Positions 1 to 64,000 are shown, numbered from the stretch's first letter. The stretch is 64,000 nucleotides of DNA from Candidatus Micrarchaeota archaeon (GCA_016932815.1 JAFGCC010000002.1:1889-65888), one strand, 5' to 3'. Numbers and translations are program-made. Notes: generated by a model not told the origin, from the letters alone.

Positions 1-471
1 TACGCAAAGTCCCTCATGGGAAAAGAGCTCAAGCCCGAAGAGATGTTCAAGAGCGGCGAATACGTCGACGTAATTTCGATTTCCACCGGAAAGGGCTGGC
101 AGGGGACCCGCAAGAGGTTCGGGACCGCACTGCACAGGCCAAAGGCAACCGGGCAGAGGAGGCACTCGGGTACGCTTGGGCAGTGGCACCCCGCATACAT
201 CCTTTATACGGCAAGGAGGGCGGGGCAGCTCGGATACCACAAGAGGACTGAAGTGAACAAGCGCATAATGAAAATCGGGGAGAACGTGGAAGAAGTGAAC
301 CCGAAAGGGGGATTCCCCCACTACGGGTTTGTGAGGAGCAATTACGTCTTGCTCAAGGGTTCGGTTCCGGGGCCGGTAAAGAGGCTAATCCGCATGAGGC
401 TGGGAACCAGGGCGCCGGAAAAGGTGCAGGAGCCGAAGCTTACTTACGTCTCCATTGAATCAAAGGTGTGA
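1..471 (+). CDS. rpl3: 50S ribosomal protein uL3, C-terminal part (5' truncated by window)
   Basis: VDVISISTGKGWQG, RAGQLGYHKRTEVNK and LKGSVPGP motifs; frame open from base 1; precedes rpl4. Confidence 0.97.
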   Translation, partial: YAKSLMGKELKPEEMFKSGEYVDVISISTGKGWQGTRKRFGTALHRPKATGQRRHSGTLGQWHPAYILYTARRAGQLGYHKRTEVNKRIMKIGENVEEVNPKGGFPHYGFVRSNYVLLKGSVPGPVKRLIRMRLGTRAPEKVQEPKLTYVSIESKV

Positions 472-476
472 TTGGC

Positions 477-1259
477 ATGAAGGCAGATGTTTATACGCTC
501 GAAGGGGCAAGCGCAGGGAAAAAAATTGACCTCCCATCCCAGTTTGAAGAGGACGTGCGCGAGGAAATAATCAGGCGCGCGGTCCTAAGCGACGAGAGCA
601 AGGAATACCAGCCCCAAGGCTCATACCGGCTTGCGGGAATTGAGACTTCAACCAAGTACCGCGGAAGGAAAGGCGACTTCGGTTCCCTAAAGAACAAGGG
701 GCAGGCGATGCTTCCCCGCGAAGTGAGGCCCGAAGGGCTCAGCGGGAAGGTAAAGAGGATTCCGTCTGCGGTAAAGGGGCGCAGGGCGCACCCTCCAAAA
801 CCGGAGAAGAAGCTCGTAGAGCATATTAATAAGAAAGAATACGGGAAGGCGCTGCGCTGCGCAATTGCGGCGACCGCGCACGCGGACCTCGTTAAAGCGA
901 GGGGGCACGCGTACGAGGGCGCACTCCCGATTGTATTCGAGGATTCGCTTGAGAAGGTGGATAAGACCTCCAAGGTGCTAAAAGCGATTAGCGCCCTGGT
1001 GGGGAAAGACCTTGATAGGGCGAAAAACGGCAGGAAGCCTCGGAGCGGGACCAGGAGCAGGAAGGCCGGGACCAAATCCCCCAAGAGCGCACTAATAGTA
1101 GTGGGCGGGGGCAGCATCCTAAAGTCCGCAAGGAACATTGCGGGAGTGGATGTCGTCGCAGTCGACAAGCTCAAGGTAAAGGACCTTGCACCCGGGACGC
1201 ACCCTGGCAGGCTCACAATCTATACTGAATCTGCAATAAAGAAAATAGGGGAGATGTGA
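477..1259 (+). CDS. rpl4: 50S ribosomal protein uL4
   Basis: AVKGRRAHPPK and LAPGTHPGRLTIYTE motifs; operon position. Confidence 0.97.
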   Translation: MKADVYTLEGASAGKKIDLPSQFEEDVREEIIRRAVLSDESKEYQPQGSYRLAGIETSTKYRGRKGDFGSLKNKGQAMLPREVRPEGLSGKVKRIPSAVKGRRAHPPKPEKKLVEHINKKEYGKALRCAIAATAHADLVKARGHAYEGALPIVFEDSLEKVDKTSKVLKAISALVGKDLDRAKNGRKPRSGTRSRKAGTKSPKSALIVVGGGSILKSARNIAGVDVVAVDKLKVKDLAPGTHPGRLTIYTESAIKKIGEM

Positions 1260-1264
1260 TACGG

Positions 1265-1513
1265 ATGATACTAATAGAGCCAATCAAGACGGAGAAAGCG
1301 ATTGGGAAGATAGAATTTAGCAACACCATCACTTTCAGGGTGGACGAATCCGCAACCAAAAAGCAGGTAAAAGACGAGGTTGAGAGGGTATTCGGGGTGA
1401 AGGTAAAATCCGTCAAGACGTACGTTCTTCCGGGCAAGGGGAAGAGGGCAATCGTAAGGGTTGCAGACAGCCACAAGGCGGAGGACATTTCCTCAAAACT
1501 CAAGATGGCATAG
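1265..1513 (+). CDS. rpl23: 50S ribosomal protein uL23
   Basis: PIKTEKA...NTITFRVD...FGVKVKSVKT; position. Confidence 0.96.
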   Translation: MILIEPIKTEKAIGKIEFSNTITFRVDESATKKQVKDEVERVFGVKVKSVKTYVLPGKGKRAIVRVADSHKAEDISSKLKMA

Positions 1514-1522
1514 GTGGATTGA

Positions 1523-2254
1523 ATGGGAAAAAGGCTTAAACCACAGAGGAGGGGCCGCGGAACCCCAAGATACTGCTCACCGAAGAAGAGGTTCAAGGTG
1601 AAGCTCCGCTACAGGCCATACGACGACGTCGAAAAGACGGGCGTAATTCGCGGGCAGGTAGTGGACTTCGTGGACGACCCCGCAAGGAGCGCACTCCTGA
1701 TGAAGGTGAAGTACGACAACAATGAAGAGGGCTACCTGCTTGCCGCAGAAGGCACCTGCCAGGGCGACTACGTGGAGCTGGGGGTGCAGGCGAAGGTGGC
1801 TTTCGGGAACGTTCTCCCCCTATATCGGATTCCGGAAGGAACCTACATATATAATATAGAGAGGATTCCGGGCGACGGAGGCAAGTTCATCAAGGCCCCG
1901 GGCGCATTCGGAATCGTTGTGGGGCGCGAGAAGGAAACCGTTTCAATCAAGCTCCCAAGCAAGAAAGTGATTACCGTGTCCTCCGAAGCGAGGGCGCAGG
2001 TCGGGATAGTAAACGGAGGCGGGCTCAAGGAGAGGCCGCTGATGAAGGCAGGAAATGCACACTACAAGCACAAGGCTAAGAGTACCCGCATCTGGCCAAA
2101 GGTCAGGGGTGTGGCGATGAGCGCCTACAACCACCCGCACGGAGGAAAGCAGCACCACGCAGGCAAGCCTACGAGCGTTGCGCGCGGAACCCCGCCGGGA
2201 AGGAAAGTCGGGCACATTGCCTCCAAGAGAACGGGGCGCAGGGCCAAAGGGTGA
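1523..2254 (+). CDS. rpl2: 50S ribosomal protein uL2
   Basis: QRRGRG, WPKVRGVAM, HPHGG, PPGRKVGHIA. Confidence 0.98.
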   Translation: MGKRLKPQRRGRGTPRYCSPKKRFKVKLRYRPYDDVEKTGVIRGQVVDFVDDPARSALLMKVKYDNNEEGYLLAAEGTCQGDYVELGVQAKVAFGNVLPLYRIPEGTYIYNIERIPGDGGKFIKAPGAFGIVVGREKETVSIKLPSKKVITVSSEARAQVGIVNGGGLKERPLMKAGNAHYKHKAKSTRIWPKVRGVAMSAYNHPHGGKQHHAGKPTSVARGTPPGRKVGHIASKRTGRRAKG

Positions 2255-2258
2255 ATGA

Positions 2259-2657
2259 ATGGTTAAAAAAGAAGTATTCAGAGGCATGGACGAAAGCAGT
2301 TTCGAAGGCATGGGCATGGACGAGTTCCTGGCACACCTTACCTCAAGGGAGAGGAGGACGCTAAGGAGGCTCAACCAGAACCCCAGGCTCAAGCAGTTGA
2401 TTGAGACCGTCCGGAAGGTAAAGAAGGAGAATCCCAAGAAGATGATAAAGACGCACATACGCGAAGCGGTCATCCTGCCCGAATGGCTTGGGCTCACTTT
2501 CGGCGTTTACAACGGAAAGGAGTTCAAGAGGGTGGAGATTACCATCAAGCACCTTGGCAAAAGGCTCGGCGAGTTTGCGCACAGCACCGGCCGCGTCATG
2601 CACTCCGGGCCCGGTGTGGGAGCTACAAGGGGCTCCAAGTTCGTGCCGCTCAAGTGA
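2259..2657 (+). CDS. rps19: 30S ribosomal protein uS19
   Basis: KTHIR, VYNGKEF, HSGPGVGATRGSKFVPLK. Confidence 0.98.
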   Translation: MVKKEVFRGMDESSFEGMGMDEFLAHLTSRERRTLRRLNQNPRLKQLIETVRKVKKENPKKMIKTHIREAVILPEWLGLTFGVYNGKEFKRVEITIKHLGKRLGEFAHSTGRVMHSGPGVGATRGSKFVPLK

Positions 2658-2666
2658 TGTGATACT

Positions 2667-3362
2667 ATGAGTTACTCGTGCAAGATTGATTGTGAAGCCG
2701 ACTTCGCAAAGGCGAGGGTTGAAGGGGTAAATGCTTCTTTCAAGGACCTTACCGAAGTTTGCGGGAACATCCGCAGGAGGCCCGCGGTTGCCGCGGTTGC
2801 GCTCCTAGAAGACGCAAAGGCGGGAAAGGTCCCCCTTAGGTACCGCTCGCACAATACGAGGATGGGGCATCGCAAGGAGCTTATGGGGCAGAAGGGAAGG
2901 TGGCCGATGAAGGCTGCCGGAATCGTGCTCAAGTGCCTGCAATCCGCCATCGCGAATGCGAAGGAGAAGGGGCTGAGCGAGGAATTGGTCGTATCCCATG
3001 CATGCGCGAACAAGAAGAATACATATATGAGGTATTCTTCCAAGGGCCGCAGGAACATCTCAAGGATGGAGACTGCGCGCGTGGAGATCGTGCTTCGCGA
3101 GAAAGTTGAGGGCAAGAAAAAGCGCTTAGAAGACGCCAAAAAGAAGAAGGCGGAAGCGCCCAAGAAGCCCGCAAAGGAAGAGGCCCCGAAGGCGGAAGCG
3201 GCAAAGGAAGCAAATGCCGCACCTCCGAAAGCGGAGAAAAAGGCTGAGGCGAAAAAGGCGGAAGCTACGCCTAAAAAGGAGGAAACTCCTGCAAAGCCCC
3301 CTGCAAAGGAGGAAAAGAAGGAGCCTGCCAAGGAGGCATCCGATAAAGAAGAGGTGGCATGA
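2667..3362 (+). CDS. rpl22: 50S ribosomal protein uL22 with long K/A/E/P-rich C-terminal tail
   Basis: GRWPMKAA, AIANAKEKGL; position between rps19 and rps3. Confidence 0.95.
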   Translation: MSYSCKIDCEADFAKARVEGVNASFKDLTEVCGNIRRRPAVAAVALLEDAKAGKVPLRYRSHNTRMGHRKELMGQKGRWPMKAAGIVLKCLQSAIANAKEKGLSEELVVSHACANKKNTYMRYSSKGRRNISRMETARVEIVLREKVEGKKKRLEDAKKKKAEAPKKPAKEEAPKAEAAKEANAAPPKAEKKAEAKKAEATPKKEETPAKPPAKEEKKEPAKEASDKEEVA

Positions 3363-4055
3363 ATGGCAATTGAAAGCAAGTTCATAGACAACCCGATTGA
3401 GAAGCACAAGGTCATGAAGTTCCTTGAAGTGGAGCTTGACCGTGCGGGAGTTGCGAACATCGAAATCCAGAGGACACCTGTTGTGACCAGGATTGCGATT
3501 GAGGTCCTCAACCCCGGCAGGGTAATCGGGAAGAAGGGAAAGACCATCAACGCACTTACCGAAACCCTCAAGAGGGAATTCCAGCTTGAAAACCCGCAGA
3601 TAAGCGTGGTTGAAGTGAGGAACCCCGCGCTTGAGCCGCGCCTTGTGGCAAAGAAGGCGGCAAAGTACATTGAGATGGGCAAGAAGGTCAGGGCAGTCCT
3701 GCACTTCCTCCTAAAAGACATCATACGCAACGGGGCGCTTGGCGCAGAAATCGTAGCCTCAGGCAAAATCGGCGCAAAAGGCGCGCGCTCCAAGAGGCTC
3801 CGCGTTGCGGATGGTTACATTCCCAAGTCGGGCGAGCCAGCAAGGCTCGTAAACGAGGCGCACGTGTCCGCGAACACCAAATCCGGTATCATCGGGGTGC
3901 TCGTTCGGATTGCGCCGCCAGGAACCGTGTTCCCTGACAAGCCGAGCACGCAGGTTGAAGCTGCGCCGAAGGCACAGGGAGACGGCAAGCAGCCCGTTGA
4001 ACGGGTGCAGGGCCCGCCCAAGGATGCAGGCGCAAAGAAACCGGAGGCGGCTTGA
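3363..4055 (+). CDS. rps3: 30S ribosomal protein uS3
   Basis: KH motif PGRVIGKKG; GALGAEIVASGK. Confidence 0.97.
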   Translation: MAIESKFIDNPIEKHKVMKFLEVELDRAGVANIEIQRTPVVTRIAIEVLNPGRVIGKKGKTINALTETLKREFQLENPQISVVEVRNPALEPRLVAKKAAKYIEMGKKVRAVLHFLLKDIIRNGALGAEIVASGKIGAKGARSKRLRVADGYIPKSGEPARLVNEAHVSANTKSGIIGVLVRIAPPGTVFPDKPSTQVEAAPKAQGDGKQPVERVQGPPKDAGAKKPEAA

Positions 4056-4056
4056 A

Positions 4057-4236
4057 ATGGCGGTCTATAGGATTTCCGAACTTAGGAACATGAGTACGGC
4101 GGAACTTGGGAAGAAGCTTGAGGAATTGAACCTCGCACTCCTGGAGGAGGGTGAGGGCAATCCCAAGAAGAACCGGGAAATACGCAAGGCGATTGCCCGG
4201 ATAAAGACTATACAAAACGAGACGAAAAAGGCATAA
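4057..4236 (+). CDS. rpl29: 50S ribosomal protein uL29
   Basis: ELRNMSTAEL...REIRKAIARIKT; ATG at 4057 inside ORF 3910..4236. Confidence 0.94.
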   Translation: MAVYRISELRNMSTAELGKKLEELNLALLEEGEGNPKKNREIRKAIARIKTIQNETKKA

Positions 4237-4249
4237 AGAGGTAAAAACA

Positions 4250-4555
4250 TTGGCGGAAATATGTCAAAAATGCGGAATGATACAGGATCTCTGTGTTTGT
4301 GAGATACTGGACAAGGAAGAAGTGAAGAAGATCCGGATATACACCACCAAGGCAAAGTTCAGGAAATTGGTGACTGTGGTTGAAGGAATTGACAAAAACA
4401 GGGTGGCTGAAGCCGCGAAATCCCTCAAGCAGGCGCTTGCCTGCGGCGGGAGCGCAAAGGAAGGAAGCGTTGTGCTCCAGGGAGACCACAAGAGGAAAGT
4501 AAAGGGAATCCTTGTGGGAATGGGATACCCCGGGGAGAACATCGAAGTGGAGTAG
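4250..4555 (+). CDS. sui1: Translation initiation factor SUI1 (aIF1)
   Basis: CQKCG..DLCVCE, KLVTVVEG, LACGGS, LQGDH; TTG start with SD GAGGT. Confidence 0.95.
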   Translation: MAEICQKCGMIQDLCVCEILDKEEVKKIRIYTTKAKFRKLVTVVEGIDKNRVAEAAKSLKQALACGGSAKEGSVVLQGDHKRKVKGILVGMGYPGENIEVE

Positions 4556-4810
4556 ATGATTCACCTAATCGGGGAATTCATCGGCAAGAAGCTGCTGGTG
4601 AAAGATTGCCCCGCACGGGGGTTCTGCGGCATGGAAGGGAAAATCGTCGATGAGACGAAGAACACCTTCCTCGTGGAGACGGCTTCCGGGATTAGGAGAA
4701 TCCCGAAAAAAGGGGCCGTCTTCGAAATCGGCGGGAAAACCGTGCACGGTGACAAGATAATGTTCAGGGCCGAAGACCGGCCGAAAAAACTCAGAAGGAA
4801 AATAAGGTGA
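4556..4810 (+). CDS. rnp1: Ribonuclease P protein component 1 (Pop4/Rpp29)
   Basis: EFIG, GMEGKIVDETKNT, IPKK, RAEDR; canonical position. Confidence 0.92.
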   Translation: MIHLIGEFIGKKLLVKDCPARGFCGMEGKIVDETKNTFLVETASGIRRIPKKGAVFEIGGKTVHGDKIMFRAEDRPKKLRRKIR

Positions 4811-4814
4811 TGAT

Positions 4815-5120
4815 GTGGCAGAAGAAACAGGCAACAAGCAGAAACGCCCGCTCTCCATACGCGGAGCACGCATAGTCGGGAGAGTAGTCAGCGACAAGAA
4901 CAAGAAGACCGTCGTAGTGGAGCGGGACGTTACCAAGAAGATAACCAAGTACAAGAGGCTTGCAAGGAGCCGCTCTAGGATACAGGCCCACAACCCCGAC
5001 GAAGTCGGGGCGAAGACGGGCGACATCGTGAAAATCGGGGAAACCCGCAAAATCAGCAAGACCAAGTCCTGGGTGGTGATGGAAATCATCTCCAAGGCTG
5101 CAGACGAGGCGGTAAAATGA
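4815..5120 (+). CDS. rps17: 30S ribosomal protein uS17
   Basis: GRVVSDKNKKTVVVE, GDIVKIGETRKISKTKSW. Confidence 0.97.
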   Translation: MAEETGNKQKRPLSIRGARIVGRVVSDKNKKTVVVERDVTKKITKYKRLARSRSRIQAHNPDEVGAKTGDIVKIGETRKISKTKSWVVMEIISKAADEAVK

Positions 5121-5515
5121 AAGGCGTAGGCGCTCACATTCCAAAGACTCTCACACTCGGAAGCGAGCTTGTGTGCCACGACAACTCCGGGGCGAAGATA
5201 GTGGAGATAATCGGTGTGGTCGGCTACAAGGGAGTCCACGGCAGGAACCCCAAGGCGGGTGTTGCGGACCTCATAATCGCGGCGGTCAAGAAGGGCAAGC
5301 CCGACATGGTCAAGAAGAAAGTGAAGGCGGTAATCATCCGCCAGAAGAAAGAGCTCCGCAGGGCCAACGGGAACAGGCTCGCGTTTGAGGACAACGCATG
5401 CGTCCTCGTAAACGACGACAAGCTCCCGATTGGAACCGAAATCAAGGGCGTAATCGCAAAAGAGGTTGCAGAAAGGTACCCGAAAGTGGCTGCAATAGCC
5501 CCGGGAGTCGTATGA
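5117..5515 (+). CDS. rpl14: 50S ribosomal protein uL14
   Basis: DNSGAK, FEDNACVLV, GTEIKGVIAKE. Confidence 0.98.
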   Translation: MKGVGAHIPKTLTLGSELVCHDNSGAKIVEIIGVVGYKGVHGRNPKAGVADLIIAAVKKGKPDMVKKKVKAVIIRQKKELRRANGNRLAFEDNACVLVNDDKLPIGTEIKGVIAKEVAERYPKVAAIAPGVV

Positions 5516-5525
5516 GGGATGTTTC

Positions 5526-5879
5526 ATGAAGAGGAAAACTGAGAGGAGAAAGAGGTACAACGCGTCCATGCACGAAAAAAGGGCGTTTGTCAGGGTGCAC
5601 CTGGCAAAGGAGCTCAAGGAGGGCGCCAAAACCAAGAAGAGGTCCCTGCTAGTCAACAAAGGGGACACCGTAAAGGTCATGCGCGGAGCCCACAGGGGAA
5701 AGAGCGCGAAAGTGCAGAAGGTAAGCCACGCAAAGGGGCTCGTATACCTAGAAGGCATAAGCACCAGGAATGCAAGGGGCACCGAAAGTGCGCTCGGCTT
5801 CCAGCCTTCAAACCTGGTAATTACTTCGGTAAAGGAGACCCCGTATAGGCAGAAAGTCATGAGTGCAAAGGGTGAATGA
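5526..5879 (+). CDS. rpl24: 50S ribosomal protein uL24
   Basis: KOW motif KGDTVKVMRGAHRG; PSNLVIT. Confidence 0.96.
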   Translation: MKRKTERRKRYNASMHEKRAFVRVHLAKELKEGAKTKKRSLLVNKGDTVKVMRGAHRGKSAKVQKVSHAKGLVYLEGISTRNARGTESALGFQPSNLVITSVKETPYRQKVMSAKGE

Positions 5880-5880
5880 G

Positions 5881-6588
5881 ATGGCAAAGAGAGGAAGGAA
5901 AGGCCACACTAAAAGGATCGCGGTCCCCAAGGCCGTGCCCATACACGACAAGAAGGCGAGGGGCAGGGTCTGGATTGCAAACACCAACCCCGGGACGCAC
6001 CCTGCGCGCAAGAGCATGCCCCTTGTGGCGCTGCTCCGCGAGGTGCTGGGAGTTGCGGAAAACGCAAAGGAAGTGAAAATCATCCTGGGCGACAGGAAAG
6101 TGCTAGTTGACGGCGTGCCCAGGACCGACCACCGCTTCCCGATTGGGTACATGGACATAATATCCATGCCCGCAGCGGATGAATATTACAGGATTGGCGT
6201 GAATCGGGGCAAGCTCGTCTTGGAGAAGGTTGAGAAGGATGCGACCGGAGTGAAGTTCCTAAAGGTTACCGGCAAGAAGACGGTGAAGGGGAACAAGGTC
6301 AGCCTCAGCCTCCACGATGGGAGGAACCTGCTAGCAGACAACGGAGTTAGCGTCGGGGACACAATCGAGTTTGACCTTGGCGGAAAGAAAATCGGCAAGC
6401 TGCACAAGCTCGGAAAGGGCGCAAAATGCATGATTACAGACGGGAAGCACTCTGGTGCAAGCGTAGTGGTGGAGGAAATCTACCCAAGCATCGAGGGCAG
6501 GAGCGCGGAAGCGCTGGTGGCCCCCGCAGGCGGGAAGGGAGGAACCTTCAGGACGCTTGCGGGCTACCTCTTCGTGATGGGTGAATGA
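5881..6588 (+). CDS. rps4e: 30S ribosomal protein eS4
   Basis: HTKRIAVP, PGTHP, VLVDGVPRTDHRFPIGYMDII, LHDGRN. Confidence 0.97.
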   Translation: MAKRGRKGHTKRIAVPKAVPIHDKKARGRVWIANTNPGTHPARKSMPLVALLREVLGVAENAKEVKIILGDRKVLVDGVPRTDHRFPIGYMDIISMPAADEYYRIGVNRGKLVLEKVEKDATGVKFLKVTGKKTVKGNKVSLSLHDGRNLLADNGVSVGDTIEFDLGGKKIGKLHKLGKGAKCMITDGKHSGASVVVEEIYPSIEGRSAEALVAPAGGKGGTFRTLAGYLFVMGE

Positions 6589-6590
6589 AA

Positions 6591-7109
6591 ATGGCGGAGA
6601 AAGAAAACCCGATGAAGGAAATAGTAATCGAGAAAGTCACAGTAAACATGGGCGTTGGCGAGCCGGGAGAAAAACTCGATAACGCAAAGAAGCTCATGGA
6701 AGCTTTAAGCGGGAGCAAAGTGGTGGAGACCAAGGCGCACGACCGCAACCCCACTTTCAAGCTCCGCAAGGGGCTGCCCATTGGGGCGAAGACCACCCTC
6801 CGCGGGCCAAAGGCGGCGGAATTCGTGGGGAAAGCGCTCATAGCGAACAAGAAACTGCTTCGCGCATCCTGCTTCGACAGACGGGGAAACTTCTCTTTCG
6901 GGGTAAAAGAATACATCGACTTCCCCGGGGCGAAATACGACCCGAAAATCGGGATGCTCGGTTTTGATGTGTGCGTGACCCTTACCCGCAGGGGAGAGAG
7001 GGTAAAGAGGCGGAAGGTGAAGCCCACTTCCGTTGGAAGGAGCCACTTGATTACCAAGGAGGAGGGCATTGAATTCGCTAAGAAGAAATTTGAAGTTAAT
7101 GTGGAGTGA
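6591..7109 (+). CDS. rpl5: 50S ribosomal protein uL5
   Basis: NPMKEIVIEKVTVNMGVG, GNFSFGVKEYIDFPG. Confidence 0.98.
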   Translation: MAEKENPMKEIVIEKVTVNMGVGEPGEKLDNAKKLMEALSGSKVVETKAHDRNPTFKLRKGLPIGAKTTLRGPKAAEFVGKALIANKKLLRASCFDRRGNFSFGVKEYIDFPGAKYDPKIGMLGFDVCVTLTRRGERVKRRKVKPTSVGRSHLITKEEGIEFAKKKFEVNVE

Positions 7110-7113
7110 GTGT

Positions 7114-7272
7114 ATGGCAAAGGTTCCTCTTGATGAAAAGGCTAAGGGAAAAGGGAAGCGCAAGTGCCGCGTGTGCGGGACTGCAAAGGCGCTTATTAGG
7201 AAGTACAAGCTCAACATATGCAGGCGCTGCTTCAGGGAAGTGGGCGAATCCGTGGGCTTTAGGAAATATTAG
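7114..7272 (+). CDS. rps14: 30S ribosomal protein uS14 (zinc-binding type)
   Basis: CRVCG...IRKYKLNICRRCFRE. Confidence 0.96.
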   Translation: MAKVPLDEKAKGKGKRKCRVCGTAKALIRKYKLNICRRCFREVGESVGFRKY

Positions 7273-7281
7273 GTGGTATTG

Positions 7282-7668
7282 ATGTCTATAGACCTTTTGG
7301 GAGACGCGATGAACACGATAAAAACCCATGAGATGGCGGGTGTTGAAGAGTGCGAGATGCGCGCATCCAAAATCGTGGGCGAAGTGCTCAGGATATTCAA
7401 GGAACACGGGTACGTGAAAGAGTACGAGCTAGTAGATGACGGGAAGGGAGGATTCTACAAGGTAAAGCTCGGAGGGTTCATCAACGACTGCGGGGTAATC
7501 AAGCCGCGCAGCCCGGTGAAAAAAAACGAATGGGCGAAAATAGAGCAGCGCTACATCCCAGGTGTAGGTGCCGGGATAATCGTGGCTTCCACTCCCCTTG
7601 GGGTTATTACCAACAGGGCGGCAGAGGAGAAGCACGTTGGCGGAAGGCTCCTCGCATTCGTATATTGA
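7282..7668 (+). CDS. rps8: 30S ribosomal protein uS8
   Basis: INDCGVIKPR, ASTPLGVIT, GGRLLAFVY. Confidence 0.97.
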   Translation: MSIDLLGDAMNTIKTHEMAGVEECEMRASKIVGEVLRIFKEHGYVKEYELVDDGKGGFYKVKLGGFINDCGVIKPRSPVKKNEWAKIEQRYIPGVGAGIIVASTPLGVITNRAAEEKHVGGRLLAFVY

Positions 7669-7717
7669 TGTTAAGCAATAGAACGCGATAGAACAAGAAC
7701 AAACAGATGTGATTTGG

Positions 7718-8212
7718 ATGATTGAGGTAAAAATACCTGCAGGTGTGACCGTTGCCGTAGATGGAAACAAGGTAACGGCCAGCGGGCCAAACGGCTCGGC
7801 TGCGCGGGAATTCAAGGGCACTGCCCTTGACCTGAAGCTTGAAGGAGATACCCTTTCCGTAGCAGGAAAGGGGAAAGCCATCGAGAACACCGTAAGGGCC
7901 CACCTCGGCAATATGTTTGCCGGAGTCACTGAGGGCTTTACGCAGAAGATGGTGATCCGGTACGCCCACTTCCCTATAAGCGTGGAAGTAAAGGGCAAGG
8001 ACATCTTAATAAAGAACTTCCTAGGGGAGAGGAAGCCCAGGAAGACCAAGGTGCACGGAAACGCGAAAGTCGAAGTGAAGGGAAAGGACATCGTGGTTTC
8101 GGGAACCGACAGGGAGGCAGTGGGCCAGACGGTTGCGAACATCCGCAAGACCACAAAGATAAAGGGCCACGACTGCAGGATATTCCAGGACGGGATTTAC
8201 CCGACCGACTGA
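7718..8212 (+). CDS. rpl6: 50S ribosomal protein uL6
   Basis: YAHFPI, NFLGERKPR, VGQTVANI, RIFQDGIY. Confidence 0.97.
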   Translation: MIEVKIPAGVTVAVDGNKVTASGPNGSAAREFKGTALDLKLEGDTLSVAGKGKAIENTVRAHLGNMFAGVTEGFTQKMVIRYAHFPISVEVKGKDILIKNFLGERKPRKTKVHGNAKVEVKGKDIVVSGTDREAVGQTVANIRKTTKIKGHDCRIFQDGIYPTD

Positions 8213-8224
8213 AGGTGATGTTCA

Positions 8225-8641
8225 ATGGCAGAGAAAAAAGCGGCTGCAAAGGCCCCTGCGAAAAAAACCGGAGCTAAGAAAATCCGGGTAAAGAAAAAGA
8301 GCAAGAAGAAATTCACCGTGCCCAACTCAACTGGGAAGAGGCGCATGAAGAGCGTAAAGCCCAGGTGGAGGAGGCCTACGGGTGATGATAACAAGAAGAA
8401 AATCCGCAAGGCGTTCATGGGCAAGTCCCCCAGGGTGGGCAACAAGAACACCGCGGAAGTGCGCGGAGTGCACCCTCTTGGCCTCTCTGAAATCCTCGTT
8501 TGCAACGCAACCGAGCTTGAAGGGGCGCAAAACGTGCTAGTCCGGATTGCATCCGGGGTGGGCAAGAAGAAGAGGGCGGAGATTGCCGCGCGGGCAAAGG
8601 AGATGAACCTCCGCGTCTTGAATGCAAAGGTGGTTGAATGA
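8225..8641 (+). CDS. rpl32e: 50S ribosomal protein eL32
   Basis: WRRPTG, RGVHPLG, VRIASGVGKKKR. Confidence 0.94.
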   Translation: MAEKKAAAKAPAKKTGAKKIRVKKKSKKKFTVPNSTGKRRMKSVKPRWRRPTGDDNKKKIRKAFMGKSPRVGNKNTAEVRGVHPLGLSEILVCNATELEGAQNVLVRIASGVGKKKRAEIAARAKEMNLRVLNAKVVE

Positions 8642-9168
8642 GCGCTGACACTATCAAGAGGCTCGCGGCCGACATACTAAAAGTCGGGAAGAACCGCGTC
8701 CGCATAAAGATGGATGAGTATTCCAAGGCCATGGAAGCCCTAACGCGCGAAGACGTGCGGGGGCTTATTGCGGAGGGAACGGTGTACAAGGAAAGGTATG
8801 TGGGCCCAAGGAGCAAGCCCGAGAGGAAGAACAAGGGCGTAGGAAAGAGGAGAGGCAAGAAGTACTCGCGCAAGAGCGCAAAGGAGACCTGGATGGAGAA
8901 GCTCCGCGCGCAGAGGAAATACCTCGCGGAGATGATTGAGGGCGGCGAAGTCCCCAAGGAGAGCAAGAGGAAAATCTACCTTAAGATAAAAGGCGGAAGC
9001 TTCAAGGGGAAGAAGGCTCTCAGGGTTTACCTTGAGGAAAACGGGATGCTAAACGAAAAAGCGGCGAAGCCCATTGAGAAGAAGGAGCCCGCAAAGAAGA
9101 AGGCGGAGGCACCTAAGAAGGCAGCGCCCAGGAAGGCGGAGAAGAAGCCTGTGGCAAAGAAGAAGTGA
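8638..9168 (+). CDS. rpl19e: 50S ribosomal protein eL19
   Basis: KRLAADILKVGKNRV, TREDVRGLI, IKGGSFK. Confidence 0.96.
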   Translation: MSADTIKRLAADILKVGKNRVRIKMDEYSKAMEALTREDVRGLIAEGTVYKERYVGPRSKPERKNKGVGKRRGKKYSRKSAKETWMEKLRAQRKYLAEMIEGGEVPKESKRKIYLKIKGGSFKGKKALRVYLEENGMLNEKAAKPIEKKEPAKKKAEAPKKAAPRKAEKKPVAKKK

Positions 9169-9173
9169 TTGTT

Positions 9174-9749
9174 ATGGCAAAAGCGAAAGGACCTACGTAT
9201 GTCGTCCCCTTTAGGAGGAGGAACGAAAAGGCCACCAACTACAAAAAGAGGCTCGCCCTAATAAAATCCGGCAAGCCCAGGATGGTGGTTAGGAGCAGCA
9301 ACAAGCACGTTCTTGTGCAGATAGTTGAGTTCCTGCCCAAAGGAGACAAGGTGCTCGTTTCGGTTAGTTCCGGCAAGCTCAGGAAATTCAAGTGGGCATC
9401 CAGGCGGAACCTGCCTACTGCGTACCTTGCAGGATATTATGCGGGCGTGCTCGGCAAGAAGGCGGGAGTAAAGGAATTCGTCCTGGACATCGGCCTTGTT
9501 TCCCCGATTGTGGGGGGGCTGCCGTTTGCGGCGCAGAAGGGTGCGCTTGATGCGGGGCTAAAGAGCCCGCACGGCGAGGAAATAGTTGATGAGAAGAGGG
9601 TGCGGGGAGAGCACATAGAATCCCTTGCAAACTCCCTTAGCGACGCAGAATACAAGAAGAGGTTCTCTTCCTACATAAAGGAGGGCTTTGACGCTAAGAA
9701 ATTCACTTCGCTCTTTGAGAGCGCCAAGGAGGCAATTGGAAAGGAGTAG
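9174..9749 (+). CDS. rpl18: 50S ribosomal protein uL18
   Basis: TNYKKRLALI, NLPTAYLAG, LDIGL, GALDAGL. Confidence 0.97.
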   Translation: MAKAKGPTYVVPFRRRNEKATNYKKRLALIKSGKPRMVVRSSNKHVLVQIVEFLPKGDKVLVSVSSGKLRKFKWASRRNLPTAYLAGYYAGVLGKKAGVKEFVLDIGLVSPIVGGLPFAAQKGALDAGLKSPHGEEIVDEKRVRGEHIESLANSLSDAEYKKRFSSYIKEGFDAKKFTSLFESAKEAIGKE

Positions 9750-9754
9750 TGGTT

Positions 9755-10426
9755 ATGATGGCAAGAGGAGCAAGGAAAGGAAGGAGAAGGGATGAGAGCG
9801 TCCGCATGCTGGATGTCGAGTCCTGGACTCCGAAAACCGAAATTGGAAGGCTCGTAAAAAGCAAGGAAATAGCCTCGCTTGAGGAAGTGTTCAACAGGGG
9901 AAAGCCCATACTAGAACCCGAGATAGTGGACACCCTGCTTCCCGAACTTGAAGCCGAAACCCTTACTGTGAGCCCAACCCAGAGGACTACGGACTCCGGG
10001 AGGAAGATGCAGTTTCGGGTAGTCGTCGTGCTAGGCGACAAGAGGGGCCACGTGGGCCTCGGGGTGGGAAAGAACGACGAAGTCAAGCCCGCGATAGATT
10101 ACGCGATGCTTGATGCGCGCAAACACATGATTTCTGTCAAGAACGGATGCGGCTCATGGGAGTGCAGGTGCGGAGGAAAGCACTCGCTTCCAAGGGAGGT
10201 AACCGGGAAGTACGGGAGCACGGAAGTGGTTCTAAAGCCCGCCCCCAAGGGGCTTGGCCTTGCAACCAACTCCGTGGTAAAGAAGGTGCTCACCATCGCA
10301 GGGGTAAAGGACGTGTGGAGCTTCGCAAGGGGTTCCACGTCAAATGTTTACAACATGGCGATGGCGACCATAAACGCTCTGGACTCGCTTAATAGGATGA
10401 AGCCTCAGCCGGGTGATAAGGCATGA
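9755..10426 (+). CDS. rps5: 30S ribosomal protein uS5
   Basis: WTPKTEIGRLV, GCGSWEC, PAPKGLGL. Confidence 0.97.
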   Translation: MMARGARKGRRRDESVRMLDVESWTPKTEIGRLVKSKEIASLEEVFNRGKPILEPEIVDTLLPELEAETLTVSPTQRTTDSGRKMQFRVVVVLGDKRGHVGLGVGKNDEVKPAIDYAMLDARKHMISVKNGCGSWECRCGGKHSLPREVTGKYGSTEVVLKPAPKGLGLATNSVVKKVLTIAGVKDVWSFARGSTSNVYNMAMATINALDSLNRMKPQPGDKA

Positions 10427-10854
10427 AGATTGCAGTAGTAAGAATCAGGGGAATAAGGAACATTTCGCCTAAGATAAAGAATACGCTTAAGCTGATGAAC
10501 CTAGAGAAGCCCAATAACTGCGTAGTCGTAGAAGACAGCGCCCAGAACATGGGAATGGTGCAGGTCTGCAAGGACTACATAACCTATGGGGCAGTCTCGG
10601 AAAAAACGCTCTTTGAGCTCCTTCGCAAGAGGGGCGAAAAAGGCGGAAGGCAGCTTAGGGAAGTCATGGAAGAAGACGAGATTGCGCAGGTCGCAAAGAA
10701 AATCATGCATGAAGAGAACGTGAAGAATTTCGTGAACCCCGTCTTCAGGTTGCATCCTCCAAGGAAGGGCTACAAAACAATTAAAAAGCCCGCCCCAGAA
10801 GGTGACCTCGGCAAGAGGGAGGACATGGATTCGCTCCTAAAGAGGATGATGTGA
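10423..10854 (+). CDS. rpl30: 50S ribosomal protein uL30
   Basis: IAVVRIRG, KDYITYG, FRLHPPRKG. Confidence 0.96.
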   Translation: MKIAVVRIRGIRNISPKIKNTLKLMNLEKPNNCVVVEDSAQNMGMVQVCKDYITYGAVSEKTLFELLRKRGEKGGRQLREVMEEDEIAQVAKKIMHEENVKNFVNPVFRLHPPRKGYKTIKKPAPEGDLGKREDMDSLLKRMM

Positions 10855-10859
10855 TTCTT

Positions 10860-11249
10860 ATGCCAGCAAGGAAGAAAAGGAAAATCGGCAAGATGCGCGG
10901 AAGCAGGAGCTGCGGAACCGGAAACATCAAGAACAAGCGCGGTTCCGGATGCCGCGGCGGAGTTGGCAACGCAGGCTTGCACAAGCACAAGTGGAGCTGG
11001 ATTACTACCAATGACCCGGACCGCTACGGGCGCGAGGGGCTCAAGAGGAAGAGCGTGCGCGTCCCGGTAATTAGCTTATACCAGATAGAGTCCCGGGCCA
11101 CTAAGGGAGAAAAGGAAATCTCCTTTAAGGGAAAGGTCTTAGCAACCGGCGCAATCCGCCAGGCGGTCAAGGTCAAGGCTCTTGCATGGAGTGCGAGGGC
11201 ACAGGAGAAGATAACCGCCGCAGGCGGAGAGATTGCGAAACTTGAGTGA
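10860..11249 (+). CDS. rpl15: 50S ribosomal protein uL15
   Basis: RGSRSCG, RGGVGNAGLHKHKW, KVLATG. Confidence 0.96.
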   Translation: MPARKKRKIGKMRGSRSCGTGNIKNKRGSGCRGGVGNAGLHKHKWSWITTNDPDRYGREGLKRKSVRVPVISLYQIESRATKGEKEISFKGKVLATGAIRQAVKVKALAWSARAQEKITAAGGEIAKLE

Positions 11250-11325
11250 ACCCTTGAATGGATGCCCGCTTTTTCGCGGGCCCCTCCTTGGGCAATATTA
11301 GACAAAAACAAAAAAGGGAATTGAA

Positions 11326-12750
11326 ATGGGCGCGATTCTGGATATTGGGCACAACATTGCACAGCTGCTCCCGGAGATAAAGCCGCCAACGCGGCCTCCT
11401 GAGATAAAAGAAAGGTTCATCTGGACGGGCATTGCGCTCTTCATATTCTTCCTCATGTACAACGTGGTGGCATTCGGGGCAAGGGACCACGGAGCCACCT
11501 TTGACTTCCTGCAGATGATTACCGCATCCAAAGTGGGAAGCCTCCTTACTACCAGTATCGGGCCGATTGTGTTGGCCAGCATATTCCTGCAGCTCTTCTC
11601 AGGAGCGGGAATAATCAACCTCAACCCGCGGGACCCTGCGGAGAAGGTGAAATTCCAGGAGCTCCAGAAAGTTCTTGCGATACTAATTGCGCTAGTTGAG
11701 GCGGCCATCTTCGTAATGACCGGCAGGGTTATGCTCGCAGAAGGGCTTGCCCCGGAAATTGCGATGCCGCTTGTGATACTGCAGATTGCGCTTGGTTCGG
11801 TTGTTGTCCTATACCTGGACGAAGTTGTAACCAAATATGGAATAGGAAGCGGAATCAGCCTGTTCATCGCAGCGGGTGTTTCGTTCTCCGTAATTGGGGG
11901 CGCGGTTGCGCTCGTCTTCGGGGAGGCGGGAGTGCTTAGTGCGGTTTCGGGAGGGGGAGCCGAAGCAATACCCAACGCCCTTATGATACTTGCTCCGATA
12001 CTCGTGACGCTGGTTGTGTGGTTCCTCGTATCGTACGGGGAGGGGATGAAAGTGGAAATTCCCCTTGCATACCAGAAGGCAAGGGGGCTTAGCCCGAAAC
12101 TTCCCCTTAACCTGTTCTACCTGTCAAACATACCGGTTATTTTCGCGAGTGCGCTCCTAATGAACGTCCAGCTGTTTGCAGTGGGGCTTAGCGGAGTGAG
12201 CTTTGATGTGGGGGGATTTGACATCGTTTCCGCATTGGGCTACGTGGATGCCAGCCACCAGCTAACAGACGGGTTCCTGTACCTGATTACCCCGATATAC
12301 GGCGGAGGGCAGAGCACCATTGCACACCTCAACTTCCTCTTAAACGGGGTTACGCCCATATTCGGGATACCGGAGTGGGTGCACGCAATCGTTTATGTCA
12401 TATTCTTGTCCCTGGTTTCGGTCCTCTTCGGCATTTTCTGGGCGGAAACATCCAACATGGACACTAAGGGCATGACCGACCAGCTCCTTGGCTCCGGGAT
12501 GCAGATTCCGGGGTGGAGGACGGATAGGAGGATGCTTGAGAGGATACTAGACAAATACATACCTCCCCTCATAGTGCTCGGTTCGCTCTTAGTCGGGCTG
12601 GTTGCCGGGCTTGCGGACCTTAGCGGCGCGCTTGGTACCGGAACGGGAATCCTCCTTACAGTGGGTATCTTCTATAGGACCTACCAGCAGCTAAAGAGGC
12701 AGAGGATGCTTGAGAACGCCCCGTTCCTAAGCGGGATAATTGGTGAGTAA
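11326..12750 (+). CDS. secY: Preprotein translocase subunit SecY (Sec61 alpha)
   Basis: Multi-TM; IGPIVLASI, GIGSGISLFI, LFYLSNIPVI, GTGILLTV. Confidence 0.98.
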   Translation: MGAILDIGHNIAQLLPEIKPPTRPPEIKERFIWTGIALFIFFLMYNVVAFGARDHGATFDFLQMITASKVGSLLTTSIGPIVLASIFLQLFSGAGIINLNPRDPAEKVKFQELQKVLAILIALVEAAIFVMTGRVMLAEGLAPEIAMPLVILQIALGSVVVLYLDEVVTKYGIGSGISLFIAAGVSFSVIGGAVALVFGEAGVLSAVSGGGAEAIPNALMILAPILVTLVVWFLVSYGEGMKVEIPLAYQKARGLSPKLPLNLFYLSNIPVIFASALLMNVQLFAVGLSGVSFDVGGFDIVSALGYVDASHQLTDGFLYLITPIYGGGQSTIAHLNFLLNGVTPIFGIPEWVHAIVYVIFLSLVSVLFGIFWAETSNMDTKGMTDQLLGSGMQIPGWRTDRRMLERILDKYIPPLIVLGSLLVGLVAGLADLSGALGTGTGILLTVGIFYRTYQQLKRQRMLENAPFLSGIIGE

Positions 12751-12752
12751 AG

Positions 12753-13292
12753 ATGATTATAGTGATGGGGCTCCCCGGAGCAGGCAAGAGCACGGTGCTA
12801 AAGGGAGTGCAGGGCGAAGTCAGGCAGGTAAACTACGGAACCCTGATGTTTGAGATTGCAAAGGAGAAATTCGGGATTGAGGGCCGCGACCAGATGCGCA
12901 AGCTCCCGGTGGAAAACCAGAAGGAGGTGCAGGCGGCGGTCGCAGAGAGGCTCTCCAAAGAGGAGGGGAAGGTAATCCTGGATACCCACTGCTCAATAAA
13001 GACCGGCAAGGGATACCTGCCCGGGCTGCCTTTTGAACTTTTAGCCAAGCTTTCAGTTGAAGGGGTAGTGCTCGTTACCGCAAAGCCCGAAGAGGTTTTT
13101 GAGAGGAGGAGCAGGGACCCAAGCAGGGACCGCGACAGGGAAACCCTAGAGGATGTGCAGGAGCACGATTTCATGAACAGGGCGTTCTTAGCGGCTTACG
13201 CTGCCCACAGGGGCTGCCCGGCAAAGATAATATACAATGCGCAGGGGAAGGTGGAGGAAGCCACCGCAAAGCTGCAGCAAATGCTAGAGTGA
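12753..13292 (+). CDS. adkA: Archaeal adenylate kinase
   Basis: P-loop GLPGAGKST; DTHCSI, GYLPGLP; follows secY. Confidence 0.95.
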   Translation: MIIVMGLPGAGKSTVLKGVQGEVRQVNYGTLMFEIAKEKFGIEGRDQMRKLPVENQKEVQAAVAERLSKEEGKVILDTHCSIKTGKGYLPGLPFELLAKLSVEGVVLVTAKPEEVFERRSRDPSRDRDRETLEDVQEHDFMNRAFLAAYAAHRGCPAKIIYNAQGKVEEATAKLQQMLE

Positions 13293-13298
13293 ACGAAA

Positions 13299-14075
13299 AT
13301 GATTCCTTACGAGATTTACTTTTGGATTGTCACCGCATGCGCGCTGGTTTATACTAGCATAAGCCAGGTGGTGCGCGGAAAATTCGTCAACATGGAGCGG
13401 ATGAAAACCATCCAGAAGGACCTAAACGAATACAACAAGCAGTACTTTGATGCGATGAAGAAGAACAACTCCAAGAAAATGGAGGAGGTAAAAGCCAGGC
13501 AGGACGCCCTCATGCCCGAATTCAACGGCATGATGATGGGGCAGTTCAAGGTCATGGGGGTAATCATAGTAGTTTTCATGAGCTTCATGTGGGTTCTTGG
13601 GGCAATCGACCCGCATATTGAAGACGATTTGAGCTTTGAGCTATCCCTCGCTGGAGACGGGGAGTGGTGCGGGGAAATACCCCTTGGCCCAAACGAAGGG
13701 CCCTGGGAGATTGACGTGACCGCCTTTGAGGGGGACGCGCTAAAATCGGAGAGGGGAGTTACGATATTCTACATTGAGGCCTCCGAGTTCCTGCCTTCCG
13801 GCAAGGTAACCGGTGAGGAAATGAATGTTTTTGCGGATAAGGACCTCTATCTGCAAGATGAAAGCGCGGTTGTGTGCGCGGTCCCTCCTGCCAATGCGGA
13901 CCGGGTCGTAGCGACTGCGAATAGCGGAACTTGGTTCCACGTAGGGCTCCCATTTGAAATACCCGTGCTTGAGACGAGGACGCTAAACGGGGTGAACATC
14001 TGGTTCATCCTGGTTGCAATCGTAGGAGGGCTGGGAATAGCCAGAGTAAAAAAAGCGATTGAAGAAAAAGGGTGA
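13299..14075 (+). CDS. DUF106 / EMC3-TMCO1 (Oxa1 superfamily) membrane protein
   Basis: TM - coiled coil - TM layout; conserved archaeal position between adk and rpl34e. Confidence 0.8.
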   Translation: MIPYEIYFWIVTACALVYTSISQVVRGKFVNMERMKTIQKDLNEYNKQYFDAMKKNNSKKMEEVKARQDALMPEFNGMMMGQFKVMGVIIVVFMSFMWVLGAIDPHIEDDLSFELSLAGDGEWCGEIPLGPNEGPWEIDVTAFEGDALKSERGVTIFYIEASEFLPSGKVTGEEMNVFADKDLYLQDESAVVCAVPPANADRVVATANSGTWFHVGLPFEIPVLETRTLNGVNIWFILVAIVGGLGIARVKKAIEEKG

Positions 14076-14079
14076 GATT

Positions 14080-14397
14080 ATGCCAAACACGAAAAACAGG
14101 TCAACTTCCATGAGGAAAGTAAAAAGGCGCGTCCCTTCCGGGGAGAGCCGGGAATACTACTCCCGCAGGAGCGGGGCGGGCGCTGCACATTGCGCAGTAT
14201 GCAAGGGAGCGCTCAAGGCCGTGCAGAGCACGGGCCCTAAGAGTTCAAGGAGGCCGGAGAGGAAATTCGGCGGCGTGCTCTGCCACAAGTGCCAGAAAAT
14301 CGTGGTCGTGGAAGCGTCCAGGGTAAAGGAGAAGGCAAAGAGCATGGATGATGTGGACATCATCTACCGCAAGTACGTAGAGGGTATCGTAAAATGA
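14080..14397 (+). CDS. rpl34e: 50S ribosomal protein eL34
   Basis: CAVC...RRPERKFGGVLCHKC. Confidence 0.93.
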   Translation: MPNTKNRSTSMRKVKRRVPSGESREYYSRRSGAGAAHCAVCKGALKAVQSTGPKSSRRPERKFGGVLCHKCQKIVVVEASRVKEKAKSMDDVDIIYRKYVEGIVK

Positions 14398-14912
14398 TTA
14401 TAGCTGTTTCCGGTTTGGGCGGAAGCGGCAAGGACACCCTGGGCAGGGCGATTGCAAAAGAGCTCGGCCTCCGGGTGGTGTGCCCCACTTTCAAGACTCT
14501 TGCAGAAGATGAGGGAATTTCCCTCATGGAGTTTCAGGAGAAAGCGAAGAACGACCCGGAAATTGACCGGAAGTTTGATGATGCTTTGAAGAGGGAATGC
14601 TCCGCAGGGGACTGCGTGGTGACCACGTGGCTTGGGCCCTGGATGGTGGAGGCGGACCTGCGCGTGTGGGTTTTCGCTTCCGAAGCGGTGCGCGCTTTGC
14701 GCATCGCAAAAAGGGACAATCTCTCCGAATCGGATGCATTAATGCACATAAAAAAGCGGGACGCGGACAACCGCGAGAGGTACCTTAAGCTATATGGGAT
14801 AGACATATTGGGCGTTGAAAGATTCGACGTTGCGCTGAACTCCGGGAATTATTCCCCGGAAGAAATGGCAAGTATTGTGGCCGAGGCTATCGGCCAGAAA
14901 AAGAAAAGGTGA
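14394..14912 (+). CDS. cmk: Cytidylate kinase
   Basis: P-loop GLGGSGKDT; NRERYLKLYGID; position. Confidence 0.92.
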   Translation: MIIAVSGLGGSGKDTLGRAIAKELGLRVVCPTFKTLAEDEGISLMEFQEKAKNDPEIDRKFDDALKRECSAGDCVVTTWLGPWMVEADLRVWVFASEAVRALRIAKRDNLSESDALMHIKKRDADNRERYLKLYGIDILGVERFDVALNSGNYSPEEMASIVAEAIGQKKKR

Positions 14913-14917
14913 AGATT

Positions 14918-15091
14918 ATGGCAGCAATTGAAGAAGGAAGGATTTGCGTAAAGAACATGGGAAGGGACTCCGGAGAGGAAGTCGTGATCACGAAGATAGT
15001 GGACGACAACTACGTCATGGTAAAGGATGCGAAAGGGCAGGAGAGCAAGGTAAGCATCCGGCACCTGGAGCCCACTTCCCGCAAGGAGTAA
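14918..15091 (+). CDS. rpl14e: 50S ribosomal protein eL14
   Basis: IEEGRICVKNMGRDSG...HLEPT. Confidence 0.93.
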   Translation: MAAIEEGRICVKNMGRDSGEEVVITKIVDDNYVMVKDAKGQESKVSIRHLEPTSRKE

Positions 15092-15092
15092 C

Positions 15093-15971
15093 ATGGGAAA
15101 CGTGGAACCGCTCCTGGAATCCGGAGTGGTCCTGCTGGACAAACCCTGCGGCCCGGTCAGCCATGAGGTCACTTCATGGGTGAAGAAGATGCTCTTCGTT
15201 TCGCGCACCGGGCATGCGGGAACCCTTGACCCCGACGTTTCCGGCGTGCTCCCCGTTGCAATCGGGAGGGCCACCAAGCTCCTTCGCTACATTGCGGGAA
15301 AGAGGAAAACCTACGTAGGAATATGCAAATTCAAAAAAGAGCTCAAGAGTGGGCATATTGAAGACCTTTTTGCTTCTTTTAGGGGGGAAATCGAGCAGAC
15401 TCCCCCCCTTGTTTCCGCGGTCAGGAAAGTTAGGAGGAAGAGGTTCGTGCATTCTTTGGAAGTGCTCGAAATAGACGGGAAGCGCGTGCTCTTCCGCGCA
15501 GTTGTGGAAGCGGGAACTTACATACGGGCTCTTTGTGAGGACATTGGCGAGAAAGCGGGGTGCGGCGCATTCATGGAGGAATTGCGGCGGACTGCTGTGG
15601 GGCGCATAAGGGAGGATTCGTGCTGCACGATGCAGGATTTGTCCGATGCTTATTGGCTCTGGAAGGAGAAGGGAGACGGGCGGCTCCTAGAAAAATGCAT
15701 AGTCCCAATTGAGAAGCTAATTGATTTTAGGAGGATTTACGTTAGGGGCAACGTTCCGGATTCGCTTGCATCCGGGGCGCAGTTGATGGCTCCGGGGCTA
15801 TGCGGGGCGGAGCCTGGGATAAAAAAAGGGGACCTTGTGGCGATTTACAGCGAAGGGGGCGATTTCGTCGGGGTGGGAAGCGCGCTCTTTGACGGAGAAG
15901 AGATGAATTCCAGGGAGCGCGGAAGGATTGTCGCCACCGAGAGAATCCATTGGAAGAAGGGTAAGGAATAA
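15093..15971 (+). CDS. truB: RNA-guided pseudouridine synthase Cbf5/TruB with PUA domain
   Basis: LDKPCGPVSHEV, GHAGTLDP (catalytic Asp), GTYIR, ELRRT. Confidence 0.96.
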   Translation: MGNVEPLLESGVVLLDKPCGPVSHEVTSWVKKMLFVSRTGHAGTLDPDVSGVLPVAIGRATKLLRYIAGKRKTYVGICKFKKELKSGHIEDLFASFRGEIEQTPPLVSAVRKVRRKRFVHSLEVLEIDGKRVLFRAVVEAGTYIRALCEDIGEKAGCGAFMEELRRTAVGRIREDSCCTMQDLSDAYWLWKEKGDGRLLEKCIVPIEKLIDFRRIYVRGNVPDSLASGAQLMAPGLCGAEPGIKKGDLVAIYSEGGDFVGVGSALFDGEEMNSRERGRIVATERIHWKKGKE

Positions 15972-16011
15972 AAACAAATTGGGTATATAGAATATCCCGA
16001 ATTAACTGAAT

Positions 16012-16096
16012 GCGGAGATGGCAGAATCTGGTTATCGCGCACGCCTGGAAAGCGTGTGCCTTTACGGGCTTGGGAGTTCAAATCTCCCTCTCCGCG
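16012..16096 (+). tRNA. tRNA-Ser(GGA)
   Basis: Acceptor GCGGAGA/TCTCCGC, discriminator G; anticodon arm CACGC-CT-GGA-AA-GCGTG; long variable arm; T arm GGGAG-TTCAAAT-CTCCC; CCA not encoded. Confidence 0.95.
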
Positions 16097-16112
16097 AGCG
16101 AAGCGAGCGGGA

Positions 16113-16316
16113 GGGGCAGTAATCGGAGGCGAAGCCGAAGATTACTCCAACCCTCTCCGCGTACCATCCTTTTCTTCTTGAGCTCTGCTCAAGAGATGCA
16201 ATCTCCGATTGCACAGATTTCAAAAAAGAAAAGGCTAGTAGCTCCCAAAAGAAAACAATTATCGGAGTATTATTCCGGGGCAGTAACCGAGGCTGAAGCC
16301 GAAGATTGCTCCAACC
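16113..16316. repeat. Two ~40 bp palindromic direct repeats (16113-16152, 16277-16316) plus a duplicated tRNA 3' end (16151-16161)
   Basis: GGGGCAGTAATCGGAGGCGAAGCCGAAGATTACTCCAACC vs GGGGCAGTAACCGAGGCTGAAGCCGAAGATTGCTCCAACC; CCCTCTCCGCG at 16086 and 16151. Confidence 0.8.
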
Positions 16317-16349
16317 TTATTGCTTACCATCCTTTTTTTGCAAAAAAGG

Positions 16350-17255
16350 TTACCAGCGCACTTCGGAAATGTCCGCGGGGTTCGCATCTGTTGAGGGCTC
16401 CCAGTCCATTGAGAGGATTTCGCGCACATGGCCATGGGGCTGAAGCACAAGGGCCTCAACCTGCTCCGGGGTGTAGGCTTCAAGCTTTATGTTGCGCTCT
16501 TTTAGCCTCCGGGCAATCCCTTCTACTTTGGAATCGGTTGCGAGCACATAGCTCTCCACTATGAAGAAGCTTTGCACGAAAGCCGCATACCCTATTGCGT
16601 TCCTGAACACCTGGGCAAGGGCGGCCTGCACCCTGCCGTGGATTAGCCCCTCAAATACCGGAGAGCCGGTCTGCACAGAAAGAATCCCCCCCTCACCCAT
16701 CTTGGATTTTACGAGAGTGTAGAACTCTTTTGTGAAAAGCATTGTGCTTGGGCCTTCGGGGTCTGTGAGGTCCATGATTACTATGTCAAACCGTTCTTCG
16801 GTTTCTTCTAGGAACTTCCTTCCGTCCCCGATTTTTAGCTCTAGGCGGGAATCCTCAAATGCGCCATCTGAGAGGCTTGGGAAGAATTCCTTTGAAAACC
16901 CTATTACCTCATCGTCCAGCTCTGCTAGGACGACGCGCTCTACTGGGTGCTTGAGCACCTCGCGGAGGGTTCCCCCATCCCCGCCGCCTATTATGAGGAC
17001 GTTTTTGGGGTTGGGGTGTGCGCCCAGGACGGAATGGGCGATTGCTTCATGGTAGTATTTTTCATCCCTTGTGGAGAATTGTATTATGCGGCAGTCGCCC
17101 GAACCTATTAAGAGCATCCTGCCCAATACCGGCGAATCGAAAACGGTTAGCTCCTGGTACGGGGTGGATTTCCTGGCCACCACGGTTCCACTGAGGGTTA
17201 CTCTTGCATTTGGGTTTAGGGAATATATCACCTTGTCTTCGCTCAATTTTTTCAC
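16350..17255 (-). CDS. speE: Polyamine aminopropyltransferase (spermidine synthase)
   Basis: YYHEAIAH, LIIGGGDGGTLREV, MDLTDPEGP, LFTKEFY. Confidence 0.95.
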   Translation of the reverse strand: MKKLSEDKVIYSLNPNARVTLSGTVVARKSTPYQELTVFDSPVLGRMLLIGSGDCRIIQFSTRDEKYYHEAIAHSVLGAHPNPKNVLIIGGGDGGTLREVLKHPVERVVLAELDDEVIGFSKEFFPSLSDGAFEDSRLELKIGDGRKFLEETEERFDIVIMDLTDPEGPSTMLFTKEFYTLVKSKMGEGGILSVQTGSPVFEGLIHGRVQAALAQVFRNAIGYAAFVQSFFIVESYVLATDSKVEGIARRLKERNIKLEAYTPEQVEALVLQPHGHVREILSMDWEPSTDANPADISEVRW

Positions 17256-17596
17256 CTATTTACTCTTTGTGCAGTTAATTTGGAGGGCTTGAACTTCTCC
17301 TTTAGTGCCTCAAAGGCCTTGTCCGCAGAATCCGGTGCGCCGCAGGTAAATATGTCAACTGCGGCAGAGCCGTTCTGCTCAGGCCAGGTGTGTATGCTTA
17401 TGTGCGATTCTGCTAGCAGGATTACCGCAGTAACCCCGTATGGCTCAAACTGGTGCACGTTCTCGCCCAGTTTGGTAAGGCCGCTAGCCGCAACTACATC
17501 GTTCAAAAGAAGCGAAACGGTGTCAGCACGCTCCAGAAGTTCCGGAGGGCATCCGTACATATTCACAAGTATGTGTGTTCCCATGCTCACCCTCAT
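17252..17596 (-). CDS. speD: S-adenosylmethionine decarboxylase proenzyme (class 1B, pyruvoyl); start 17596 or 17584
   Basis: HQFEPYGVTAVILLAESHISIHTWPE (E/SH cleavage site), AVDIFTCG; overlaps speE start. Confidence 0.93.
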   Translation of the reverse strand: MRVSMGTHILVNMYGCPPELLERADTVSLLLNDVVAASGLTKLGENVHQFEPYGVTAVILLAESHISIHTWPEQNGSAAVDIFTCGAPDSADKAFEALKEKFKPSKLTAQRVNR

Positions 17597-18041
17597 CACC
17601 TTCCGGGTCCGAGTCCGAATCCATGAGCCAGTATTAGAGGGGAAAAAAGATTTAAATAAGGCGGATTTGCCCCGGTTTTCACGAGATAAACTCTCACGTA
17701 AAAATTGCCCCTTTTTGCGAAAAAATGCCGGTTTTGGGCAGTGTTTGAACGTGGGGGCGAACGGGAGGTGGGGGTTTTCCCGTCCCATCATGCGGGGATA
17801 GGGGCATGTGGTGGGGCCTGGGGGGTTTGCGCTGGGAGATGCAAATGGGGAAACCGTGCCCAATGGGGCCTGGCGGATGGGGGCTGGGGGAATCCGGCGC
17901 GGAGCACGCCTACGCGTTCTGAAGATGAGGCAGGTTTAAAAATATTACGGCAAGATAATACTACCCTCTACGCAATCTTTTGCATGTGTTTTGCACGTGC
18001 TAATTGTTTTAGGCTAGAGAAGATGTGTTCACGGTGAGTTG

Positions 18042-18653
18042 ATGGCGAAAGCAAAGAAGAAAGATAAAGATAACAAGGATACCAAGACCAAGGAGAAGCC
18101 TAAGAAGGAGAAGGAATCCTCCAAAAGGCCCCAGGCAAGGCCCCACGACAAGGAAGAAGAAGGAGTCAGGGGAATCGTCCGCCTTGCAGGCAAGGATGTT
18201 AGGGGAAACCTGCCTCTATCCAGGGCTCTAATGAGCGTAAAGGGAATCGGGCAGAGCATCAGGAAAGTGGTCGCCAAGGCGATTGCAAAAGAGCTCAAGA
18301 TTGATTCCGAAGTAAAGGTGGGTACTTTTACCGATGAGCAGATTGAGAAAATCGACGCGATACTAGCCAACCTCCAGAAGTACGACCTTCCGGCATACCT
18401 CCTAAACCGGAGGAAGGATACCGAGACCGGAAACGACGTGCACAATATCATGAACGATCTCGTTTTCGCCCAGAGGCAGGACGTGGAGAACGAGAAGAAG
18501 CTCTACACCTGGAGAGGGTACAGGCATGCATACGGCCAAAAGACCAGGGGGCAGAGGACCAAGAACACCGGAAGAAAGGGAATGTCCCTCGGTGTAATCA
18601 GGAAGGCGCAGGCGCCTGCGAGCGGAGGCTCAAAAGATAAAGGCAAGAAGTAG
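18042..18653 (+). CDS. rps13: 30S ribosomal protein uS13
   Basis: [33 protein letters not shown]. Confidence 0.97.
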
Positions 18654-18661
18654 GTGATTAT

Positions 18662-19267
18662 GTGGGAGACCCAAGGAAATTCGGCAACAAGTACGAGCAC
18701 CCAAAGAGGCTCTGGGAATCCGCGAGGATTAACGAGGAGAGCGCGCTCAAGAGGGAATACGGCCTAAAGACCATGAGGGAGCTCTGGGTCATGAACCAGG
18801 AGCTCAAGATAATGAGGCGTGAAGCAAGGAGGCTTCTTTCAGTAAGCGAAGACGAGAGGCAGAGGGATTTGCCCAAGCTCATGAACAAGCTTGCAAGGCT
18901 TGGAATACTGAGCAGGGATGCAAAGCTTGAACAGGTGCTTTCGCTCACCGTGAAAGACATCCTGGAGAGGAGGCTCCAGACCAGGGTTTACCGCAAGGGC
19001 CTTGCAAAAAGCGTGAAGCAGGCCAGGCAGCTAATTACCCACGGATTCATTTGTGTAAACGGGAGGAAGACCGATTCGCCCAGCTACCTTGTCCCGGTGG
19101 AAGAGGAAGGCTCGGTTTCATACTATAAGAAAGTGGACCTGAATGCCGGAGAGCTCGCAGAAGAGCCTGCGGCGAAGGAAGACTCCATTGAGGAGGAAGA
19201 AGCCGCAGAAGCAAAGGAAGAGGCGGCTGTGCAGGCCGATGCGGACGCAGGCGAGAAAACCGAATGA
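18662..19267 (+). CDS. rps4: 30S ribosomal protein uS4
   Basis: [30 protein letters not shown]; GTG start. Confidence 0.97.
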
Positions 19268-19278
19268 GTTGATTATCC

Positions 19279-19818
19279 ATGAGCGAAGAAAAAGAAAAGG
19301 CTGCGGAAAAAGAAGCTGCGGCGCAAGATAAGGACGCGAAAGAAGAGGCTCCCGCAAAGGCGAAGAAGGAAGAGGTAGTGGAAGCTTCCGCTCCCGAGAA
19401 AGACGAGGCGGACAAGCCCGCAAAGAAAAAGAAGCCGGGAAAGCTGGCAGTCGTCCACGTATATTCTTCCAAGAATGACACTATTATTACCGCAACGGAC
19501 ATAAGCGGTGCGGAAACCCTGTCCTGGGCAAGCGGCGGAATGATGGTCAAATCCTCAAGGGAAGAGGGCAAGCCATACGCTGCGATGCAGGCTGCGCAGA
19601 AAATCGTAAACGACCTGCGCGAGAAGGGAGTGGACACTGTCCACATAAAAATCCGCGCACCCGGCGGAAACGGCTCCAAGACTCCGGGCGGAGGCGCACA
19701 GGCAGTCGTCCGTACCATTGCGCGCATGAAGATGCGCGTCGGGAGAATTGAAGATGTTACACCCATACCAACCGACTCCATGAAAAGGGCAGGAGGAAGA
19801 AGGGGAAGGAGGGTGTAG
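19279..19818 (+). CDS. rps11: 30S ribosomal protein uS11
   Basis: [26 protein letters not shown]. Confidence 0.97.
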
Positions 19819-19821
19819 AGC

Positions 19822-20397
19822 ATGAAAGCGGAACTTGCAGACTCCAGGGAGAACAGGCTGTCGCTCAAAGTGAGCGGCGCCGAGCTCCCCCTCCTAAATG
19901 CAATTAGGAGGTATTCAATGAGCAGGGTTCCCGTGCTTGCAATAGACAAGATTTCCATGTATGAGAACACCTCATCCATGTTCGATGAATACATCTCGCA
20001 CCGCATAGGGCTGCTTCCTATTGTGACTCCCAAGTCCACAAAAGACGGCATGGAAGTGCAGTTCTCAATCGACGAGGCTGGCCCCAAGATGGTTTATTCT
20101 GGGGACTTTAAGTGCGCGGACAAGGAAGCGGCAATGGCGAAAGACAGGATTCCCATAATTACCCTCTTTGAGGAGCAGAACCTCAGGCTTGAGGGCACCG
20201 CGGTAGTTGGGCGCGGGATAACCCACGCGAAGTTCCAGGCGGGGCTCGTTGCATACGGCGAAGACGAAAAAGGCGGAGTGACGCTCAAGGCAGAGAGCTT
20301 CTTCCAGATGGAGCCTGCCGAGATGCTCGTTCGCGGATGCAAGGAGCTGGAAAACGACCTTGCGGAACTGGCCAAGGCGCTCAAGAAGGCGAAGTGA
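19822..20397 (+). CDS. rpoD: DNA-directed RNA polymerase subunit D (Rpo3), no Fe-S domain
   Basis: NAIRR, VPVLAID, ENTSSMFDEYISHRIGLLP, HAKFQ. Confidence 0.95.
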   Translation: MKAELADSRENRLSLKVSGAELPLLNAIRRYSMSRVPVLAIDKISMYENTSSMFDEYISHRIGLLPIVTPKSTKDGMEVQFSIDEAGPKMVYSGDFKCADKEAAMAKDRIPIITLFEEQNLRLEGTAVVGRGITHAKFQAGLVAYGEDEKGGVTLKAESFFQMEPAEMLVRGCKELENDLAELAKALKKAK

Positions 20398-20436
20398 AGC
20401 CTTCCCTCCTTTAATTTGTTTTTAGGTGGCCTAAAA

Positions 20437-21465
20437 ATGGCCCAGGATGATGGTTCTTGCTGCCCCAAAAAAGAGGGCATTTCTTTTTCCCCGAAGGTTG
20501 TTTCCGAATTCTCAAAAAAGCAATACGGGATTGTGGGGAATCATTCTGCCGTTCAAATCTGCGGGTGGACCAAGAGGTTCCTCCGCGGAAAGGGCGCATG
20601 CTACAAAAACAAGTTTTACGGGGCGGATACGGCTTCGTGTGCGCAGATGAGCCCTTCTGCGGCGTGGTGCTCGCAAAACTGCATATTCTGCTGGAGGCCC
20701 ATGGAATGGATGGAATTCAAGCAGATGGATTCTTCTTGTGTTGATTCGCCATGTTCCATCATTGAGGGGGTTGTTGCGGCCAAACGCAAATTAATTAGCG
20801 GCCTTGGGGGGGCTGAAGATGTTAATGAGGAACTCTTTAGGGAGGCTCTTGATTCCTTTCCAAAGCATTGGGCGATAAGTTTAAGCGGGGAGCCTACGCT
20901 TTATCCGCGCCTTCCGGAAATGATTAAGCTGCTAAAAGAACACGGGGAGGTAAAGAGCGTATTCTTGGTTTCCAACGGGCAGCATCCTTCCATGCTGCTT
21001 AGGTTAAAGGAAGAGGGGGCTTTGCCCACGCAGCTCTACATTTCCGTTGACGCTGCGGAGCCGGAAACTTTTTCCAAGGTGAACGTGCCCGTTTTTTCGG
21101 ATGGGTGGGAGAGGCTTGGGAAAACCTTGTCTGTGCTAAACGATTTGAAATGCAGGAGGGTTTTGCGCTTTACCGTGATTAAAGGGCTCAACGATTTAGA
21201 GTGGATGCTTCCGTTGTATGCTAAGATGTTTGAAGATAGCGGGGCGGATTTTATCGAAGTGAAAGCTTACATGTGGCTGGGGTATTCGCGGCGCAGGCTT
21301 TCCGGGGAGAACATGCCCACGCACGAGTACGTAAAGGAACTCTGCGGCAAGCTGCTAGGATTCATGGGCAACTATCGCTTTGAGGATGAGGATTCCAATT
21401 CGCGGATTGTCCTGCTCAAGCGCAAAGACAGCGTTTATGAAAACGTGATAAGCAATGTCGGATGA
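20437..21465 (+). CDS. taw1: tRNA 4-demethylwyosine synthase (radical SAM, Taw1/TYW1)
   Basis: HSAVQICGWT, CYKNKFYG, CSQNCIFCWR, AISLSGEPTLY, FIEVKAY. Confidence 0.94.
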   Translation: MAQDDGSCCPKKEGISFSPKVVSEFSKKQYGIVGNHSAVQICGWTKRFLRGKGACYKNKFYGADTASCAQMSPSAAWCSQNCIFCWRPMEWMEFKQMDSSCVDSPCSIIEGVVAAKRKLISGLGGAEDVNEELFREALDSFPKHWAISLSGEPTLYPRLPEMIKLLKEHGEVKSVFLVSNGQHPSMLLRLKEEGALPTQLYISVDAAEPETFSKVNVPVFSDGWERLGKTLSVLNDLKCRRVLRFTVIKGLNDLEWMLPLYAKMFEDSGADFIEVKAYMWLGYSRRRLSGENMPTHEYVKELCGKLLGFMGNYRFEDEDSNSRIVLLKRKDSVYENVISNVG

Positions 21466-21583
21466 GGCTTCGTGCAGGCGCGCTATTGGGCAATCTCTCC
21501 GAGATTTGCGGGTTTGCTCCTGGTTTTTCGTGCGGCGGGGCCTTAGGTAACACTTATAAGCTGTTTATACAACAAATCATAGT

Positions 21584-21997
21584 ATGGAATGCAAGACAAT
21601 CCATGCCCATCCCAAATGCGAGCCTCCCCGCAATAAGCAGCTGCCTGCTGTCAACTGGGGCAAGCTGATACTAGCTGCAGGGGGTGTGAGCGCGCTCGTT
21701 AGCGGGGCGTTCCTGTTTGGGTATTCTTCCTCCCAATCCACCGAGGTAAAATATACTTCGGGCGCCCAGGAGCCGGCAAAGCCCTGCATATGCACGCAGG
21801 AGGATACTCCCGCGGAGCGGAGGGATAAGCTTCGCGGGGACGTGCGCAAGCTAAGGGAACTCCGAAGTACCGTGGAGAGGGCGATGCTGGAGCTTGAAAT
21901 CCTCTCTGCGGACATCAGGGGGAAGCTGGATGCGCTTGAAGCTGGGGAAGTTGATGATTCCCTTGAGGGGGAGAAATCTCCTGCGGATACTAATTAG
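21584..21997 (+). CDS. Array member A: single-TM coiled-coil protein with CxC after the TM
   Basis: TM LILAAGGVSALVSGAFLFGY, PCIC, heptad E/L/R-rich C half; AT-rich promoter-like sequence upstream. Confidence 0.75.
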   Translation: MECKTIHAHPKCEPPRNKQLPAVNWGKLILAAGGVSALVSGAFLFGYSSSQSTEVKYTSGAQEPAKPCICTQEDTPAERRDKLRGDVRKLRELRSTVERAMLELEILSADIRGKLDALEAGEVDDSLEGEKSPADTN

Positions 21998-22011
21998 CTG
22001 GGTTTTAGGCG

Positions 22012-22437
22012 GTGGGCACTTTGCGGAAAATTGAGGTTAAGGGAAAACTTGCAGACACCGTTCATCCATTGCGGAGAATCCAGGTGTGGAAGCCTGCACC
22101 AGAATCCATTATGGTTGTTCAAAAGGCCCCGGTTCGCAGGCCCCCAAAATGGAAGAATGCCCTGCTAGTTTGCGCCATGTCCGCCTTCGTTGTGGCGGAG
22201 GGGTATTTCGTATTCAGCGACCTCAAGAGGCGCGTGGATGAGATACGTGCGGAAATCGGTTGTGAGGGAGATGGGCTCAAGCGGGATAGCAAGAGCCTCA
22301 GGGCACAGGTTGAGAGGCTAATGGAGAATTCCAATCGCATCGCCCTGGAGCAGGAAGCGATTTGGAGGGAGCTTGAGAGGCGCTACGGCGGGGATGCGGG
22401 GCTTGTGCGCTGCCCGGAAGGCGAAGAGTGCAGGTAG
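22012..22437 (+). CDS. Array member B: single-TM coiled-coil protein ending LVRCPEGEECR
   Basis: TM ALLVCAMSAFVVAEGYFVF; coiled coil; shared C-terminal motif. Confidence 0.8.
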   Translation: MGTLRKIEVKGKLADTVHPLRRIQVWKPAPESIMVVQKAPVRRPPKWKNALLVCAMSAFVVAEGYFVFSDLKRRVDEIRAEIGCEGDGLKRDSKSLRAQVERLMENSNRIALEQEAIWRELERRYGGDAGLVRCPEGEECR

Positions 22438-22438
22438 C

Positions 22439-22480
22439 TGGATTTGCTTTTTAAACTTTCCTTTACACTAATTATAACTT
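22439..22480 (+). promoter_or_regulatory. Repeated array promoter, copy 1 (TTTTTAAAC...CACTAATTATAACTT-ATG)
   Basis: Alignable with 25342-25383 and 26472-26506; TATA-like box ~30 nt before an ATG. Confidence 0.65.
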
Positions 22481-22499
22481 ATGAATAGTAAGGGCCTTC

Positions 22500-22997
22500 A
22501 TGTTACGGGGGGTGGAAGCAGGAATCGGGGAAACTGCGCCAGTACCATCAGGGGGGGGTGCTAAAAAGCCAGGGGCACGCTGGGGAAGGCGGATATTTAC
22601 TGCAACCCTCATAGCATATGCTGCCGTTGTTTGCAGCCCCTTGGGTGAGCGGGGAACGGCTACGGGGAATCCGGGCAAGCTTGGGGGCGGGGCAGTTGAA
22701 AGCCGAAAACCCCCAAAAGATATCGGAAAAGAGCTATCTAAAATACGAAGCGGGATTTCCGAACTGCAGGAAATGCAGGGGGAGATTCTAGAGGGCCAGG
22801 CATTGATGATAGATGATATACGGGAGATGTCAGAGAACCGGGAGAGGAACCGAGGGGAAATGGAACGGGAACTCAACGAACTAATGGAAAGCCGCACCAG
22901 GCAGATGAGGGCACTGGATGCAATCGAATGGGAATTGGGCAGGCGGGAAGGGAAATTGCCCATTTTGCGCTGTGGTGATGGAGGAGAATGCAAATGA
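22500..22997 (+). CDS. Array member C: single-TM coiled-coil protein ending ILRCGDGGECK (start uncertain)
   Basis: TM IFTATLIAYAAVVC; coiled coil; shared motif. Confidence 0.78.
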   Translation: MLRGVEAGIGETAPVPSGGGAKKPGARWGRRIFTATLIAYAAVVCSPLGERGTATGNPGKLGGGAVESRKPPKDIGKELSKIRSGISELQEMQGEILEGQALMIDDIREMSENRERNRGEMERELNELMESRTRQMRALDAIEWELGRREGKLPILRCGDGGECK

Positions 22998-23638
22998 TTA
23001 GGCAGATGCACCGGAATTTTAAGTGCGTTATCCCTTCACCCAAACGCAATTTCGGCAGGGGGGCAAATGCTGGGTGGAATGTGCAGGGAAGGATGCTTGC
23101 GAAAGTTGAAACCGCCAAGCTTCCGCTGCCGAAAATCCGGGGGCGCAAACCCCGGGCGGAATCCGTAACCAAGGCGGAGAAGGAAACCCGGCAGATGGAC
23201 CGGAAATTGAAACTCCAGATCCAGCTGATTGTTTGCGGCACTTGCGCAACGATAATTGGAATATGTGCGGGGGCATTTTATTTCATGAGCAGGGAAATGC
23301 TCGCCCTAAACTCGGACATAGAAAGGCTCGCACAGGCTGTAGGGCCCATGCAGGAGGGCCTAGATGAGATTGACGGAATGGCAGAAGATTTGGAACGCAT
23401 AGAAAACGACCTTGAGGCCATGAGCGAAAATTTGAGAGGGCTTGGTGGAATAGAAAAGGACCTTGAATATGGAAGGGCGGAGCAGGGGCTTATCTGGAAG
23501 GCGATTATGCTGGATGCGGAGGGGAAGCTGGGGCCTGCGGAAAAGGCGGAACTCGAGGCGGAGCGGAGAGAGCTTAAGAGGCGCTATGAGAGCCGCAACC
23601 GGATTGTCCGCTGCCCGGAAGGAGGCGAATGCAAATGA
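22994..23638 (+). CDS. Array member D: MIRQMHR leader, single TM, coiled coil, ends IVRCPEGGECK
   Basis: ATGA overlap with previous gene; TM LIVCGTCATIIGICAGAFYF. Confidence 0.82.
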   Translation: MIRQMHRNFKCVIPSPKRNFGRGANAGWNVQGRMLAKVETAKLPLPKIRGRKPRAESVTKAEKETRQMDRKLKLQIQLIVCGTCATIIGICAGAFYFMSREMLALNSDIERLAQAVGPMQEGLDEIDGMAEDLERIENDLEAMSENLRGLGGIEKDLEYGRAEQGLIWKAIMLDAEGKLGPAEKAELEAERRELKRRYESRNRIVRCPEGGECK

Positions 23639-24270
23639 TTAGGCAGATGCACAGGATTCTGGATAATGGGAAACACACTATTAGGCCCAAGCGGGGCTTT
23701 GGCAATAGCGGCAACTTATTGCGCAACAGGCAGGTTCTGGAAGAAGGTGCTGCCGCGCTTCGCAGGCAGAAGGGGAGTGTCCCCCTGCCTCTCCCAACTG
23801 GGGAGGGTGCCCTCTACAAAGCAGCCATGCACGTTGCGGAAAAATGGAAATCCGATAAGCCTTTCCGCAAAAAGGTAATCCTTGCTGCCATCATAGTTGC
23901 GCTTGCAGCAGGAGAAGTGCATGCGTGCAGCACGTATGCGCAGAATTACTACGAGAAGGTGCAGATGCAGGAGGCGGCGCGGGCGGAGCGGAGGAGATAC
24001 ATCCTAAAGCAACTCGCTGAAATGGAAGAGAGGATTGACCGATTAGTTGAAAAGCGGGCGGATGCCCTGGAGCAGCAGGTGGAGCAACAGGAAGAAACGA
24101 TAAAGAAAGTTATTGAGGGGCAGCAGCGCGACAGGGAGAACTTCCGCATCATAAGAAGGGAACTCAGGCTCATTCAGGAGCACATGGTAAGGCAGGGGCA
24201 TACGTTTGATGGCGGGCTGGTTGAGGAAGAGCCTATTGTGCGCTGCGAAGATGGGGGAGAATGCAAATGA
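23635..24270 (+). CDS. Array member E: MIRQMHR leader, single TM, coiled coil, ends IVRCEDGGECK
   Basis: ATGA overlap; TM VILAAIIVALAAG. Confidence 0.82.
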   Translation: MIRQMHRILDNGKHTIRPKRGFGNSGNLLRNRQVLEEGAAALRRQKGSVPLPLPTGEGALYKAAMHVAEKWKSDKPFRKKVILAAIIVALAAGEVHACSTYAQNYYEKVQMQEAARAERRRYILKQLAEMEERIDRLVEKRADALEQQVEQQEETIKKVIEGQQRDRENFRIIRRELRLIQEHMVRQGHTFDGGLVEEEPIVRCEDGGECK

Positions 24271-24776
24271 TTCGGCAGCGGCACCGGAATTTGCAGCGCG
24301 TTGTTCCTGCACCTAAGCGGAACTTTGGGAAGAAGAATAATGATGCGTGGAAGGTGCAAAACAGGATGCTCACGGAAGTGGGAACCCGGGGATGCCCCAT
24401 GCGGAAAACCGAAATCCCAAAAGAAAGGCCCCTCTATGGGATGGTTGCGCGGGCTGCGGAAAGAAAGAGGCCGCAGATTGCACTTGCAGGGTGCCTGCTC
24501 CTTGCGGGAGTGCTTACTGCGGCAGTTGCATGCTTCGCGTACGTTTGTTATAAAAAAATCGAAGCGCGGGACAGGGCGCTGGAGCAGAAGAGCGAGGAGA
24601 GATTCGGGGGGATAGAATCGAGGGCGAACCAGGACTTCAACCGGCTTGTTGAAACGCTCCAGAAGCTGGATGTTGGGGGTCTTGACAAGAAGCTCAGGAA
24701 GCTGGAAAAGGCGGAGTTCGGGGAAGAATGGAAACCGCCCATTGTCCGCTGCCCGGAGGGGGAAGAATGCAAATGA
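24267..24776 (+). CDS. Array member F: MIRQRHR leader, single TM, coiled coil, ends IVRCPEGEECK
   Basis: ATGA overlap; TM IALAGCLLLAGVLTAAVACFAYVCY. Confidence 0.82.
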   Translation: MIRQRHRNLQRVVPAPKRNFGKKNNDAWKVQNRMLTEVGTRGCPMRKTEIPKERPLYGMVARAAERKRPQIALAGCLLLAGVLTAAVACFAYVCYKKIEARDRALEQKSEERFGGIESRANQDFNRLVETLQKLDVGGLDKKLRKLEKAEFGEEWKPPIVRCPEGEECK

Positions 24777-25339
24777 GGAAGCAGATGCACCGCAATTTAC
24801 AGCGCGTTGTCCCTTTACCCAAGCGGAACTTTGGAAAGAAAGCGGATGATGCTTGGAGAGTTCATGGCAGGCTGCCCTCAAATGTTGAAACTGCGGGCTG
24901 CCCCCTGCGGAGAATTCCAATTAAGAAAGAGGGGCCCCTGCATACTGCCACGGTTAACGCTGGGGGTGAGGGGAAACCAAGAGCATCCCTGCTAAAGCAA
25001 CTGCTGTTGGCGGGGGTAATTGGTGCGGCAATCGGGTATGGATATTACAAGCTTACTGGGGACATCGATGCGAGAAACGAGGCACGGACGCAGGAACTCA
25101 TGCGGAAACTAGACGAGTTTGAAGCCGAACTAGCCGGGCCGGAAGGAAGCATCGCCAGGAGGTTTGAAGAAATAGAGCAGCGGCAGTATGAGAGGGCGAT
25201 AATGATAGAGGACCTGAAGGAAAACCTCGCACAACAGATGCAGGGCCTCCTAGAAAAGATTGATGAGGTTGAGAGGGTAAGGGGCGGGGGCAAGGCGAAG
25301 GAGATTGTCCGCTGCCCGGAAGGGGGGGAATGCAAATAG
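24773..25339 (+). CDS. Array member G: MRKQMHR leader, single TM, coiled coil, ends IVRCPEGGECK
   Basis: ATGA overlap; TM LLLAGVIGAAIGYGYY; leader closely similar to member F. Confidence 0.82.
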   Translation: MRKQMHRNLQRVVPLPKRNFGKKADDAWRVHGRLPSNVETAGCPLRRIPIKKEGPLHTATVNAGGEGKPRASLLKQLLLAGVIGAAIGYGYYKLTGDIDARNEARTQELMRKLDEFEAELAGPEGSIARRFEEIEQRQYERAIMIEDLKENLAQQMQGLLEKIDEVERVRGGGKAKEIVRCPEGGECK

Positions 25340-25341
25340 CC

Positions 25342-25383
25342 GGATTTTCTTTTTTAAACCTTTTCATACACTAAATACGACTT
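25342..25383 (+). promoter_or_regulatory. Repeated array promoter, copy 2
   Basis: GGATTTTCTTTTTTAAACCTTTTCATACACTAAATACGACTT-ATG; same spacing as copy 1. Confidence 0.65.
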
Positions 25384-25818
25384 ATGGAGAAAACCGCTCC
25401 CCCCAAACGGAGTTCCAATGCGCCGGTTCCAGACGCCATAGACATGGCCAGGCTTGAGAAGGCCGTAGAACGGGCAATCCGGGAGAGGTTCGCAAAGGCA
25501 GAGCGTGAGAAGCCGCGGGCAAGGTGGGGCGTTAGGCTCCTCGTTGCGGGGGCGCTTGCTGGCGGAATCGGGCTGGCTGCGTGGAAACTGGATAACCTGG
25601 AAACCAAGGTTGAGAAAATTTCCGATGAAAGTGCCAGGATGAGAGCGAGAGTAGACCAGACTGAGAAAAACGTCAGCGAATTGGCAGAGACGATGTCCGA
25701 AATCCTTGCTAGGATGGACGGGCTGGTTGAAGGCATTCAAAAAATTGCGGAGGAGGTGGGGTACGAAAGGGAGCAGGAATCCCTTATTCGCTGCCCGGAA
25801 GGGGGGGAATGCAAATGA
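25384..25818 (+). CDS. Array member H: single-TM coiled-coil protein ending LIRCPEGGECK
   Basis: TM LLVAGALAGGIGLAAW; KPRARWG resembles KPGARWG of member C. Confidence 0.82.
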   Translation: MEKTAPPKRSSNAPVPDAIDMARLEKAVERAIRERFAKAEREKPRARWGVRLLVAGALAGGIGLAAWKLDNLETKVEKISDESARMRARVDQTEKNVSELAETMSEILARMDGLVEGIQKIAEEVGYEREQESLIRCPEGGECK

Positions 25819-26471
25819 AGAAAAGGCCGCCGTACCTGAAGCTCGCTTATTCTAGGCCGAAGGAGTTGGAGGTCCAAGAGCGCAGGAGCCCGTGGGAGGG
25901 GAACGCCTCCGCCCCGAAGCATCTGGAAGCGGTGCCCCCCAGCCCGCCCGCGGGGTTTAAGGCCAAATCCTCCTGGGGAAAGAGGCTGATGGTTGCGGGA
26001 ATCTTCGTGTCATTTACGCTCTTCTGCAGGCAGCCGGGAGAGGATAAAAAGCCCCGGGGAATTGGAAGAAGGGGCTCTTCGGAAGTTAGCGAAATCGACA
26101 AATCCAGCACGGATATCCGGGAGGCATCCGGAGACATCCGCAAGGCTACCCAGGAGATAGAAGAATCCAACCGGGAGTTCATAAAATACATGGAACGGCA
26201 AAGCCGGGAGTTTTCGAAATTCATGGAGGAGAAAAACAGGGAGATTGAGGAATCGGGGAAAGGGTTAGACGCGCAACTAGAGGCGCTGAAGGCGGTAAAC
26301 AGGCGCCTTGAGAGGAGCGTGAGGGGGCTCTCCGGGGAATCGAAAAAGCTCAATGAAGGCGCGGATGGCGTGCTAAAGAAGACAGAGAATGTCCAGGGGC
26401 AGCAGAGAAAAATCCTAAGGCGGCTGCGCAGGATGGAAAACCAGCGCGGAGCGGAAAAAGGGGCTCAATAA
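25815..26471 (+). CDS. Array member I: single-TM long coiled-coil protein (no Cys tail)
   Basis: ATGA overlap; WGKRLMVAGIFVSFTLFC; internal repeat NREFIKYME/SREFSKFME. Confidence 0.8.
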   Translation: MKKRPPYLKLAYSRPKELEVQERRSPWEGNASAPKHLEAVPPSPPAGFKAKSSWGKRLMVAGIFVSFTLFCRQPGEDKKPRGIGRRGSSEVSEIDKSSTDIREASGDIRKATQEIEESNREFIKYMERQSREFSKFMEEKNREIEESGKGLDAQLEALKAVNRRLERSVRGLSGESKKLNEGADGVLKKTENVQGQQRKILRRLRRMENQRGAEKGAQ

Positions 26472-26506
26472 GGGTTTTTAACCTTTCTCCCACTAATTAT
26501 AACCAT
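26472..26506 (+). promoter_or_regulatory. Repeated array promoter, copy 3
   Basis: GGGTTTTTAACCTTTCTCCCACTAATTATAACCAT-ATG. Confidence 0.62.
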
Positions 26507-27019
26507 ATGAGGATGCTCAGGCAACTCCCTGCGGAAAAAAGCGGCAAGCCCAATAAACCATGGAAGGTGAATCCATGGAAACCAAGCGAGAAAGCCAAGG
26601 ACCGCATGCTAATAGCAGGGCTGGCAATAGTATTTACCGTGGGCCCGGCATCGATAGTGTATAATCTCTCTAGGATATCCAATGCAAATGGCGGGCCTGC
26701 TGAATCGGGCGCAAAAGAAGAAGCATACGTGCCCCCAAAAAGAGAAGAGGGGAACTCCCGGGAAACGCTGCAGGGAATCCTGGAAGCAAGGCGCGCGATA
26801 AGCAGGAGGGGGAGGGAACTTGATTTGATAGACTCCATGCCTGCGGGAGAGGAAAAGAACGCAGCCATAAAGAAGTTCTTATGGGGGATGAACGAAGGCT
26901 GCGAAGAAAGCGCAATGGGGGAAATGAGCGACTCAATCTACAGGCTGGAAATGATGATAGAAGATATCAGGGCGAAGCAGGAAGAAGGATGCGGGTGCAC
27001 AAACGAACCTAAGAAGTGA
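26507..27019 (+). CDS. Array member J: single-TM helical protein ending GCGCTNEPKK
   Basis: TM MLIAGLAIVFTVGPASIVY; near-terminal CxC; 3' end overlaps purP stop. Confidence 0.75.
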   Translation: MRMLRQLPAEKSGKPNKPWKVNPWKPSEKAKDRMLIAGLAIVFTVGPASIVYNLSRISNANGGPAESGAKEEAYVPPKREEGNSRETLQGILEARRAISRRGRELDLIDSMPAGEEKNAAIKKFLWGMNEGCEESAMGEMSDSIYRLEMMIEDIRAKQEEGCGCTNEPKK

Positions 27020-28085
27020 CCTCATCTAGCCTTCCGGTTTTTTCGGCTTCCTTTATCTCCATTGCAACGCGCCTCCCGAAACTTATTGGCTCGCGGTACA
27101 AATAATACGAATAGGGAGTAAAACGCGTTCCGGGGGAACCGGGCATCCTAAATGACACATCGAATACGACGAACCGTTCCTTGCCGTCTTTCTCCTCTAT
27201 TGCGCCCTGGAGCGCAAAAGGCCCAATTAGGCCCTGCGGGTAGAACTCCTTAACAGTTTCCACAAAGCGCTCTCCTGCTTCTATTCCCTTTTGCAGGAGC
27301 GATTCGCGCATCGTGCAGGATATGTGCCCGGCCTCTATTGTAGTGAAGCGGCGGTATTTTAGGACTTCCGACTGCTGGGGGGCGGGGAGGCGGAGCAGGC
27401 CGTCTATGTTGGTCTGCCTGCGCGTGTCTATTCCCAAGAGTTCAAGCTCCCCGCTCAAAGGCGAATAGAAGAAGTTGAAGTTGAACTGCGCGCCGAGGAT
27501 GAATTCCTCTATGCGCGCGTCTGCCAGGTCTTCTACCGCGATTGTGCCTTCGGAAATTAGCTGCTGGCTTTTTTCCTCAAACTCAGCAGGGCTTGCGGCA
27601 AAGAAGAATGCGCGCTCGTATGAGCGCTTGGCCTCCTGCACCTTCACTAAGGAGAGGACGTCTATTTCCTCCGGCTTGAACGTGCGTGCTATGTTGATTT
27701 TCGCGTTCTCAAGCAGGTCGTACTGGTTGTTTTCCGCGGTGCGCTCTTCTGCGCGCAGGAGGTGCTTGTTCCCGAAAATGGGGACTTTGAACTTGTTTTC
27801 TATATTGTCGTATCCGACGTAAACCGAGAACGAGCGGTTGGGGATGAAGACCGAATCGGAGAGCTTCTCCTGGGTTTCATCCGATATTATGTCCGCAAAT
27901 GAATCCAGGAGCAGGACGTCGTCAACTACGCCCATCCCCCTGCCGTTTCTGGTGCGGGACCTAAAGTGCTTTGAATATGTTACGTCCCTGCCTTTTTGGC
28001 ACACTACCATCGACTTGTATCCTTCTGCCTTTGCACCTTCGGAAACATCCAGCGCGGAGTGGCTTCCCAATGTTGAAATGAACAT
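27009..28085 (-). CDS. purP: FAICAR synthetase PurP family (ATP-grasp)
   Basis: ISTLGSHSALD, FIPNRSF, ERAFF, LIGPFALQ, FGRRVAMEIK. Confidence 0.9.
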   Translation of the reverse strand: MFISTLGSHSALDVSEGAKAEGYKSMVVCQKGRDVTYSKHFRSRTRNGRGMGVVDDVLLLDSFADIISDETQEKLSDSVFIPNRSFSVYVGYDNIENKFKVPIFGNKHLLRAEERTAENNQYDLLENAKINIARTFKPEEIDVLSLVKVQEAKRSYERAFFFAASPAEFEEKSQQLISEGTIAVEDLADARIEEFILGAQFNFNFFYSPLSGELELLGIDTRRQTNIDGLLRLPAPQQSEVLKYRRFTTIEAGHISCTMRESLLQKGIEAGERFVETVKEFYPQGLIGPFALQGAIEEKDGKERFVVFDVSFRMPGSPGTRFTPYSYYLYREPISFGRRVAMEIKEAEKTGRLDEVTS

Positions 28086-28194
28086 GTGCTCGCCCTTTTT
28101 TTGGGTTAATGTATAGCAGTAGTAATAAAAGAATGGTGGACAGCCTCCTGCCAAAAGATGAACGATGCGAACCGGATTAATGGGTTGCAAACAC

Positions 28195-28353
28195 TCATTC
28201 TTCGTGCAGGAGCGCCTTTATCTCCTTTTTGCGCGAAGAGAAGCAGGAATTGCAGAACACGAAAGTGTATCCGCTAAGGCTTATGCCGAAATTCCGCTCC
28301 CCATCCTCAAGGGGCTGCTTGCACATGCTGCATTCGTTGTTTCCTTCGAACAT
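28195..28353 (-). CDS. Small 52-aa zinc-finger protein (CxxC...CxxC)
   Basis: MFEGNNECSMC...FVFCNSCF; SD GGAGG upstream of ATG 28353. Confidence 0.65.
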   Translation of the reverse strand: MFEGNNECSMCKQPLEDGERNFGISLSGYTFVFCNSCFSSRKKEIKALLHEE

Positions 28354-28794
28354 CGTTGTCGCCTCCGTATTTTTCCTATGGAAAAGAAAAAAGAGTGAAA
28401 ATGACAAATGTTGGTGTTAGCAACTGCATTCATTACGGGGTTTTGGGGGTTGGTTTCTTCTTGGCCATACTACATCCGCCTCCGGTTAAGCTCCCTGGGC
28501 TTTTTGGTCCACGGATTTTGGCAGCCTCGCTGCCCTAGCATTACCGTGGATATTTGCCCATGATTGTATTAAAAACAGGAATTTTGCATTCGGAGGTTTT
28601 CCTGCGGCGATGCCTTGACGTGAAAAACAGGGGAGCAAAAGCTTAAATACCCAAAAAATTCCGGGGGAAGGCGCAGAATGCGGATATGAACGCGTGGAGA
28701 AAGATGCGGATTTTGCCTTTGCGTGTGGGAGGATGGAGGAGCGTTCCTTGGAAACGGGAAGGCGTGGCGTTTTTTGCGGGAAGCCGGCGCCTGC

Positions 28795-30126
28795 TCAAGA
28801 ATGCGGGGGGGAACTGCGGCGCAGGTATTCTTCTAGCGCATCCGGAAACCTGCGGATGAGTGCGGCCTCCCCAAGGAGGGCGGCGCGGGCGAGCTTTCCG
28901 CGGAGGTGGGAAGGCGCATCCCTGCATTCTTTGAAATCTTTTATGGCAGAGGAAACGTTGCGCAGCCTGCGCTCTGCGATTGCGTGAATCCTCCCCTCAT
29001 CAAAATAGAAGGGGGGCTCGTGCTTTTTTATGAATGCCGAAACATCTTTTTGCAAATCAAGGAACGGGCCGCGGAAAGTCTGCATTTTAGGCAGTTCCGG
29101 AGAGCGCAGCTCAAAGAGCAGGAGGCAGCGCGAGGAAGCAGCGTATGCGTGCGAGCCTAGGACCTTGAACTCCGCCTTCTTCAAAAACGAGGATAGCTGG
29201 GATGAGAGCCTCCAGAGCTGGCCCCAGAGGACGTCGTCAACTATCCTGGGCTTCCCAAACGATAGGGCAAAGATTGAGCGGCCGCGGGCTGCGGATTCAA
29301 GCTGCTTCTTCGTGAATTTCTTTGGGAAGAAGTAGATTTCGGAGGGCTCTGCGCGGAATGAAGCGCAAAGGAACACTAAGCGCAGGAAGTTCTCCCCGCT
29401 TATTACCGCGGAAACGTTGCGCGTTAGGTCCACGGGGTCTATGACGGTCAGCGGGGCTCCGAAATCAGGGATTGCAGAATCCGTGCGGTATTTTTTTGCG
29501 GGGTCCAGCCTTATTGGCGCCTTCCAGAGTGCCGCCGCATTCACAAACGCTTCAAAGCTCCCATAGTGGGCAATCATGAGCTCGCAGAGGTAGCCTGAGA
29601 AGCCGCGGATTTTTATTTCCGCGCCGTATAGGCCGTTTGCCCTGAGGAATTTCTTTAAGAGCAGCACTTCCGCCTTCTGCTTTGGCTTGAGGGTTTTTAG
29701 CACGTATTTTGTGTGCAATTGCGAGCGGTCCACCGCGGACTTTACCTTCTGCCCCTCTTTCATCTCATAGGAGGGGACCAGGTCTATTTTCTTCTTAAGA
29801 TAATACATGCGCAAGTAAGGGTGCTCTGCATAGCCGACTTCAAACTTTGCGCGGGGGAAGGCTTTTTTAGCCGCACCCTTTAAGCTCTCAAACATCTTTT
29901 CCTTGGAATAGGAAACCGGGAAGATTGCGAAAACGTCTATGTCGCCTGCGCCCCTGAGGAACGTCCCTTTTGCAACTGAACCTGCAAGGAGAGTCCGCGT
30001 ACCCTCTGGAAGCGCGGCAGAGAGGCGCCCTATTATTGAAGACGAAATCTTCCGCAGGCGGGCTCCCTCGGATTTGGTTGGGGAAACCCTGCGCAGGATT
30101 TTCGCGTATCCGTATCCATGTTTCAT
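28795..30126 (-). CDS. cca: Archaeal class I CCA-adding enzyme
   Basis: GSVAKGTFL, DIDVF, YAEHPY, IDLVP, SAVDRS, GFSGYLCELM, DPVDLTRNV. Confidence 0.95.
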   Translation of the reverse strand: MKHGYGYAKILRRVSPTKSEGARLRKISSSIIGRLSAALPEGTRTLLAGSVAKGTFLRGAGDIDVFAIFPVSYSKEKMFESLKGAAKKAFPRAKFEVGYAEHPYLRMYYLKKKIDLVPSYEMKEGQKVKSAVDRSQLHTKYVLKTLKPKQKAEVLLLKKFLRANGLYGAEIKIRGFSGYLCELMIAHYGSFEAFVNAAALWKAPIRLDPAKKYRTDSAIPDFGAPLTVIDPVDLTRNVSAVISGENFLRLVFLCASFRAEPSEIYFFPKKFTKKQLESAARGRSIFALSFGKPRIVDDVLWGQLWRLSSQLSSFLKKAEFKVLGSHAYAASSRCLLLFELRSPELPKMQTFRGPFLDLQKDVSAFIKKHEPPFYFDEGRIHAIAERRLRNVSSAIKDFKECRDAPSHLRGKLARAALLGEAALIRRFPDALEEYLRRSSPPHS

Positions 30127-30420
30127 TGCATAAAGGTGCGGAAAGAGGATTTTTAAATTTGGGGGAAGCGCGGGGGGCGGCAGGAAATGGGAATATCGGT
30201 GCAAAACGTGCGGCCAGAAGCGCAAAAAAGGCTAAAAAAAGCCGGAATCCACAGCGGGAGGGGCATTTATGCTGCAGGCTGTAACGGATGGATTTTGGGG
30301 CTTTTGGGCCCCGCAGGCAAAGGGGAGCGTTTTTTACTCCGTCGGTGCGCAATTTTACGACGTTGGAACCGAGAGGAAAAAGGAGAAAGGTTTATAAGTT
30401 AAATCTTCCAAATTGCCCCC

Positions 30421-32709
30421 ATGCGAAAGGTTGCAATATTCCTATTGATATTCCTGCTTTTTTACGGCTGCATTGAAGAGCGGCAGATAAGCGTAAGCGG
30501 GTATGAGCAGATTGAGAGCCTAAGCGGCACGGACTTTACCGGTGACGGCATAAACGATTTCATACTAGCCACATACGCGCCAAAGGTAATCAACCCCGAA
30601 GTGGGGGTTTCCATAAAGAAAACCGTCGCGGTGTATCCGGTTTCGCTTAGTGCGCAGGTCATTAGCTGCATGCCCCTAACGGATTACGATTTGCAATACG
30701 TAAAGAACAGGATAAACGAGTTTGACGAGGCAAGAAGCTCCGGGGAGAGCAGCTGCTTCTCTGCTCTGGGAATGGGCGGGGGAACCTGCACGGACGTTGA
30801 CAACTGCCTCACGCAGTGCACATCATATGCATGCACGAGGGCGAAATCCTTCGGGGAGAACACCTTCGGAAACGAGCTCTACGTATTCAGCCACGAATCC
30901 TCCGAGATGGACAAGGCCATAGCGGATATTGAGGGAACCGTTTATACGGGCACCGAGGCGCAGAGGGAGGAACTGATAGAGGATATTACTACGCTCATGG
31001 CGCTATCATCCAAAATCTCTTCTAGCCTCCTGTTCCGCTCGGACGCTTTTGGCGCGTGCAGCAGGCCGATATACGATAGCGGAACGCTGTCTGCGGCCCT
31101 CTCAAGGCTGGGCAACATAACCGTCACTTCGGGCAGCTACGAATACAAGGTGGGAATAATCGCGGAGAGCGACCCCAACGAGGAGAGCATAGAGCTTTAC
31201 GTGAAGGATACCCCTCCGCTACTGCTTGACATAGACCCGGTAACACTGGACGTGCTAGAGGACGGGACGCTCTTTGAAAAAGAGCCGATTACGGTGGGGT
31301 GGGATGCGCTGGAGCTTGATGCGTCCCATGAAGTGATGTATTACGATTTTGTTTCCGCAGACGAGCCTTCGGACGAGGTGCTCTCCAAATGGAAGTTCCC
31401 CAAGATAAAAGAGAGGAACCTAAAGGCGCTAACCTACGTCAACCAGGTGCTCTCGCACCCTGCGGGCGCAACCGTGTTCATAGTCTCAGAATACGTTTTC
31501 AATTCCACGCTGTTCCTGGGGTATTATGCCGCATTGGGCGCTGCGATGTCGCTGTGGGTGATACTGCTTTTCCTCCTGGTTTTCCTGGGGGAGCTGCTCT
31601 ATTTCATAGCAAAGGCGGTAATGGACCGGAGGAATATGCGCGAGGCGCTCCTGGATTATTTCGGGGCACCCATGACCGACTGGAAGATGTATGGAATGGT
31701 GGGCGCGGTGCTAATGGGCGCAGCCGCAATGATTAACCTGTTCTACGTTGCCCCGGTTGCATCCGAGAACTTCCTAATAGATGAACTGGTGGCCACCCTG
31801 GGCTCTGATGCCGCAGGAGCCGGATGCGTGCTGCTATTCGTAATAGGCGCATACACTATTTTCCTGGTAATTGAGGATTGGCTAAAGGGAGTGGTTGTCG
31901 GCCCGGGCTATTATAGGCTAAAGAACGCAACCAAGGAAGAAAACACCAGGATATTAGCTGACCTGCGCGAATCCTGGCAGGCGCTCAAGATGAGGGTGGA
32001 AGACCTCTCCAAGACCGGGATGGTCGTGACAGAAGAATACGCGATAATCGTTTCGGTCCCAATAGAGCGCTTAGAGCAGATGATTGCGACCGGGAAGCAG
32101 GGGATGGCCAAGCAATTAATCGTTTTCAACCAGGAGAGGCTTGAGGGCCTCAACCAGAAACTGGACGAAAAGGTAAACGTGATGAACCAGAAATGGCCCG
32201 AGTGGGAAGTTGAGCTTGCAAAGGCGCTTGAATCAAGCGACCAGATACCACTCAACACCCTGCTGTTCATCCCCCTCCAATGGAGGGAATGGGCCGTGGA
32301 AAAGTACATAAGCGAGAACCGCGCAAAAGGATATGTCCTAGAAGGGGACATCGTGACAAGGAGGGAAGTGAAAGTGGACGACCTCCTGACCAAGAAAGTA
32401 GAGGAGATGGTAAAGTCCAATCTTGCACAGCAGGCAGTCATCCTCTCAAAAGACGTGGAGGTTTTCAACTCCTTTGCGAAGGGAAAGAGAACCGTTGCGG
32501 ACGTGTTGTTCCTAAAGCTTAAGGCATACTCCGAATCCCTTGCCAAAAAGATGGGGGCAAACGAGGTAAAGCGGTTCGTGGTTTCGGGAGGGAAGATGGC
32601 TGCGGTATACGTTAGCCATGATGGGCACCAGGCATTCATAGCCGCGCAGAAAGGGCGCATAAAGGAAGTGGTGGATGCCTGGGGCGGGACGGTGGAAAAA
32701 CTCAAGTGA
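30421..32709 (+). CDS. Hypothetical multi-pass membrane protein: lipoprotein-like signal, Cys-containing ectodomain, TM bundle, cytoplasmic coiled coil
   Basis: 762-aa ORF; MRKVAIFLLIFLLFYGC; several central hydrophobic helices. Confidence 0.85.
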   Translation: MRKVAIFLLIFLLFYGCIEERQISVSGYEQIESLSGTDFTGDGINDFILATYAPKVINPEVGVSIKKTVAVYPVSLSAQVISCMPLTDYDLQYVKNRINEFDEARSSGESSCFSALGMGGGTCTDVDNCLTQCTSYACTRAKSFGENTFGNELYVFSHESSEMDKAIADIEGTVYTGTEAQREELIEDITTLMALSSKISSSLLFRSDAFGACSRPIYDSGTLSAALSRLGNITVTSGSYEYKVGIIAESDPNEESIELYVKDTPPLLLDIDPVTLDVLEDGTLFEKEPITVGWDALELDASHEVMYYDFVSADEPSDEVLSKWKFPKIKERNLKALTYVNQVLSHPAGATVFIVSEYVFNSTLFLGYYAALGAAMSLWVILLFLLVFLGELLYFIAKAVMDRRNMREALLDYFGAPMTDWKMYGMVGAVLMGAAAMINLFYVAPVASENFLIDELVATLGSDAAGAGCVLLFVIGAYTIFLVIEDWLKGVVVGPGYYRLKNATKEENTRILADLRESWQALKMRVEDLSKTGMVVTEEYAIIVSVPIERLEQMIATGKQGMAKQLIVFNQERLEGLNQKLDEKVNVMNQKWPEWEVELAKALESSDQIPLNTLLFIPLQWREWAVEKYISENRAKGYVLEGDIVTRREVKVDDLLTKKVEEMVKSNLAQQAVILSKDVEVFNSFAKGKRTVADVLFLKLKAYSESLAKKMGANEVKRFVVSGGKMAAVYVSHDGHQAFIAAQKGRIKEVVDAWGGTVEKLK

Positions 32710-32820
32710 GGCTTTACGCTTGAGGCGGGGGCTGCGTTTCCGTCCCCAGAGTGAGATATGCAGAGTGTGGCAAATCAGAAATCGGGAGAGAGGATAACTA
32801 GATACAAGGATGTTGATTAC

Positions 32821-34701
32821 ATGGTTGAAGAATACGGCGCTGAAACAATCAAGGTATTAGAGGGGCTGGAAGGAGTCCGCAAAAGGCCCGCGATGTACAT
32901 CGGGGACACTTCAAAAAGGGGGCTGCATCACCTGGTATACGAAGTGGTGGACAACAGCATAGACGAGGCGCTTGCAGGCTACTGCAAGAACGTTGAGGTC
33001 GTGCTCACAAAGGGCGGCTCGGTAATGGTGCGCGATGACGGGAGGGGAATTCCCGTGGGAAAGCACTCCAAAACCGGCAAGTCCGCGCTGGAACTTGTAA
33101 CCACAGTCCTGCATGCCGGAGGAAAATTCGAGAAGAAAGCATACCAGGTAAGCGGCGGGCTGCACGGAGTCGGCCTCTCAGTCGTAAATGCGCTTAGCGA
33201 ATGGATGGAAGTGGAAGTGCACCTTGGGGGAAAGAAGCACCAGCAGAAATACGAGAGGGGGAAAGCGGTTACGCCCGTGGAAGTGCTCGGGGACACCGAT
33301 TATCGTGGAACGATAGTGAGGTTCAAGCCGGACATGACCATATTCACCGGGGAATTGGACTTCAGCTACCTGCGCGAGAGGCTGCGCGAACTCGCGTTCT
33401 TAAACGCCGGGATACGCATAGTCCTAGCAGATGAGGGCTCGGGGCAGAAGGAAGAGCTGCGCTACGAAGGCGGAATCAAGAGCTTCGTAGAATACATGAA
33501 CCGCTCAAGAAAGCCCCTGCACGCCCCCTTTGGCTACGGGAAGAAGGTGGATGACGTTGATGTGGAATACTCTTTACAGTACACCGAGAACTTCACCCCT
33601 GTTGTGCACTCTTTTGTCAACAACATAAACACAGTTGAGGGGGGAACGCACCTTGTGGGATTCAAGACCGCACTTACCCGTGCAATAAACGAATACATGA
33701 AGGACAACAAGGCGCTAAAAGAGAGGAAAATCAGCGGGGACGACGTGTTGGAGGGGCTTACCGCAATAGTGAGCGTAAAGGTCATGGAACCCCAGTTTGA
33801 AGGGCAGACCAAGACCAAATTGGGGAACGCGGAAGTCCGCGGGATTACTTCCAGCGTCGTCTATGAGAGCTTAATGCAGTTCCTAAACGAGAACCCCGCA
33901 GAGGCAAAGAGGATTGGGGAGAAGATGCTAAACGCCATGCGTGCGCGCGAGGCGGCGCAGAAGGCGAAGGAGCTAATTCGGAGAAAGAGCGTTTTTGAGA
34001 GCAGCGTGCTCCCCGGGAAGCTTGCGGACTGCATAGAGCGCAACCCGGCCAATGCGGAACTCTTCATAGTGGAGGGAGATTCCGCAGGCGGCAGCGGAAA
34101 GCAGGGGAGAGACAGGCAAACCCAGGCAATCCTGCCTTTGAGGGGGAAAATCCTCAATGTGGAAAAAGCGCAAATCAACAGGGTGCTGCGGAGCGAAGAA
34201 ATCAAGGCGCTAATTACCAGCCTGGGGACCGGGTTCGGAGAGGACTTTGACCTTGAGAAATTGCGCTACCACAAAATCGTAATCATGACGGATGCGGACG
34301 TGGATGGAAGCCACATCCGCACCTTGCTCCTCACCCTATTCTACAGGCACTTTAGGAGCATAATAGAAGGAGGGTATCTCTACATTGCCCAGCCGCCGCT
34401 ATACCAGGTTAGGAAGGGCAGGGCGGCAGAATACGCCTACGATGATGCGCAGCTTGGGGAATTGATGGGCAAATTCGGGGAGAACGCAACCATACAGAGG
34501 TACAAGGGGCTTGGGGAAATGAACCCGGGGCAGCTCTGGGACACCACGCTCAACCCTGAGAACCGGACGCTAAAGAGGGTTAGCGTGCAGGATGCGATGA
34601 GGGCGGACGAGCTATTTACCACCCTCATGGGAGACGCGGTTGAGCCGCGCAGGAAATTCATAGAAGACCACGCGCGCGAGGTGGAGAACCTGGACATATA
34701 G
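32821..34701 (+). CDS. gyrB: DNA gyrase subunit B
   Basis: [57 protein letters not shown]. Confidence 0.97.
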
Positions 34702-34710
34702 GTGGTACTC

Positions 34711-37245
34711 ATGGGAATCGAGAACATTGCAATTGAAGATGACATGAAAAAATCCTACATGGATTATGCGATGAGCGTCATAGTGAGCAGGGCGCTGCCG
34801 GATGTGCGAGACGGGCTAAAGCCTGTCCACAGGAGAATCCTGTATTCTATGTACGAACTTGGGAACACGCACAGCAAGGCGTACAAGAAGAGTGCGAGAA
34901 TCGTCGGGGAAGTCCTGGGAAAATACCACCCTCACGGAGACGCGGCGATTTACGATTCTCTCGTCCGGATGGCGCAGCCATTTAGCCTGCGCAACATGCT
35001 AGTAGACGGGCAGGGAAACTTCGGAAGCATAGACGGGGATTCCGCTGCGGCAATGAGGTACACAGAGTGCCGCATGAGGGGAATAGCCGAAGAGATGATC
35101 CGGGACATAGAAAAGGAAACCGTGGAATGGTCGCCCAACTTTGATGGAACGCTAAAGGAGCCAATCGTGCTGCCCTCTAGAGTCCCGAACCTGCTAATAA
35201 ACGGCTCATCCGGAATCGCGGTGGGAATGGCAACCAACATACCCCCGCACAACCTAATTGAGGTTGCGGATGCGATTATCGCAGCGATAGAGGGCGCGGA
35301 TGAGGAGGCACTCCTTGCCATTGTGCAGGGGCCGGACTTCCCAACGGGTGGATACATAGTCGGGCGCAGGGGGATACTTTCTGCGTACAAGAGCGGAAGG
35401 GGCATAATAAGGGTGCGCGCAAGGGCGCAAACCAAGGAGAGGGAAATCATTGTTACCGAAATCCCCTACCAGGTCAACAAGACCAGCCTGATACAGCAGA
35501 TAGTAGAATGCGTAAAGGACAAGAAAATAGAAGGGATAAGCGGCCTGCACGACCGCTCGGACAAAGACGGGCTGAATGTTAATATAGAGCTAAAGAGGGG
35601 CGAGGACCCAGAAATCGTGCTGCGCCAGCTTTATGCGCACACGGACCTGGAAAAAAGCTTTGGGATAATCAACCTGGCGCTGGTTGACGGGAAGCCGCGG
35701 CAGCTAACATTATATGAGATGATTCGGGAATTCATAGAGTTCCGCAAGGAAATCATAACGCGCAGGAGCCGCTTTGAGCTTGAGAAGGCAAAAGCGAGGC
35801 TCCACATCCTAGAGGGCCTTGTGATTGCTCTTGAGAACATAGACGCAATCGTGAAGATGGTGAAGGCGGCATCCAACGCGGAGTCTGCGCGCGCGGCACT
35901 ATCTGAAACCTACGGGCTAAGCGAGAAGCAGGCCCTTGCAATCTTGGACATGAAGCTCCAGAAATTGACCAACATGGAGCGCGATGGGATAGAAGGGGAG
36001 AAGCGCGAGAGGGAAGGCGAAATCCGCGGGTTATTGGAGCTCCTGGGTGATGAGAGGAAAATCCTGGATGTCATAAAGGCCGAAACCGAAGAGGTCAAGG
36101 CGAAATTCGGGGACGCTAGGAAGACCGAAATCCTAGAAGACGAGGAGGATGGCGACATCGAGTCCCTTATTCCCGACGAAAAGGTCGTGGTCACTTTCTC
36201 CAAGAGGGGATACATCAAGAGGGTGCCGCTGGAAGAATACAAGAAGCAGAGGAGAGGGGGCCTGGGAGTGATTGCGGCGGAAACCGTGGAGGACGACTTC
36301 ATAGTGGACGTTATCGTTACGACCAACCACAAGTACATGCTCTTCTTTACCGACGCAGGAAGGGTGCACTGGCTAAAAACGTACCGGATACCAGAGAGCG
36401 GAAGGTACTCAAAGGGCAAGCCAATCGTGAACCTGCTTGAACTTGACAATGAGAACGTCACCGCGTGGGTTTCCGTAGATGAATTCGGGGACGATGAGCA
36501 CCTGGTCATGGCGACTGCGAACGGGACTATTACCAAGACGATGCTGTCCGCTTTCAGCAGGCCCAGGAAGGGAGGCATAATAGCCATTACCCTGCGCGAA
36601 GGGGACTCCCTAATAGACGTTAAGAAGACGGATGGAGAGCAGAGCCTCCTGCTTGGGACACTTGATGGGCACTCTGTGCGCTTCAACGAAAAGGACGTGC
36701 GCCAGACCGGAAGGGGCTCAATGGGGGTTAGGGGAATCCGCCTCCGCAAGGGAGATGCGGTCGTGGGCCTTGCAGTATGCGACAAGCCCCATATCCTGAC
36801 TATCACCGAAAACGGGTACGGAAAGCGCACCGAAGTGGGCGAATACCGCATCCAGGCAAGGGGCGGCCAGGGGATAATCAACATCAAGGCCAGCGGAAGG
36901 AACGGGAAAGTCGTGGGGATTAAATCCACCGACGACTATGATGAGATAATAGTAGTCAGTTCCCGCGGCAGGATAGTCCGCATGGGCGCTTTGGGAATCC
37001 CGGTAATAGGGCGCAACACCATGGGCGTGCGCATAGCAAAGCTCAAGGAAGGCGAGAAGGTGTCCTCCTTTACCGTGATGAAGCCCGAGGAGAAGGAGGA
37101 TTCCGGCGGAGAAGAAGATGCGCAGGAGCCCTTGGGGCGCGGCGGAGGCGGAGAAGAGGGGGGAGCTTCGGGCATTTCCGGGGAAGGCGATGTCGGCGAA
37201 GCAGAAGGCAACGAAGGGGAGGAATATGGGGGGGAAGACGCCTGA
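34711..37245 (+). CDS. gyrA: DNA gyrase subunit A
   Basis: [25 protein letters not shown] (catalytic Tyr), GyrA-box QRRGGLG, beta-pinwheel repeats, acidic tail. Confidence 0.97.
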
Positions 37246-37310
37246 AGCGCTGATGCAGCCGACGGAAGATATTAAAAAAGGATTGTGTGATGGATATGCG
37301 CCGTGATAAT

Positions 37311-38570
37311 ATGTGGAAAAGCCTACTGCTCTTCATCGTGATGTTCGGAAGCCTCCTATGGGCGTGCGAGCCCGGGTTTACCGATGACCTGGAAATCAAG
37401 GTTATTGACTCCAAATACAGGCCCATAAGCGGGGCGGCGGTAAACATCACATACCAGAAAGACGAGACCACGGGCAAGGGATACGTTACCAGCACGACGC
37501 AATATACCCCGGAAGACGGGCTTTTGTCATTTACGGCAAGGAACATAGAGACTTTTGAGAGCCGCGTGGAATGCGACATAACCGTGATGGCGGAATACGA
37601 CGGAGTTGTGGTTGAGAGGGAAATTGAAGCGGAATCCCACTCGGCGCTCTTGCAGATGCGCTTTGAAGACGCATACCTCCTTAACATGAAGGTTGTGGAC
37701 AAGAACGGCCAGGCAATAGGCAATACGCAGGTGCGCATAAACGGGATGTACGTGAACACCTCAGACGAAGGATACATAGCAGTCATAGTGAATGCGGGAA
37801 CCGTGGAAGTGGCGGTGCCATACCTGGGAGCAGTAATAGCGCGCGAAATAGAAGTGGACTCCGATATGACCTACACGCTGCAGGCTAGGGCATATTCGCT
37901 TAGTTTAGACGTGGTTGACGACCGCGGGGACCCGCTTGTTGCGCAGATAACAGTAGAAGACAACGTGAGCCTGGGCACCGGGATTGACATTGAAGGGCTC
38001 GCAATTACCAGCCCGTATGTGAAAGTCGCATACGGCTCGGTGGAGAAGTTCCCCCAGATAGACCTTACGCAGGGGGGGCAATACCGGGTTTCATTTGACC
38101 TTACTCCCCCAGAAATTACCAATGTCGGGGTAGTGGGGAGCGGCGGGGACCTTAGGATAAGCTTCTTCCTAGAAGACCCCAATGCGCTTGCAAGCGGGCC
38201 GGACATAGGCTCTACCACCGTGAGCTACGTGGTTTCGGGGGTTACGCAAGAGGCGGTCCCCTATGCGGAGAGCGGGGCATACGCAGTGGAGATACCCGCA
38301 CCCCCGGAGAATACGCTCCTTCGCTTCACGATAACCGCCTACGACATGGAAGGGAACATGAACACGGTAAACGGGGAATACCTCGTTACCCCGGAGGCGC
38401 AGCAGGAGCCCGAAACCGGAAACGGGGGGGAAGGTGAAGGCCAGGGCGGGGAAACCGAACCCCCCTCTGAGGACGGAGGGCTCATCTTCCTGGCCCTTGG
38501 AGGAATCGTGGTGGTCGTGCTCGCATACGTTGTAATAGGCTATTTCAGGGGCCTTTCCGATGGAGAATGA
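37311..38570 (+). CDS. Secreted beta-rich surface protein with C-terminal membrane anchor
   Basis: Signal MWKSLLLFIVMFGSLLWAC; repeated (K/D)V(I/V)D..(P/A)(I/L) units; C-terminal TM. Confidence 0.8.
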   Translation: MWKSLLLFIVMFGSLLWACEPGFTDDLEIKVIDSKYRPISGAAVNITYQKDETTGKGYVTSTTQYTPEDGLLSFTARNIETFESRVECDITVMAEYDGVVVEREIEAESHSALLQMRFEDAYLLNMKVVDKNGQAIGNTQVRINGMYVNTSDEGYIAVIVNAGTVEVAVPYLGAVIAREIEVDSDMTYTLQARAYSLSLDVVDDRGDPLVAQITVEDNVSLGTGIDIEGLAITSPYVKVAYGSVEKFPQIDLTQGGQYRVSFDLTPPEITNVGVVGSGGDLRISFFLEDPNALASGPDIGSTTVSYVVSGVTQEAVPYAESGAYAVEIPAPPENTLLRFTITAYDMEGNMNTVNGEYLVTPEAQQEPETGNGGEGEGQGGETEPPSEDGGLIFLALGGIVVVVLAYVVIGYFRGLSDGE

Positions 38571-38624
38571 GCGATAGGTTTATAAATATTTGAGCCGTAA
38601 CTAATATGTGAATAAAAAAGGCAA

Positions 38625-39377
38625 ATGGTGAGAAATGTGCCAAGGGGTAGGAGAATCGTAATCAACAAAAAAATCGACGATGATAAAGTGGCGGCTTTCA
38701 AGTCCATCGACATGGGTGAACTAAAGTCACAGAGGAGCGAAATAGAAATCCAGCTCTCTGCATCCATAGAAGGCGTCATGGAAGCTGCAAAGGACATGAA
38801 CGCAAAAAAGAAGCTCGACGACGAAGCGCTCAAGAGGGCCGGTCTCTACTCCATCCAGTCTTCTTACGAATTTCTCCGCTCAAAGGGCCTTGACATCTCA
38901 TTTAGGGCATTCGGCGGCAGGATTGAGCGCAGGAGCGTGCCTTCTGTGAAAATCGGAAAGAAGAGGTACATTCCCCTCCAGTCGCTTGGCGACATGCTCG
39001 GAATCAGCGACAGCTATTATACCGTAAGGCGGGCATACGAGGCCTACAGCCGCTTCAATAGGAGCATCAACTACCGCGCATTCATAGGGAGGGTGGAAAA
39101 GAACTCCATTCCTTCGGTCAAAATCGGGACCAAGAGGCTAATCCCCAAGGACGCGATTGACTCCCTCAACCACGTTGCAAAGAAATACTGCTCGGTAAGC
39201 GAGGCGCTCAGGGAACTCCACAAGAAGAGCGTGTCCATAAAGAGGAACGCGTTTGAGAGGAGGCTTGACCGCAACCGCGTGCCCCATGTCAAAATCAGCG
39301 GGAGGAGGTTCATCCCCCGCGCGGTTCTCAACGAACTAATTGACAAGGAGCTCGCCCTCCGCAGGAGCTCAAGGTAG
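38625..39377 (+). CDS. DNA-binding protein with three tandem excisionase/MerR-like (HTH_17-type) domains
   Basis: Three repeats AF..R.E/D..(S/R)(V/I)P(S/H)VKI(G/S)..R.IP. Confidence 0.8.
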   Translation: MVRNVPRGRRIVINKKIDDDKVAAFKSIDMGELKSQRSEIEIQLSASIEGVMEAAKDMNAKKKLDDEALKRAGLYSIQSSYEFLRSKGLDISFRAFGGRIERRSVPSVKIGKKRYIPLQSLGDMLGISDSYYTVRRAYEAYSRFNRSINYRAFIGRVEKNSIPSVKIGTKRLIPKDAIDSLNHVAKKYCSVSEALRELHKKSVSIKRNAFERRLDRNRVPHVKISGRRFIPRAVLNELIDKELALRRSSR

Positions 39378-39431
39378 AGCGGGCATCTCTGCTCCCTCTG
39401 CCTTATAACCTTTTCTTGCTTATTCTAAGCG

Positions 39432-41831
39432 ATGTGCGCAAATCCTATCCGTAAAGCGGTCCTTCTGGATGCAAGCTACAGCATGCAGGATGGGAAATGT
39501 TATGCAAAGCTTGAGGTAAAAGGCAGGAAGGCGGCAACCCTTTATTACGAATACGAGCCGTATTTTTACGTGGATGCCCCCCAGAGCGCAGCCGGAACGG
39601 TCGCATCCGTGCGGGCAAAGGCCAGGGACGGGGAGATTGTTTTTCCAAAGAAAGTTGAGAGTGCCGAGCGGGAAGTTGAGGGAAAGAAGAAAAAACTCCT
39701 AAAAGTAATCTGCAGCGCACCCTCGCACGTCCCGGTTCTTGAAAAGGAAATCGGGCTTCCCTGCTATGAATACAGCATCCCCTTTGGGCGCAGGTTCATG
39801 ATGGATTTTGGGCTCATGCCGCTTTCTGTCATACGCTACAAGAGAAACGGGAAATACATAACCAGGTTCATGGGTTCAGCGGGAGACGGCTCCGGGAAGC
39901 TGAATGTGATGGCGTTTGACATAGAAACGTACAATCCGGAGGGGGCTCCCCTGGATGGGAGGGACCCTGCGGTCATGGTCAGCTATTCCAATGGTAAAAA
40001 GCACGGGGTCCTAAGCTGGAAGGAGGTTCCGGGCAAGGGGTTCGTGGAGGCGGTTTCCGGGGAGAAAGAGCTAATTGAGCGATTCTGCGCGCTCCTTGGG
40101 GAATTGGACGTGGACATACTTACTGCGTATAACAGCACTAATTTCGACCTTCCTTATTTGAAAGAGAGGGCAAAGAGGCTAAAGACCGAGCTTGCCCTTG
40201 GGCGCGATGGCACGAGTTACCGGGCGGTAAAGAGGGGGCTAATCCAGCCCCTAAAGATACGCGGCAGGGTGCACGTGGATTTGTACCCCTCGGTCCGGTT
40301 CTTTGGGTTTACGGGGATGATAAAGACCGGGGATTACACCCTCAAGAACGTTTATTCTGCTATTACGGGCAAGAAAAAGCTCATGGTGGAGCGTGCGGAC
40401 ATCTGGAAGATGTGGGACAACGGGGGGAAAGAACTTGAGGAACTAAGCGACTATTCCTTGATGGATGCGGATTCCACTTTTGAAATCGGGGAGCACATAC
40501 TGCCCATACAGATGGAACTAAGCGAGATTGCGGGGCTCCCCTTATTCGACGTTGCTTATGCTACTAGCGGGCAGATGGTGGAAGCCCTGCTTATGCGCGA
40601 GGCCATTTCCTCCAAGATGATTGTGCCCCCAAAGCCAAGCGGGGCGGCGGTGAATGCGCGCTCCAAAAACCCGATACAGGGAGCATACGTGAAACTGCCG
40701 GAGCCCGGGATTTACGAGAACATAGCGGTATTCGATTTTAGGGGGCTGTATCCTAGCATAATCTGCTCTTACAACATTGACCCGGGGACAATTGACAAGG
40801 AGGGCGAAAGCTGGGAATCGCCTACGGGGGCACGGTTCTTGAAGAAGCCCATGGGGCTTGTTCCGCGGGTTCTTGGGGGGCTAATTGAGAGGAGGGGAAA
40901 AGTAAAGGGGGAATTGAAGAAGCTAAAGAAGGGCTCAAAGGAATACAACAGGGCGTATGCGCGAAGCTACGCGCTAAAGATTCTCGCAAACTCGTTCTAC
41001 GGATACCTGGGCTATGCGCGCTCAAGGTGGTATAACCGGAGTTGTGCCGAGAGCATAACCGCGCTTGGGAGAAAGCACATAATGGAAACCGAGAAGATGG
41101 CCAATGATGAAGGCTTCAGGGTTCTTTATTCGGATACGGATTCGGTGTTCCTGCTCCTTGGGAACAAGAAGAAAGAGGATGCGATGGCATTCTTGGAAAA
41201 AGTGAATTCGTCTCTTCCTGGGAAAATGGAGCTTGAGCTTGAGGATTTCTATACGCGCGGGGTGTTTGTTAGCAAGAAGCACCAGAAGGAGACTACGGGC
41301 GCAAAGAAGAAATACGCGATGCTATCCGAGGATGGAAGCGTAAAGATACGCGGGTTTGAGCTTGTGCGCAGGGACTGGTCGCGCGTTGCACGGGAAACCC
41401 AGAGGAAGGTGCTTGAGGCGATTTTGAAAGAAGGCAGCAAGGAGAAGGCGATGGGGATAGTCCAGGAAACAATTTCCCGGCTGCGCAACGGCGAGGTTCC
41501 GCTTGAGGAGGTTGCAATTTACACGCAATTGAAGAAGAAGCCGGAGAATTACGGCATCGTTTCCCCGGAACTTTCCGCTGCGAAGAAGGCGATAAAACGG
41601 GGGAAGAAGATTGGGCGCGGAAGCATAGTTGCCTATGTGATTACGCGAAACGGCAAAAGCAGCATATCCGATAGGTCGGAGCTTCTGGAATTCGCCCAGA
41701 ACTACGATGCGCAATACTATATCGACAAGCAGGTCCTGCCTTCTGTGATGAAGATTCTGAAGGAGCTTGGGTATGATGAATACGAATTGAAGCACGGGGG
41801 AAAGCAGAAGGGGCTTGGCGACTGGTTTTGA
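39432..41831 (+). CDS. polB: Family B DNA polymerase (archaeal PolB)
   Basis: Exo FDIET, YNSTNFD; pol DFRGLYPSII, KILANSFYGY, YSDTDS; C-terminal PIP box QKGLGDWF; no intein. Confidence 0.97.
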   Translation: MCANPIRKAVLLDASYSMQDGKCYAKLEVKGRKAATLYYEYEPYFYVDAPQSAAGTVASVRAKARDGEIVFPKKVESAEREVEGKKKKLLKVICSAPSHVPVLEKEIGLPCYEYSIPFGRRFMMDFGLMPLSVIRYKRNGKYITRFMGSAGDGSGKLNVMAFDIETYNPEGAPLDGRDPAVMVSYSNGKKHGVLSWKEVPGKGFVEAVSGEKELIERFCALLGELDVDILTAYNSTNFDLPYLKERAKRLKTELALGRDGTSYRAVKRGLIQPLKIRGRVHVDLYPSVRFFGFTGMIKTGDYTLKNVYSAITGKKKLMVERADIWKMWDNGGKELEELSDYSLMDADSTFEIGEHILPIQMELSEIAGLPLFDVAYATSGQMVEALLMREAISSKMIVPPKPSGAAVNARSKNPIQGAYVKLPEPGIYENIAVFDFRGLYPSIICSYNIDPGTIDKEGESWESPTGARFLKKPMGLVPRVLGGLIERRGKVKGELKKLKKGSKEYNRAYARSYALKILANSFYGYLGYARSRWYNRSCAESITALGRKHIMETEKMANDEGFRVLYSDTDSVFLLLGNKKKEDAMAFLEKVNSSLPGKMELELEDFYTRGVFVSKKHQKETTGAKKKYAMLSEDGSVKIRGFELVRRDWSRVARETQRKVLEAILKEGSKEKAMGIVQETISRLRNGEVPLEEVAIYTQLKKKPENYGIVSPELSAAKKAIKRGKKIGRGSIVAYVITRNGKSSISDRSELLEFAQNYDAQYYIDKQVLPSVMKILKELGYDEYELKHGGKQKGLGDWF

Positions 41832-41839
41832 TTGTGGTT

Positions 41840-42778
41840 TTAGGCTGCCTGCACTTCCTTCTTGCCGTTTATCCTGCATACAGATTTCCAGAAGAAGAAC
41901 CCTACTACCCCGAAAGTTATTATTGGCGAGAGCCAGGATGGGATGTGCGCGCCGAATGCGTCTAGCACCATGATTACGCCCAGAAAGAAGATTGAGTACA
42001 TCGCCCCGTTTTTTAGGAAGACGTATTTTTTCACGTTTTCTATGTTGCGGATTGTAAGCTCCCTTACCACGAAGGCGCCGATTCCGTTTCCGATTAGGAT
42101 TAGGGGGACTGCGAAAGTGAATGCGAATGCCCCTACAACCCCGTCAATTGAGAAGGTCGCGTCTATTACTTCGAGGTACATTAGCTTGCTTAGGTCGCTA
42201 AGGTTGGAGCTTCCCTCAACGAGTTTTGCCTCCTGCAGTTCCGCGTTCTGCTTGAAGCCGTGGACTATGAAAAAGGCGGTTGAGCCTACTACCGCGCCGA
42301 AGGCCAAGAGGGGGTCTAAGTTGATTGCGTTCCAGGTTATGTAGGCTAGGAGGATTGAAACTACCGCGAAGAACCAGACTCCCTGGTCCTTGAAGAATTT
42401 TTCCGTTGGGAGCCCGAACTGCTTGGGCTCCAGAAATAGCCAGTGGAAGAAGAGGAAAATGAGGAATACGCCTCCTGCAATCAGGAGTACCGGGCCGCTC
42501 TGCTCCATCGCCTCTGCAACCTGCGGGTCGCTAGAAAGCGTTGCCATGAAAACGTCCTCAATTGTAAAGTGCGGGTTTGCGGCCCATACTATTGCCGCAG
42601 GAAGGAGGCCCCGGATTACGAAAACCGCGATGAGTATTCCCCAGAGCAGGAACCATCGCCTTGCCTTCTGGCTCATTTTAGAGAGGACTTCCGCGTTGAT
42701 TACCGCATTGTCCAGGCTGGTTATGGTCTCAAAGAAAACCAGGCCGAGAATCGTGAGGAGCATTGCGCCTATGTCCAT
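41840..42778 (-). CDS. DUF475 / TerC-family integral membrane protein
   Basis: FETITSLDNAVINA, YLEVIDATFSIDGVVGAFAFT, GNGIGA. Confidence 0.88.
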   Translation of the reverse strand: MDIGAMLLTILGLVFFETITSLDNAVINAEVLSKMSQKARRWFLLWGILIAVFVIRGLLPAAIVWAANPHFTIEDVFMATLSSDPQVAEAMEQSGPVLLIAGGVFLIFLFFHWLFLEPKQFGLPTEKFFKDQGVWFFAVVSILLAYITWNAINLDPLLAFGAVVGSTAFFIVHGFKQNAELQEAKLVEGSSNLSDLSKLMYLEVIDATFSIDGVVGAFAFTFAVPLILIGNGIGAFVVRELTIRNIENVKKYVFLKNGAMYSIFFLGVIMVLDAFGAHIPSWLSPIITFGVVGFFFWKSVCRINGKKEVQAA

Positions 42779-42843
42779 TGCCTTGGATATCTAGAAGAGT
42801 GTTTTTATTTATTGGCTTTGGGAAGCGGGGGGGCAAGTGGAGG

Positions 42844-43830
42844 CTAAACTTTTCTTGCCGTTGTTTTGCGGATTACGCAGGCATGCCTCCTGTCTCCTAG
42901 GCATCTTGAAAAAAGCGCGGTTAGGGGCTCTTCTTTTAGGAGCATTATGTTCCCCATGCTTCCTTCCATCATGTGGGGGCAGCGGTAGACATCCTCGTTT
43001 GGGGCAATCGTAATAGACGAGCCTGCTCCCATCTGGCACCTTCCGTCTGCATAGGTGCTGTGGGGGAGGTTGAAGTCGCTGTACGCTAGGGCGAGGGCGG
43101 CCATCTTGCGCTTATGTTTTCTTCCCTCTTCGGAATGGAGGGGGGTGTTGCACACGAAGTATATCCCGTTGCCGTTTGCCGCATCTTTCAATGCCGCAAG
43201 CTTATCCAGGTCCGGCTCGCCGTTGATTCCAAGGACGTAATTCATGCCCAGGCGGGTCAGGCCGTACGCGGGGGGATTGGAGCAATAGGTGTAAGCGAGA
43301 AACAGGGTGCGCAGGCTAGTTGCGATTTCTGCGGAGCGGCCCCCGTATGCTGCGCCCTTGAAGAATTTCTCGTCTATAAAAGTGTTGTTGCCAGCTAGGC
43401 CAATCATCACGTTCACTCCATGGTTGGAGAGGAAGCGGCAGATTTGCGGGGAGAGGTTGTTGCCCTGCGTGAATACGTATGAGCGGACTCCTTCCGAAGT
43501 TGCGTGGGCTATTTTCTGCATCGTCTCCTGTGCAACACGGGGGTGGAACGGGTCGCCCCGGCCGCTTATCGCAACGAACTTGGTCCCGAAGCGGCGCGCA
43601 AAAAGGGAAATCAATTGTTTTGTGGCCTTCATCGGGAGTTTGCCGTTTAGCTCCCTAAAGTGCGCATTTGCCGCGCTGCCTTCGCGGTTTATGCACTTTC
43701 TGCATTGTTCCTCGCAGTGGAATGTACCTGGGAGGTTGAGGATCCTGAATTTTCTCCTAAGGGACATCTTGCCGTTATGGGTGGATGCGATGTTTTGCAT
43801 GGCGTGCATTATCTCAAGCTGCTTTTGCAT
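42844..43830 (-). CDS. Radical SAM protein with C-terminal Twitch/SPASM-like Cys motif
   Basis: CEEQCRKC, GRGDP, CQMG...DVYRCPH...GNI. Confidence 0.8.
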   Translation of the reverse strand: MQKQLEIMHAMQNIASTHNGKMSLRRKFRILNLPGTFHCEEQCRKCINREGSAANAHFRELNGKLPMKATKQLISLFARRFGTKFVAISGRGDPFHPRVAQETMQKIAHATSEGVRSYVFTQGNNLSPQICRFLSNHGVNVMIGLAGNNTFIDEKFFKGAAYGGRSAEIATSLRTLFLAYTYCSNPPAYGLTRLGMNYVLGINGEPDLDKLAALKDAANGNGIYFVCNTPLHSEEGRKHKRKMAALALAYSDFNLPHSTYADGRCQMGAGSSITIAPNEDVYRCPHMMEGSMGNIMLLKEEPLTALFSRCLGDRRHACVIRKTTARKV

Positions 43831-43950
43831 AATTCCACATATTTATAGGGACGGCAACAACTTTTAAATGTTTGCGGAATGAGGATGATGATACAAAGTA
43901 AAGGGGGCTTGCGCCCCAAAAAGAAAACAAAAAGAAATCTGGCGGAGGAG

Positions 43951-44922
43951 TTAGAAGACTACCTTCTCCCCCGGAACCTTCGGGAACAAGATTACGTCGC
44001 GCACGTGCTGCTTTCCGCAGAGGAAGCGGACCATGCGCTCAACCCCGAAGCCGCCTCCGGCGCTAGGGCGGAGGATTCCCATCTGGGCAATCTGGAGATA
44101 CGGGGCAAAGGCATCCTCGGAGTTCTTGCGCTCGCGCATTTTCTCTAGTATGCGCCCATATTCATGCTCACGCTCGCCTCCTGAGAGGGCTTCCCCGTAT
44201 CCTTCTGGGTAAACGAGGTCGTAGTTGATGTGCTCTCCGCTCTCCTTATCCTGCTTGTCGTAGAACTCCCTGTAATGGCTTAGCACCCAAAACGGGGATT
44301 TCTCCATTCCGGAGACCACCTCTTCAAAGCGGTCGCCGTATTTCTCGCGGAGCTCGTCCGACTTGAACACCTTGTATTCGGTTGGGACTTTTAGGTTGCG
44401 GCCAAGCCTTGCAAGTTCCGGGGCGCAGCTCTCTTTTACGTATCTTATTACGTGGGTGTAGAGGCCTTCTATTAGCTTGCGGAAGTCCTCGGAGGACGCG
44501 TCCCTTAACTCAATGTCCACCTGGCTGAACTCAAGCAGGTGCCTGCCGCTCAAAGAGGTGTGGTCCCCCTCCAGGCGCACGTTGGGGGAAACTATGTATA
44601 TTCCCTTAGCGTCAAGGGCGCCTACCGCAAGCTGCTTGTGGAGAATCATGCTTTTAGTTAGTTCAAGCTTCTGGCCGCGGTATTTGAGGGAGGAATCCTC
44701 AACGTCGTGATTGAGCGGGTCGGTGATAGTGGAGAGTATCACGGGGCTAGATAGCAGTATCCCCTTCTCCCACAGGTAATCCTGCACGGCCTTCATGGCG
44801 GCACTCTGTACCTTTAGGATGTCCGCCATTTCCTTCCTTTGTATATGTTCTATGCTTTTTTTGGGCATCCAAAACACCTTGGGGGTTGGCTGGGAGGGAA
44901 CTGGTATTAATATGTTTTCCAT
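43951..44922 (-). CDS. asnA: Archaeal-type asparagine synthetase A (class IIb aaRS-like catalytic core, no anticodon domain)
   Basis: TITDPL, LTKSMILHKQ, SPNVRLE, HLLEFSQVD, EALSGGERE, SAGGGFGVER. Confidence 0.88.
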   Translation of the reverse strand: MENILIPVPSQPTPKVFWMPKKSIEHIQRKEMADILKVQSAAMKAVQDYLWEKGILLSSPVILSTITDPLNHDVEDSSLKYRGQKLELTKSMILHKQLAVGALDAKGIYIVSPNVRLEGDHTSLSGRHLLEFSQVDIELRDASSEDFRKLIEGLYTHVIRYVKESCAPELARLGRNLKVPTEYKVFKSDELREKYGDRFEEVVSGMEKSPFWVLSHYREFYDKQDKESGEHINYDLVYPEGYGEALSGGEREHEYGRILEKMRERKNSEDAFAPYLQIAQMGILRPSAGGGFGVERMVRFLCGKQHVRDVILFPKVPGEKVVF

Positions 44923-44986
44923 AAAATTGCGGATGATTGTACAAAAATAACAAGATTTAAATAGATTTATTGTATGTATATACAAC

Positions 44987-45433
44987 ATGATTGATGAAAA
45001 GGATATGGAAATACTGCGCGTTCTGAGGAAAAACTCAAAAAGCTCGGTAAACGCGATTGCAAAGGCCACGGGGATTCCTCCTGCCACCGTGCATCACCGG
45101 GTGCGGAAGCTGGATTCGGAGGGGGTAATACGCAGGTATACAGTTGAGCTTGACGATTCTAAGATGGGCTTTTCCCTGGGGGCCTACGTTTTTGTGTCGG
45201 TGCAGCAGGGGCAGGGCGAGAAACTGGACCAGAGGCTGATGGCACAGAAGTTCGCAAAATACGAGTTCGTAGAAGAAGCTTCGGTCCTTGCCGGGGACGT
45301 GGACATGGTCCTGCGTGTGAAAGCGCGGAGCATGGAGGACCTAAACCATTTCGTGCTGGATTATTTGAGGAACTCGCCCGGGGTGGAAAAAACCAGGACC
45401 ATGCTGATAATGTACGATGTTAAGTCAGAGTAG
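44987..45433 (+). CDS. Lrp/AsnC family transcriptional regulator
   Basis: IDEKDMEILRVL HTH, GVIRRYTV, AGDVD; divergent from asnA. Confidence 0.93.
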   Translation: MIDEKDMEILRVLRKNSKSSVNAIAKATGIPPATVHHRVRKLDSEGVIRRYTVELDDSKMGFSLGAYVFVSVQQGQGEKLDQRLMAQKFAKYEFVEEASVLAGDVDMVLRVKARSMEDLNHFVLDYLRNSPGVEKTRTMLIMYDVKSE

Positions 45434-45463
45434 GCTGGCCGCTTTGGCCCGGAATCCCAGCCT

Positions 45464-46171
45464 TCAGGGGGCGGGCTCTTTGGGGAGGTCTTCTAGAACC
45501 ACAGCGTAATCATTATTGAGCGGAAGCGTTGCGAGGACGTGCCTCCTCGCATCCGCATAGCGAGAACCATCCAAAGTGCGCGAAACCGTCCTTACCGCCT
45601 CGTGCGGAAGCCTGCTAAATAGGAGATTCTTGTATAGCGGGACCCCCTCCATCTGCCTGGGATTGGCCGATAGGGGAATCATTGTTTCCGCATGTGGCAC
45701 CCCTGCGACTCCAGAAGCCTGCTCCATGAAGCTTTCCGTTTTGGTTCCCCCGATTACGGTTATGGATTCCGGGATTACTACCACGCTTGATGCTCCCCTG
45801 TATTTTTCGAATTCCCTTGGAATGATAATCAGGGCTTTCCCGCCGCCTAGGGCATCTACGTTCCGTATTAGGGACCATGGGATTCTCGTCCCATCCTCCT
45901 TGTCTACGATGTCTAAGCCCTTCTTGAAGGATTCGCCCGTGGCGGCGTATGCGATTATTTCCGCTGCGCAGATGGGCAGTTTCCCGGGATTTCCGACTAG
46001 CCTCCCTCTTCCGCGCATTATTCCTTCGTTGAGCGTGCTGTGGGAGACGAGCCGTTTGTCGGTTTGCTTTGCGTGCCTGCCAACCTGCATGCGGCTGTGG
46101 AAAGTTTTGCATACTGCCAATTGGCGGGGGATTAGGGCTTCCTTCTTGGGAACGATTACTTGGTTAGCCAT
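45464..46171 (-). CDS. Hypothetical protein
   Basis: 235-aa ORF; SD GGTGA before ATG 46171 and upstream TTTAAA box; no family recognised. Confidence 0.65.
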   Translation of the reverse strand: MANQVIVPKKEALIPRQLAVCKTFHSRMQVGRHAKQTDKRLVSHSTLNEGIMRGRGRLVGNPGKLPICAAEIIAYAATGESFKKGLDIVDKEDGTRIPWSLIRNVDALGGGKALIIIPREFEKYRGASSVVVIPESITVIGGTKTESFMEQASGVAGVPHAETMIPLSANPRQMEGVPLYKNLLFSRLPHEAVRTVSRTLDGSRYADARRHVLATLPLNNDYAVVLEDLPKEPAP

Positions 46172-46236
46172 GTTTTTCACCGATAATAGTTATTGTTTGT
46201 GGTCGGGACTGTTTAAATAATTATTGGCAGGGGGGC

Positions 46237-48540
46237 CTAGATTGCTTCCGCAACGGTTGCCCCAAGCCTCTCTTTGTCGCGGGAGAACTTGTAGCTGCGC
46301 GCGAATTCCGAACTAATCAGGTTTTCCTCGTGCGTAATCACTATTGACTGGGGGATTATTTCCGGGACCTTGTTCTCTAAGGCTTCGGATAGGGTGTGGA
46401 TTGCCTCCGCATCCAGGTTGTGGGTTGGCTCATCAAGCATCATCCATCCGACATTCGGGGTGAGGACTGTTGAGAGCGCCATCCTCAAGGTAAGGGAGAG
46501 GCAGGCTTTTTCCCCTCCGGATGCGATGTTCTCCAAGCGCCTCCACTGCCCGTCGTTTATTTCAAAGGTGTAATCTTTTTCCCTTGCGACTATGCGCAGT
46601 TCCTTGTAGTCCGCATAAGGGTAAAGGATGGGCCAGATGTTGTTCATTGCCGAGTTTATGGCGGAAGTTAATTCCATGCGCAATTCCCCCTGCAATTCAA
46701 GCAGGGAGTTGCGGTAAATCTGGAGTTCCTCTTTTAGCTTTAGGAGGTATGCGCGCTCATCTTTTAGCCCCTCCAATTTAGAGATGCGCATAGAGATGGA
46801 AGAGAGTTGTTCGGAGAGCATTGCCGCATCCTTTTTGAGGGCCAGGAGTTCGGAGGATTTTTGTGTGTGCGTGAGCCTGGTTTCCTGCGACTGCCCGCGC
46901 AGCTTTGCAAGCTCATTTGGATTGAATTGCAACCCGGATAGTTCGGAAGCCGCACGGGAGGCTTCGGCTTTCGCCTCTTCTAGGGATTGCGCTTTTTTGA
47001 GCAGGGCTTCTTCCTCCCTGAAGGATACGAGCGCATCCGAGTGCTTCCCTGCGCACTCATCCCTCTGCAGGAGGAAGGAGGATTTTTCCTTTTTCGCAAG
47101 TGAGAGTTCGGCCTCTTCCTTCTCAAGGTTACCCTTGAGGGCGGGAATCGTGTCCGCGCGTGCTTTGTGCTGGGCAATCTGGGAAGATACCTGCTGCATC
47201 TTCTGGATGCGGGAGGCTAGGCCGGACTTTTCTTTGCGCAACCTTGGGATTTTCTCGTTTAGGGATTCTAGCCTGGATTTTTTTGCGCTGAGGGTTTCCC
47301 CCTTCTGAGCAAGAAGGTTCTCCGCGGTTCCGCTTGATAGGCTGGAATCGCACAGGGGGCAGCGCGAGCTTCCGGGCTTTAGCCTGCGCAGGGTGTCTTC
47401 TAGTTCCGGAATTTCCGCGGCAAGGGATTTTGCCTCCGATGATGCGCAGAGGAGCTCTTCTTCTTTTTTCTCCAGTAATGATGCGGCATCGGGGCCTTCG
47501 GAAGGGGAGAGGGATTCTAGCTCCAGCCTGAGTTTTTCTAGTTCCCTTGCAGAAGAAGAGGCCGCCTCAAGGAAGGTGGAACTCTTCCCGGCTTTCCTTG
47601 ATATGGCGGAAATGGATTCTTCGGTTTTTGAGAGTTTGGAATCCAGGGACTTCTTTTCTAAAAGGAGGGCAGAGAGGGCTTCGCGCTTTTTTTGGAGCGA
47701 TTCCCCGGATGGGGCCTTGCCCTCTAGCTCCCTGGAGAGCACTTCCACCCGTGCTTTGGAGCGCTCTAATGATGAGCGCAGCGCCTCGGATTTTTTGCCC
47801 AGGGACTCTAGTTCTATGAGCTTGCGCGAAAGCGATGATGCGGATTCGTGCAATTGCGTGCACTCACTTTCCAAGAGAGGAAGCTTTTGCGAGATTGCTT
47901 CCAGGGAGGAGTTTTTATTAGCTTTTTCTTTTGTGAGCGATTCGTATTCCTGCGGGCTAAAGAGCGGCGATAAGGACTCCGCTTCGCCGGATATGCGGTT
48001 TAGGAGGGAAACCGCTGCAGAGCGCGCGGATTCCACCCGCTCTAGCCCCAGGAGCCTGTCCATTTCTTTCTTCCTTTTTCCCGGGTCTATTGTGAGGAAG
48101 TAGTCTATGTTGTTCTGCTCGGAGTATATTGCGCGGGTGAAGAGGTCGTAATCCACTTCAAGTATTTTTGATATTGCCTCCGTAACGCGCTTTGGGCCGG
48201 ATTCCAGGACCTTCCTCTCCGGGAGAAGCATGAGCTTGGATGCTGCGGCAACGCTCGCCTGTTTCTTTTTGAGCCTGCGCACTACGCGGTAGTCCTTGCC
48301 GGAATGTGAGAAACTGAGGGCGACTTCCGCTTCTTCCTCATCGTATGAGATTGCATCAAAAAGGGATGTTTCCCTGCGCCTAAGCTGGGGGAAAGCCCCA
48401 AAGAGCGCGTAGCTTAGGGCGTCTAGAAGCGCGCTTTTTCCACTCCCCATTATGCCGATTACGAGATTGGTGCCCCTTCCGAAATTTACCTGGGTATCCT
48501 TGTGGGTGCGCCAGTTCTTGAGGGAGAGCGAAGAAATCAT
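46237..48540 (-). CDS. rad50: Rad50/SbcC-type SMC ATPase
   Basis: Walker A GIMGSGKS, zinc hook CPLC, signature SGGEK, LDEPTHNLD, ITHE. Confidence 0.9.
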   Translation of the reverse strand: MISSLSLKNWRTHKDTQVNFGRGTNLVIGIMGSGKSALLDALSYALFGAFPQLRRRETSLFDAISYDEEEAEVALSFSHSGKDYRVVRRLKKKQASVAAASKLMLLPERKVLESGPKRVTEAISKILEVDYDLFTRAIYSEQNNIDYFLTIDPGKRKKEMDRLLGLERVESARSAAVSLLNRISGEAESLSPLFSPQEYESLTKEKANKNSSLEAISQKLPLLESECTQLHESASSLSRKLIELESLGKKSEALRSSLERSKARVEVLSRELEGKAPSGESLQKKREALSALLLEKKSLDSKLSKTEESISAISRKAGKSSTFLEAASSSARELEKLRLELESLSPSEGPDAASLLEKKEEELLCASSEAKSLAAEIPELEDTLRRLKPGSSRCPLCDSSLSSGTAENLLAQKGETLSAKKSRLESLNEKIPRLRKEKSGLASRIQKMQQVSSQIAQHKARADTIPALKGNLEKEEAELSLAKKEKSSFLLQRDECAGKHSDALVSFREEEALLKKAQSLEEAKAEASRAASELSGLQFNPNELAKLRGQSQETRLTHTQKSSELLALKKDAAMLSEQLSSISMRISKLEGLKDERAYLLKLKEELQIYRNSLLELQGELRMELTSAINSAMNNIWPILYPYADYKELRIVAREKDYTFEINDGQWRRLENIASGGEKACLSLTLRMALSTVLTPNVGWMMLDEPTHNLDAEAIHTLSEALENKVPEIIPQSIVITHEENLISSEFARSYKFSRDKERLGATVAEAI

Positions 48541-48680
48541 CGGACATATATTATGGAATAAGTAATAAAAAGAAATTCGGGGGGTTGGAGTCCGCTTTCC
48601 GCTGCGGGGCGGGCTGGATACTGTGCCCTCCGCGATTTAGAATGCAAAGATACAAAAAGAAGTTCTGTTATCTTAGGGGC

Positions 48681-49679
48681 ATGGAGATTGGAAACGGGCA
48701 ATTGGCCATTCTGTTGCTGCTTGGGATTATGCTGTTTAGCTTCGGGTGCGGGGGAGATGACCATGCTCCCCCTGAGCCGCTTCCCCAGGAGGGAACCGCC
48801 GATAACGGGAGCGCACCCGTTTTTGAAGACGAGCCCCTGGGGGAGAACGTGACCGAGTGCTACGATGGCACTCCGGTGGGCAACTGCTCGGCAACAAAAC
48901 CAAAGGCGTGCGACATAACCGGGAACCTCGTTGATGACGTTGAGACCTGCGGGTGCCCGGAAAACGCATTCCAAATGGGCGATGAATGCATATACTACTG
49001 CGCGGACGGGACGCCCCTTGGGGAATGCTCAAAAGACAAGCCGTACTACTGCAACATGAGCGCGGAACTCTATGAGGGCGCAAGTATATGCGGATGCCCA
49101 GAAGGCTACGATGCGGAAGGGGAGGGCTGCAGGAATGCGTGTGACGATGGGACTGCGAAAGAAGTGTGCTCGGAACAAACCCCTCCGTACTATTGCAACC
49201 GCGAATACGAACTGGTGCTGAACCCGTCCCTGTGCGGATGCTTTGAATGGGAGTTCATGGTTTCAGGGAGCTGCTACGACCCTACGGCAATCGGGTATTC
49301 CAACGGGGAAACCATACGCCTGAGCGAAGACGTGAGCGCGGTCATAGACAAAGTAGAAGAGCTAGACTGCGAGGATTCGCGCTACCTTGGAGTCAGGCTT
49401 ACGATAACCAATAACGGCGATGAGGCTTTCGCAATAGAAGAAAGCGACGTGCGCGCATACAAGAACAACAGGTACAGGATGTTCTCGGGCAGGCCAGAAG
49501 GCTGCGCAATAAGCAGCATCTTCAGGTGGGGGGAGGTAAATGCCGGGGGGGAGAAAACCGGAAGGATATATTTCGACATGGGAGGGGGGATAGGGGATAC
49601 TTACAGCATGACCATTTCGAGGATATATTATGAGAGCATCCTGCGGGATTTCAACGTAACTTTGGAGCTTGAGGATTGA
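48681..49679 (+). CDS. Cys-rich repeat lipoprotein with C-terminal DUF4352-like domain
   Basis: LLLLGIMLFSFGC; three C.DGT..C S...P..C...CGC repeats; LTITNNGD...G..TGRIYF. Confidence 0.8.
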   Translation: MEIGNGQLAILLLLGIMLFSFGCGGDDHAPPEPLPQEGTADNGSAPVFEDEPLGENVTECYDGTPVGNCSATKPKACDITGNLVDDVETCGCPENAFQMGDECIYYCADGTPLGECSKDKPYYCNMSAELYEGASICGCPEGYDAEGEGCRNACDDGTAKEVCSEQTPPYYCNREYELVLNPSLCGCFEWEFMVSGSCYDPTAIGYSNGETIRLSEDVSAVIDKVEELDCEDSRYLGVRLTITNNGDEAFAIEESDVRAYKNNRYRMFSGRPEGCAISSIFRWGEVNAGGEKTGRIYFDMGGGIGDTYSMTISRIYYESILRDFNVTLELED

Positions 49680-49684
49680 TTTGC

Positions 49685-50152
49685 ATGGCTTTGGGAGGAG
49701 TGCTCGTAAAAAGCAGGAGCGAAGTGTTCTACTCCACTAAAAGCGGCAACACGCAAAAGATTGCGGAGGCGATTGCGGAGTGCATGGGAACGCAGGCACT
49801 AAACGTTTCGGGCGTGGGGGAGGGGCATTCCCTATCAAAGTGCGACCTCCTCTTTGTAGGAAGCGGGAGCTACGGCTCAGCGCCCTCTGCGGAAATGGCC
49901 GCATTCATAAGGGGGCTTGGGAATTCGGAGGGCAGGCACGCGGCGGTATTCGGAACCTCCGGAGGAGGGAGGGAGGACTACCTAAAGAAGATGAAAGCGC
50001 TCCTTGAGGGAAGGGGCCTCAAGGTTATTGGGATGTGGGGCTGCCTGGGCCAGGAGTATTCATTGAAAAACAAGGGGAAGCCCGACGATAAAGACCTGAA
50101 GGATGCTGCGGGCTTTGCAAAGAAAATGCTAATGAAAATAGAAATAATATAG
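49685..50152 (+). CDS. Flavodoxin family protein
   Basis: YSTKSGNTQKIAEAIA, LFVGSGSYG, AVFGTSG. Confidence 0.9.
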   Translation: MALGGVLVKSRSEVFYSTKSGNTQKIAEAIAECMGTQALNVSGVGEGHSLSKCDLLFVGSGSYGSAPSAEMAAFIRGLGNSEGRHAAVFGTSGGGREDYLKKMKALLEGRGLKVIGMWGCLGQEYSLKNKGKPDDKDLKDAAGFAKKMLMKIEII

Positions 50153-50201
50153 GCAGATAATCCCTGCCTATTTTTCTTATCCTTAATCTTGGGGCGATTG
50201 C

Positions 50202-51245
50202 TCATTCTTGAGGCTCCTGCCCCTCATCGCTTATGCTCTTGCTTATCCTGCCCAGGGCTTCGCGAAGCTGCCCCTGCACGGGTGCGAGGGCTCCCCACCA
50301 GGGGCCTTCCTCGCGGAGTATGCTCCCGTTGCGGGCATTGAGCGTGAAGGAGGTTTCCGAATCCACATCGAATATCCCAAGGAACATCCTCCGCTCTGCC
50401 ACCCTGAATGCGTAGGCTGGCACATCGCCCTCAAAGCCGAGGGTTATGTTCTGCGAAGGCGCAAGGGAGGCTGCAGCCTCCGCCAAATCGGATGGGAGGA
50501 CGTTGAGCCTGTACTCTGTGCCGTTGCGCTCTAGGTACATCGTGCGGTTTCTTATGCGGAGGGTTTCCGCCGTGGAAACTTCGGTCCCGTTCATCTGCAT
50601 TATGGTTTCGCGCTCCCTTGGCTGGATACTAAGGGGCGAAGACGCGTTTGCGTGCCTTAATGCGATTTGTGCTTCTACCTGCACCTGCCCACCCGACTGG
50701 TTGTTTGCAAGGAGGGTAGGGGATTCGTTGCCGGCCCTGGACTGGACTTCCACCCTTCCTGGGCTAACCTGCACCGCTTCTATTTCCCCTGCATTCTGGA
50801 GGGCCTCCCCGTTGGAGGCGGTAACCGTAAGCTGCCAGCGGTTTGTTTCCCCTTCGGGTTTGTCTTCGGAGTTGTTGTTGGGGGAATTCTCCCCGCGGGA
50901 AGCTTCCACTGCCCCGGAGCCGTTGCCGCCGCCCTGGCTGCCCGTGGAAATCCCTGCTCCCCCGTATTGGGTGGGAGTGGGGGCGTAATCGGGGCCACGG
51001 GCGGGTTCCCCTGCGCCGGATGAAGAGCCTCCTGAGCCGGATGGAGAACTGCCGGAATCGCCTTCCGATTCTGAAGTGCTGGAACCTGTTCCCGTTGCGG
51101 AGCCGCTCCCGGAGCCGTTTGCGATTGTGGCGGAAACCTTTAGGGGCGTTGATTCGGCTGCGGAATCGGTGCGCACGCCCGTCTCCGCAAAAGCCATGCC
51201 CAAAACCAGTGAAAATGCCAATACGAATACTATTGCAGTCCTCAT
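50202..51245 (-). CDS. Secreted protein with Gly/Ser low-complexity N-terminal region
   Basis: Signal MRTAIVFVLAFSLVLGMAFA; C-terminal FLGIF.V...LNA.NG...PWW. Confidence 0.75.
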   Translation of the reverse strand: MRTAIVFVLAFSLVLGMAFAETGVRTDSAAESTPLKVSATIANGSGSGSATGTGSSTSESEGDSGSSPSGSGGSSSGAGEPARGPDYAPTPTQYGGAGISTGSQGGGNGSGAVEASRGENSPNNNSEDKPEGETNRWQLTVTASNGEALQNAGEIEAVQVSPGRVEVQSRAGNESPTLLANNQSGGQVQVEAQIALRHANASSPLSIQPRERETIMQMNGTEVSTAETLRIRNRTMYLERNGTEYRLNVLPSDLAEAAASLAPSQNITLGFEGDVPAYAFRVAERRMFLGIFDVDSETSFTLNARNGSILREEGPWWGALAPVQGQLREALGRISKSISDEGQEPQE

Positions 51246-51323
51246 GAAGGGAGGTTGCATGAAAAATAATATAAAGTTGCCCTCTGGAAGAGGGGAACCT
51301 GCATGGATGCGCGCAGCATCAAT

Positions 51324-51929
51324 TTAGATGTGCGAACTTGCAGTCAGGCTGCTTATTGTGTAGATTATCACGGCGCAGATTAGGCCTATTGCCAGCGTCT
51401 TTAGTGCCGAGATTGCGAGGTTCTCCTTTGAGAGTTTGCCCAGGAATATCCCAAGGAGGAGGAACATCACAAAGCACATCCCAAACGAAATGTAGTAAGC
51501 GGAGAGGACGTCAAGGATTGGGGTAAATGAGATGAAGAATGGGAGCAGCACCAGGAGGATTGCTATTAGGGGGGAGAGGCCGTCTATTAGGGAGACGTAG
51601 ACTGTCGCAAAGCTCTCCGCGCGGGAGATGTCGGTGGAATCGAGGTTCCTTAGCATGCTGCGCTCAAGGTCCTTGCGCGATTTCATGCGCTCAGCGCGCT
51701 CGGAGAGGTAGGTTCCCCACACTCCGGAAACGAAGATTGCGGCCCCTGCGCCAAGGCCCATCGTGGCGATTGTATCCACTTCCATTAGGCCGGAGAGGAA
51801 AGAGCCCAGGAGGACCCCGAAAATAGTGAGCGTCCCATCAAAAGTGTTCATCACGAAATACCTGCGGGCCAGTTTGGACATGCCCGTGATTTTCTCGTAA
51901 TGCTCGATTTTTTTCCCGAGTTTCTTCAT
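51324..51929 (-). CDS. VIT1/CCC1-family transporter (TIGR00267-like)
   Basis: RRYFVMNTFDG, GTYLSERAER, DGLSP; next to DUF211. Confidence 0.85.
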   Translation of the reverse strand: MKKLGKKIEHYEKITGMSKLARRYFVMNTFDGTLTIFGVLLGSFLSGLMEVDTIATMGLGAGAAIFVSGVWGTYLSERAERMKSRKDLERSMLRNLDSTDISRAESFATVYVSLIDGLSPLIAILLVLLPFFISFTPILDVLSAYYISFGMCFVMFLLLGIFLGKLSKENLAISALKTLAIGLICAVIIYTISSLTASSHI

Positions 51930-51945
51930 GGTTTGGGATTACCCC

Positions 51946-52218
51946 CTAATCCGAAGGTTCCTTTATCGTGAGGACGTTGTCTATTGAGTGGATTGTGGCG
52001 CCCATGTTCTCTATTATCCTGTTTATGTTCTCATAATGCAGGCTCGGGCCTTCTATGGAAATCTTCACGTTCTCTACTTTCTTGTCGATTTCGAGAATGT
52101 CAACCGAAACCTTGTCCACGCCGTCTACCGCGTTTATGTTCCTGGATAACTCAAGTATGGAAGGCTCCATGGGCTTGAGGACGTCCAGAACTATCTTTTG
52201 CACTTTTACTGTGTCCAT
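51946..52218 (-). CDS. DUF211 family protein
   Basis: IVLDVLKP.EPSI, GATIHSID. Confidence 0.88.
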   Translation of the reverse strand: MDTVKVQKIVLDVLKPMEPSILELSRNINAVDGVDKVSVDILEIDKKVENVKISIEGPSLHYENINRIIENMGATIHSIDNVLTIKEPSD

Positions 52219-52310
52219 GCTGCTTGGTATATTGAACAACTAATATAAAAGGATTGGAAGGCGGGGGAGTGGGGAGGGATTTAATAGTTTTCTTGGCCAA
52301 AATCCCCTTC

Positions 52311-53225
52311 ATGAAATACGCTCTTTCAGTTTTCATGGCGCTGGCACTCCTGCTTGCAGGCTGCCCGCAGGAAGGCTCCCCTGATGGGGGGATCTGGGGA
52401 GGCGCTGGCTCTTGCAGTGACAGCGATGGCGGGATATACGAATTTACCAGGGGGGTTGCCACAGTTGAGGATGGTGCGGGAACCGACAAGTGCCTGGGCC
52501 AGGGCGGAAGCGTCCTTGAATATTATTGTGAGGATGGGGAGCTTGCGAGCACGGACGTTGAGTGCCCCCTGGGCTACGTTTGTGACGATGGGGCATGCAT
52601 AGTAACGCCCTGCTTTGACACCGAAGAGGATGCGGATCCTGGCGTTGCCGGGACCGTGCAATATTCGGGCGCGCAGTACGCGGACTCCTGCATAGATGAT
52701 ACTTGGGTAAGGGAATATTCGTGCACTAAAGAGGGGGTGTCCGAAGAGGCAATTGAGTGCGAAGAAGATGAGAAGTGCGAGAGGGGAGAATGCATGCCGA
52801 TTCTGCCCTGCATAGACAGCGACAACGGAAAGGACGTTTATTCTGCCGGGGTAGCCAGCGTGGGGGCGGCATCGTATTCTGACATCTGCGTAAGCTACAA
52901 CGTGGTCTTTGAGTATTACTGCGAAGATGGGGGCGTGCGGGATGTGCAAATCATGTGCCCGGACGGGGAAGAATGCTCCGGGGGGGTTTGCATCGAGGCT
53001 GGGGACCGCGAATGCACGGACACCGACGATGGCAAGAGCAGGTACCAGAGGGGGACCGTTTCCTATTGGGTTGGCGGGGAGGAACTCTCCGAAACCGACA
53101 AGTGCTATGACCAGGATTCGGTTTTGGAAGTGTGGTGCACAGAAGACGGCTCGGTCGGGTTTGGGATTCTGGAGTGCTACGATTCCGACTGGTGCGAGGA
53201 TGGGGCGTGCACAAGTGGAAGTTAG
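52311..53225 (+). CDS. Cys-rich repeat lipoprotein (four CxD[ST] repeats)
   Basis: Lipobox LLAGC; C.D[ST]...D.C...E..C...C.....C..G.C four times. Confidence 0.85.
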   Translation: MKYALSVFMALALLLAGCPQEGSPDGGIWGGAGSCSDSDGGIYEFTRGVATVEDGAGTDKCLGQGGSVLEYYCEDGELASTDVECPLGYVCDDGACIVTPCFDTEEDADPGVAGTVQYSGAQYADSCIDDTWVREYSCTKEGVSEEAIECEEDEKCERGECMPILPCIDSDNGKDVYSAGVASVGAASYSDICVSYNVVFEYYCEDGGVRDVQIMCPDGEECSGGVCIEAGDRECTDTDDGKSRYQRGTVSYWVGGEELSETDKCYDQDSVLEVWCTEDGSVGFGILECYDSDWCEDGACTSGS

Positions 53226-53238
53226 GCCCGAAGAAAGG

Positions 53239-53706
53239 ATGCGCGCAGTTGGCATAATCCGCTACGAAGGGCAATACGCATTGGCCACCAGGGAGTTCGT
53301 GCTCAGCGTGCTGGGAGGGGAATTCGGGTGGTGGGACACCAACCGGCCGGATTTGGATGATATTGGCGGATTCTATTTGGGGGAGAAAAGCGGGTTCTGG
53401 ATTGCGCTTGAAGATGGGAAGGTTGTTGGCACAATCGCAATCAAGGATTATGGGAAGGGGAGGGCGTACCTCAAGAGGATGTATGTGGCAAAGGAGTTCC
53501 GGGGGACGGGGCTGGCAAGGAGGATGCTCGATACCGCGCTAAGTTATGCTAGGGGGAAAGGCTTTAGGGAAGTGTTCCTTGCAACCGTTGATGAGATGGC
53601 TGCGGCAAAAAAATTCTACTCCAAAAACGGCTTTGGGAGAATAAGCAAACTGCCCGAAGGCCTGCCGGATTTTGGGGACAACGTTTTCTACAGGCTGGCA
53701 CTCTGA
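53239..53706 (+). CDS. GNAT family N-acetyltransferase
   Basis: LKRMYVAKEFRGTGLA, AKKFYSKNGF. Confidence 0.9.
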   Translation: MRAVGIIRYEGQYALATREFVLSVLGGEFGWWDTNRPDLDDIGGFYLGEKSGFWIALEDGKVVGTIAIKDYGKGRAYLKRMYVAKEFRGTGLARRMLDTALSYARGKGFREVFLATVDEMAAAKKFYSKNGFGRISKLPEGLPDFGDNVFYRLAL

Positions 53707-53728
53707 TTTGGGATGTTAGCGAACGCAT

Positions 53729-54148
53729 TCACTCGGTGCGCTTTAGGAGTATTGCCGGGCAGATTCTAAGCACCCCCTCTTTGCCCCCCAGTTTTTTTAT
53801 TAGCGCGTTCAGATTTTCGGGAGTCTTGCACCATGCCTCAAACATTATCATGTGGTCCCCCGTAGTTAGCGAGGCGTAGCGGACATCCGGGAGGTTGCTT
53901 ATATACTCTAAAACCGGGAGGAGTCTCTCCGGAGTGGTATCGAGCCCTACTAGCGCAACCCCGGAATACCCCATGAAAAAGGGGTCTATTATCGCAGTAT
54001 AGGATTTGATTATGCCGCGCTCTTCTAGCTTTTTTATGCGCTTTCTCACGGCGGTTTCGGTGATTCCCAGCTTCAATGCTATCCGGGTCAGGGGAGTCCT
54101 GCTGTTGCGCATTAGGGTGTGGAGGATTTCCTCGTCTTTTTCATCCAT
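53729..54148 (-). CDS. LrpA/Ptr2-like Lrp family regulator
   Basis: GITETAVRKRIKKLEE, GDHMIM, ICPAILL as in Thermococcales LrpA. Confidence 0.92.
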   Translation of the reverse strand: MDEKDEEILHTLMRNSRTPLTRIALKLGITETAVRKRIKKLEERGIIKSYTAIIDPFFMGYSGVALVGLDTTPERLLPVLEYISNLPDVRYASLTTGDHMIMFEAWCKTPENLNALIKKLGGKEGVLRICPAILLKRTE

Positions 54149-54184
54149 GTTCGTATTTCAAACCAAAGAGTTTTAAAAACGAAC
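54149..54184. promoter_or_regulatory. Two phased imperfect palindromes (GTTCG-N5-CGAAC type), candidate Lrp operators
   Basis: GTTCGTATTTCAAAC (54149-54163) and GTTTTAAAAACGAAC (54170-54184), 21 bp apart. Confidence 0.5.
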
Positions 54185-54224
54185 TGATAAAGCGTTGACC
54201 ATAGAAAAAGGAAATGGTGTGAAA

Positions 54225-54788
54225 ATGATGAGAATCGGAGAAAAGATAGCGGATATGGGAATGGAAGTTTTCCATGAAGGGGAAATAAAGAAGGTAAAGC
54301 TCTCGGATTACTCTGGAAAGTGGTTGGTCCTGGTATTCTACCCTGCGGATTTCACTTTCGTGTGCCCAACCGAGCTTGAGGACATGGCGAAGCATTATGC
54401 GCAGTTTAAGGAAGCGGGCGCGGAGGTAATTAGCATAAGCACCGACACCGTGTTCGTGCACAAGGCGTGGAAGGACAATTCGGATGCCATAAAGAAGATT
54501 GAGTACCCGATGGGCGCAGACCCCACGGGCAAAATCTGCAGGGAGTTTGGGACGTACATAGAAGAAGAGGGGCTCTCCCTGAGGGGAAGCTTCATAATAG
54601 ACCCGGACGGAGTGCTTAAAGCGTTTGAGGTCCATGACAACAGCATAGGCAGGAGCGCAAAGGAGCTCCTGCGGAAACTGCGGGCTGCGGATTTTGTGCG
54701 AAAAAGCGACGGAATCGTGTGCCCGGCCAACTGGGAACCCGGGGCGGAAACGCTCAAGCCCGGGCTGGACCTGGTGGGAAAGATATAG
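54225..54788 (+). CDS. ahpC: 2-Cys peroxiredoxin AhpC
   Basis: [20 protein letters not shown]. Confidence 0.95.
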
Positions 54789-54796
54789 GTGAGGAC

Positions 54797-55174
54797 ATGA
54801 CCAAGAGAGAAGAGATATACAAATGCAACGTATGCGGGAACATCGTGGAAATGGTGCATCCTGGCGCGGGAGAGCTTGTCTGCTGCGGGCAGCCAATGGA
54901 GCACAAGCCGGAGAAGGAGACTGATGAGGGAAACGAGAAGCACGTCCCGATAATCAAGAGGACCGAAACCGGCGTGAAGGTAAAGGTGGGCTCGGTTCCG
55001 CACCCTATGGAGGAGAACCACTACATTGAGTGGATTGAAATCATAGCGGACGGCAAAGTGTGCCGCAAGTACCTAAAACCGGGAGAGGCTCCGGAAGCGG
55101 AATTCTGCACGGATGCAAAAGAGGTTAGCGCACGCGAATACTGCAATGTGCACGGGCTCTGGAAATCCGCCTGA
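54797..55174 (+). CDS. dfx: Desulfoferrodoxin (2Fe superoxide reductase)
   Basis: CNVCGNIV...CCGQPM, EKHVP, HPM...[14 protein letters not shown]. Confidence 0.96.
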
Positions 55175-55176
55175 GC

Positions 55177-55196
55177 GCGGGCTCCTAAGGGCCCGC
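55177..55196. terminator. GC-rich hairpin between convergent dfx and rbcL
   Basis: GCGGGCTC-CTAA-GGGCCCGC. Confidence 0.35.
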
Positions 55197-55218
55197 TTCG
55201 CGCTTTGGGCTTTGGGAT

Positions 55219-56514
55219 TCACTTGGGCTTGTAGCGTCCCCACTTGCCCAGTGCTTCCCTCAATTCTTCGTTATTTTTAGCCTTCTCTTTTAGGGAGACT
55301 CCTTCCATCTTCGCATCTATTGCCTGCATTACTGCCATTGCGCCTGCGCGGGTGCCCTTGGGATGTCCGTGGATTCCTCCGCTAACTAGGAGTACCATGT
55401 CGTTGCCGTAGATGTCCATGACATCCGGGACCAGGCCGGGGTGGAGGCCTCCTGAGGATGCTGGGAAAACGGATTTTATGTTTCCCCACTCCTGCTCTAG
55501 TATGAGGCCTTTTTTCGCCTTGGTTTTCTTCTCGCGCAGAACGTCCGCTATTGCCTGCACTTCGGGCTTTGTGCCAACGAGCTTGCCCACCGCAGTTCCG
55601 GTGTGGATGTTGTTTACTCCAAGCATGCGCATCGTCTTTGCGAGAAACTGCATGGTAAGGCCGTGCTTGGGGTTGCGGTCAAAAGCCGCGTGCATCGCCC
55701 TGTGCGCGTGTATTGCAAGGCCCAAATCGCCAAGGTAGTCGCGCATCGTCTGGACTGCCGAGTTGCCGGTTACAACGACGTCTATCATCACATAATCCCA
55801 GCCGTGGTCTGCGACCATCTCCGCGCGCCTCATCATCTCTCCTACTTCTGCTGTGATGTTGAAGAATGCGGATTTTTTCTCGCCCGTGAGGGCTTCCGCC
55901 TTGTCGCGGAGCTTCGTCATCCTCTTTAGGCGGTCCTCGAAGCGGTTGAATGAGAGGGATGTGAGGTTTTCGTCATCCTTTACGAAATCGAATCCGCCCA
56001 TCCAGGTTTCGAACGCTATTTTGGAGTGCTCGGCTGCGCTGAATCCTATTTTGGGCTTTACCACTGCCCCTGTTAGGGGGCGCTTTTTTACTCCCATCCT
56101 CTTTCTTATCCCCTCCATCCCGAATTGGGGGCCCTTGAAGGACTTGAGGAGGGCGGGCGGAATCGACGCGTCTATTAGCCTCAGGTTCTTGAGCGCCTTC
56201 ATGCCGAAGATGTTGCCGGCTATCCCGCTTAGGAGCTGGCAGAGGTTGCCCTTTTCCCAGAGGCCAATCGGGTATGCGACTTTTAGGTAGTTGCCATCCA
56301 TCTCAAAGGCGGTCGCCTCCAGGCCCTTCATTCTCGGAGGAAGGCTGGTGAGGGTGGTCCAGGTGCCAGTGGAACTCTCCGATGCAATCCTGCCTGCAGC
56401 CTCCTTCTTGCTCATCCCCGCTGCGGGCTCGAAATAAAAGAGAGCTATAACGTCGTCTTTTGCAGGCGAATATTTAAAGTCCACGAATTTGTCATACCAA
56501 TCGATTTTTGCCAT
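55219..56514 (-). CDS. rbcL: Form III ribulose-1,5-bisphosphate carboxylase
   Basis: ESSTGTWT, AGNIFGMK, KPKIG, DFVKDDEN, HAHRAMH, loop-6 GKL, SGG, GGIHGHP. Confidence 0.95.
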   Translation of the reverse strand: MAKIDWYDKFVDFKYSPAKDDVIALFYFEPAAGMSKKEAAGRIASESSTGTWTTLTSLPPRMKGLEATAFEMDGNYLKVAYPIGLWEKGNLCQLLSGIAGNIFGMKALKNLRLIDASIPPALLKSFKGPQFGMEGIRKRMGVKKRPLTGAVVKPKIGFSAAEHSKIAFETWMGGFDFVKDDENLTSLSFNRFEDRLKRMTKLRDKAEALTGEKKSAFFNITAEVGEMMRRAEMVADHGWDYVMIDVVVTGNSAVQTMRDYLGDLGLAIHAHRAMHAAFDRNPKHGLTMQFLAKTMRMLGVNNIHTGTAVGKLVGTKPEVQAIADVLREKKTKAKKGLILEQEWGNIKSVFPASSGGLHPGLVPDVMDIYGNDMVLLVSGGIHGHPKGTRAGAMAVMQAIDAKMEGVSLKEKAKNNEELREALGKWGRYKPK

Positions 56515-56779
56515 GGAAAGCTCAAATCAAACAAGTAATATAAAGCCTGCGGATTGGGGGCCCGGGGCAGGGGATGGTGCGCGGATGGGGGATGTTATGT
56601 GTGGGGAGCGCTTTGGGGGGCCTGCTGCGGAAAAGAGGGGGGCATAGATAAGCTTAAATACCATCGCATTCCCAATAGAAGCGGATGGCTGGCAGCCGAT
56701 AATGCGCAAGCCCCGGGGAATCCCCGGGATTCTGCCTCCGGGTGCGGGCCGTCCTTAAGTAAAATAAAAAGGTGAAAGA

Positions 56780-56941
56780 ATGTCTTTTGGAGACGACGAT
56801 GAAAGCGGAGACAGGCCTGCGCGCGAAATGCACGATGCGGTCTGTTCTAAATGCGGTAAGGAGTGCCAGGTCCCCTTTAAGCCTACTGAGGGAAGGCCCG
56901 TTTACTGCAGGGACTGCTTTAGGCCACGCAAGAGATTTTAG
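56780..56941 (+). CDS. CxxC-x17-CxxC small protein (53 aa; below ORF-track cutoff)
   Basis: Manual translation MSFGDDDESGDRPAREMHDAVCSKCGKECQVPFKPTEGRPVYCRDCFRPRKRF; SD AGGTGA. Confidence 0.9.
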   Translation: MSFGDDDESGDRPAREMHDAVCSKCGKECQVPFKPTEGRPVYCRDCFRPRKRF

Positions 56942-57035
56942 GTGAAGGAGCTTTCCTAATCCGCTAAGTTTCTTTTAATATTATTTTTTTGTTTTAAATT
57001 CAGTTCTTGGTTTTGATTGCCCTTGCTTTTTAGCG

Positions 57036-58262
57036 TCAGCTCTCTGCATAGGGGGATTTCGCCTTCTGCAGGGTTTTGGGCGGGGGGTGGCCTATTGGGC
57101 CTTGTGGCGGCTCCTTTATGGTGCGCGCAATAGCGCTCATTAGGATTGGGCCTATGAACGTGGTTGCTATGCTCAGGATTATCATCGCGGTAATCATGTT
57201 GTCATCTAGCAGCCCCATCTCAAGCCCCACGAATGCGACTGCGAGGGTAGTGCTAAGCTGGGGGATTGTTGATACTCCGGCAAGTGCGCTCTCCTTTGAA
57301 TCAAATCCGCAGGATTTGGCGGCAAGCCAGCCGCTTGCGAACTTGGAGATTACCGAAACCGCGGCTATTGCAAGGACCAGGTATAGCGCGCTGCCCCACC
57401 TTGAGAGTATGGAAACGTCCATCTGGGTGCCGATTATGATGAAGAACACCGGGATGAAGATTCCATAGCTTACAGCGTGCAGCTTCCTGCGCAGGGTTTC
57501 ATTCGTAATGGAATCCGAGAGGACCAGGCCTGCGAAGAATCCCGCGATTATTGAGTGCATCCCAAGCAGGTCAAATAGGACGACCGTCCCGACTAGCATT
57601 ACCAATATGAAGCGCAATTCCTGCTCAAAGTGGTATTCTATTCCGGAATTGAGCGAGAAGAACCATTCCCTTGCCCTTGGCATTAGGATGCGCAAGGCTG
57701 CTAGCAGGATGAAAACGAACAGGTAGAAAAGGGGAAGGGGCATCTCGGAAGTGGGGTCGGCACTCTGGAGGAATAATGATAGCAGGATGAGGCTGAGGAC
57801 GTCTTCTACTATTGTGCCGGCAACGATTGTTTTCCCAAGCTTCATGTTGATTAGCCCCGTGGATTCCATTACCGGGATTACCACCGCTATTGAAGATGAA
57901 ACGAAGATTATGCCCAAAAGCAGGGAGGATATTGTGTCGTATCCGAAAAAGGAGGCTATGCCAAAACCGGCAAGGAAGGGGATTGCCCCGTTTATGAGGG
58001 CGAACCTGGCTGCGCTGCCGCCTATGCTCCTAAAGCTTGAGAGCTTTATCTCCATTCCCGCCATGAACATCAGGAAAACCAGGCCGATTGAGCCTAGGAA
58101 ATCAATCGTTTCGTTCATCTCAAAGAGGGCCAGGCCGTAGGGGCCGATTATTATTCCCGCCAGGATGAGGGCGACAACATATGGGAGATGGAAGCGCCTG
58201 AAGAGTTCTGATAGGAACAGCGATGCGGAGATTAGCACCAGGAATGAAAGCAGTTCCGCCAT
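57036..58262 (-). CDS. Cation:proton antiporter (CPA2 family)
   Basis: Multi-TM; LMFMAGME, TIVED, IAGFFAG, FIPVFF, ISKF. Confidence 0.9.
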   Translation of the reverse strand: MAELLSFLVLISASLFLSELFRRFHLPYVVALILAGIIIGPYGLALFEMNETIDFLGSIGLVFLMFMAGMEIKLSSFRSIGGSAARFALINGAIPFLAGFGIASFFGYDTISSLLLGIIFVSSSIAVVIPVMESTGLINMKLGKTIVAGTIVEDVLSLILLSLFLQSADPTSEMPLPLFYLFVFILLAALRILMPRAREWFFSLNSGIEYHFEQELRFILVMLVGTVVLFDLLGMHSIIAGFFAGLVLSDSITNETLRRKLHAVSYGIFIPVFFIIIGTQMDVSILSRWGSALYLVLAIAAVSVISKFASGWLAAKSCGFDSKESALAGVSTIPQLSTTLAVAFVGLEMGLLDDNMITAMIILSIATTFIGPILMSAIARTIKEPPQGPIGHPPPKTLQKAKSPYAES

Positions 58263-58358
58263 TGAAGCCTGAATCTTTGGCTTTGCTTATAAAAGTATTG
58301 CAGGCCTGCCCTGGGGGAGCTGCACACGGGAATCCCATTTTCATCTTGGAAGCGCTGC

Positions 58359-59867
58359 TCAGATTGCCCCGGATATTTTCGGGTTCAATCCCTTGAATTT
58401 GGAGAGCCATTCCTTCCTGCTAATCCTGAGTTCGTTGGTTAGTCTCGCGTATTCCTCCTCTTCGTAGAGGGACCGCGGGTGCAGCTTGCAGCCTTCCACT
58501 TCCGGGATTTCTTTTGGGAGGAGGTAGCCCCACTCCCCATCCTGTTCCCAGGAGATGCCGCCCCTTGCAATCTCCTTTATTATGGAGGCGGAATCGTGCA
58601 CGGTTATCTTCCTTGCTTCTCCCTTGCCGCCTTCGCCTACCCCACCGGTATTTAGGAGGTAGCACTCCAGGTGCGGATTCTTCCCCAGGATTTCTAGGAA
58701 TCGGTTTCCCTCCTCGTATTCGGGGCCGATTATGAAGGGGTTTGTGCCCACTACCCTGCGGGGCTTTCCCGCATCAATATCCGAGGCTGCGCTTCCCACG
58801 GATTCGCCTAGCATGAAGAATGCGGCTGCCTGGAGGGGGCCAAGCTTTGCAACCGCGGGAACGATATTGTTCCAGCGGGTTATGAACAGTATCATGTCCA
58901 CTTCCTTTAGGCTTATCCCTTTTTTCGTGTGCCCGATTTCGCTTCGCAGGACCACCGCCCTCCCATTGGAAGTCAGGGTGCAATCTGAAAAATCCGGTTT
59001 TCCGCCCCCATTTAGCTTAACGTTCTCCAAGAGGGCGTTGGGGCTTGTTGCGGCCTTGTATAGGAGGGGCTGGGATTTTGGCTCTAGGCCTTCGGTTTTT
59101 ATGTAGAAATTGTCCTCTGTGCCCCGGCATGAGGAATCGGCCTGCATCAGGACCACGTCGTCTTGGAGAATGGTTACGCTTTCCCCCTTTGAGGCATCCA
59201 GCCAGTGGTGGTGGCAGGTAAGGGTGGTCTTCCCGGTTGCGCTAAGGCCAAAGAGCAGGACTCCTTTTTCAATAAGCTTTCCGTCCTTTTGCAGGGCGGA
59301 GATTGTTTTTGAGCCTGCGTGCAGGCCCAGGCCGCCTGCCATCTTGGCCTTGTGCATTGCCATTCGGAGGTTGGCTTTCTTGAGCTCCCCGGTGTAGTCT
59401 GAGCCTAGTATGAAGGTTATGCCGCTTGGGGCGTGGGCGAGGATTTTGGTTTCTTGCCATTCCGGGACTTGCACACTGGTAAAGTCCGGGGATTTCCCTT
59501 TTTTGGGGGGAAAAAGCATCTTCGCCCACATAAAGGGGATGTGGGGGTATGCTGCGGAAACGTATGCGCGGCAGTAAAACGGGTTTTCCATGCACATTCT
59601 TCTATCCACTCTGAGGAGCTTTTTCCCCTTTAGGTACTGCGCCACGCTCGTGATTAGGGATTCTTGGGCGGATGTTGGCTTCCCTTCTATTATCGTTGTC
59701 AGGGACGCGCTCCTTCCGCGTATTTTCGTGGTGTAGCACATGCTCCCGTATGCGGTCTGCACCCCTTCTTTTTTGGAGATTTCTAGGAGGCGCCCAAAAG
59801 ACGGGTTTGCATCAATCTGCGCCCCTTTTCCTATTTCCCTTATAGCTTCTTCAAAATCCAAGTGCAC
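58359..59867 (-). CDS. pckA: Phosphoenolpyruvate carboxykinase (ATP)
   Basis: YTGELKK, LHAGSK, P-loop FGLSATGKTTL, QDD, YIKT, LENV, NGRAV. Confidence 0.9.
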   Translation of the reverse strand: MHLDFEEAIREIGKGAQIDANPSFGRLLEISKKEGVQTAYGSMCYTTKIRGRSASLTTIIEGKPTSAQESLITSVAQYLKGKKLLRVDRRMCMENPFYCRAYVSAAYPHIPFMWAKMLFPPKKGKSPDFTSVQVPEWQETKILAHAPSGITFILGSDYTGELKKANLRMAMHKAKMAGGLGLHAGSKTISALQKDGKLIEKGVLLFGLSATGKTTLTCHHHWLDASKGESVTILQDDVVLMQADSSCRGTEDNFYIKTEGLEPKSQPLLYKAATSPNALLENVKLNGGGKPDFSDCTLTSNGRAVVLRSEIGHTKKGISLKEVDMILFITRWNNIVPAVAKLGPLQAAAFFMLGESVGSAASDIDAGKPRRVVGTNPFIIGPEYEEGNRFLEILGKNPHLECYLLNTGGVGEGGKGEARKITVHDSASIIKEIARGGISWEQDGEWGYLLPKEIPEVEGCKLHPRSLYEEEEYARLTNELRISRKEWLSKFKGLNPKISGAI

Positions 59868-59963
59868 ACCCTGTGTGCAGCTTCTGCAAGAACCAATTAT
59901 ATTGTTTGCTGTTTGGGAAGGCTGGTGGAGGGGTTTATAATGCGTGGGGGAGTTGGCAGGAGC

Positions 59964-60371
59964 ATGGAGGGGGAATTGAAGAAAAGGCTTTCCAAAGAGG
60001 AATACAGGGTCCTAAGGGAGAAGGGAACCGAACCTCCATTTAGCGGGGAATACAACGAAAACAAGCGCGAGGGGACATACCGGTGCAAAGCATGCGGCAA
60101 CGTGCTATTTAGGTCAAAGGAAAAATTCGATTCCAAGAGCGGATGGCCCAGCTTTTTTGAAGTTGAAGAGGGTGCCGTGGAATTGCGGGAGGACTTGAGC
60201 CACGCTATGGTGCGCACGGAAGTCCTGTGCAAAAAATGCAAGAGCCACCTTGGGCACCTCTTCTATGACGGGCCCATGCCCACCGGAAAGAGGTACTGCA
60301 TAAACTCCCTCGCACTTGATTTTGAAGGGAAAAAATGCGGAAAGGCGGGAAGCTGCGCAAAGAAGGGATAG
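59964..60371 (+). CDS. msrB: Peptide methionine sulfoxide reductase MsrB
   Basis: GTEPPF, CKAC, SGWPSF, HLGHLFYDGP, RYCINS. Confidence 0.96.
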   Translation: MEGELKKRLSKEEYRVLREKGTEPPFSGEYNENKREGTYRCKACGNVLFRSKEKFDSKSGWPSFFEVEEGAVELREDLSHAMVRTEVLCKKCKSHLGHLFYDGPMPTGKRYCINSLALDFEGKKCGKAGSCAKKG

Positions 60372-60472
60372 CAACCTATTGCGGGGGGCTCTTGCGCTTG
60401 CCCCCATGGGGGTTGGCGCAGGAGAGGGGAGCCAAGAAAGCCTTTTAAAAGATAAACCCAATTTTGAAAGTT

Positions 60473-63400
60473 ATGTATCTCCTGCGCAACGCCGTTGTGG
60501 CTGCATTTTTCATGCTCATTATTTCCGGGATTGCACACCCGGCGAACCTGCTTACCAACCCGGATGCGGAAACCGGGGACTTAACCGGGTGGACACTCGT
60601 CCCCTATCCAAGCGGGAGCACCTTCGTTGTGGGTTCCGGGGGGCTAGAAGGCGGAAGCTACCATTTTGCGGAGAACCGAGAGAGCGGGGCGACTGCAACC
60701 GGGCTGGCGTCTTTGAGCCAGGAGATAAACCTCACAGATGAGGGATATGGCGATTCCTACTTAGATAGCGCCCCCCCAATCGGGATAAAGGTTTACGTGC
60801 ACGGAGTGGTTTATGCGGGCTCCGACTTGTACCAGGTAATAGTGCAGCTAAAGGACTCCGAAGGCGGGGTGATTGATTCTTATGATACGGGGCAGCAGGT
60901 GGCGGGAAACGACTGGATATTAATTAGCCACAATTTCAGCGGATACGGCTCAGGGGTGCGCACCATAGATTTTGAGATGAAGGGAACAGATGGCGAGCAC
61001 TGGGCAGGGCAATACGGGGTGTTCTTTGATAATGCATCGGTGGAATTCAACGAGATTGTGCTCTCAAACTGCAGCCAGGAGCTTGATACCGCTTCAACCA
61101 TGTACAGGCTGGACAGGGACATTTCCGTGAACACGACTAATTGCCTCAACGTGACTGCGAGCAGCGTCCTCATAAATTGCGACGGCTATACGATAACCGG
61201 TGACAATTCCTCCGGGGCATATGGGATTTACACAAACCGCTTTGGGACCGGGGTGGTAAACTGCAACATCAGCAATTTTGAGCGCGCGGTTTATTTTTAT
61301 GGGACGGACAATGGGAGCATACGAAACAGCAGCCTCTATTCCACTAGGAGTTCGGGGAACGCGATGCGCTTTGAATCCTCTGCAAATTACAATATGATAG
61401 GGGACGTTTATGCATATTCGGCTTCCGGATACGTGTTCCTAATGAGCGGTTCGCGGGGGAACAGGATATACGGCACAACCATGGAGGGCGCATCCAGCTC
61501 TTATGCTTTTTACATGATGAGCTCGCACAACAATACGATTGAGAATTCCTCTTCTTCGTGCACTTCCGGGGCGCTGTGCGTCGGTTCCGCATCATCGGAC
61601 AACAATTTTACCAATTATAATGCGACTACGACCAGCGGGGTGGCGGTTTATGTCCTCTGGGACGGCTCAAGCAAATACGTGATAGGCAACAAGTTCGTGG
61701 GGCTGAATGCATATTCCTCTTCAAGCAGGGGCGTGAGCCTGGAAGTTGGGAGGTACAATGAGTTCATAAACTCCACTTTATATGGGGGGTGGGGAGAAGG
61801 ATTCTACTCCATGCAGGGCTACGACATGAAGATTGCCAACTGCAACGTTACTTCCAAGGGGGATTATGGAATGTACATTTATTCTTCTGACAGGCTCAAC
61901 ATCTCCGGGGGGAGGTACCAGTCGCTTTCTAGTTCCAGCAGCTATTATGGGGCATACGTAGTTCATACCGACGATTCTTACATCTCGGATGCGGAATTTG
62001 CCGGGAACAACTCGGTTGCGCTCTACCTCTCCAACAGCGACAACTGCGAGGCATTCAACAATACGCTTGAGAGCATTAGCGGGAGCACGACACTGCTTTA
62101 TCTCTCATTGGCCACCAACAGCCTGTTTTACTGGAACAATTTTACCGACACTTCGTCCATGTACGTTTATGCGGATACTGGCTCAACAGGGAATATGTTC
62201 AACCTGACCGAGGGGAACGTTTGGCATAACATCATAGACGGCTCGGTAAATGTCAGCGGCGCGGAAGCCTCAGGCGGATACCCGTGGCTGCGCGTGGGAA
62301 CCGGGGGGCCGGATTACCCTTATAGCAACGAAACCCAGCCCAAGCTTGGAAGGGGGGTTGTGGATTACCGTCCCCTGACTCCCAACTTCGCAAACGTGCC
62401 CACCCTGAATTCTGTTGAGATCCTGAATCTGAGCAACGGGACGCAGTTCTACAATTTCAGTTCGCTCTATGGATGGGCGCAGGCATCGGGGCCAGCCGAG
62501 ATAAACTACTATTATACATGGTACCTAAACGGGGAGGAAAATGAATCCGGGATTTATTGCAATGCAACCGGAGGTGCCCAAACGAACATCGCAAATGTCA
62601 CGTCCTCCCTTGAAGCGGGGCAGAACTGGACGCTGGAAGTGACAGCAGAAGGGGGAGGGTACAATAGCAGCGCAGACAATTCAAGCACCGTGGAAGTGTC
62701 GGCAATACCTGCTGTGGGAGTGACGATAAACTCCCCTGCGGAAAACTCAAGCAACTCCTCTTTGGTTGTGGAGATAAACCTTACTACTTCAAGTGTGTTC
62801 CTAAACTACACCAACATCTCCATTGTGGAGTATTCTAGCGGGGAAATCGTGAATTCCACGGTTAATTCAACGCTTGGGAATTTTGTGGTTGAGCTTGGGG
62901 TGCCCTCGGATGGAACGTACAACATCAGCGCGGTTGCGCATGATATTTTCGGGAGCAGCGGCTCGGACTCGCACGGGAACGTGGATCTGGATTCTAGTTC
63001 TCCGGATTCTAGCATAAGCAGCCCTTCGGATGGTGAGGAACTGCTGTTCTCTTCTACTCCAACGCTAATTTCCGCGGCTGCAAACGGGACGGGAACCGCA
63101 CCGGATTACTTTTACATGGGAATAAGCGGGGATGAGGGAACTCTTGAGTATTATTACAATTCAAGCGGGGGAAACAGCGCGAACTGCACCCTTGATTCGG
63201 ACTACCTAAGCTGCGGAATTTATGCGGAATTGAATTCAAGCGAATATTCGCTTGAGGTTCTCGTGCGGGATTCCCTGGACCGGAATTCCACTTCCAGCAT
63301 AACCTTCAACGTTTCTAGCACGTATGGGAATGGCTCGACTGTGAATTCTTCTGGGATGTCCAATGTTTCTGTTAGCGTAAACGGAACCGAGACCAACGGG

Positions 63401-64000
63401 AGCAGCTCGGTTTCCGGGGTGCTTCCGGTAAACGTCAGCTCATCTTCCGGTGAGGTTGCGGTATTCTACTACAACTTTTCTTATTCCGGGCTGAATTTCA
63501 GCTCGATTAGGATTGCAAACGGGAGCAGCGGGGGGATGCCGTATATCGAAATATCCGGAATACCTGAAGGCGGGAAAGTGGGGAGCAAGAACGTCACAAT
63601 CTATGGGGCTGTTTCCGGATACACCCAGGTGTGCGTGCTGGATGTGGAAAACGCATCCGCATCGCAGATATCCTCTTCCTGCAGCTCTGACAACGAAACG
63701 CTGCTAGAATGCGATGGGACTGTGGAAAACGGGAAGTGGTGCGAAATAAACGGGACGCAGATACGCTTGTACAACCTTACCCACTCTGCTGCCATGCAGT
63801 ATTCCCCTGCATCCTCTTCATCGGATGATGGGGGGAGCGATTATTCTGCTCCAAGGCTCTCGTATTCTTTTGACTGCGGAAGCGGGAAGCTTCGCGTTTA
63901 CGCAAGGGATTCCGGGGAATACGTAAGCGGGCTTGGGATATGCCTGTGGAAGGAGGGGGATGCGTATTCTAAGAAATTATCGTGCGTTGAAACCGGGAGC
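60473..64000 (+). CDS. Large surface glycoprotein (>1176 aa, runs off window): signal peptide, FBA-like lectin domain, parallel beta-helix, Ig-like domains
   Basis: Manual translation from ATG 60473 is stop-free to 64000; MYLLRNAVVAAFFMLIISGIAH signal; many N-x-S/T sequons. Confidence 0.9.
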   Translation, partial: MYLLRNAVVAAFFMLIISGIAHPANLLTNPDAETGDLTGWTLVPYPSGSTFVVGSGGLEGGSYHFAENRESGATATGLASLSQEINLTDEGYGDSYLDSAPPIGIKVYVHGVVYAGSDLYQVIVQLKDSEGGVIDSYDTGQQVAGNDWILISHNFSGYGSGVRTIDFEMKGTDGEHWAGQYGVFFDNASVEFNEIVLSNCSQELDTASTMYRLDRDISVNTTNCLNVTASSVLINCDGYTITGDNSSGAYGIYTNRFGTGVVNCNISNFERAVYFYGTDNGSIRNSSLYSTRSSGNAMRFESSANYNMIGDVYAYSASGYVFLMSGSRGNRIYGTTMEGASSSYAFYMMSSHNNTIENSSSSCTSGALCVGSASSDNNFTNYNATTTSGVAVYVLWDGSSKYVIGNKFVGLNAYSSSSRGVSLEVGRYNEFINSTLYGGWGEGFYSMQGYDMKIANCNVTSKGDYGMYIYSSDRLNISGGRYQSLSSSSSYYGAYVVHTDDSYISDAEFAGNNSVALYLSNSDNCEAFNNTLESISGSTTLLYLSLATNSLFYWNNFTDTSSMYVYADTGSTGNMFNLTEGNVWHNIIDGSVNVSGAEASGGYPWLRVGTGGPDYPYSNETQPKLGRGVVDYRPLTPNFANVPTLNSVEILNLSNGTQFYNFSSLYGWAQASGPAEINYYYTWYLNGEENESGIYCNATGGAQTNIANVTSSLEAGQNWTLEVTAEGGGYNSSADNSSTVEVSAIPAVGVTINSPAENSSNSSLVVEINLTTSSVFLNYTNISIVEYSSGEIVNSTVNSTLGNFVVELGVPSDGTYNISAVAHDIFGSSGSDSHGNVDLDSSSPDSSISSPSDGEELLFSSTPTLISAAANGTGTAPDYFYMGISGDEGTLEYYYNSSGGNSANCTLDSDYLSCGIYAELNSSEYSLEVLVRDSLDRNSTSSITFNVSSTYGNGSTVNSSGMSNVSVSVNGTETNGSSSVSGVLPVNVSSSSGEVAVFYYNFSYSGLNFSSIRIANGSSGGMPYIEISGIPEGGKVGSKNVTIYGAVSGYTQVCVLDVENASASQISSSCSSDNETLLECDGTVENGKWCEINGTQIRLYNLTHSAAMQYSPASSSSDDGGSDYSAPRLSYSFDCGSGKLRVYARDSGEYVSGLGICLWKEGDAYSKKLSCVETGS

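Follow-up and report, generated by a model that had tools for sequence, protein, structure and literature searches.

Organization of the locus

The window, a stretch of 64,000 nucleotides, carries between positions 21584 and 27019 ten co-oriented ORFs on the + strand (g1 to g10), which match in coordinates the ten ORFs that the initial annotation placed between taw1 and purP. Both flanks agree with that placement: the gene 5′ of the array matches Wyosine_form and Radical_SAM and is therefore Taw1-like, and the gene 3′ of it matches DUF1297 and DUF1246, a pair which we take to mark the PurP family. The PurP-like gene is convergent with the array, and its 3′ end overlaps g10 by 11 nt. Core genes surround the array (SecY, S13, RpoD, Taw1, PurP, the CCA enzyme, GyrBA and PolB). 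The source genome is small (1.25 Mb, completeness 91.5%), as are those across its order (0.8 to 1.6 Mb); the source is recorded as sediment. The genes fall into about four predicted transcription units (g1–g2, g3–g7, g8–g9 and g10). In the list below, core members are those that end in a common Cys tip, and look-alikes are those that appear to share the layout alone.

g1, 21584..21997, + strand: 137 aa; basic N-tail of 27 aa, TM segment 28-46, heptad C-part; CIC internal at 68-70; no Cys tip; apparent look-alike, paralogy unproven
g2, 22012..22437, + strand: 141 aa, GTG start; core member; last gene of unit 1; tip GLVRCPEGEECR-stop
Promoter-like unit of g3, 22443..22483, + strand: T-rich/TATA-like TTTTTAAA, next ACTAATTATAAC, next ATG 22481
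g3, 22500..22997, + strand: 165 aa; core member; Gly-rich linker behind the TM segment; first gene of unit 2; tip PILRCGDGGECK-stop
g4, 22988..23638, + strand: 216 aa; core member; long conserved N-tail MQMIRQMHRN..PKRNFG; TM segment 80-98; 110 residues from TM segment to tip; overlaps g3 by 10 nt
g5, 23629..24270, + strand: 213 aa; core member; tip PIVRCEDGGECK-stop; overlaps g4 by 10 nt
g6, 24261..24776, + strand: core member of 171 aa; TM segment and tip 72 residues apart; overlaps g5 by 10 nt
g7, 24767..25339, + strand: core member closing unit 2; 190 aa if counted from the conserved MQM start; T-rich tract after the TAG stop
Promoter-like unit of g8, 25346..25386, + strand: joins ATG 25384 directly (leaderless-type)
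g8, 25384..25818, + strand: 144 aa; simplest core member; short N-tail; TM segment 48-66; single unbroken heptad stretch; tip SLIRCPEGGECK-stop
g9, 25809..26471, + strand: 220 aa; MQM start; TM segment 55-73; long heptad C-part; no Cys tip; apparent look-alike; joined to g8 by a 10-nt overlap
Promoter-like unit of g10, 26475..26509, + strand: third copy of ACTAATTATAAC in the array
g10, 26507..27019, + strand: 170 aa; MRMLRQL start; TM segment 34-52; CGC at 162-164; apparent look-alike

Two starts admit another reading: the ORF of g7 opens at an upstream ATG at 24728, from which it would count 203 aa, and P0010, the orthologue of g2, starts at a Met internal to g2 (residue 34). In g3, the G8 run at 22551 carries an indel relative to X2, an independent run from another study that contains near-identical pieces of the array.

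The five coupled junctions of the initial annotation proved to be 10-nt ATGCAAATGA overlaps, located at g3/g4, g4/g5, g5/g6, g6/g7 and g8/g9, and these are predicted to couple the translation of the genes inside each unit. GGAGG or a G-rich sequence lies 8–9 nt 5′ of the coupled starts, the GGAGG-type ribosome site falling within the tip codons. The unit-leading genes have in common a putative promoter element that abuts an ATG directly, which at g3 (ATG 22481) is out of frame relative to the ORF in this assembly. The promoter-like units of g8 and g3 are 76% identical, and the promoter-like 12-mer occurs four times in the genome, three of them inside the array.

Predicted membrane architecture of the ten proteins

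The common architecture that had been proposed for the array, a basic N-terminus, one TM segment and a charged helical part, was borne out by hydropathy and charge in all ten proteins. Each has an N-tail of 27–82 aa with a net charge of +3 to +15, one best hydrophobic 19-mer (mean Kyte-Doolittle 1.19–2.43) and a C-part of 73–147 aa whose net charge lies between –10 and 0 in nine of the ten, the exception being g9 (+7). The heptad region, claimed for all ten, stood in seven, where periodicity exceeded that of 300 shuffles at p≤0.003 (in g8, a mean heptad score of 0.71 against 0.34 for shuffles); the signal was borderline in g7 (p=0.033) and fell short of significance in g6 (0.157) and g10 (0.153). 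The distribution of charge agrees with the N-in/C-out orientation expected from the positive-inside rule, which predicts it from sequence. The charges flanking the segment are weak evidence in g6 and ambiguous in g9, where they amount to +1 N-terminally and +4 C-terminally.

The tails of g4–g7 share the sequence MQMIRQMHRN..PKRNFG, which is kept in their orthologues, and these conserved tails are strongly basic (net +11 to +15 across 72–82 residues); the unit-leading g3 and g8 have short and different tails and retain the tip. N-glycosylation sequons, which are common on exposed archaeal surface proteins, number two in total over the ten C-parts. The distances from TM segment to tip in g2–g8 are 65, 70, 72, 91, 104, 107 and 110 residues and are thus too unequal for all seven tips to meet in one straight parallel bundle.

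A conserved Cys tip defines a core of paralogues

Seven members had been credited with the same C-terminal Cys motif, and these are g2–g8, which end in [IL]xRC[PGE][ED]G[GE]EC[KR]-stop. The motif occurs seven times in the 1.25 Mb genome, every time within the array. Taken together, the basic tail, single TM segment, heptads and RC[PGE][ED]GxEC[KR] characterize 7 of the 10 array members and all six orthologues found outside it, with small tip variants in P0008 (LC) and P0010 (PEEG), and the two Cys are retained without exception among core members and orthologues (12 of 12). The CxC reported for the two outer members is present in both, near the C-terminus only in g10 (C162-G-C164 of 170); that of g1 (C68-I-C70 of 137) lies 22 residues past the TM segment.

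The members are more alike than their description as not alignable by eye had suggested. g2–g8 match the family profile at E 1e-33 to 9e-72, a profile built partly from these proteins themselves, and g4–g7 have the conserved tail; by sequence, g2–g8 are genuine paralogues. Homology of g1, g9 and g10 to the core was not demonstrable by hhalign (probability 17%, 35% and 3%), and we regard these three as probable look-alikes that share with the core its layout alone. Comparison of paralogues, at a pS of about 0.5, gave pN/pS values of 0.21 for the last 9 codons and 0.35–0.44 for the first 35, and the annotated frame has the lowest pN/pS of the six (0.40; next 0.62; remaining four 1.05–1.19). These ratios indicate purifying selection on the basic N-tail and on the 11-residue Cys tip. 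The final Cys codon doubles as the ATG of the next gene (GAA-TGC) and the Gly codons as its ribosome site, so that in the five coupled genes part of the conservation of tip DNA is not driven by the protein; this overlap does not account for conservation of the first Cys, nor of the tips in g2 and g7, which are not coupled.

Comparison with known families

The earlier statement that the array holds no enzyme, integrase or known family was upheld, none being assigned across the libraries searched. Its likeness to i-spanins and to FtsL/FtsB survives as one of layout, seen in PHROG matches, a DivIC structural neighbour and the penultimate Cys of Rz, and not as one of homology. Three of the ten members match the PHROG 'Rz-like spanin' families 739 and 1152 at E 3.5e-5 to 7.6e-3. 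Spanin homology was rejected as a candidate: an unrelated TM and coiled-coil control, P0012, scores higher on the same PHROG (E 5e-7), only one of five orthologues matches it, hhalign of A4 against lambda Rz gives a probability of 0.2%, and BLASTP gives an E of about 1. Given the stronger control and the hhalign result, we do not take the matches as homology. No o-spanin-like lipoprotein signal was found at any of 261 possible starts in the six frames of 21450-27100, and there is no phage lysis cassette (holin, endolysin) around the array, the flanks being housekeeping genes.

In lambda Rz the topology is type II, the periplasmic part contains coiled coils, chain length is strictly constrained, and a homotypic disulfide formed by C152 of 153 is functional (PMC5295617). 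Like Rz, the array proteins are predicted to be small type II N-in/C-out proteins with one N-terminal TM segment and an outer coiled coil with a linker, and they end in a penultimate Cys and a basic residue (..EECR or ..GECK; Rz, ..EQCR). Unlike Rz, they have a long conserved tail, predicted to be cytoplasmic, and a second Cys (C-x5-C), they are encoded by ten genes rather than one in an archaeal host, and they are accompanied neither by a partner lipoprotein gene nor by a lysis cassette or phage context.

FtsB, DivIC and FtsL are short bitopic N-in proteins that have an outer leucine-zipper-like coiled coil and function as hetero-oligomers. A DivIC cluster is among the structural neighbours of g8 in the atlas (TM 0.50–0.57, below the atlas naming bar), and no FtsB/DivIC/FtsL match (PF04977 and relatives) was obtained for any of the ten proteins in Pfam at E≤1; these division proteins differ from the array in being bacterial and in lacking the Cys tip, the long basic tail and the tandem expansion. 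In Sulfolobus SlaB, the S-layer anchor of Sulfolobales, the width of the pseudo-periplasm is determined by a coiled-coil stalk of ~100 residues anchored in the membrane (PMC6911244). The array proteins resemble SlaB in their predicted membrane-anchored coiled-coil stalk. However, SlaB also carries a Sec signal, and its lattice is held by two to three beta-sandwich domains, whereas the C-parts of the array (73–147 aa) are helical/heptad with no further domain and end in the 11-residue tip, and no search returned a sequence relation between the two. In archaeal type IV pilin-like proteins the hydrophobic helix is directly preceded by a short class III signal peptide, marked by a charged residue and a G/A cleavage motif; none of the ten proteins matches this pattern around its TM start.

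Relatives and distribution

No member of the Cys-tip family turned up in the remaining 175 genomes of the order, which include 7 others of the genus, or among 185,579 species genomes scanned. Six diverged orthologues lie on other contigs and pair with individual members as g2–P0010, g4–P0005 and P0015, g6–P0008, g7–P0004 and g8–P0011. Over the six pairs, identity is 82% in the tip (54/66), 70% in the TM segment, 63% in the coil and 62% in the N-tail, and the 103-residue coil of g4 is 66–75% identical to those of its two orthologues without an indel. By these comparisons each paralogue is conserved individually in sister lineages. Since each retains a coil of its own from one lineage to the next and conservation is highest in the tip, the idea that the array encodes a diversified ligand family is disfavoured.

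Synteny of the taw1–purP flanks is kept in 5 of 5 genus genomes examined. Genus relatives carry at this site a protein that we call A2 (L026:1033-1824 and orthologues), which resembles the array proteins in slot and strand, basic tail, W-x-x-R juxtamembrane motif and single TM segment, followed by a charged helical part of 180–200 residues. A2 is clade-narrow like the array: it occurs in 5 of the other 7 genomes of the genus and in none of 33 from outside it, and was not found in the source genome. Unlike the array, it is a single gene without the Cys tip, and its homology to the array was not demonstrable by hhalign (probability 8% over 9 columns).

Discussion

The rods of a putatively host-dependent archaeon could serve cell–cell contact or fusion: their Cys tips would bind a counterpart on another cell, and zippering of the coiled coils or collapse into a hairpin would draw the two membranes together in the manner of spanins. 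We consider this unlikely. The i-spanin layout with its penultimate Cys and the weak PHROG spanin matches in three of ten members speak for it, as do the small genome and the small genomes across the order, and a distribution confined to a narrow clade suits surface functions specific to a partner. In the literature, the proteins that build DPANN–host cytoplasmic bridges are stated to be unknown (bioRxiv 10.1101/2023.02.24.529834). However, there is no Rz homology, the P0012 control exceeding the spanin match and only one of five orthologues matching, and none of the 261 starts offers an o-spanin-like lipoprotein. Moreover, the 7 other genus genomes, which presumably have the lifestyle in common, yielded no member of the family, and the paralogues are conserved one by one rather than diversifying. 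Quite unlikely, too, is a set of membrane-tethered regulators, modelled on single-pass anti-sigma-type proteins, in which the basic tail would sequester a common cytoplasmic protein or nucleic acid while the outer coil senses the envelope. Conservation of the tail in g4–g7 and their orthologues under purifying selection, and its net charge of +11 to +15 over 72–82 residues, are consistent with such a function, and g8 matches an NCBIfam 'anti-sigma factor' at E 0.012, far below the cut-off. Yet no regulator gene adjoins the array, g3 and g8 keep the tip with short and different tails, conservation peaks in the tip rather than in the tail, and it would be unusual for seven or more sensors to be coupled stoichiometrically.

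An inverted or non-membrane topology, with a cytoplasmic coil whose C-x5-C holds a metal common to two or four chains as in Rad50, appears very unlikely. Two invariant Cys at the end of a coiled coil and the near absence of sequons suit it, and the sediment source, if anoxic, would favour metal-thiolate sites over disulfides. By the positive-inside rule, however, moving tails of 27–82 residues and +3 to +15 without a signal peptide is improbable. In Rad50 the hook places CxxC at the apex of a hairpin of antiparallel coiled coils, whereas the motif here is C-x5-C, one residue from a free C-terminus, and no Rad50 zinc-hook family was among the Pfam matches at E≤1. That the array is a virus or mobile-element remnant or cargo, for example lysis or superinfection-exclusion genes, seems highly improbable to us. 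It would agree with the weak PHROG matches to spanin and to families of unknown function, the patchy distribution, and a nearest atlas cluster by features that is viral (0.89, below the 0.9 lead bar). Against it, no relative was found in 2.9 million viral contigs (15 pattern matches, 0 confirmed) or in 50,697 phage records, there is no integrase, flanking tRNA or Rfam element, the GC content of the array is near that of its flanks, flank synteny is kept in all five genus genomes examined, and a pS of about 0.5 between paralogues implies long residence.

The explanation that we prefer, and hold tentatively, is that the array encodes an orphan, clade-restricted set of type II (N-in/C-out) single-pass proteins that form envelope stalks with a Cys-locked distal tip. 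The basic N-tail would remain cytoplasmic, and the heptad region would form a membrane-anchored coiled-coil stalk of ~65–110 residues between membrane and cell wall. Coupled synthesis would supply the subunits together, leading to homo- or hetero-oligomeric bundles. The scarcity of N-glycosylation sequons, the flank charges of g9 and g6 and the unequal distances from TM segment to tip weigh against this reading. At their distal end the invariant C-x5-C may lock chains through a disulfide or a common metal ion, or dock a common outer partner, a lock that we liken to that of the phage i-spanin Rz, whose dimer is locked by its penultimate Cys; if the sediment is anoxic, a metal site would be favoured over extracellular disulfides. 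The role of these proteins is most likely structural, as struts or tethers of the envelope in which the tail would reach a cytoplasmic partner and the tip a partner in the outer envelope.

Layout of the array

The taw1–purP interval holds ten ORFs of one general design, flanked by a Taw1-like radical-SAM gene and a convergent PurP-like gene and taking up about 5.4 kb, or 0.4% of the genome DNA.

21584-27019, + strand: array of ten ORFs, g1 to g10

The co-oriented, single-TM layout reported in the initial annotation is present in 10/10. By a hydropathy and charge script, every ORF has a basic N-terminal tail of 27–82 residues (net charge +3 to +15) and one hydrophobic 19-mer, often Gly/Ala-rich (mean Kyte-Doolittle 1.19–2.43), followed by a C-terminal part of 73–147 residues in which E, R, K, Q, L and A are abundant. 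The heptads ascribed to these C-terminal parts hold for most: periodicity exceeds that of 300 shuffles at p≤0.003 in 7/10 and is marginal in g7 (p=0.033), but is not significant against the shuffles in g6 and g10. The surroundings are core housekeeping genes, with SecY, Cbf5/TruB, spermidine synthase, S13, RpoD and Taw1 on one side and PurP, the CCA enzyme, GyrB, GyrA and PolB on the other. Public gene calls for g7, g6 and g3 (P0001, P0007 and P0009; 110, 125 and 118 aa) begin at internal starts, later than the long ORFs, and omit the conserved N-terminal tail; for g3 and g7 the TM segment is also partly or wholly lost. The common design would thus escape automated annotation. The N-terminal extents that we propose for these three genes rest on conservation and pN/pS, not on annotation.

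Three neighbouring features are recorded in their own right.

19279-19818: ORF upstream of the RpoD-like gene, presumably ribosomal protein S11 (suggested by context in the initial annotation), with a Lys/Glu/Ala-rich low-complexity N-terminal extension of ~55 residues before a conserved body
32758-37245: full GyrB-GyrA DNA gyrase pair, in an archaeal genome of 1.25 Mb
39432-41831: family B DNA polymerase gene, beside the gyrase pair

Paralogy and selection

All seven genes from g2 to g8, the core of the array, end in the motif [IL]x-R-C-[PGE]-[ED]-G-[GE]-E-C-[KR]-stop (the tip), which bears out the earlier count of seven members with a common terminal Cys motif. Similarity had been under-called: besides the tip shared by g2–g8, an N-terminal MQMIRQMHRN..PKRNFG..W.V tail is common to g4–g7, and overall identity among the paralogues is ~20–38%. 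The tip is absent from g1, g9 and g10, for which hhalign against the core profile gives probabilities of 17%, 35% and 3%, the match being limited to the juxtamembrane/TM region in g1 and g9 and to the first seven residues in g10; g9 is joined to g8 by the same coupled junction as the core genes. We read the array as seven paralogues and three look-alikes.

A six-frame control gave the lowest pN/pS in the annotated frame (0.40; next 0.62; the other four 1.05–1.19), which indicates that the + strand ORFs are the coding frame, that the paralogues are old and that both ends are under purifying selection. The 10-nt gene overlaps described below could by themselves preserve part of the tip. Several observations nevertheless argue that the tip is conserved as protein too: it persists, with differences that are mostly synonymous, in g2 and g7, to which no downstream gene is coupled; the overlap does not reach the first Cys; and pN/pS, when pooled, is 0.21 for the final nine codons and 0.35–0.44 for the first 35 of g4, g6 and g7, at a pS of ~0.5 in both cases.

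Gene junctions and putative transcription units

In the DNA, conservation centres on the gene junctions, where a 59-nt repeat (family D2), present in six copies, bridges a gene end and the following start. The five coupled junctions reported previously proved to be 10-nt overlaps, ATGCAAATGA, in which the Glu-Cys codons GAA-TGC form the ATG of the next gene and a Lys codon with the stop, AAA-TGA, forms a second ATG, while the Gly codons of the tip (GGA-GGC or similar) make a GGAGG-type ribosome site 8–9 nt upstream. A T-rich/TATA-like element, TTTTTAAA, lies ~30 nt before the ATG of g3, g8 and g10 and, more loosely, of g1; it is followed by ACTAATTATAAC and then directly by the ATG. The promoter-like 12-mer has four copies genome-wide, three of them in the array, and T-rich tracts follow the stops of g2 and g7. 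From these signals we infer four transcription units (g1–g2, g3–g7, g8–g9 and g10), whose first genes appear to be leaderless with short tails and whose internal genes would be SD-coupled, with long MQM tails. Two metatranscriptome runs from the study that is the likely source placed no sequence on the stretch, a result neutral as to expression.

At g3, whose ORF starts at 22500, a conserved ATG of the leaderless type (22481) lies in a different frame. In X2, a DNA run of another study, the G8 run near 22551 is four bases shorter, which places ATG 22481 in frame and opens a 170-aa product. Strain polymorphism, a homopolymer error in the assembly and slippage could each account for this difference.

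Distribution and orthologues

Within its own genome (1,246,214 bp, 25 contigs, 91.5% complete), all ten profile matches fall inside the array locus, as do all seven occurrences of the tip motif. The core profile had no match in the remaining genomes of the genus (7) or of the family (98), and among 176 genomes of the order it matched the own genome and, weakly, one stretch with stop codons. A pattern scan of 185,579 species genomes returned 33 pattern matches and two metagenome scans 55 and 596 pattern-matching stretches, with 0 confirmed relatives in each, and none of the ten members had a tblastn match at five loci of the genus or 26 of the family. An exhaustive HMM search, of the kind suggested in the initial annotation, returned 12 matches at E≤0.001 among 1.84 billion cluster representatives: five are the window's own proteins (P0001, P0003, P0006, P0007, P0009), two (P0012, P0013) are unrelated TM and coiled-coil proteins without the tip, and five are diverged orthologues from elsewhere.

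Orthologues of core members
P0010: orthologue of g2
P0005: orthologue of g4
P0015: second orthologue of g4, the sixth overall
P0008: orthologue of g6
P0004: orthologue of g7
P0011: orthologue of g8

P0004, P0005 and P0010, of JGI source, each have a longest contig of 18,152 bp and so are probably on one contig; P0008 and P0011 are encoded on Logan contigs. X2 carries pieces 96–99.6% identical to parts of the array (22261-22602, 22577-22839, 23053-23322, 23397-23860, 24681-24938, 25501-25924 and 26038-26293 among them, with 11 further pieces), and the array is therefore no assembly artefact. Across these searches, the family is confined to a narrow species group.

Over the six orthologue pairs, identity is highest in the tip (54/66, 82%), ahead of the TM segment (97/138, 70%), the coil (287/457, 63%) and the N-terminal tail (212/344, 62%). 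Each paralogue's own coil is retained between orthologues, the identity of g4 to its two orthologues being 66% and 75%, with 103 coil residues free of indels, and both tip Cys are invariant in 12/12 sequences. This pattern points to non-redundant, individually maintained subunits under length constraint rather than to a rapidly diversifying ligand set, and it disfavours the diversified ligand family proposed in the initial annotation.

The taw1–purP site in related genomes

In all five genus genomes that were examined, a gap of 0.3–1.5 kb separates taw1 from convergent purP and cca. Each gap holds genes for one or two single-pass proteins that resemble the array proteins in general layout: A2, of 241–264 aa, in 4/5 genomes, a 93–95 aa protein in 2/5 and a 199 aa protein in 1/5. 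The Cys tip is absent from all gap proteins of these five genomes.

Loci of the genus-specific protein A2 in relatives
L026:1033-1824
L025:1060-1806
L024:1091-1813
L023:8651-9406 (minus)

Between species, A2 shares 30–38% identity; its K..W..RHP juxtamembrane motif is invariant, and it has no Pfam match. It is present in 5/7 other genus genomes, in 0/33 genomes outside the genus and not in the own genome. Homology between the array and syntenic A2 is unsupported, the profile–profile alignment reaching a probability of 8% over 9 columns at a K-x-x-W-x-x-R juxtamembrane motif. Outside the genus the taw1–purP adjacency is not kept (1/26 loci has a purP-like match, at 28% identity), and 0/26 loci match the array. 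The check on presence or absence at this site found the array missing from the loci of relatives that were compared and, in the five genus genomes, other single-pass proteins of like layout in its place. Because varying single-pass proteins occupy the gaps within the genus and the adjacency is lost outside it, we regard the site as a genus-specific slot for fast-evolving bitopic envelope proteins, filled here by a ten-gene array.

The 93–95 aa protein is conserved, ends in ..W.MPPKR, stands directly beside purP (L022:9653-9937, minus; L024:1860-2138) and is the sole gene of the gap in one of its two genomes. Two loci of other genera, L045 and L051, carry minus-strand ORFs of 135 and 156 aa some 0.5–1.0 kb downstream of taw1, with a basic tail, an RRW juxtamembrane motif, one TM and the ends ..RGICP/..RGICT. 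Near taw1, the bitopic layout seems to be frequent in this archaeal family.

Comparison with known families

Searches of Pfam, NCBIfam, PADLOC and PHROGs gave only sub-threshold matches of the sort typical for coiled coils, as is the best PDB profile match (E 0.003), in agreement with the earlier statement that no recognisable family is present. In the protein atlas, g8 has no feature match at ≥0.9 and only long helices as structural neighbours; these include FtsB/DivIC (TM 0.50–0.57, under the naming bar), which has no Pfam match among the array proteins and is a relative in design. The pilin-type signal is ruled out, its pattern occurring in 0/10 array proteins. Another relative in design is the SlaB S-layer anchor, for its coiled-coil stalk, as portrayed in PMC6911244. 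A prior description of the family was not found in the open-access literature searched.

Lambda Rz offers a further parallel. Weak matches to PHROG 'Rz-like spanin' families occur in 3/10 members (g8, E 3.5e-5; g5, 4e-4; g4, 7.6e-3) and in 1/5 orthologues. Spanin homology is ruled out by an hhalign probability of 0.2% and a BLASTP E of ~1 against lambda Rz, by the stronger match of the unrelated control P0012 to the same PHROG (5e-7) and by the lack of a lipoprotein-signal ORF at any of 261 starts in any frame of the array; the likeness is therefore of design, not descent, much as the initial annotation had it when it drew the i-spanin comparison without claiming homology. The design parallel is close: Rz ends in ..EQCR, and PMC5295617 describes it as a type II protein with periplasmic coiled coils and a homotypic disulfide at C152, reports that spanin function needs either the Rz C152 linkage or the Rz1 C29 linkage, and states that the Rz C-terminus tolerates no shortening.

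Possible function

We tentatively favour a model of envelope struts or tethers, which is quite possible. By the positive-inside rule the proteins would be N-in/C-out and would form oligomeric coiled-coil stalks standing in the envelope space. With a helix rise of 0.15 nm per residue, the TM-to-tip distance of 65–110 residues would span roughly 10–16 nm as a straight helix, and rod length appears to be constrained. Coupled subunits may co-assemble, with the C-x5-C tips as a putative distal lock or docking site; the two length classes, 65–72 and 91–110 residues from TM to tip, argue against a single straight bundle of all seven. With glycosylation sequons nearly absent (two across the ten C-terminal parts) and a possibly anoxic habitat, the tip may be disulfide-bonded, metal-bridged or partner-bound.

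Other readings carry less weight, and some of the probability is given to no reading at all. That the array is a cell contact or fusion apparatus is unlikely. Membrane-tethered regulators are an improbable reading, and an inverted topology, set against the positive-inside rule, is very improbable. We give scarcely any credence to a mobile or viral origin: no tRNA or Rfam element adjoins the array (the nearest tRNA is at 16011), it differs little from its flanks in GC content, 15 pattern matches in viral contigs gave 0 confirmed relatives, and none of 50,697 phage records had a tblastn match to g4.

A bolder version of the contact reading is likewise unlikely. In it the array would bridge membranes as a spanin-like machine of several subunits, in a small archaeon that depends on a host: rods of two length classes, translated together, would assemble at the surface, their invariant Cys-loop tips would engage the partner envelope and drive tethering or fusion, and unrelated proteins of the same layout (A2) would do the same job in sister species. 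The array would then be one lineage's version of the proteins behind DPANN–host cytoplasmic bridges, proteins that a DPANN preprint explicitly calls unidentified (bioRxiv 10.1101/2023.02.24.529834).

Two ORFs nearby are candidate envelope proteins, both lacking a Pfam match.

30421-32709 and 37287-38570: one encodes 762 aa, whose N-terminus is lipobox-like (..LFYGC) and whose interior has four hydrophobic segments; the other, of 427 aa, has a signal peptide and is anchored by a C-terminal TM

The array could have a surface partner in either of them.

The envelope and cell-contact proteins of small-genome archaea are largely uncharacterised, and the family presented here is best called a well-described orphan, described from its sequences. 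Its general importance is uncertain because it is restricted to one species group. If the strut and tether reading is right, it would be a cleanly delimited new protein family, on which a reduced archaeal genome spends ~5.4 kb for ten co-expressed envelope rods while sister species hold a different protein of the same design at the array site, and it would offer a model that is compact and open to testing, built of three separable modules (conserved cytoplasmic tail, rod and two-Cys tip).

What the first reader, a model, noticed from the sequence alone, without database searches (positions are those of the whole stretch)
22402..25818. Conserved extreme C-terminal motif R-C-x-[ED]-G-[GE]-E-C-[KR]-stop on seven otherwise divergent proteins
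Seen: tails LVRCPEGEECR (stop ends 22437), ILRCGDGGECK (22997), IVRCPEGGECK (23638), IVRCEDGGECK (24270), IVRCPEGEECK (24776), IVRCPEGGECK (25339) and LIRCPEGGECK (25818). DNA copies differ at synonymous sites (TGC/TGT, GGC/GGA/GGG, GAA/GAG, TGA/TAG). The motif is also kept in the two genes followed by a promoter rather than a coupled start, so selection acts on the peptide. In five copies the same codons supply a G-rich SD-like sequence and the ATGA start of the next gene. Inference: a C-x5-C disulfide loop, metal clasp, or new C-terminal sorting/modification signal.
Basis: partly seen in the sequence, partly recalled or inferred. Interest (0 to 1): 0.75.

Follow-up and report, generated by a model that had tools for sequence, protein, structure and literature searches.

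The report
Cysteine-loop cap on archaeal stalk paralogs
Seven neighbouring genes of a tiny uncultured archaeon encode membrane-anchored helical stalk proteins that all end in the same nine-residue two-cysteine loop, a real and selected feature of one very narrowly distributed gene family rather than a general protein-sorting signal.

Summary
Seven + strand ORFs end in R-C-x-[ED]-G-[GE]-E-C-[KR]-stop at the stated coordinates, with 0 matches in 100 shuffles.

The proteins are paralogs, not unrelated. Ten tandem genes (21584-27019) share a basic N-terminal head, one transmembrane helix and an acidic helical stalk. Seven carry the tail.

The motif occurs nowhere else in this 1.25 Mb genome. It is not in 175 other genomes of the order, nor above chance in 185,579 species genomes. 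An exhaustive search of 1.84 billion proteins found five relatives. All are orthologs of array members and all keep both Cys.

Selection acts on the peptide: tail pN 0.13 against pS 0.48. The Gly-Gly-Glu-Cys-Lys codons also supply the GGAGG Shine-Dalgarno site and ATGA start of the next gene.

A sorting-signal reading is not supported. My best reading is a disulfide- or metal-closed cap at the outer tip of a dimeric stalk. The nearest analogue is phage lambda Rz, which has a bonded penultimate Cys. The chemistry is untested.

Interest is moderate to low.

The parts
21584..21997 (+). g0: first gene of the array (137 aa). Short basic head, one hydrophobic helix, helical tail, no Cys cap. Own TATA-like box about 33 nt upstream.
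22012..22437 (+). g1 (141 aa from GTG 22012; the ortholog P0010 starts at the Met that corresponds to ATG 22111). Ends LVRCPEGEECR-TAG and is followed by a promoter-like spacer, not a coupled start.
22440..22480 (+). Promoter-like spacer with TTTTTAAAC about 30 nt before ATG 22481. It shares 79% identity over 58 nt (together with the g1 tail) with the g6-tail/g7-promoter junction.
   Evidence: D4
22500..22997 (+). g2 (165 aa from ATG 22500). Ends ILRCGDGGECK-TGA. An 8-G run at 22551-22558 separates it from the frame of the promoter-proximal ATG 22481.
22988..23638 (+). g3 (216 aa from ATG 22988; more likely starts at the ATGA, 22994). Ends IVRCPEGGECK-TGA. Its ortholog is P0005.
23629..24270 (+). 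g4 (213 aa; ATGA start at 23635). Ends IVRCEDGGECK-TGA.
   Evidence: P0001
24261..24776 (+). g5 (171 aa; ATGA start at 24267). Ends IVRCPEGEECK-TGA. Its ortholog is P0008.
24767..25339 (+). g6 (190 aa from the MQM start; ATGA start at 24773). Ends IVRCPEGGECK-TAG and is followed by a promoter-like spacer. Its ortholog is P0004.
25340..25383 (+). Promoter-like spacer (TTTTTTAAAC) about 30 nt before the g7 ATG. This spacing implies a leaderless or near-leaderless transcript.
25384..25818 (+). g7 (144 aa). Ends LIRCPEGGECK-TGA. Its ortholog is P0009. The AF2 model is a single helix over residues 18-130 with a low-confidence tail.
25809..26471 (+). g8 (220 aa), coupled to g7 through the tail codons. 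Same architecture but no Cys in the ectodomain; ends ...RGAEKGAQ.
26507..27019 (+). g9 (170 aa) with its own promoter-like spacer (26472-26506). The head MRMLRQL resembles the family head. It has a different Cys-containing end, ...EEGCGCTNEPKK.
22402..22437 (+). Tail 1: 11 codons plus stop.
22962..22997 (+). Tail 2. It holds GGAGGAG and the ATGCAAATGA of g3.
23603..23638 (+). Tail 3. It holds GGAGG and the start of g4.
24235..24270 (+). Tail 4. It holds GGGGGAG and the start of g5.
24741..24776 (+). Tail 5. It holds GGGGGAAG and the start of g6.
25304..25339 (+). Tail 6, with no coupled gene after it.
25783..25818 (+). Tail 7. It holds a G7 run and the start of g8. A second strain reads GGA GGA here, which is synonymous.

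Best explanation
Ten tandem genes fill a hypervariable slot between the TYW1 and PurP genes of a small archaeal genome. Each encodes a basic cytoplasmic head, one transmembrane helix and an acidic heptad-repeat stalk of about 60-110 residues. The predicted topology is N-in/C-out. In seven of the ten, the stalk ends in the loop R-C-P-E-G-G-E-C-K.

Shown: the loop is kept by selection on the peptide, with both Cys invariant. Its last five codons are also used as the Shine-Dalgarno site (GGAGG) and ATGA start of the next, translationally coupled gene. This adds nucleotide-level constraint in five of the seven copies.

Inferred: the stalks form parallel dimers. The two Cys are the only Cys outside the membrane in most members. 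They close or cross-link the distal tip by a disulfide, either an intrachain C-x5-C ring or homotypic interchain bonds. Phage lambda Rz uses its penultimate Cys152 in the second way. The result is one constant tip displayed on stalks of variable length and sequence. The tip is a structural staple or common contact point, not a signal read by a sorting enzyme.
For: Family and architecture:
- The HMM of the seven finds each copy at E 4e-16 to 8e-76.
- They share a head motif, TM helix and stalk.
- The N-terminal part has net charge +3 to +17. The C-terminal part has net charge -10 to 0 in 14 of 15 proteins.
- The AF2 model of g7 is one helix over residues 18-130, with pLDDT 88-95 across the stalk.

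Peptide selection:
- Both Cys are invariant in 12 of 12 tail-bearing proteins, including 5 orthologs from elsewhere.
- Tail pN is 0.13 against pS 0.48, while the bodies are saturated (pS about 0.8, pN about 0.55).
- The tail is kept in g1 and g6, which have no coupled downstream gene.
- Across the five ortholog pairs, identity is 44 of 55 in the tail, 224 of 374 in the stalk and 156 of 267 in the head.
- A second strain from another study shows only 2 differences in the 4 tails covered. Both are synonymous. Over the array it shows 25 nonsynonymous and 13 synonymous differences.

Cysteine content:
- The two tail Cys are the only ectodomain Cys in 10 of 12 tail-bearing proteins.

Dual coding:
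- The 16S rRNA 3' end carries CCUCC.
- 64 of 141 ATGA-coupled gene pairs in the genome have an SD-like run, against 12.7% at background positions.
- The usual SD spacing is about 9 nt, which fits the ATGA start in the array.

Analogue:
- Lambda Rz has an N-terminal TM helix and periplasmic coiled coils. Its penultimate C152 forms a homotypic intermolecular disulfide (PMC5295617, passages read).
- Rz-like spanin PHROGs are the most frequent weak hit, in 4 of 12 members at E 3.5e-5 to 0.01.
Against: - No bond or metal has been observed.
- The AF2 tail is low confidence (pLDDT 50-57).
- No VKOR or DsbA-like (Thioredoxin_4) oxidase was found in the 91.5%-complete genome.
- The runs that hold the DNA are labelled sediment and salt-marsh metagenomes, which are often anoxic. 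Both points weaken a disulfide and favour free thiols or a metal.
- Three of the ten array genes (g0, g8, g9) lack the cap.
- The positional counterparts in six species of the same genus also lack it. The architecture therefore works without the cap.
- Topology rests on the positive-inside rule only.
- Tail pS (0.48) is lower than body pS (about 0.8). Part of the conservation is therefore at nucleotide level.
Confidence: 0.5

Rival explanations
1. Metal clasp. The thiols stay reduced. Two chains (Cys4), or one chain with its two Glu (Cys2Glu2), hold a Zn, Fe or other metal ion at the stalk tip. This clamps a dimer, as the Rad50 zinc hook does at a coiled-coil apex.
For: There are two invariant Cys plus a conserved Glu/Asp and Glu. 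No VKOR or Thioredoxin_4 family oxidase was found. The run labels are sediment and salt marsh. The loop lies at the end of a heptad-repeat helix.
Against: The predicted location is outside the cell, where structural zinc sites are less usual. C-x5-C is not a known zinc-knuckle spacing (recalled, not tested). No similarity to any solved metal site was found; the best PDB sequence hit had E 0.0031 and all hits were coiled coils.
Confidence: 0.2
2. By-product of gene organisation. The tail is conserved mainly because the unit that was duplicated and kept is the junction: 3' end, then SD and start or promoter, then the 5' head of the next gene. On this view the peptide itself has little function.
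For: The junction is the only repeated DNA block. There are 6 copies of a 59-nt junction at 61-80% identity and 3 copies of a 203-nt block. The tail+TAG+promoter junction is duplicated at 79%. The SD and ATGA lie inside the tail codons. Tail pS is below body pS. [quoted passage not shown]
Against: The first Cys, Arg and Pro/Glu lie upstream of the SD, and the second Cys lies in the SD-start spacer. Coupling constrains neither. The tail is kept in g1 and g6, which have no coupled gene. pN/pS is 0.28. The Cys are kept in 5 of 5 orthologs although neighbouring residues changed (G to R, K to R, R to L).
Confidence: 0.15
3. A new C-terminal sorting, lipidation or other modification signal, read by a dedicated enzyme.
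For: The motif is at the extreme C-terminus and strictly placed, with a penultimate Cys.
Against: All 7 of 7 genome occurrences lie in one paralog array. There is no hydrophobic or basic segment after the motif. No exosortase/archaeosortase match was found. The motif is not in 175 other genomes of the order. In 185,579 species genomes there are 3 hits, all short junk frames, and two of them do not end in a stop. A dedicated enzyme for one family in one lineage is unlikely.
Confidence: 0.05
4. Not real genes: the frames are chance ORFs in purine-rich repeated DNA.
For: No Pfam or NCBIfam family reaches its cut-off. Long antisense ORFs also exist.
Against: The frames are open and tightly coupled. 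Five orthologous proteins elsewhere keep the frames over 97-216 aa. pN is below pS in the tail. All ten show a consistent TM helix and heptad stalk. No Rfam family matches.
Confidence: 0.03

Closest known systems
Phage lambda Rz (i-spanin)
   Same: Rz has an N-terminal membrane anchor with the rest outside the cytoplasmic membrane, and helical coiled-coil stalks that act as homodimers. A Cys at the penultimate residue (C152 of 153) makes a homotypic interchain disulfide (PMC5295617, passages read). Rz-like spanin PHROGs give weak hits to 4 of 12 family members.
   Different: This family has no partner lipoprotein gene, no lysis cassette and no phage context; the flanks are TYW1 and PurP. The host is an archaeon. 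The cytoplasmic head is long and basic, 30-85 aa. There are two Cys spaced x5 at the tip. tblastn against 50,697 phage records found no match. The PHROG hits cover only the TM helix and stalk.
lpl tandem lipoprotein-like cluster of Staphylococcus aureus (Tsuru and Kobayashi 2008)
   Same: In a tandem paralog cluster the conserved evolutionary unit runs from the 3' part of one ORF, across the junction, into the 5' part of the next (PMC2568036, abstract read). Here too the junction is the conserved block.
   Different: In lpl a central conserved region acts as the recombination site and the ends vary. Here the centre is the most diverged part and the ends are conserved. The junction copies are only 61-80% identical, so recent homogenisation is unlikely.
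Archaeosortase/exosortase C-terminal sorting signals (PGF-CTERM, PEF-CTERM and the like)
   Same: Both are short conserved motifs at the C-terminus of archaeal surface proteins.
   Different: Those signals are a motif plus a transmembrane helix plus a basic cluster. They sit on many unrelated proteins of a proteome and need an archaeosortase (features recalled from knowledge of the family). None of the three features is met here.
'Rana box' of frog antimicrobial peptides (recalled from memory, not tested)
   Same: It is a disulfide-closed heptapeptide ring, Cys-x5-Cys, at the extreme C-terminus of an amphipathic helix.
   Different: It occurs in small secreted animal peptides with no homology to this family. 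It is named only as a precedent that a C-x5-C ring can cap a helix.
Rad50 zinc hook
   Same: Cys pairs from two chains meet at the end of a long coiled coil and share one metal ion (recalled).
   Different: The zinc hook has CxxC at the apex of an antiparallel intramolecular coiled coil, and it is cytoplasmic. Here the motif is C-x5-C at the chain end, with a predicted extracellular location.

Membership tests
Archaeosortase-type C-terminal sorting signal | Motif followed by a hydrophobic transmembrane segment and a basic cluster at the very end | tested here: not met
   The tail is 9 hydrophilic residues directly before the stop.
Archaeosortase-type C-terminal sorting signal | Present on several unrelated proteins of the same proteome | tested here: not met
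   All 7 of 7 matches among 24,030 six-frame ORFs are paralogs in one array.
Archaeosortase-type C-terminal sorting signal | Cognate archaeosortase/exosortase gene in the genome | tested here: not met
   PF09721 gives no match in G000, which is 91.5% complete. The control search rings in Methanocaldococcus. An incomplete genome does not prove absence.
Phage i-spanin (Rz-like) | N-terminal transmembrane anchor, N-in/C-out | tested here: met
   There is one hydrophobic helix. The N side has net charge +3 to +17 and the C side -10 to 0 in 14 of 15 proteins. This is a prediction only.
Phage i-spanin (Rz-like) | Extracytoplasmic coiled-coil helices | tested here: met
   The AF2 model has a helix over 18-130 with stalk pLDDT 88-95. 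Only coiled-coil families give weak Pfam and PDB hits.
Phage i-spanin (Rz-like) | Homotypic interchain disulfide through a C-terminal Cys | not testable with these tools
   A penultimate Cys is present in 12 of 12. The bond itself needs biochemistry.
Phage i-spanin (Rz-like) | Partner o-spanin lipoprotein gene and a phage lysis cassette | tested here: not met
   The neighbours are paralogs of the same family plus TYW1, PurP, RpoD, S11 and the CCA enzyme. No lipobox ORF search was run.
Phage i-spanin (Rz-like) | Significant sequence similarity to the family | tested here: inconclusive
   phrog_739 hits 3 of 12 members (best E 3.5e-5) and phrog_1152 hits 1 of 12. Only the TM helix and stalk are aligned. 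tblastn against phages finds none.
Zinc hook / zinc clasp | CxxC (or CxC) pairs from two chains around one Zn | tested here: not met
   The spacing is C-x5-C in all 12. Metal binding is not testable here.
Junction-unit tandem paralog cluster (S. aureus lpl type) | Conserved unit spanning the 3' end of one ORF and the 5' end of the next | tested here: met
   Repeat families D1, D2 and D4 are junction blocks.
Junction-unit tandem paralog cluster (S. aureus lpl type) | Central conserved region serving as the recombination site | tested here: not met
   The centre of the genes has the lowest identity, 0.32-0.45, with pS about 0.8.

The most novel reading that the evidence does not exclude
The array is a host-contact apparatus of a symbiotic DPANN-type archaeon. 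It would be a set of co-expressed, fast-diverging, membrane-anchored stalks of different lengths that all present the same reactive two-cysteine tip. The tip would bind, or covalently or through a metal latch onto, a partner on the opposing host surface. This would be functionally akin to the membrane-bridging, fusogenic spanins of phages. Expression of the first operon would be switched by a variable poly-G tract in g2.
Probability: 0.1. Interest if true: 0.7.

Novelty: new variant of a known kind. Interest (0 to 1): 0.35.

Why it matters
If the cap is a disulfide or metal staple at the tip of a surface stalk, it gives a small and easily tested handle on an otherwise opaque class of proteins. 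These are the orphan, rapidly evolving membrane proteins that make up much of the genomes of tiny host-dependent archaea and probably mediate cell-cell contact.

It is also a clean example of a short peptide motif under two layers of constraint at once: protein function, plus the ribosome-binding site and start of the next gene. A reader of raw sequence should separate the two before proposing a signal.

The feature is restricted to one species-level lineage. The general importance is therefore limited unless the host-contact reading proves true.

Tried and rejected
Family and structure searches
- Pfam and NCBIfam on all ten proteins gave only coiled-coil noise below every curated cut-off.
- The ESM Atlas gave no feature hit at 0.9 or more. 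Structural neighbours were generic helices such as DivIC and FliH.
- The PDB sequence search with the family profile had best E 0.0031, and all hits were coiled coils.
- hhalign of the family against the positional counterparts in the genus (A4), and against g8 and g9, aligned only the TM helix (probabilities 6-35%). Homology with the neighbours' genes is therefore not shown.

Homolog searches
- The search for homologous proteins with the 7-sequence profile returned only 3 proteins, all from the window's own contig. Only 8000 candidates were scored.
Their sources, contigs and DNA remain unknown.
- JGI metagenome contigs: 55 peptide-pattern matches, none a relative of g3 by tblastn. Diverged relatives of other members could have been missed by that filter. 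The junction DNA pattern gave 0 matches, although it finds 4 junctions in the window.
- Viral contigs: 15 pattern matches, none confirmed.
- Species genomes: 3 pattern hits, all in 34-51 aa junk frames of unrelated bacteria. Two end in TGG because my pattern TRR also allowed Trp.
- tblastn of g7 against phage records found no match.

Other
- Complex prediction on the g7 ectodomain as a homodimer: no verdict (score 0.17, mark 0.42).
- Expression: no RNA holder listed. The two metatranscriptome runs of the same study gave only spurious pieces of about 35 nt.
- Rfam found no family in 21000-27500.
- Literature: the strings CPEGGEC, RCPEGGECK and CPEGEEC have 0 occurrences in the held library, and the RCPEG hits are unrelated words. 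A search for Micrarchaeota, coiled-coil, membrane and cysteine listed 3 papers. None is on this subject by its title and abstract start.

Full report
**1. The observation**

The region 21584-27019 of the + strand holds ten tightly packed ORFs, which I call g0 to g9.

- A degenerate DNA pattern for the tail matches 7 times in the window and 0 times in each of 100 shuffles.
- In the whole genome (1,246,214 bases, 25 contigs; the window is C23:1889-65888), 7 of 24,030 six-frame ORFs of at least 30 aa end in the strict motif.
- All 7 are in this array, and the motif never occurs internally.
- The synonymous differences are real: TGC/TGT, GGA/GGC/GGG, GAA/GAG, TGA/TAG.
- g1 and g6 are followed by a promoter-like spacer rather than a coupled start.
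- In five junctions the tail codons hold a G-rich run and ATGCAAATGA.

**2. What the seven proteins are**

They are not unrelated proteins that share a tag. An alignment of all ten and of the seven (23-45% identity to g6) shows one architecture.

- The N-terminal part is basic. In g3 to g6 it begins with a conserved head, M(QM)IRQxHRNxxRVVPxPKRNFG.
- One hydrophobic helix follows, often with small-xxx-small motifs.
- Then comes an acidic heptad-repeat segment.
- An HMM of the seven finds every copy in the genome at E 4e-16 to 8e-76 and nothing elsewhere in it.
- The N-terminal parts carry net charge +3 to +17. The C-terminal parts carry -10 to 0 in 14 of 15 proteins examined; g8 is the exception at +7.
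- By the positive-inside rule the head is cytoplasmic and the stalk and tail lie outside. This is a prediction, not a measurement.
- AlphaFold2 with the 12-row family alignment models g7 as a single helix over residues 18-130, with pLDDT 88-95 over the stalk. The last 14 residues are unstructured at pLDDT 50-57.
- The two tail Cys are the only Cys beyond the membrane helix in 10 of 12 tail-bearing proteins.
- g0, g8 and g9 have the same build but lack the cap. g9 ends in a different Cys-containing string, and g8 has no ectodomain Cys at all.

**3. Context**

The flanks are housekeeping archaeal genes: S11, RNA polymerase subunit D and TYW1 upstream, and PurP-type ligase and the archaeal CCA enzyme downstream. 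Earlier notes of this scan call the genome Micrarchaeota. I did not test that label.

In six species of the same genus, TYW1 and PurP lie only about 70 to 1,480 bases apart. That gap holds none, one or two small genes with a basic head, one hydrophobic helix and a helical acidic tail, but no Cys cap.

Profile comparison finds no sequence homology between those genes and the array beyond the membrane helix. I therefore call them positional counterparts only. In this genome the slot has grown to 5.5 kb and ten genes.

Promoter-like TTTTTAAAC boxes sit about 30 nt before the ATGs at 22481, 25384 and 26507. The relatives' genes have TTTATAA at the same distance. This suggests leaderless transcripts and four transcription units: g0-g1, g2-g6, g7-g8 and g9.

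**4. Distribution**

The family is very narrow.

- It was not found in 40 relatives.
- It was not found in 175 other genomes of the order. Five weak hits (E 5e-6 to 9e-4) cover only the helix and stalk, never the tail.
- The tail DNA pattern gives 3 hits in one genome each of 185,579 species. All are 34-51 aa junk frames in unrelated bacteria, and two do not even end in a stop.
- JGI metagenome contigs gave nothing confirmed, and neither did viral contigs.
- An exhaustive HMMER pass over 1.84 billion representative proteins returned 11 proteins. Five are the window's own, one is an unrelated coiled coil, and five are true relatives.
- The five relatives pair one-to-one with g1, g3, g5, g6 and g7, so at least one other organism carries an orthologous array.
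- Their tails read RCPEEGECR, RCPEGRECR, LCPEGEECK, RCPEGRECR and RCPEGGECK. Both Cys are kept in 5 of 5.
- Short contigs from a salt-marsh run of a different study cover much of the array at roughly 96-99% identity. A close strain therefore exists in a second sample.

**5. Is the peptide under selection, or only the DNA?**

Both. The evidence for selection on the peptide:

- Over all pairs of the seven tails, pS is 0.48 and pN 0.13. The gene bodies are saturated, with pS about 0.8 and pN about 0.55.
- In the five ortholog pairs, identity is 44 of 55 in the tail, 224 of 374 in the stalk, 156 of 267 in the head and 62 of 95 in the membrane helix.
- In the second strain, the listed pieces cover four tails (g1, g3, g5, g7). 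They show two differences, both synonymous (GGG to GGA twice in g7).
- Over the array the listed in-gene differences are 25 nonsynonymous to 13 synonymous. These are low-depth contigs, and 2 differences were not shown.

The evidence for nucleotide-level constraint:

- The genome's 16S rRNA ends in CCUCC.
- Of 141 ATGA-overlapped gene pairs, by a crude definition of my own, 64 have an SD-like run. The background rate is 12.7%.
- The usual spacing is about 9 nt.
- In the array GGAGG lies 10 nt before the ATGA and only 3 nt before the first ATG. The ATGA (MIRQ...) is therefore the likelier start, as gene callers also chose for P0001, P0004 and P0005.

So Gly-Gly-Glu supplies the SD, and the last codon plus the stop supplies the start. 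The Arg, the first Cys and Pro/Glu lie upstream of the SD. The second Cys lies in the spacer. Coupling explains none of them.

**6. The junction as a unit**

The only repeated DNA in the region is the junction.

- A 59-nt block (tail plus start plus head) occurs in 6 copies at 61-80% identity.
- A 203-nt block occurs in 3 copies.
- The tail+TAG+promoter junctions after g1 and g6 share 79% identity.

This recalls the unit of evolution that spans two adjacent genes in the S. aureus lpl cluster (PMC2568036, abstract read). There, however, the centre is conserved and the ends vary, which is the opposite of this case. The modest identity argues against recent homogenisation.

**7. Mechanism**

A sorting or modification signal is not supported.

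- It would serve one paralog family only.
- There is no hydrophobic or basic segment after the motif.
- No exosortase-family match was found.

I favour a structural cap at the outer tip of a dimeric membrane-anchored stalk. The closest worked example is lambda Rz. Rz has an N-terminal anchor and periplasmic coiled coils, and it acts as a homodimer. Its penultimate Cys152 forms a homotypic disulfide (PMC5295617, passages read). Rz-like spanin PHROGs are the commonest weak hit, in 4 of 12 members. The hits cover only the helix and stalk. There is no lysis cassette, partner gene or phage match. This is a functional analogy, not membership.

Whether the Cys form an intrachain C-x5-C ring, interchain bonds or a metal site cannot be told here. 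No VKOR or DsbA-like oxidase was found, and the run labels are sediment and salt marsh. The metal or free-thiol alternative therefore stays alive.

**8. Verdict**

The feature is real and selected. It belongs to an orphan, species-level family of surface stalk proteins.

Noticed in passing
window 22481-22560: g2 has an 8-G run at 22551-22558. In the second strain (run X2) the run is 4 bases shorter, which puts the promoter-proximal ATG 22481 in frame with the g2 body. In this genome that ATG runs into a stop after 27 codons, and g2 must start at ATG 22500. This could be a frameshift, an assembly error or a variable tract that switches g2. G7 runs also sit in the tails of g6 and g7.
   Followed up: partly
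window 22994-23100, 23635-23740, 24267-24370, 24773-24880: A second conserved element is the basic head, MIRQxHRNxxRVVPxPKRNFGKKxxxAWxVxGRM, in g3 to g6 and in the orthologs P0004, P0005 and P0008. A fainter form occurs in g9 (MRMLRQL). No family matches it and its function is unknown. P0008 appears to carry the start of the head twice.
   Followed up: partly
window 21466-27008; loci L013-L018: The slot between TYW1 and PurP is hypervariable across the genus. The gaps are about 70, 330, 790, 850, 1090 and 1480 bases, holding 0-2 small membrane-helix/coiled-coil genes, against 5.5 kb and ten genes here. The relatives' long proteins are 30-38% identical to the G003 protein and end in ...EEKxFW..., not in a Cys loop.
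   Followed up: yes
window 22440-22480, 25340-25383, 26472-26506, 21545-21583: TATA-like boxes (TTTTTAAAC, TTATAAG) lie about 30 nt before the ATG of g2 (22481), g7, g9 and g0, which implies leaderless mRNAs. The syntenic genes of six relatives have TTTATAA at the same distance.
   Followed up: partly
window 26440-26471 and 26980-27019: The end of g8 (RGAEKGAQ-TAA) looks at DNA level like a decayed copy of the cap with both Cys lost. g9 ends EEGCGCTNEPKK, with a C-G-C pair instead of C-x5-C. Neither point was tested statistically.
   Followed up: no
window 22472-23011 (-), 24174-24920 (-), 25847-26353 (-): Long antisense ORFs (168-248 aa) lie opposite the array. They are most likely shadows of the purine-rich coding strand (GC skew +0.24). 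They were not searched against any library.
   Followed up: no
G000 contig C22 (end of contig) and C25 near 17265: Other predicted proteins of this genome end in Cys-rich stretches, for example a frame of more than 890 aa on C22 with many Cys in its last 40 residues. The organism therefore does build Cys-rich, probably extracellular, modules although no VKOR or DsbA-like gene was found.
   Followed up: no
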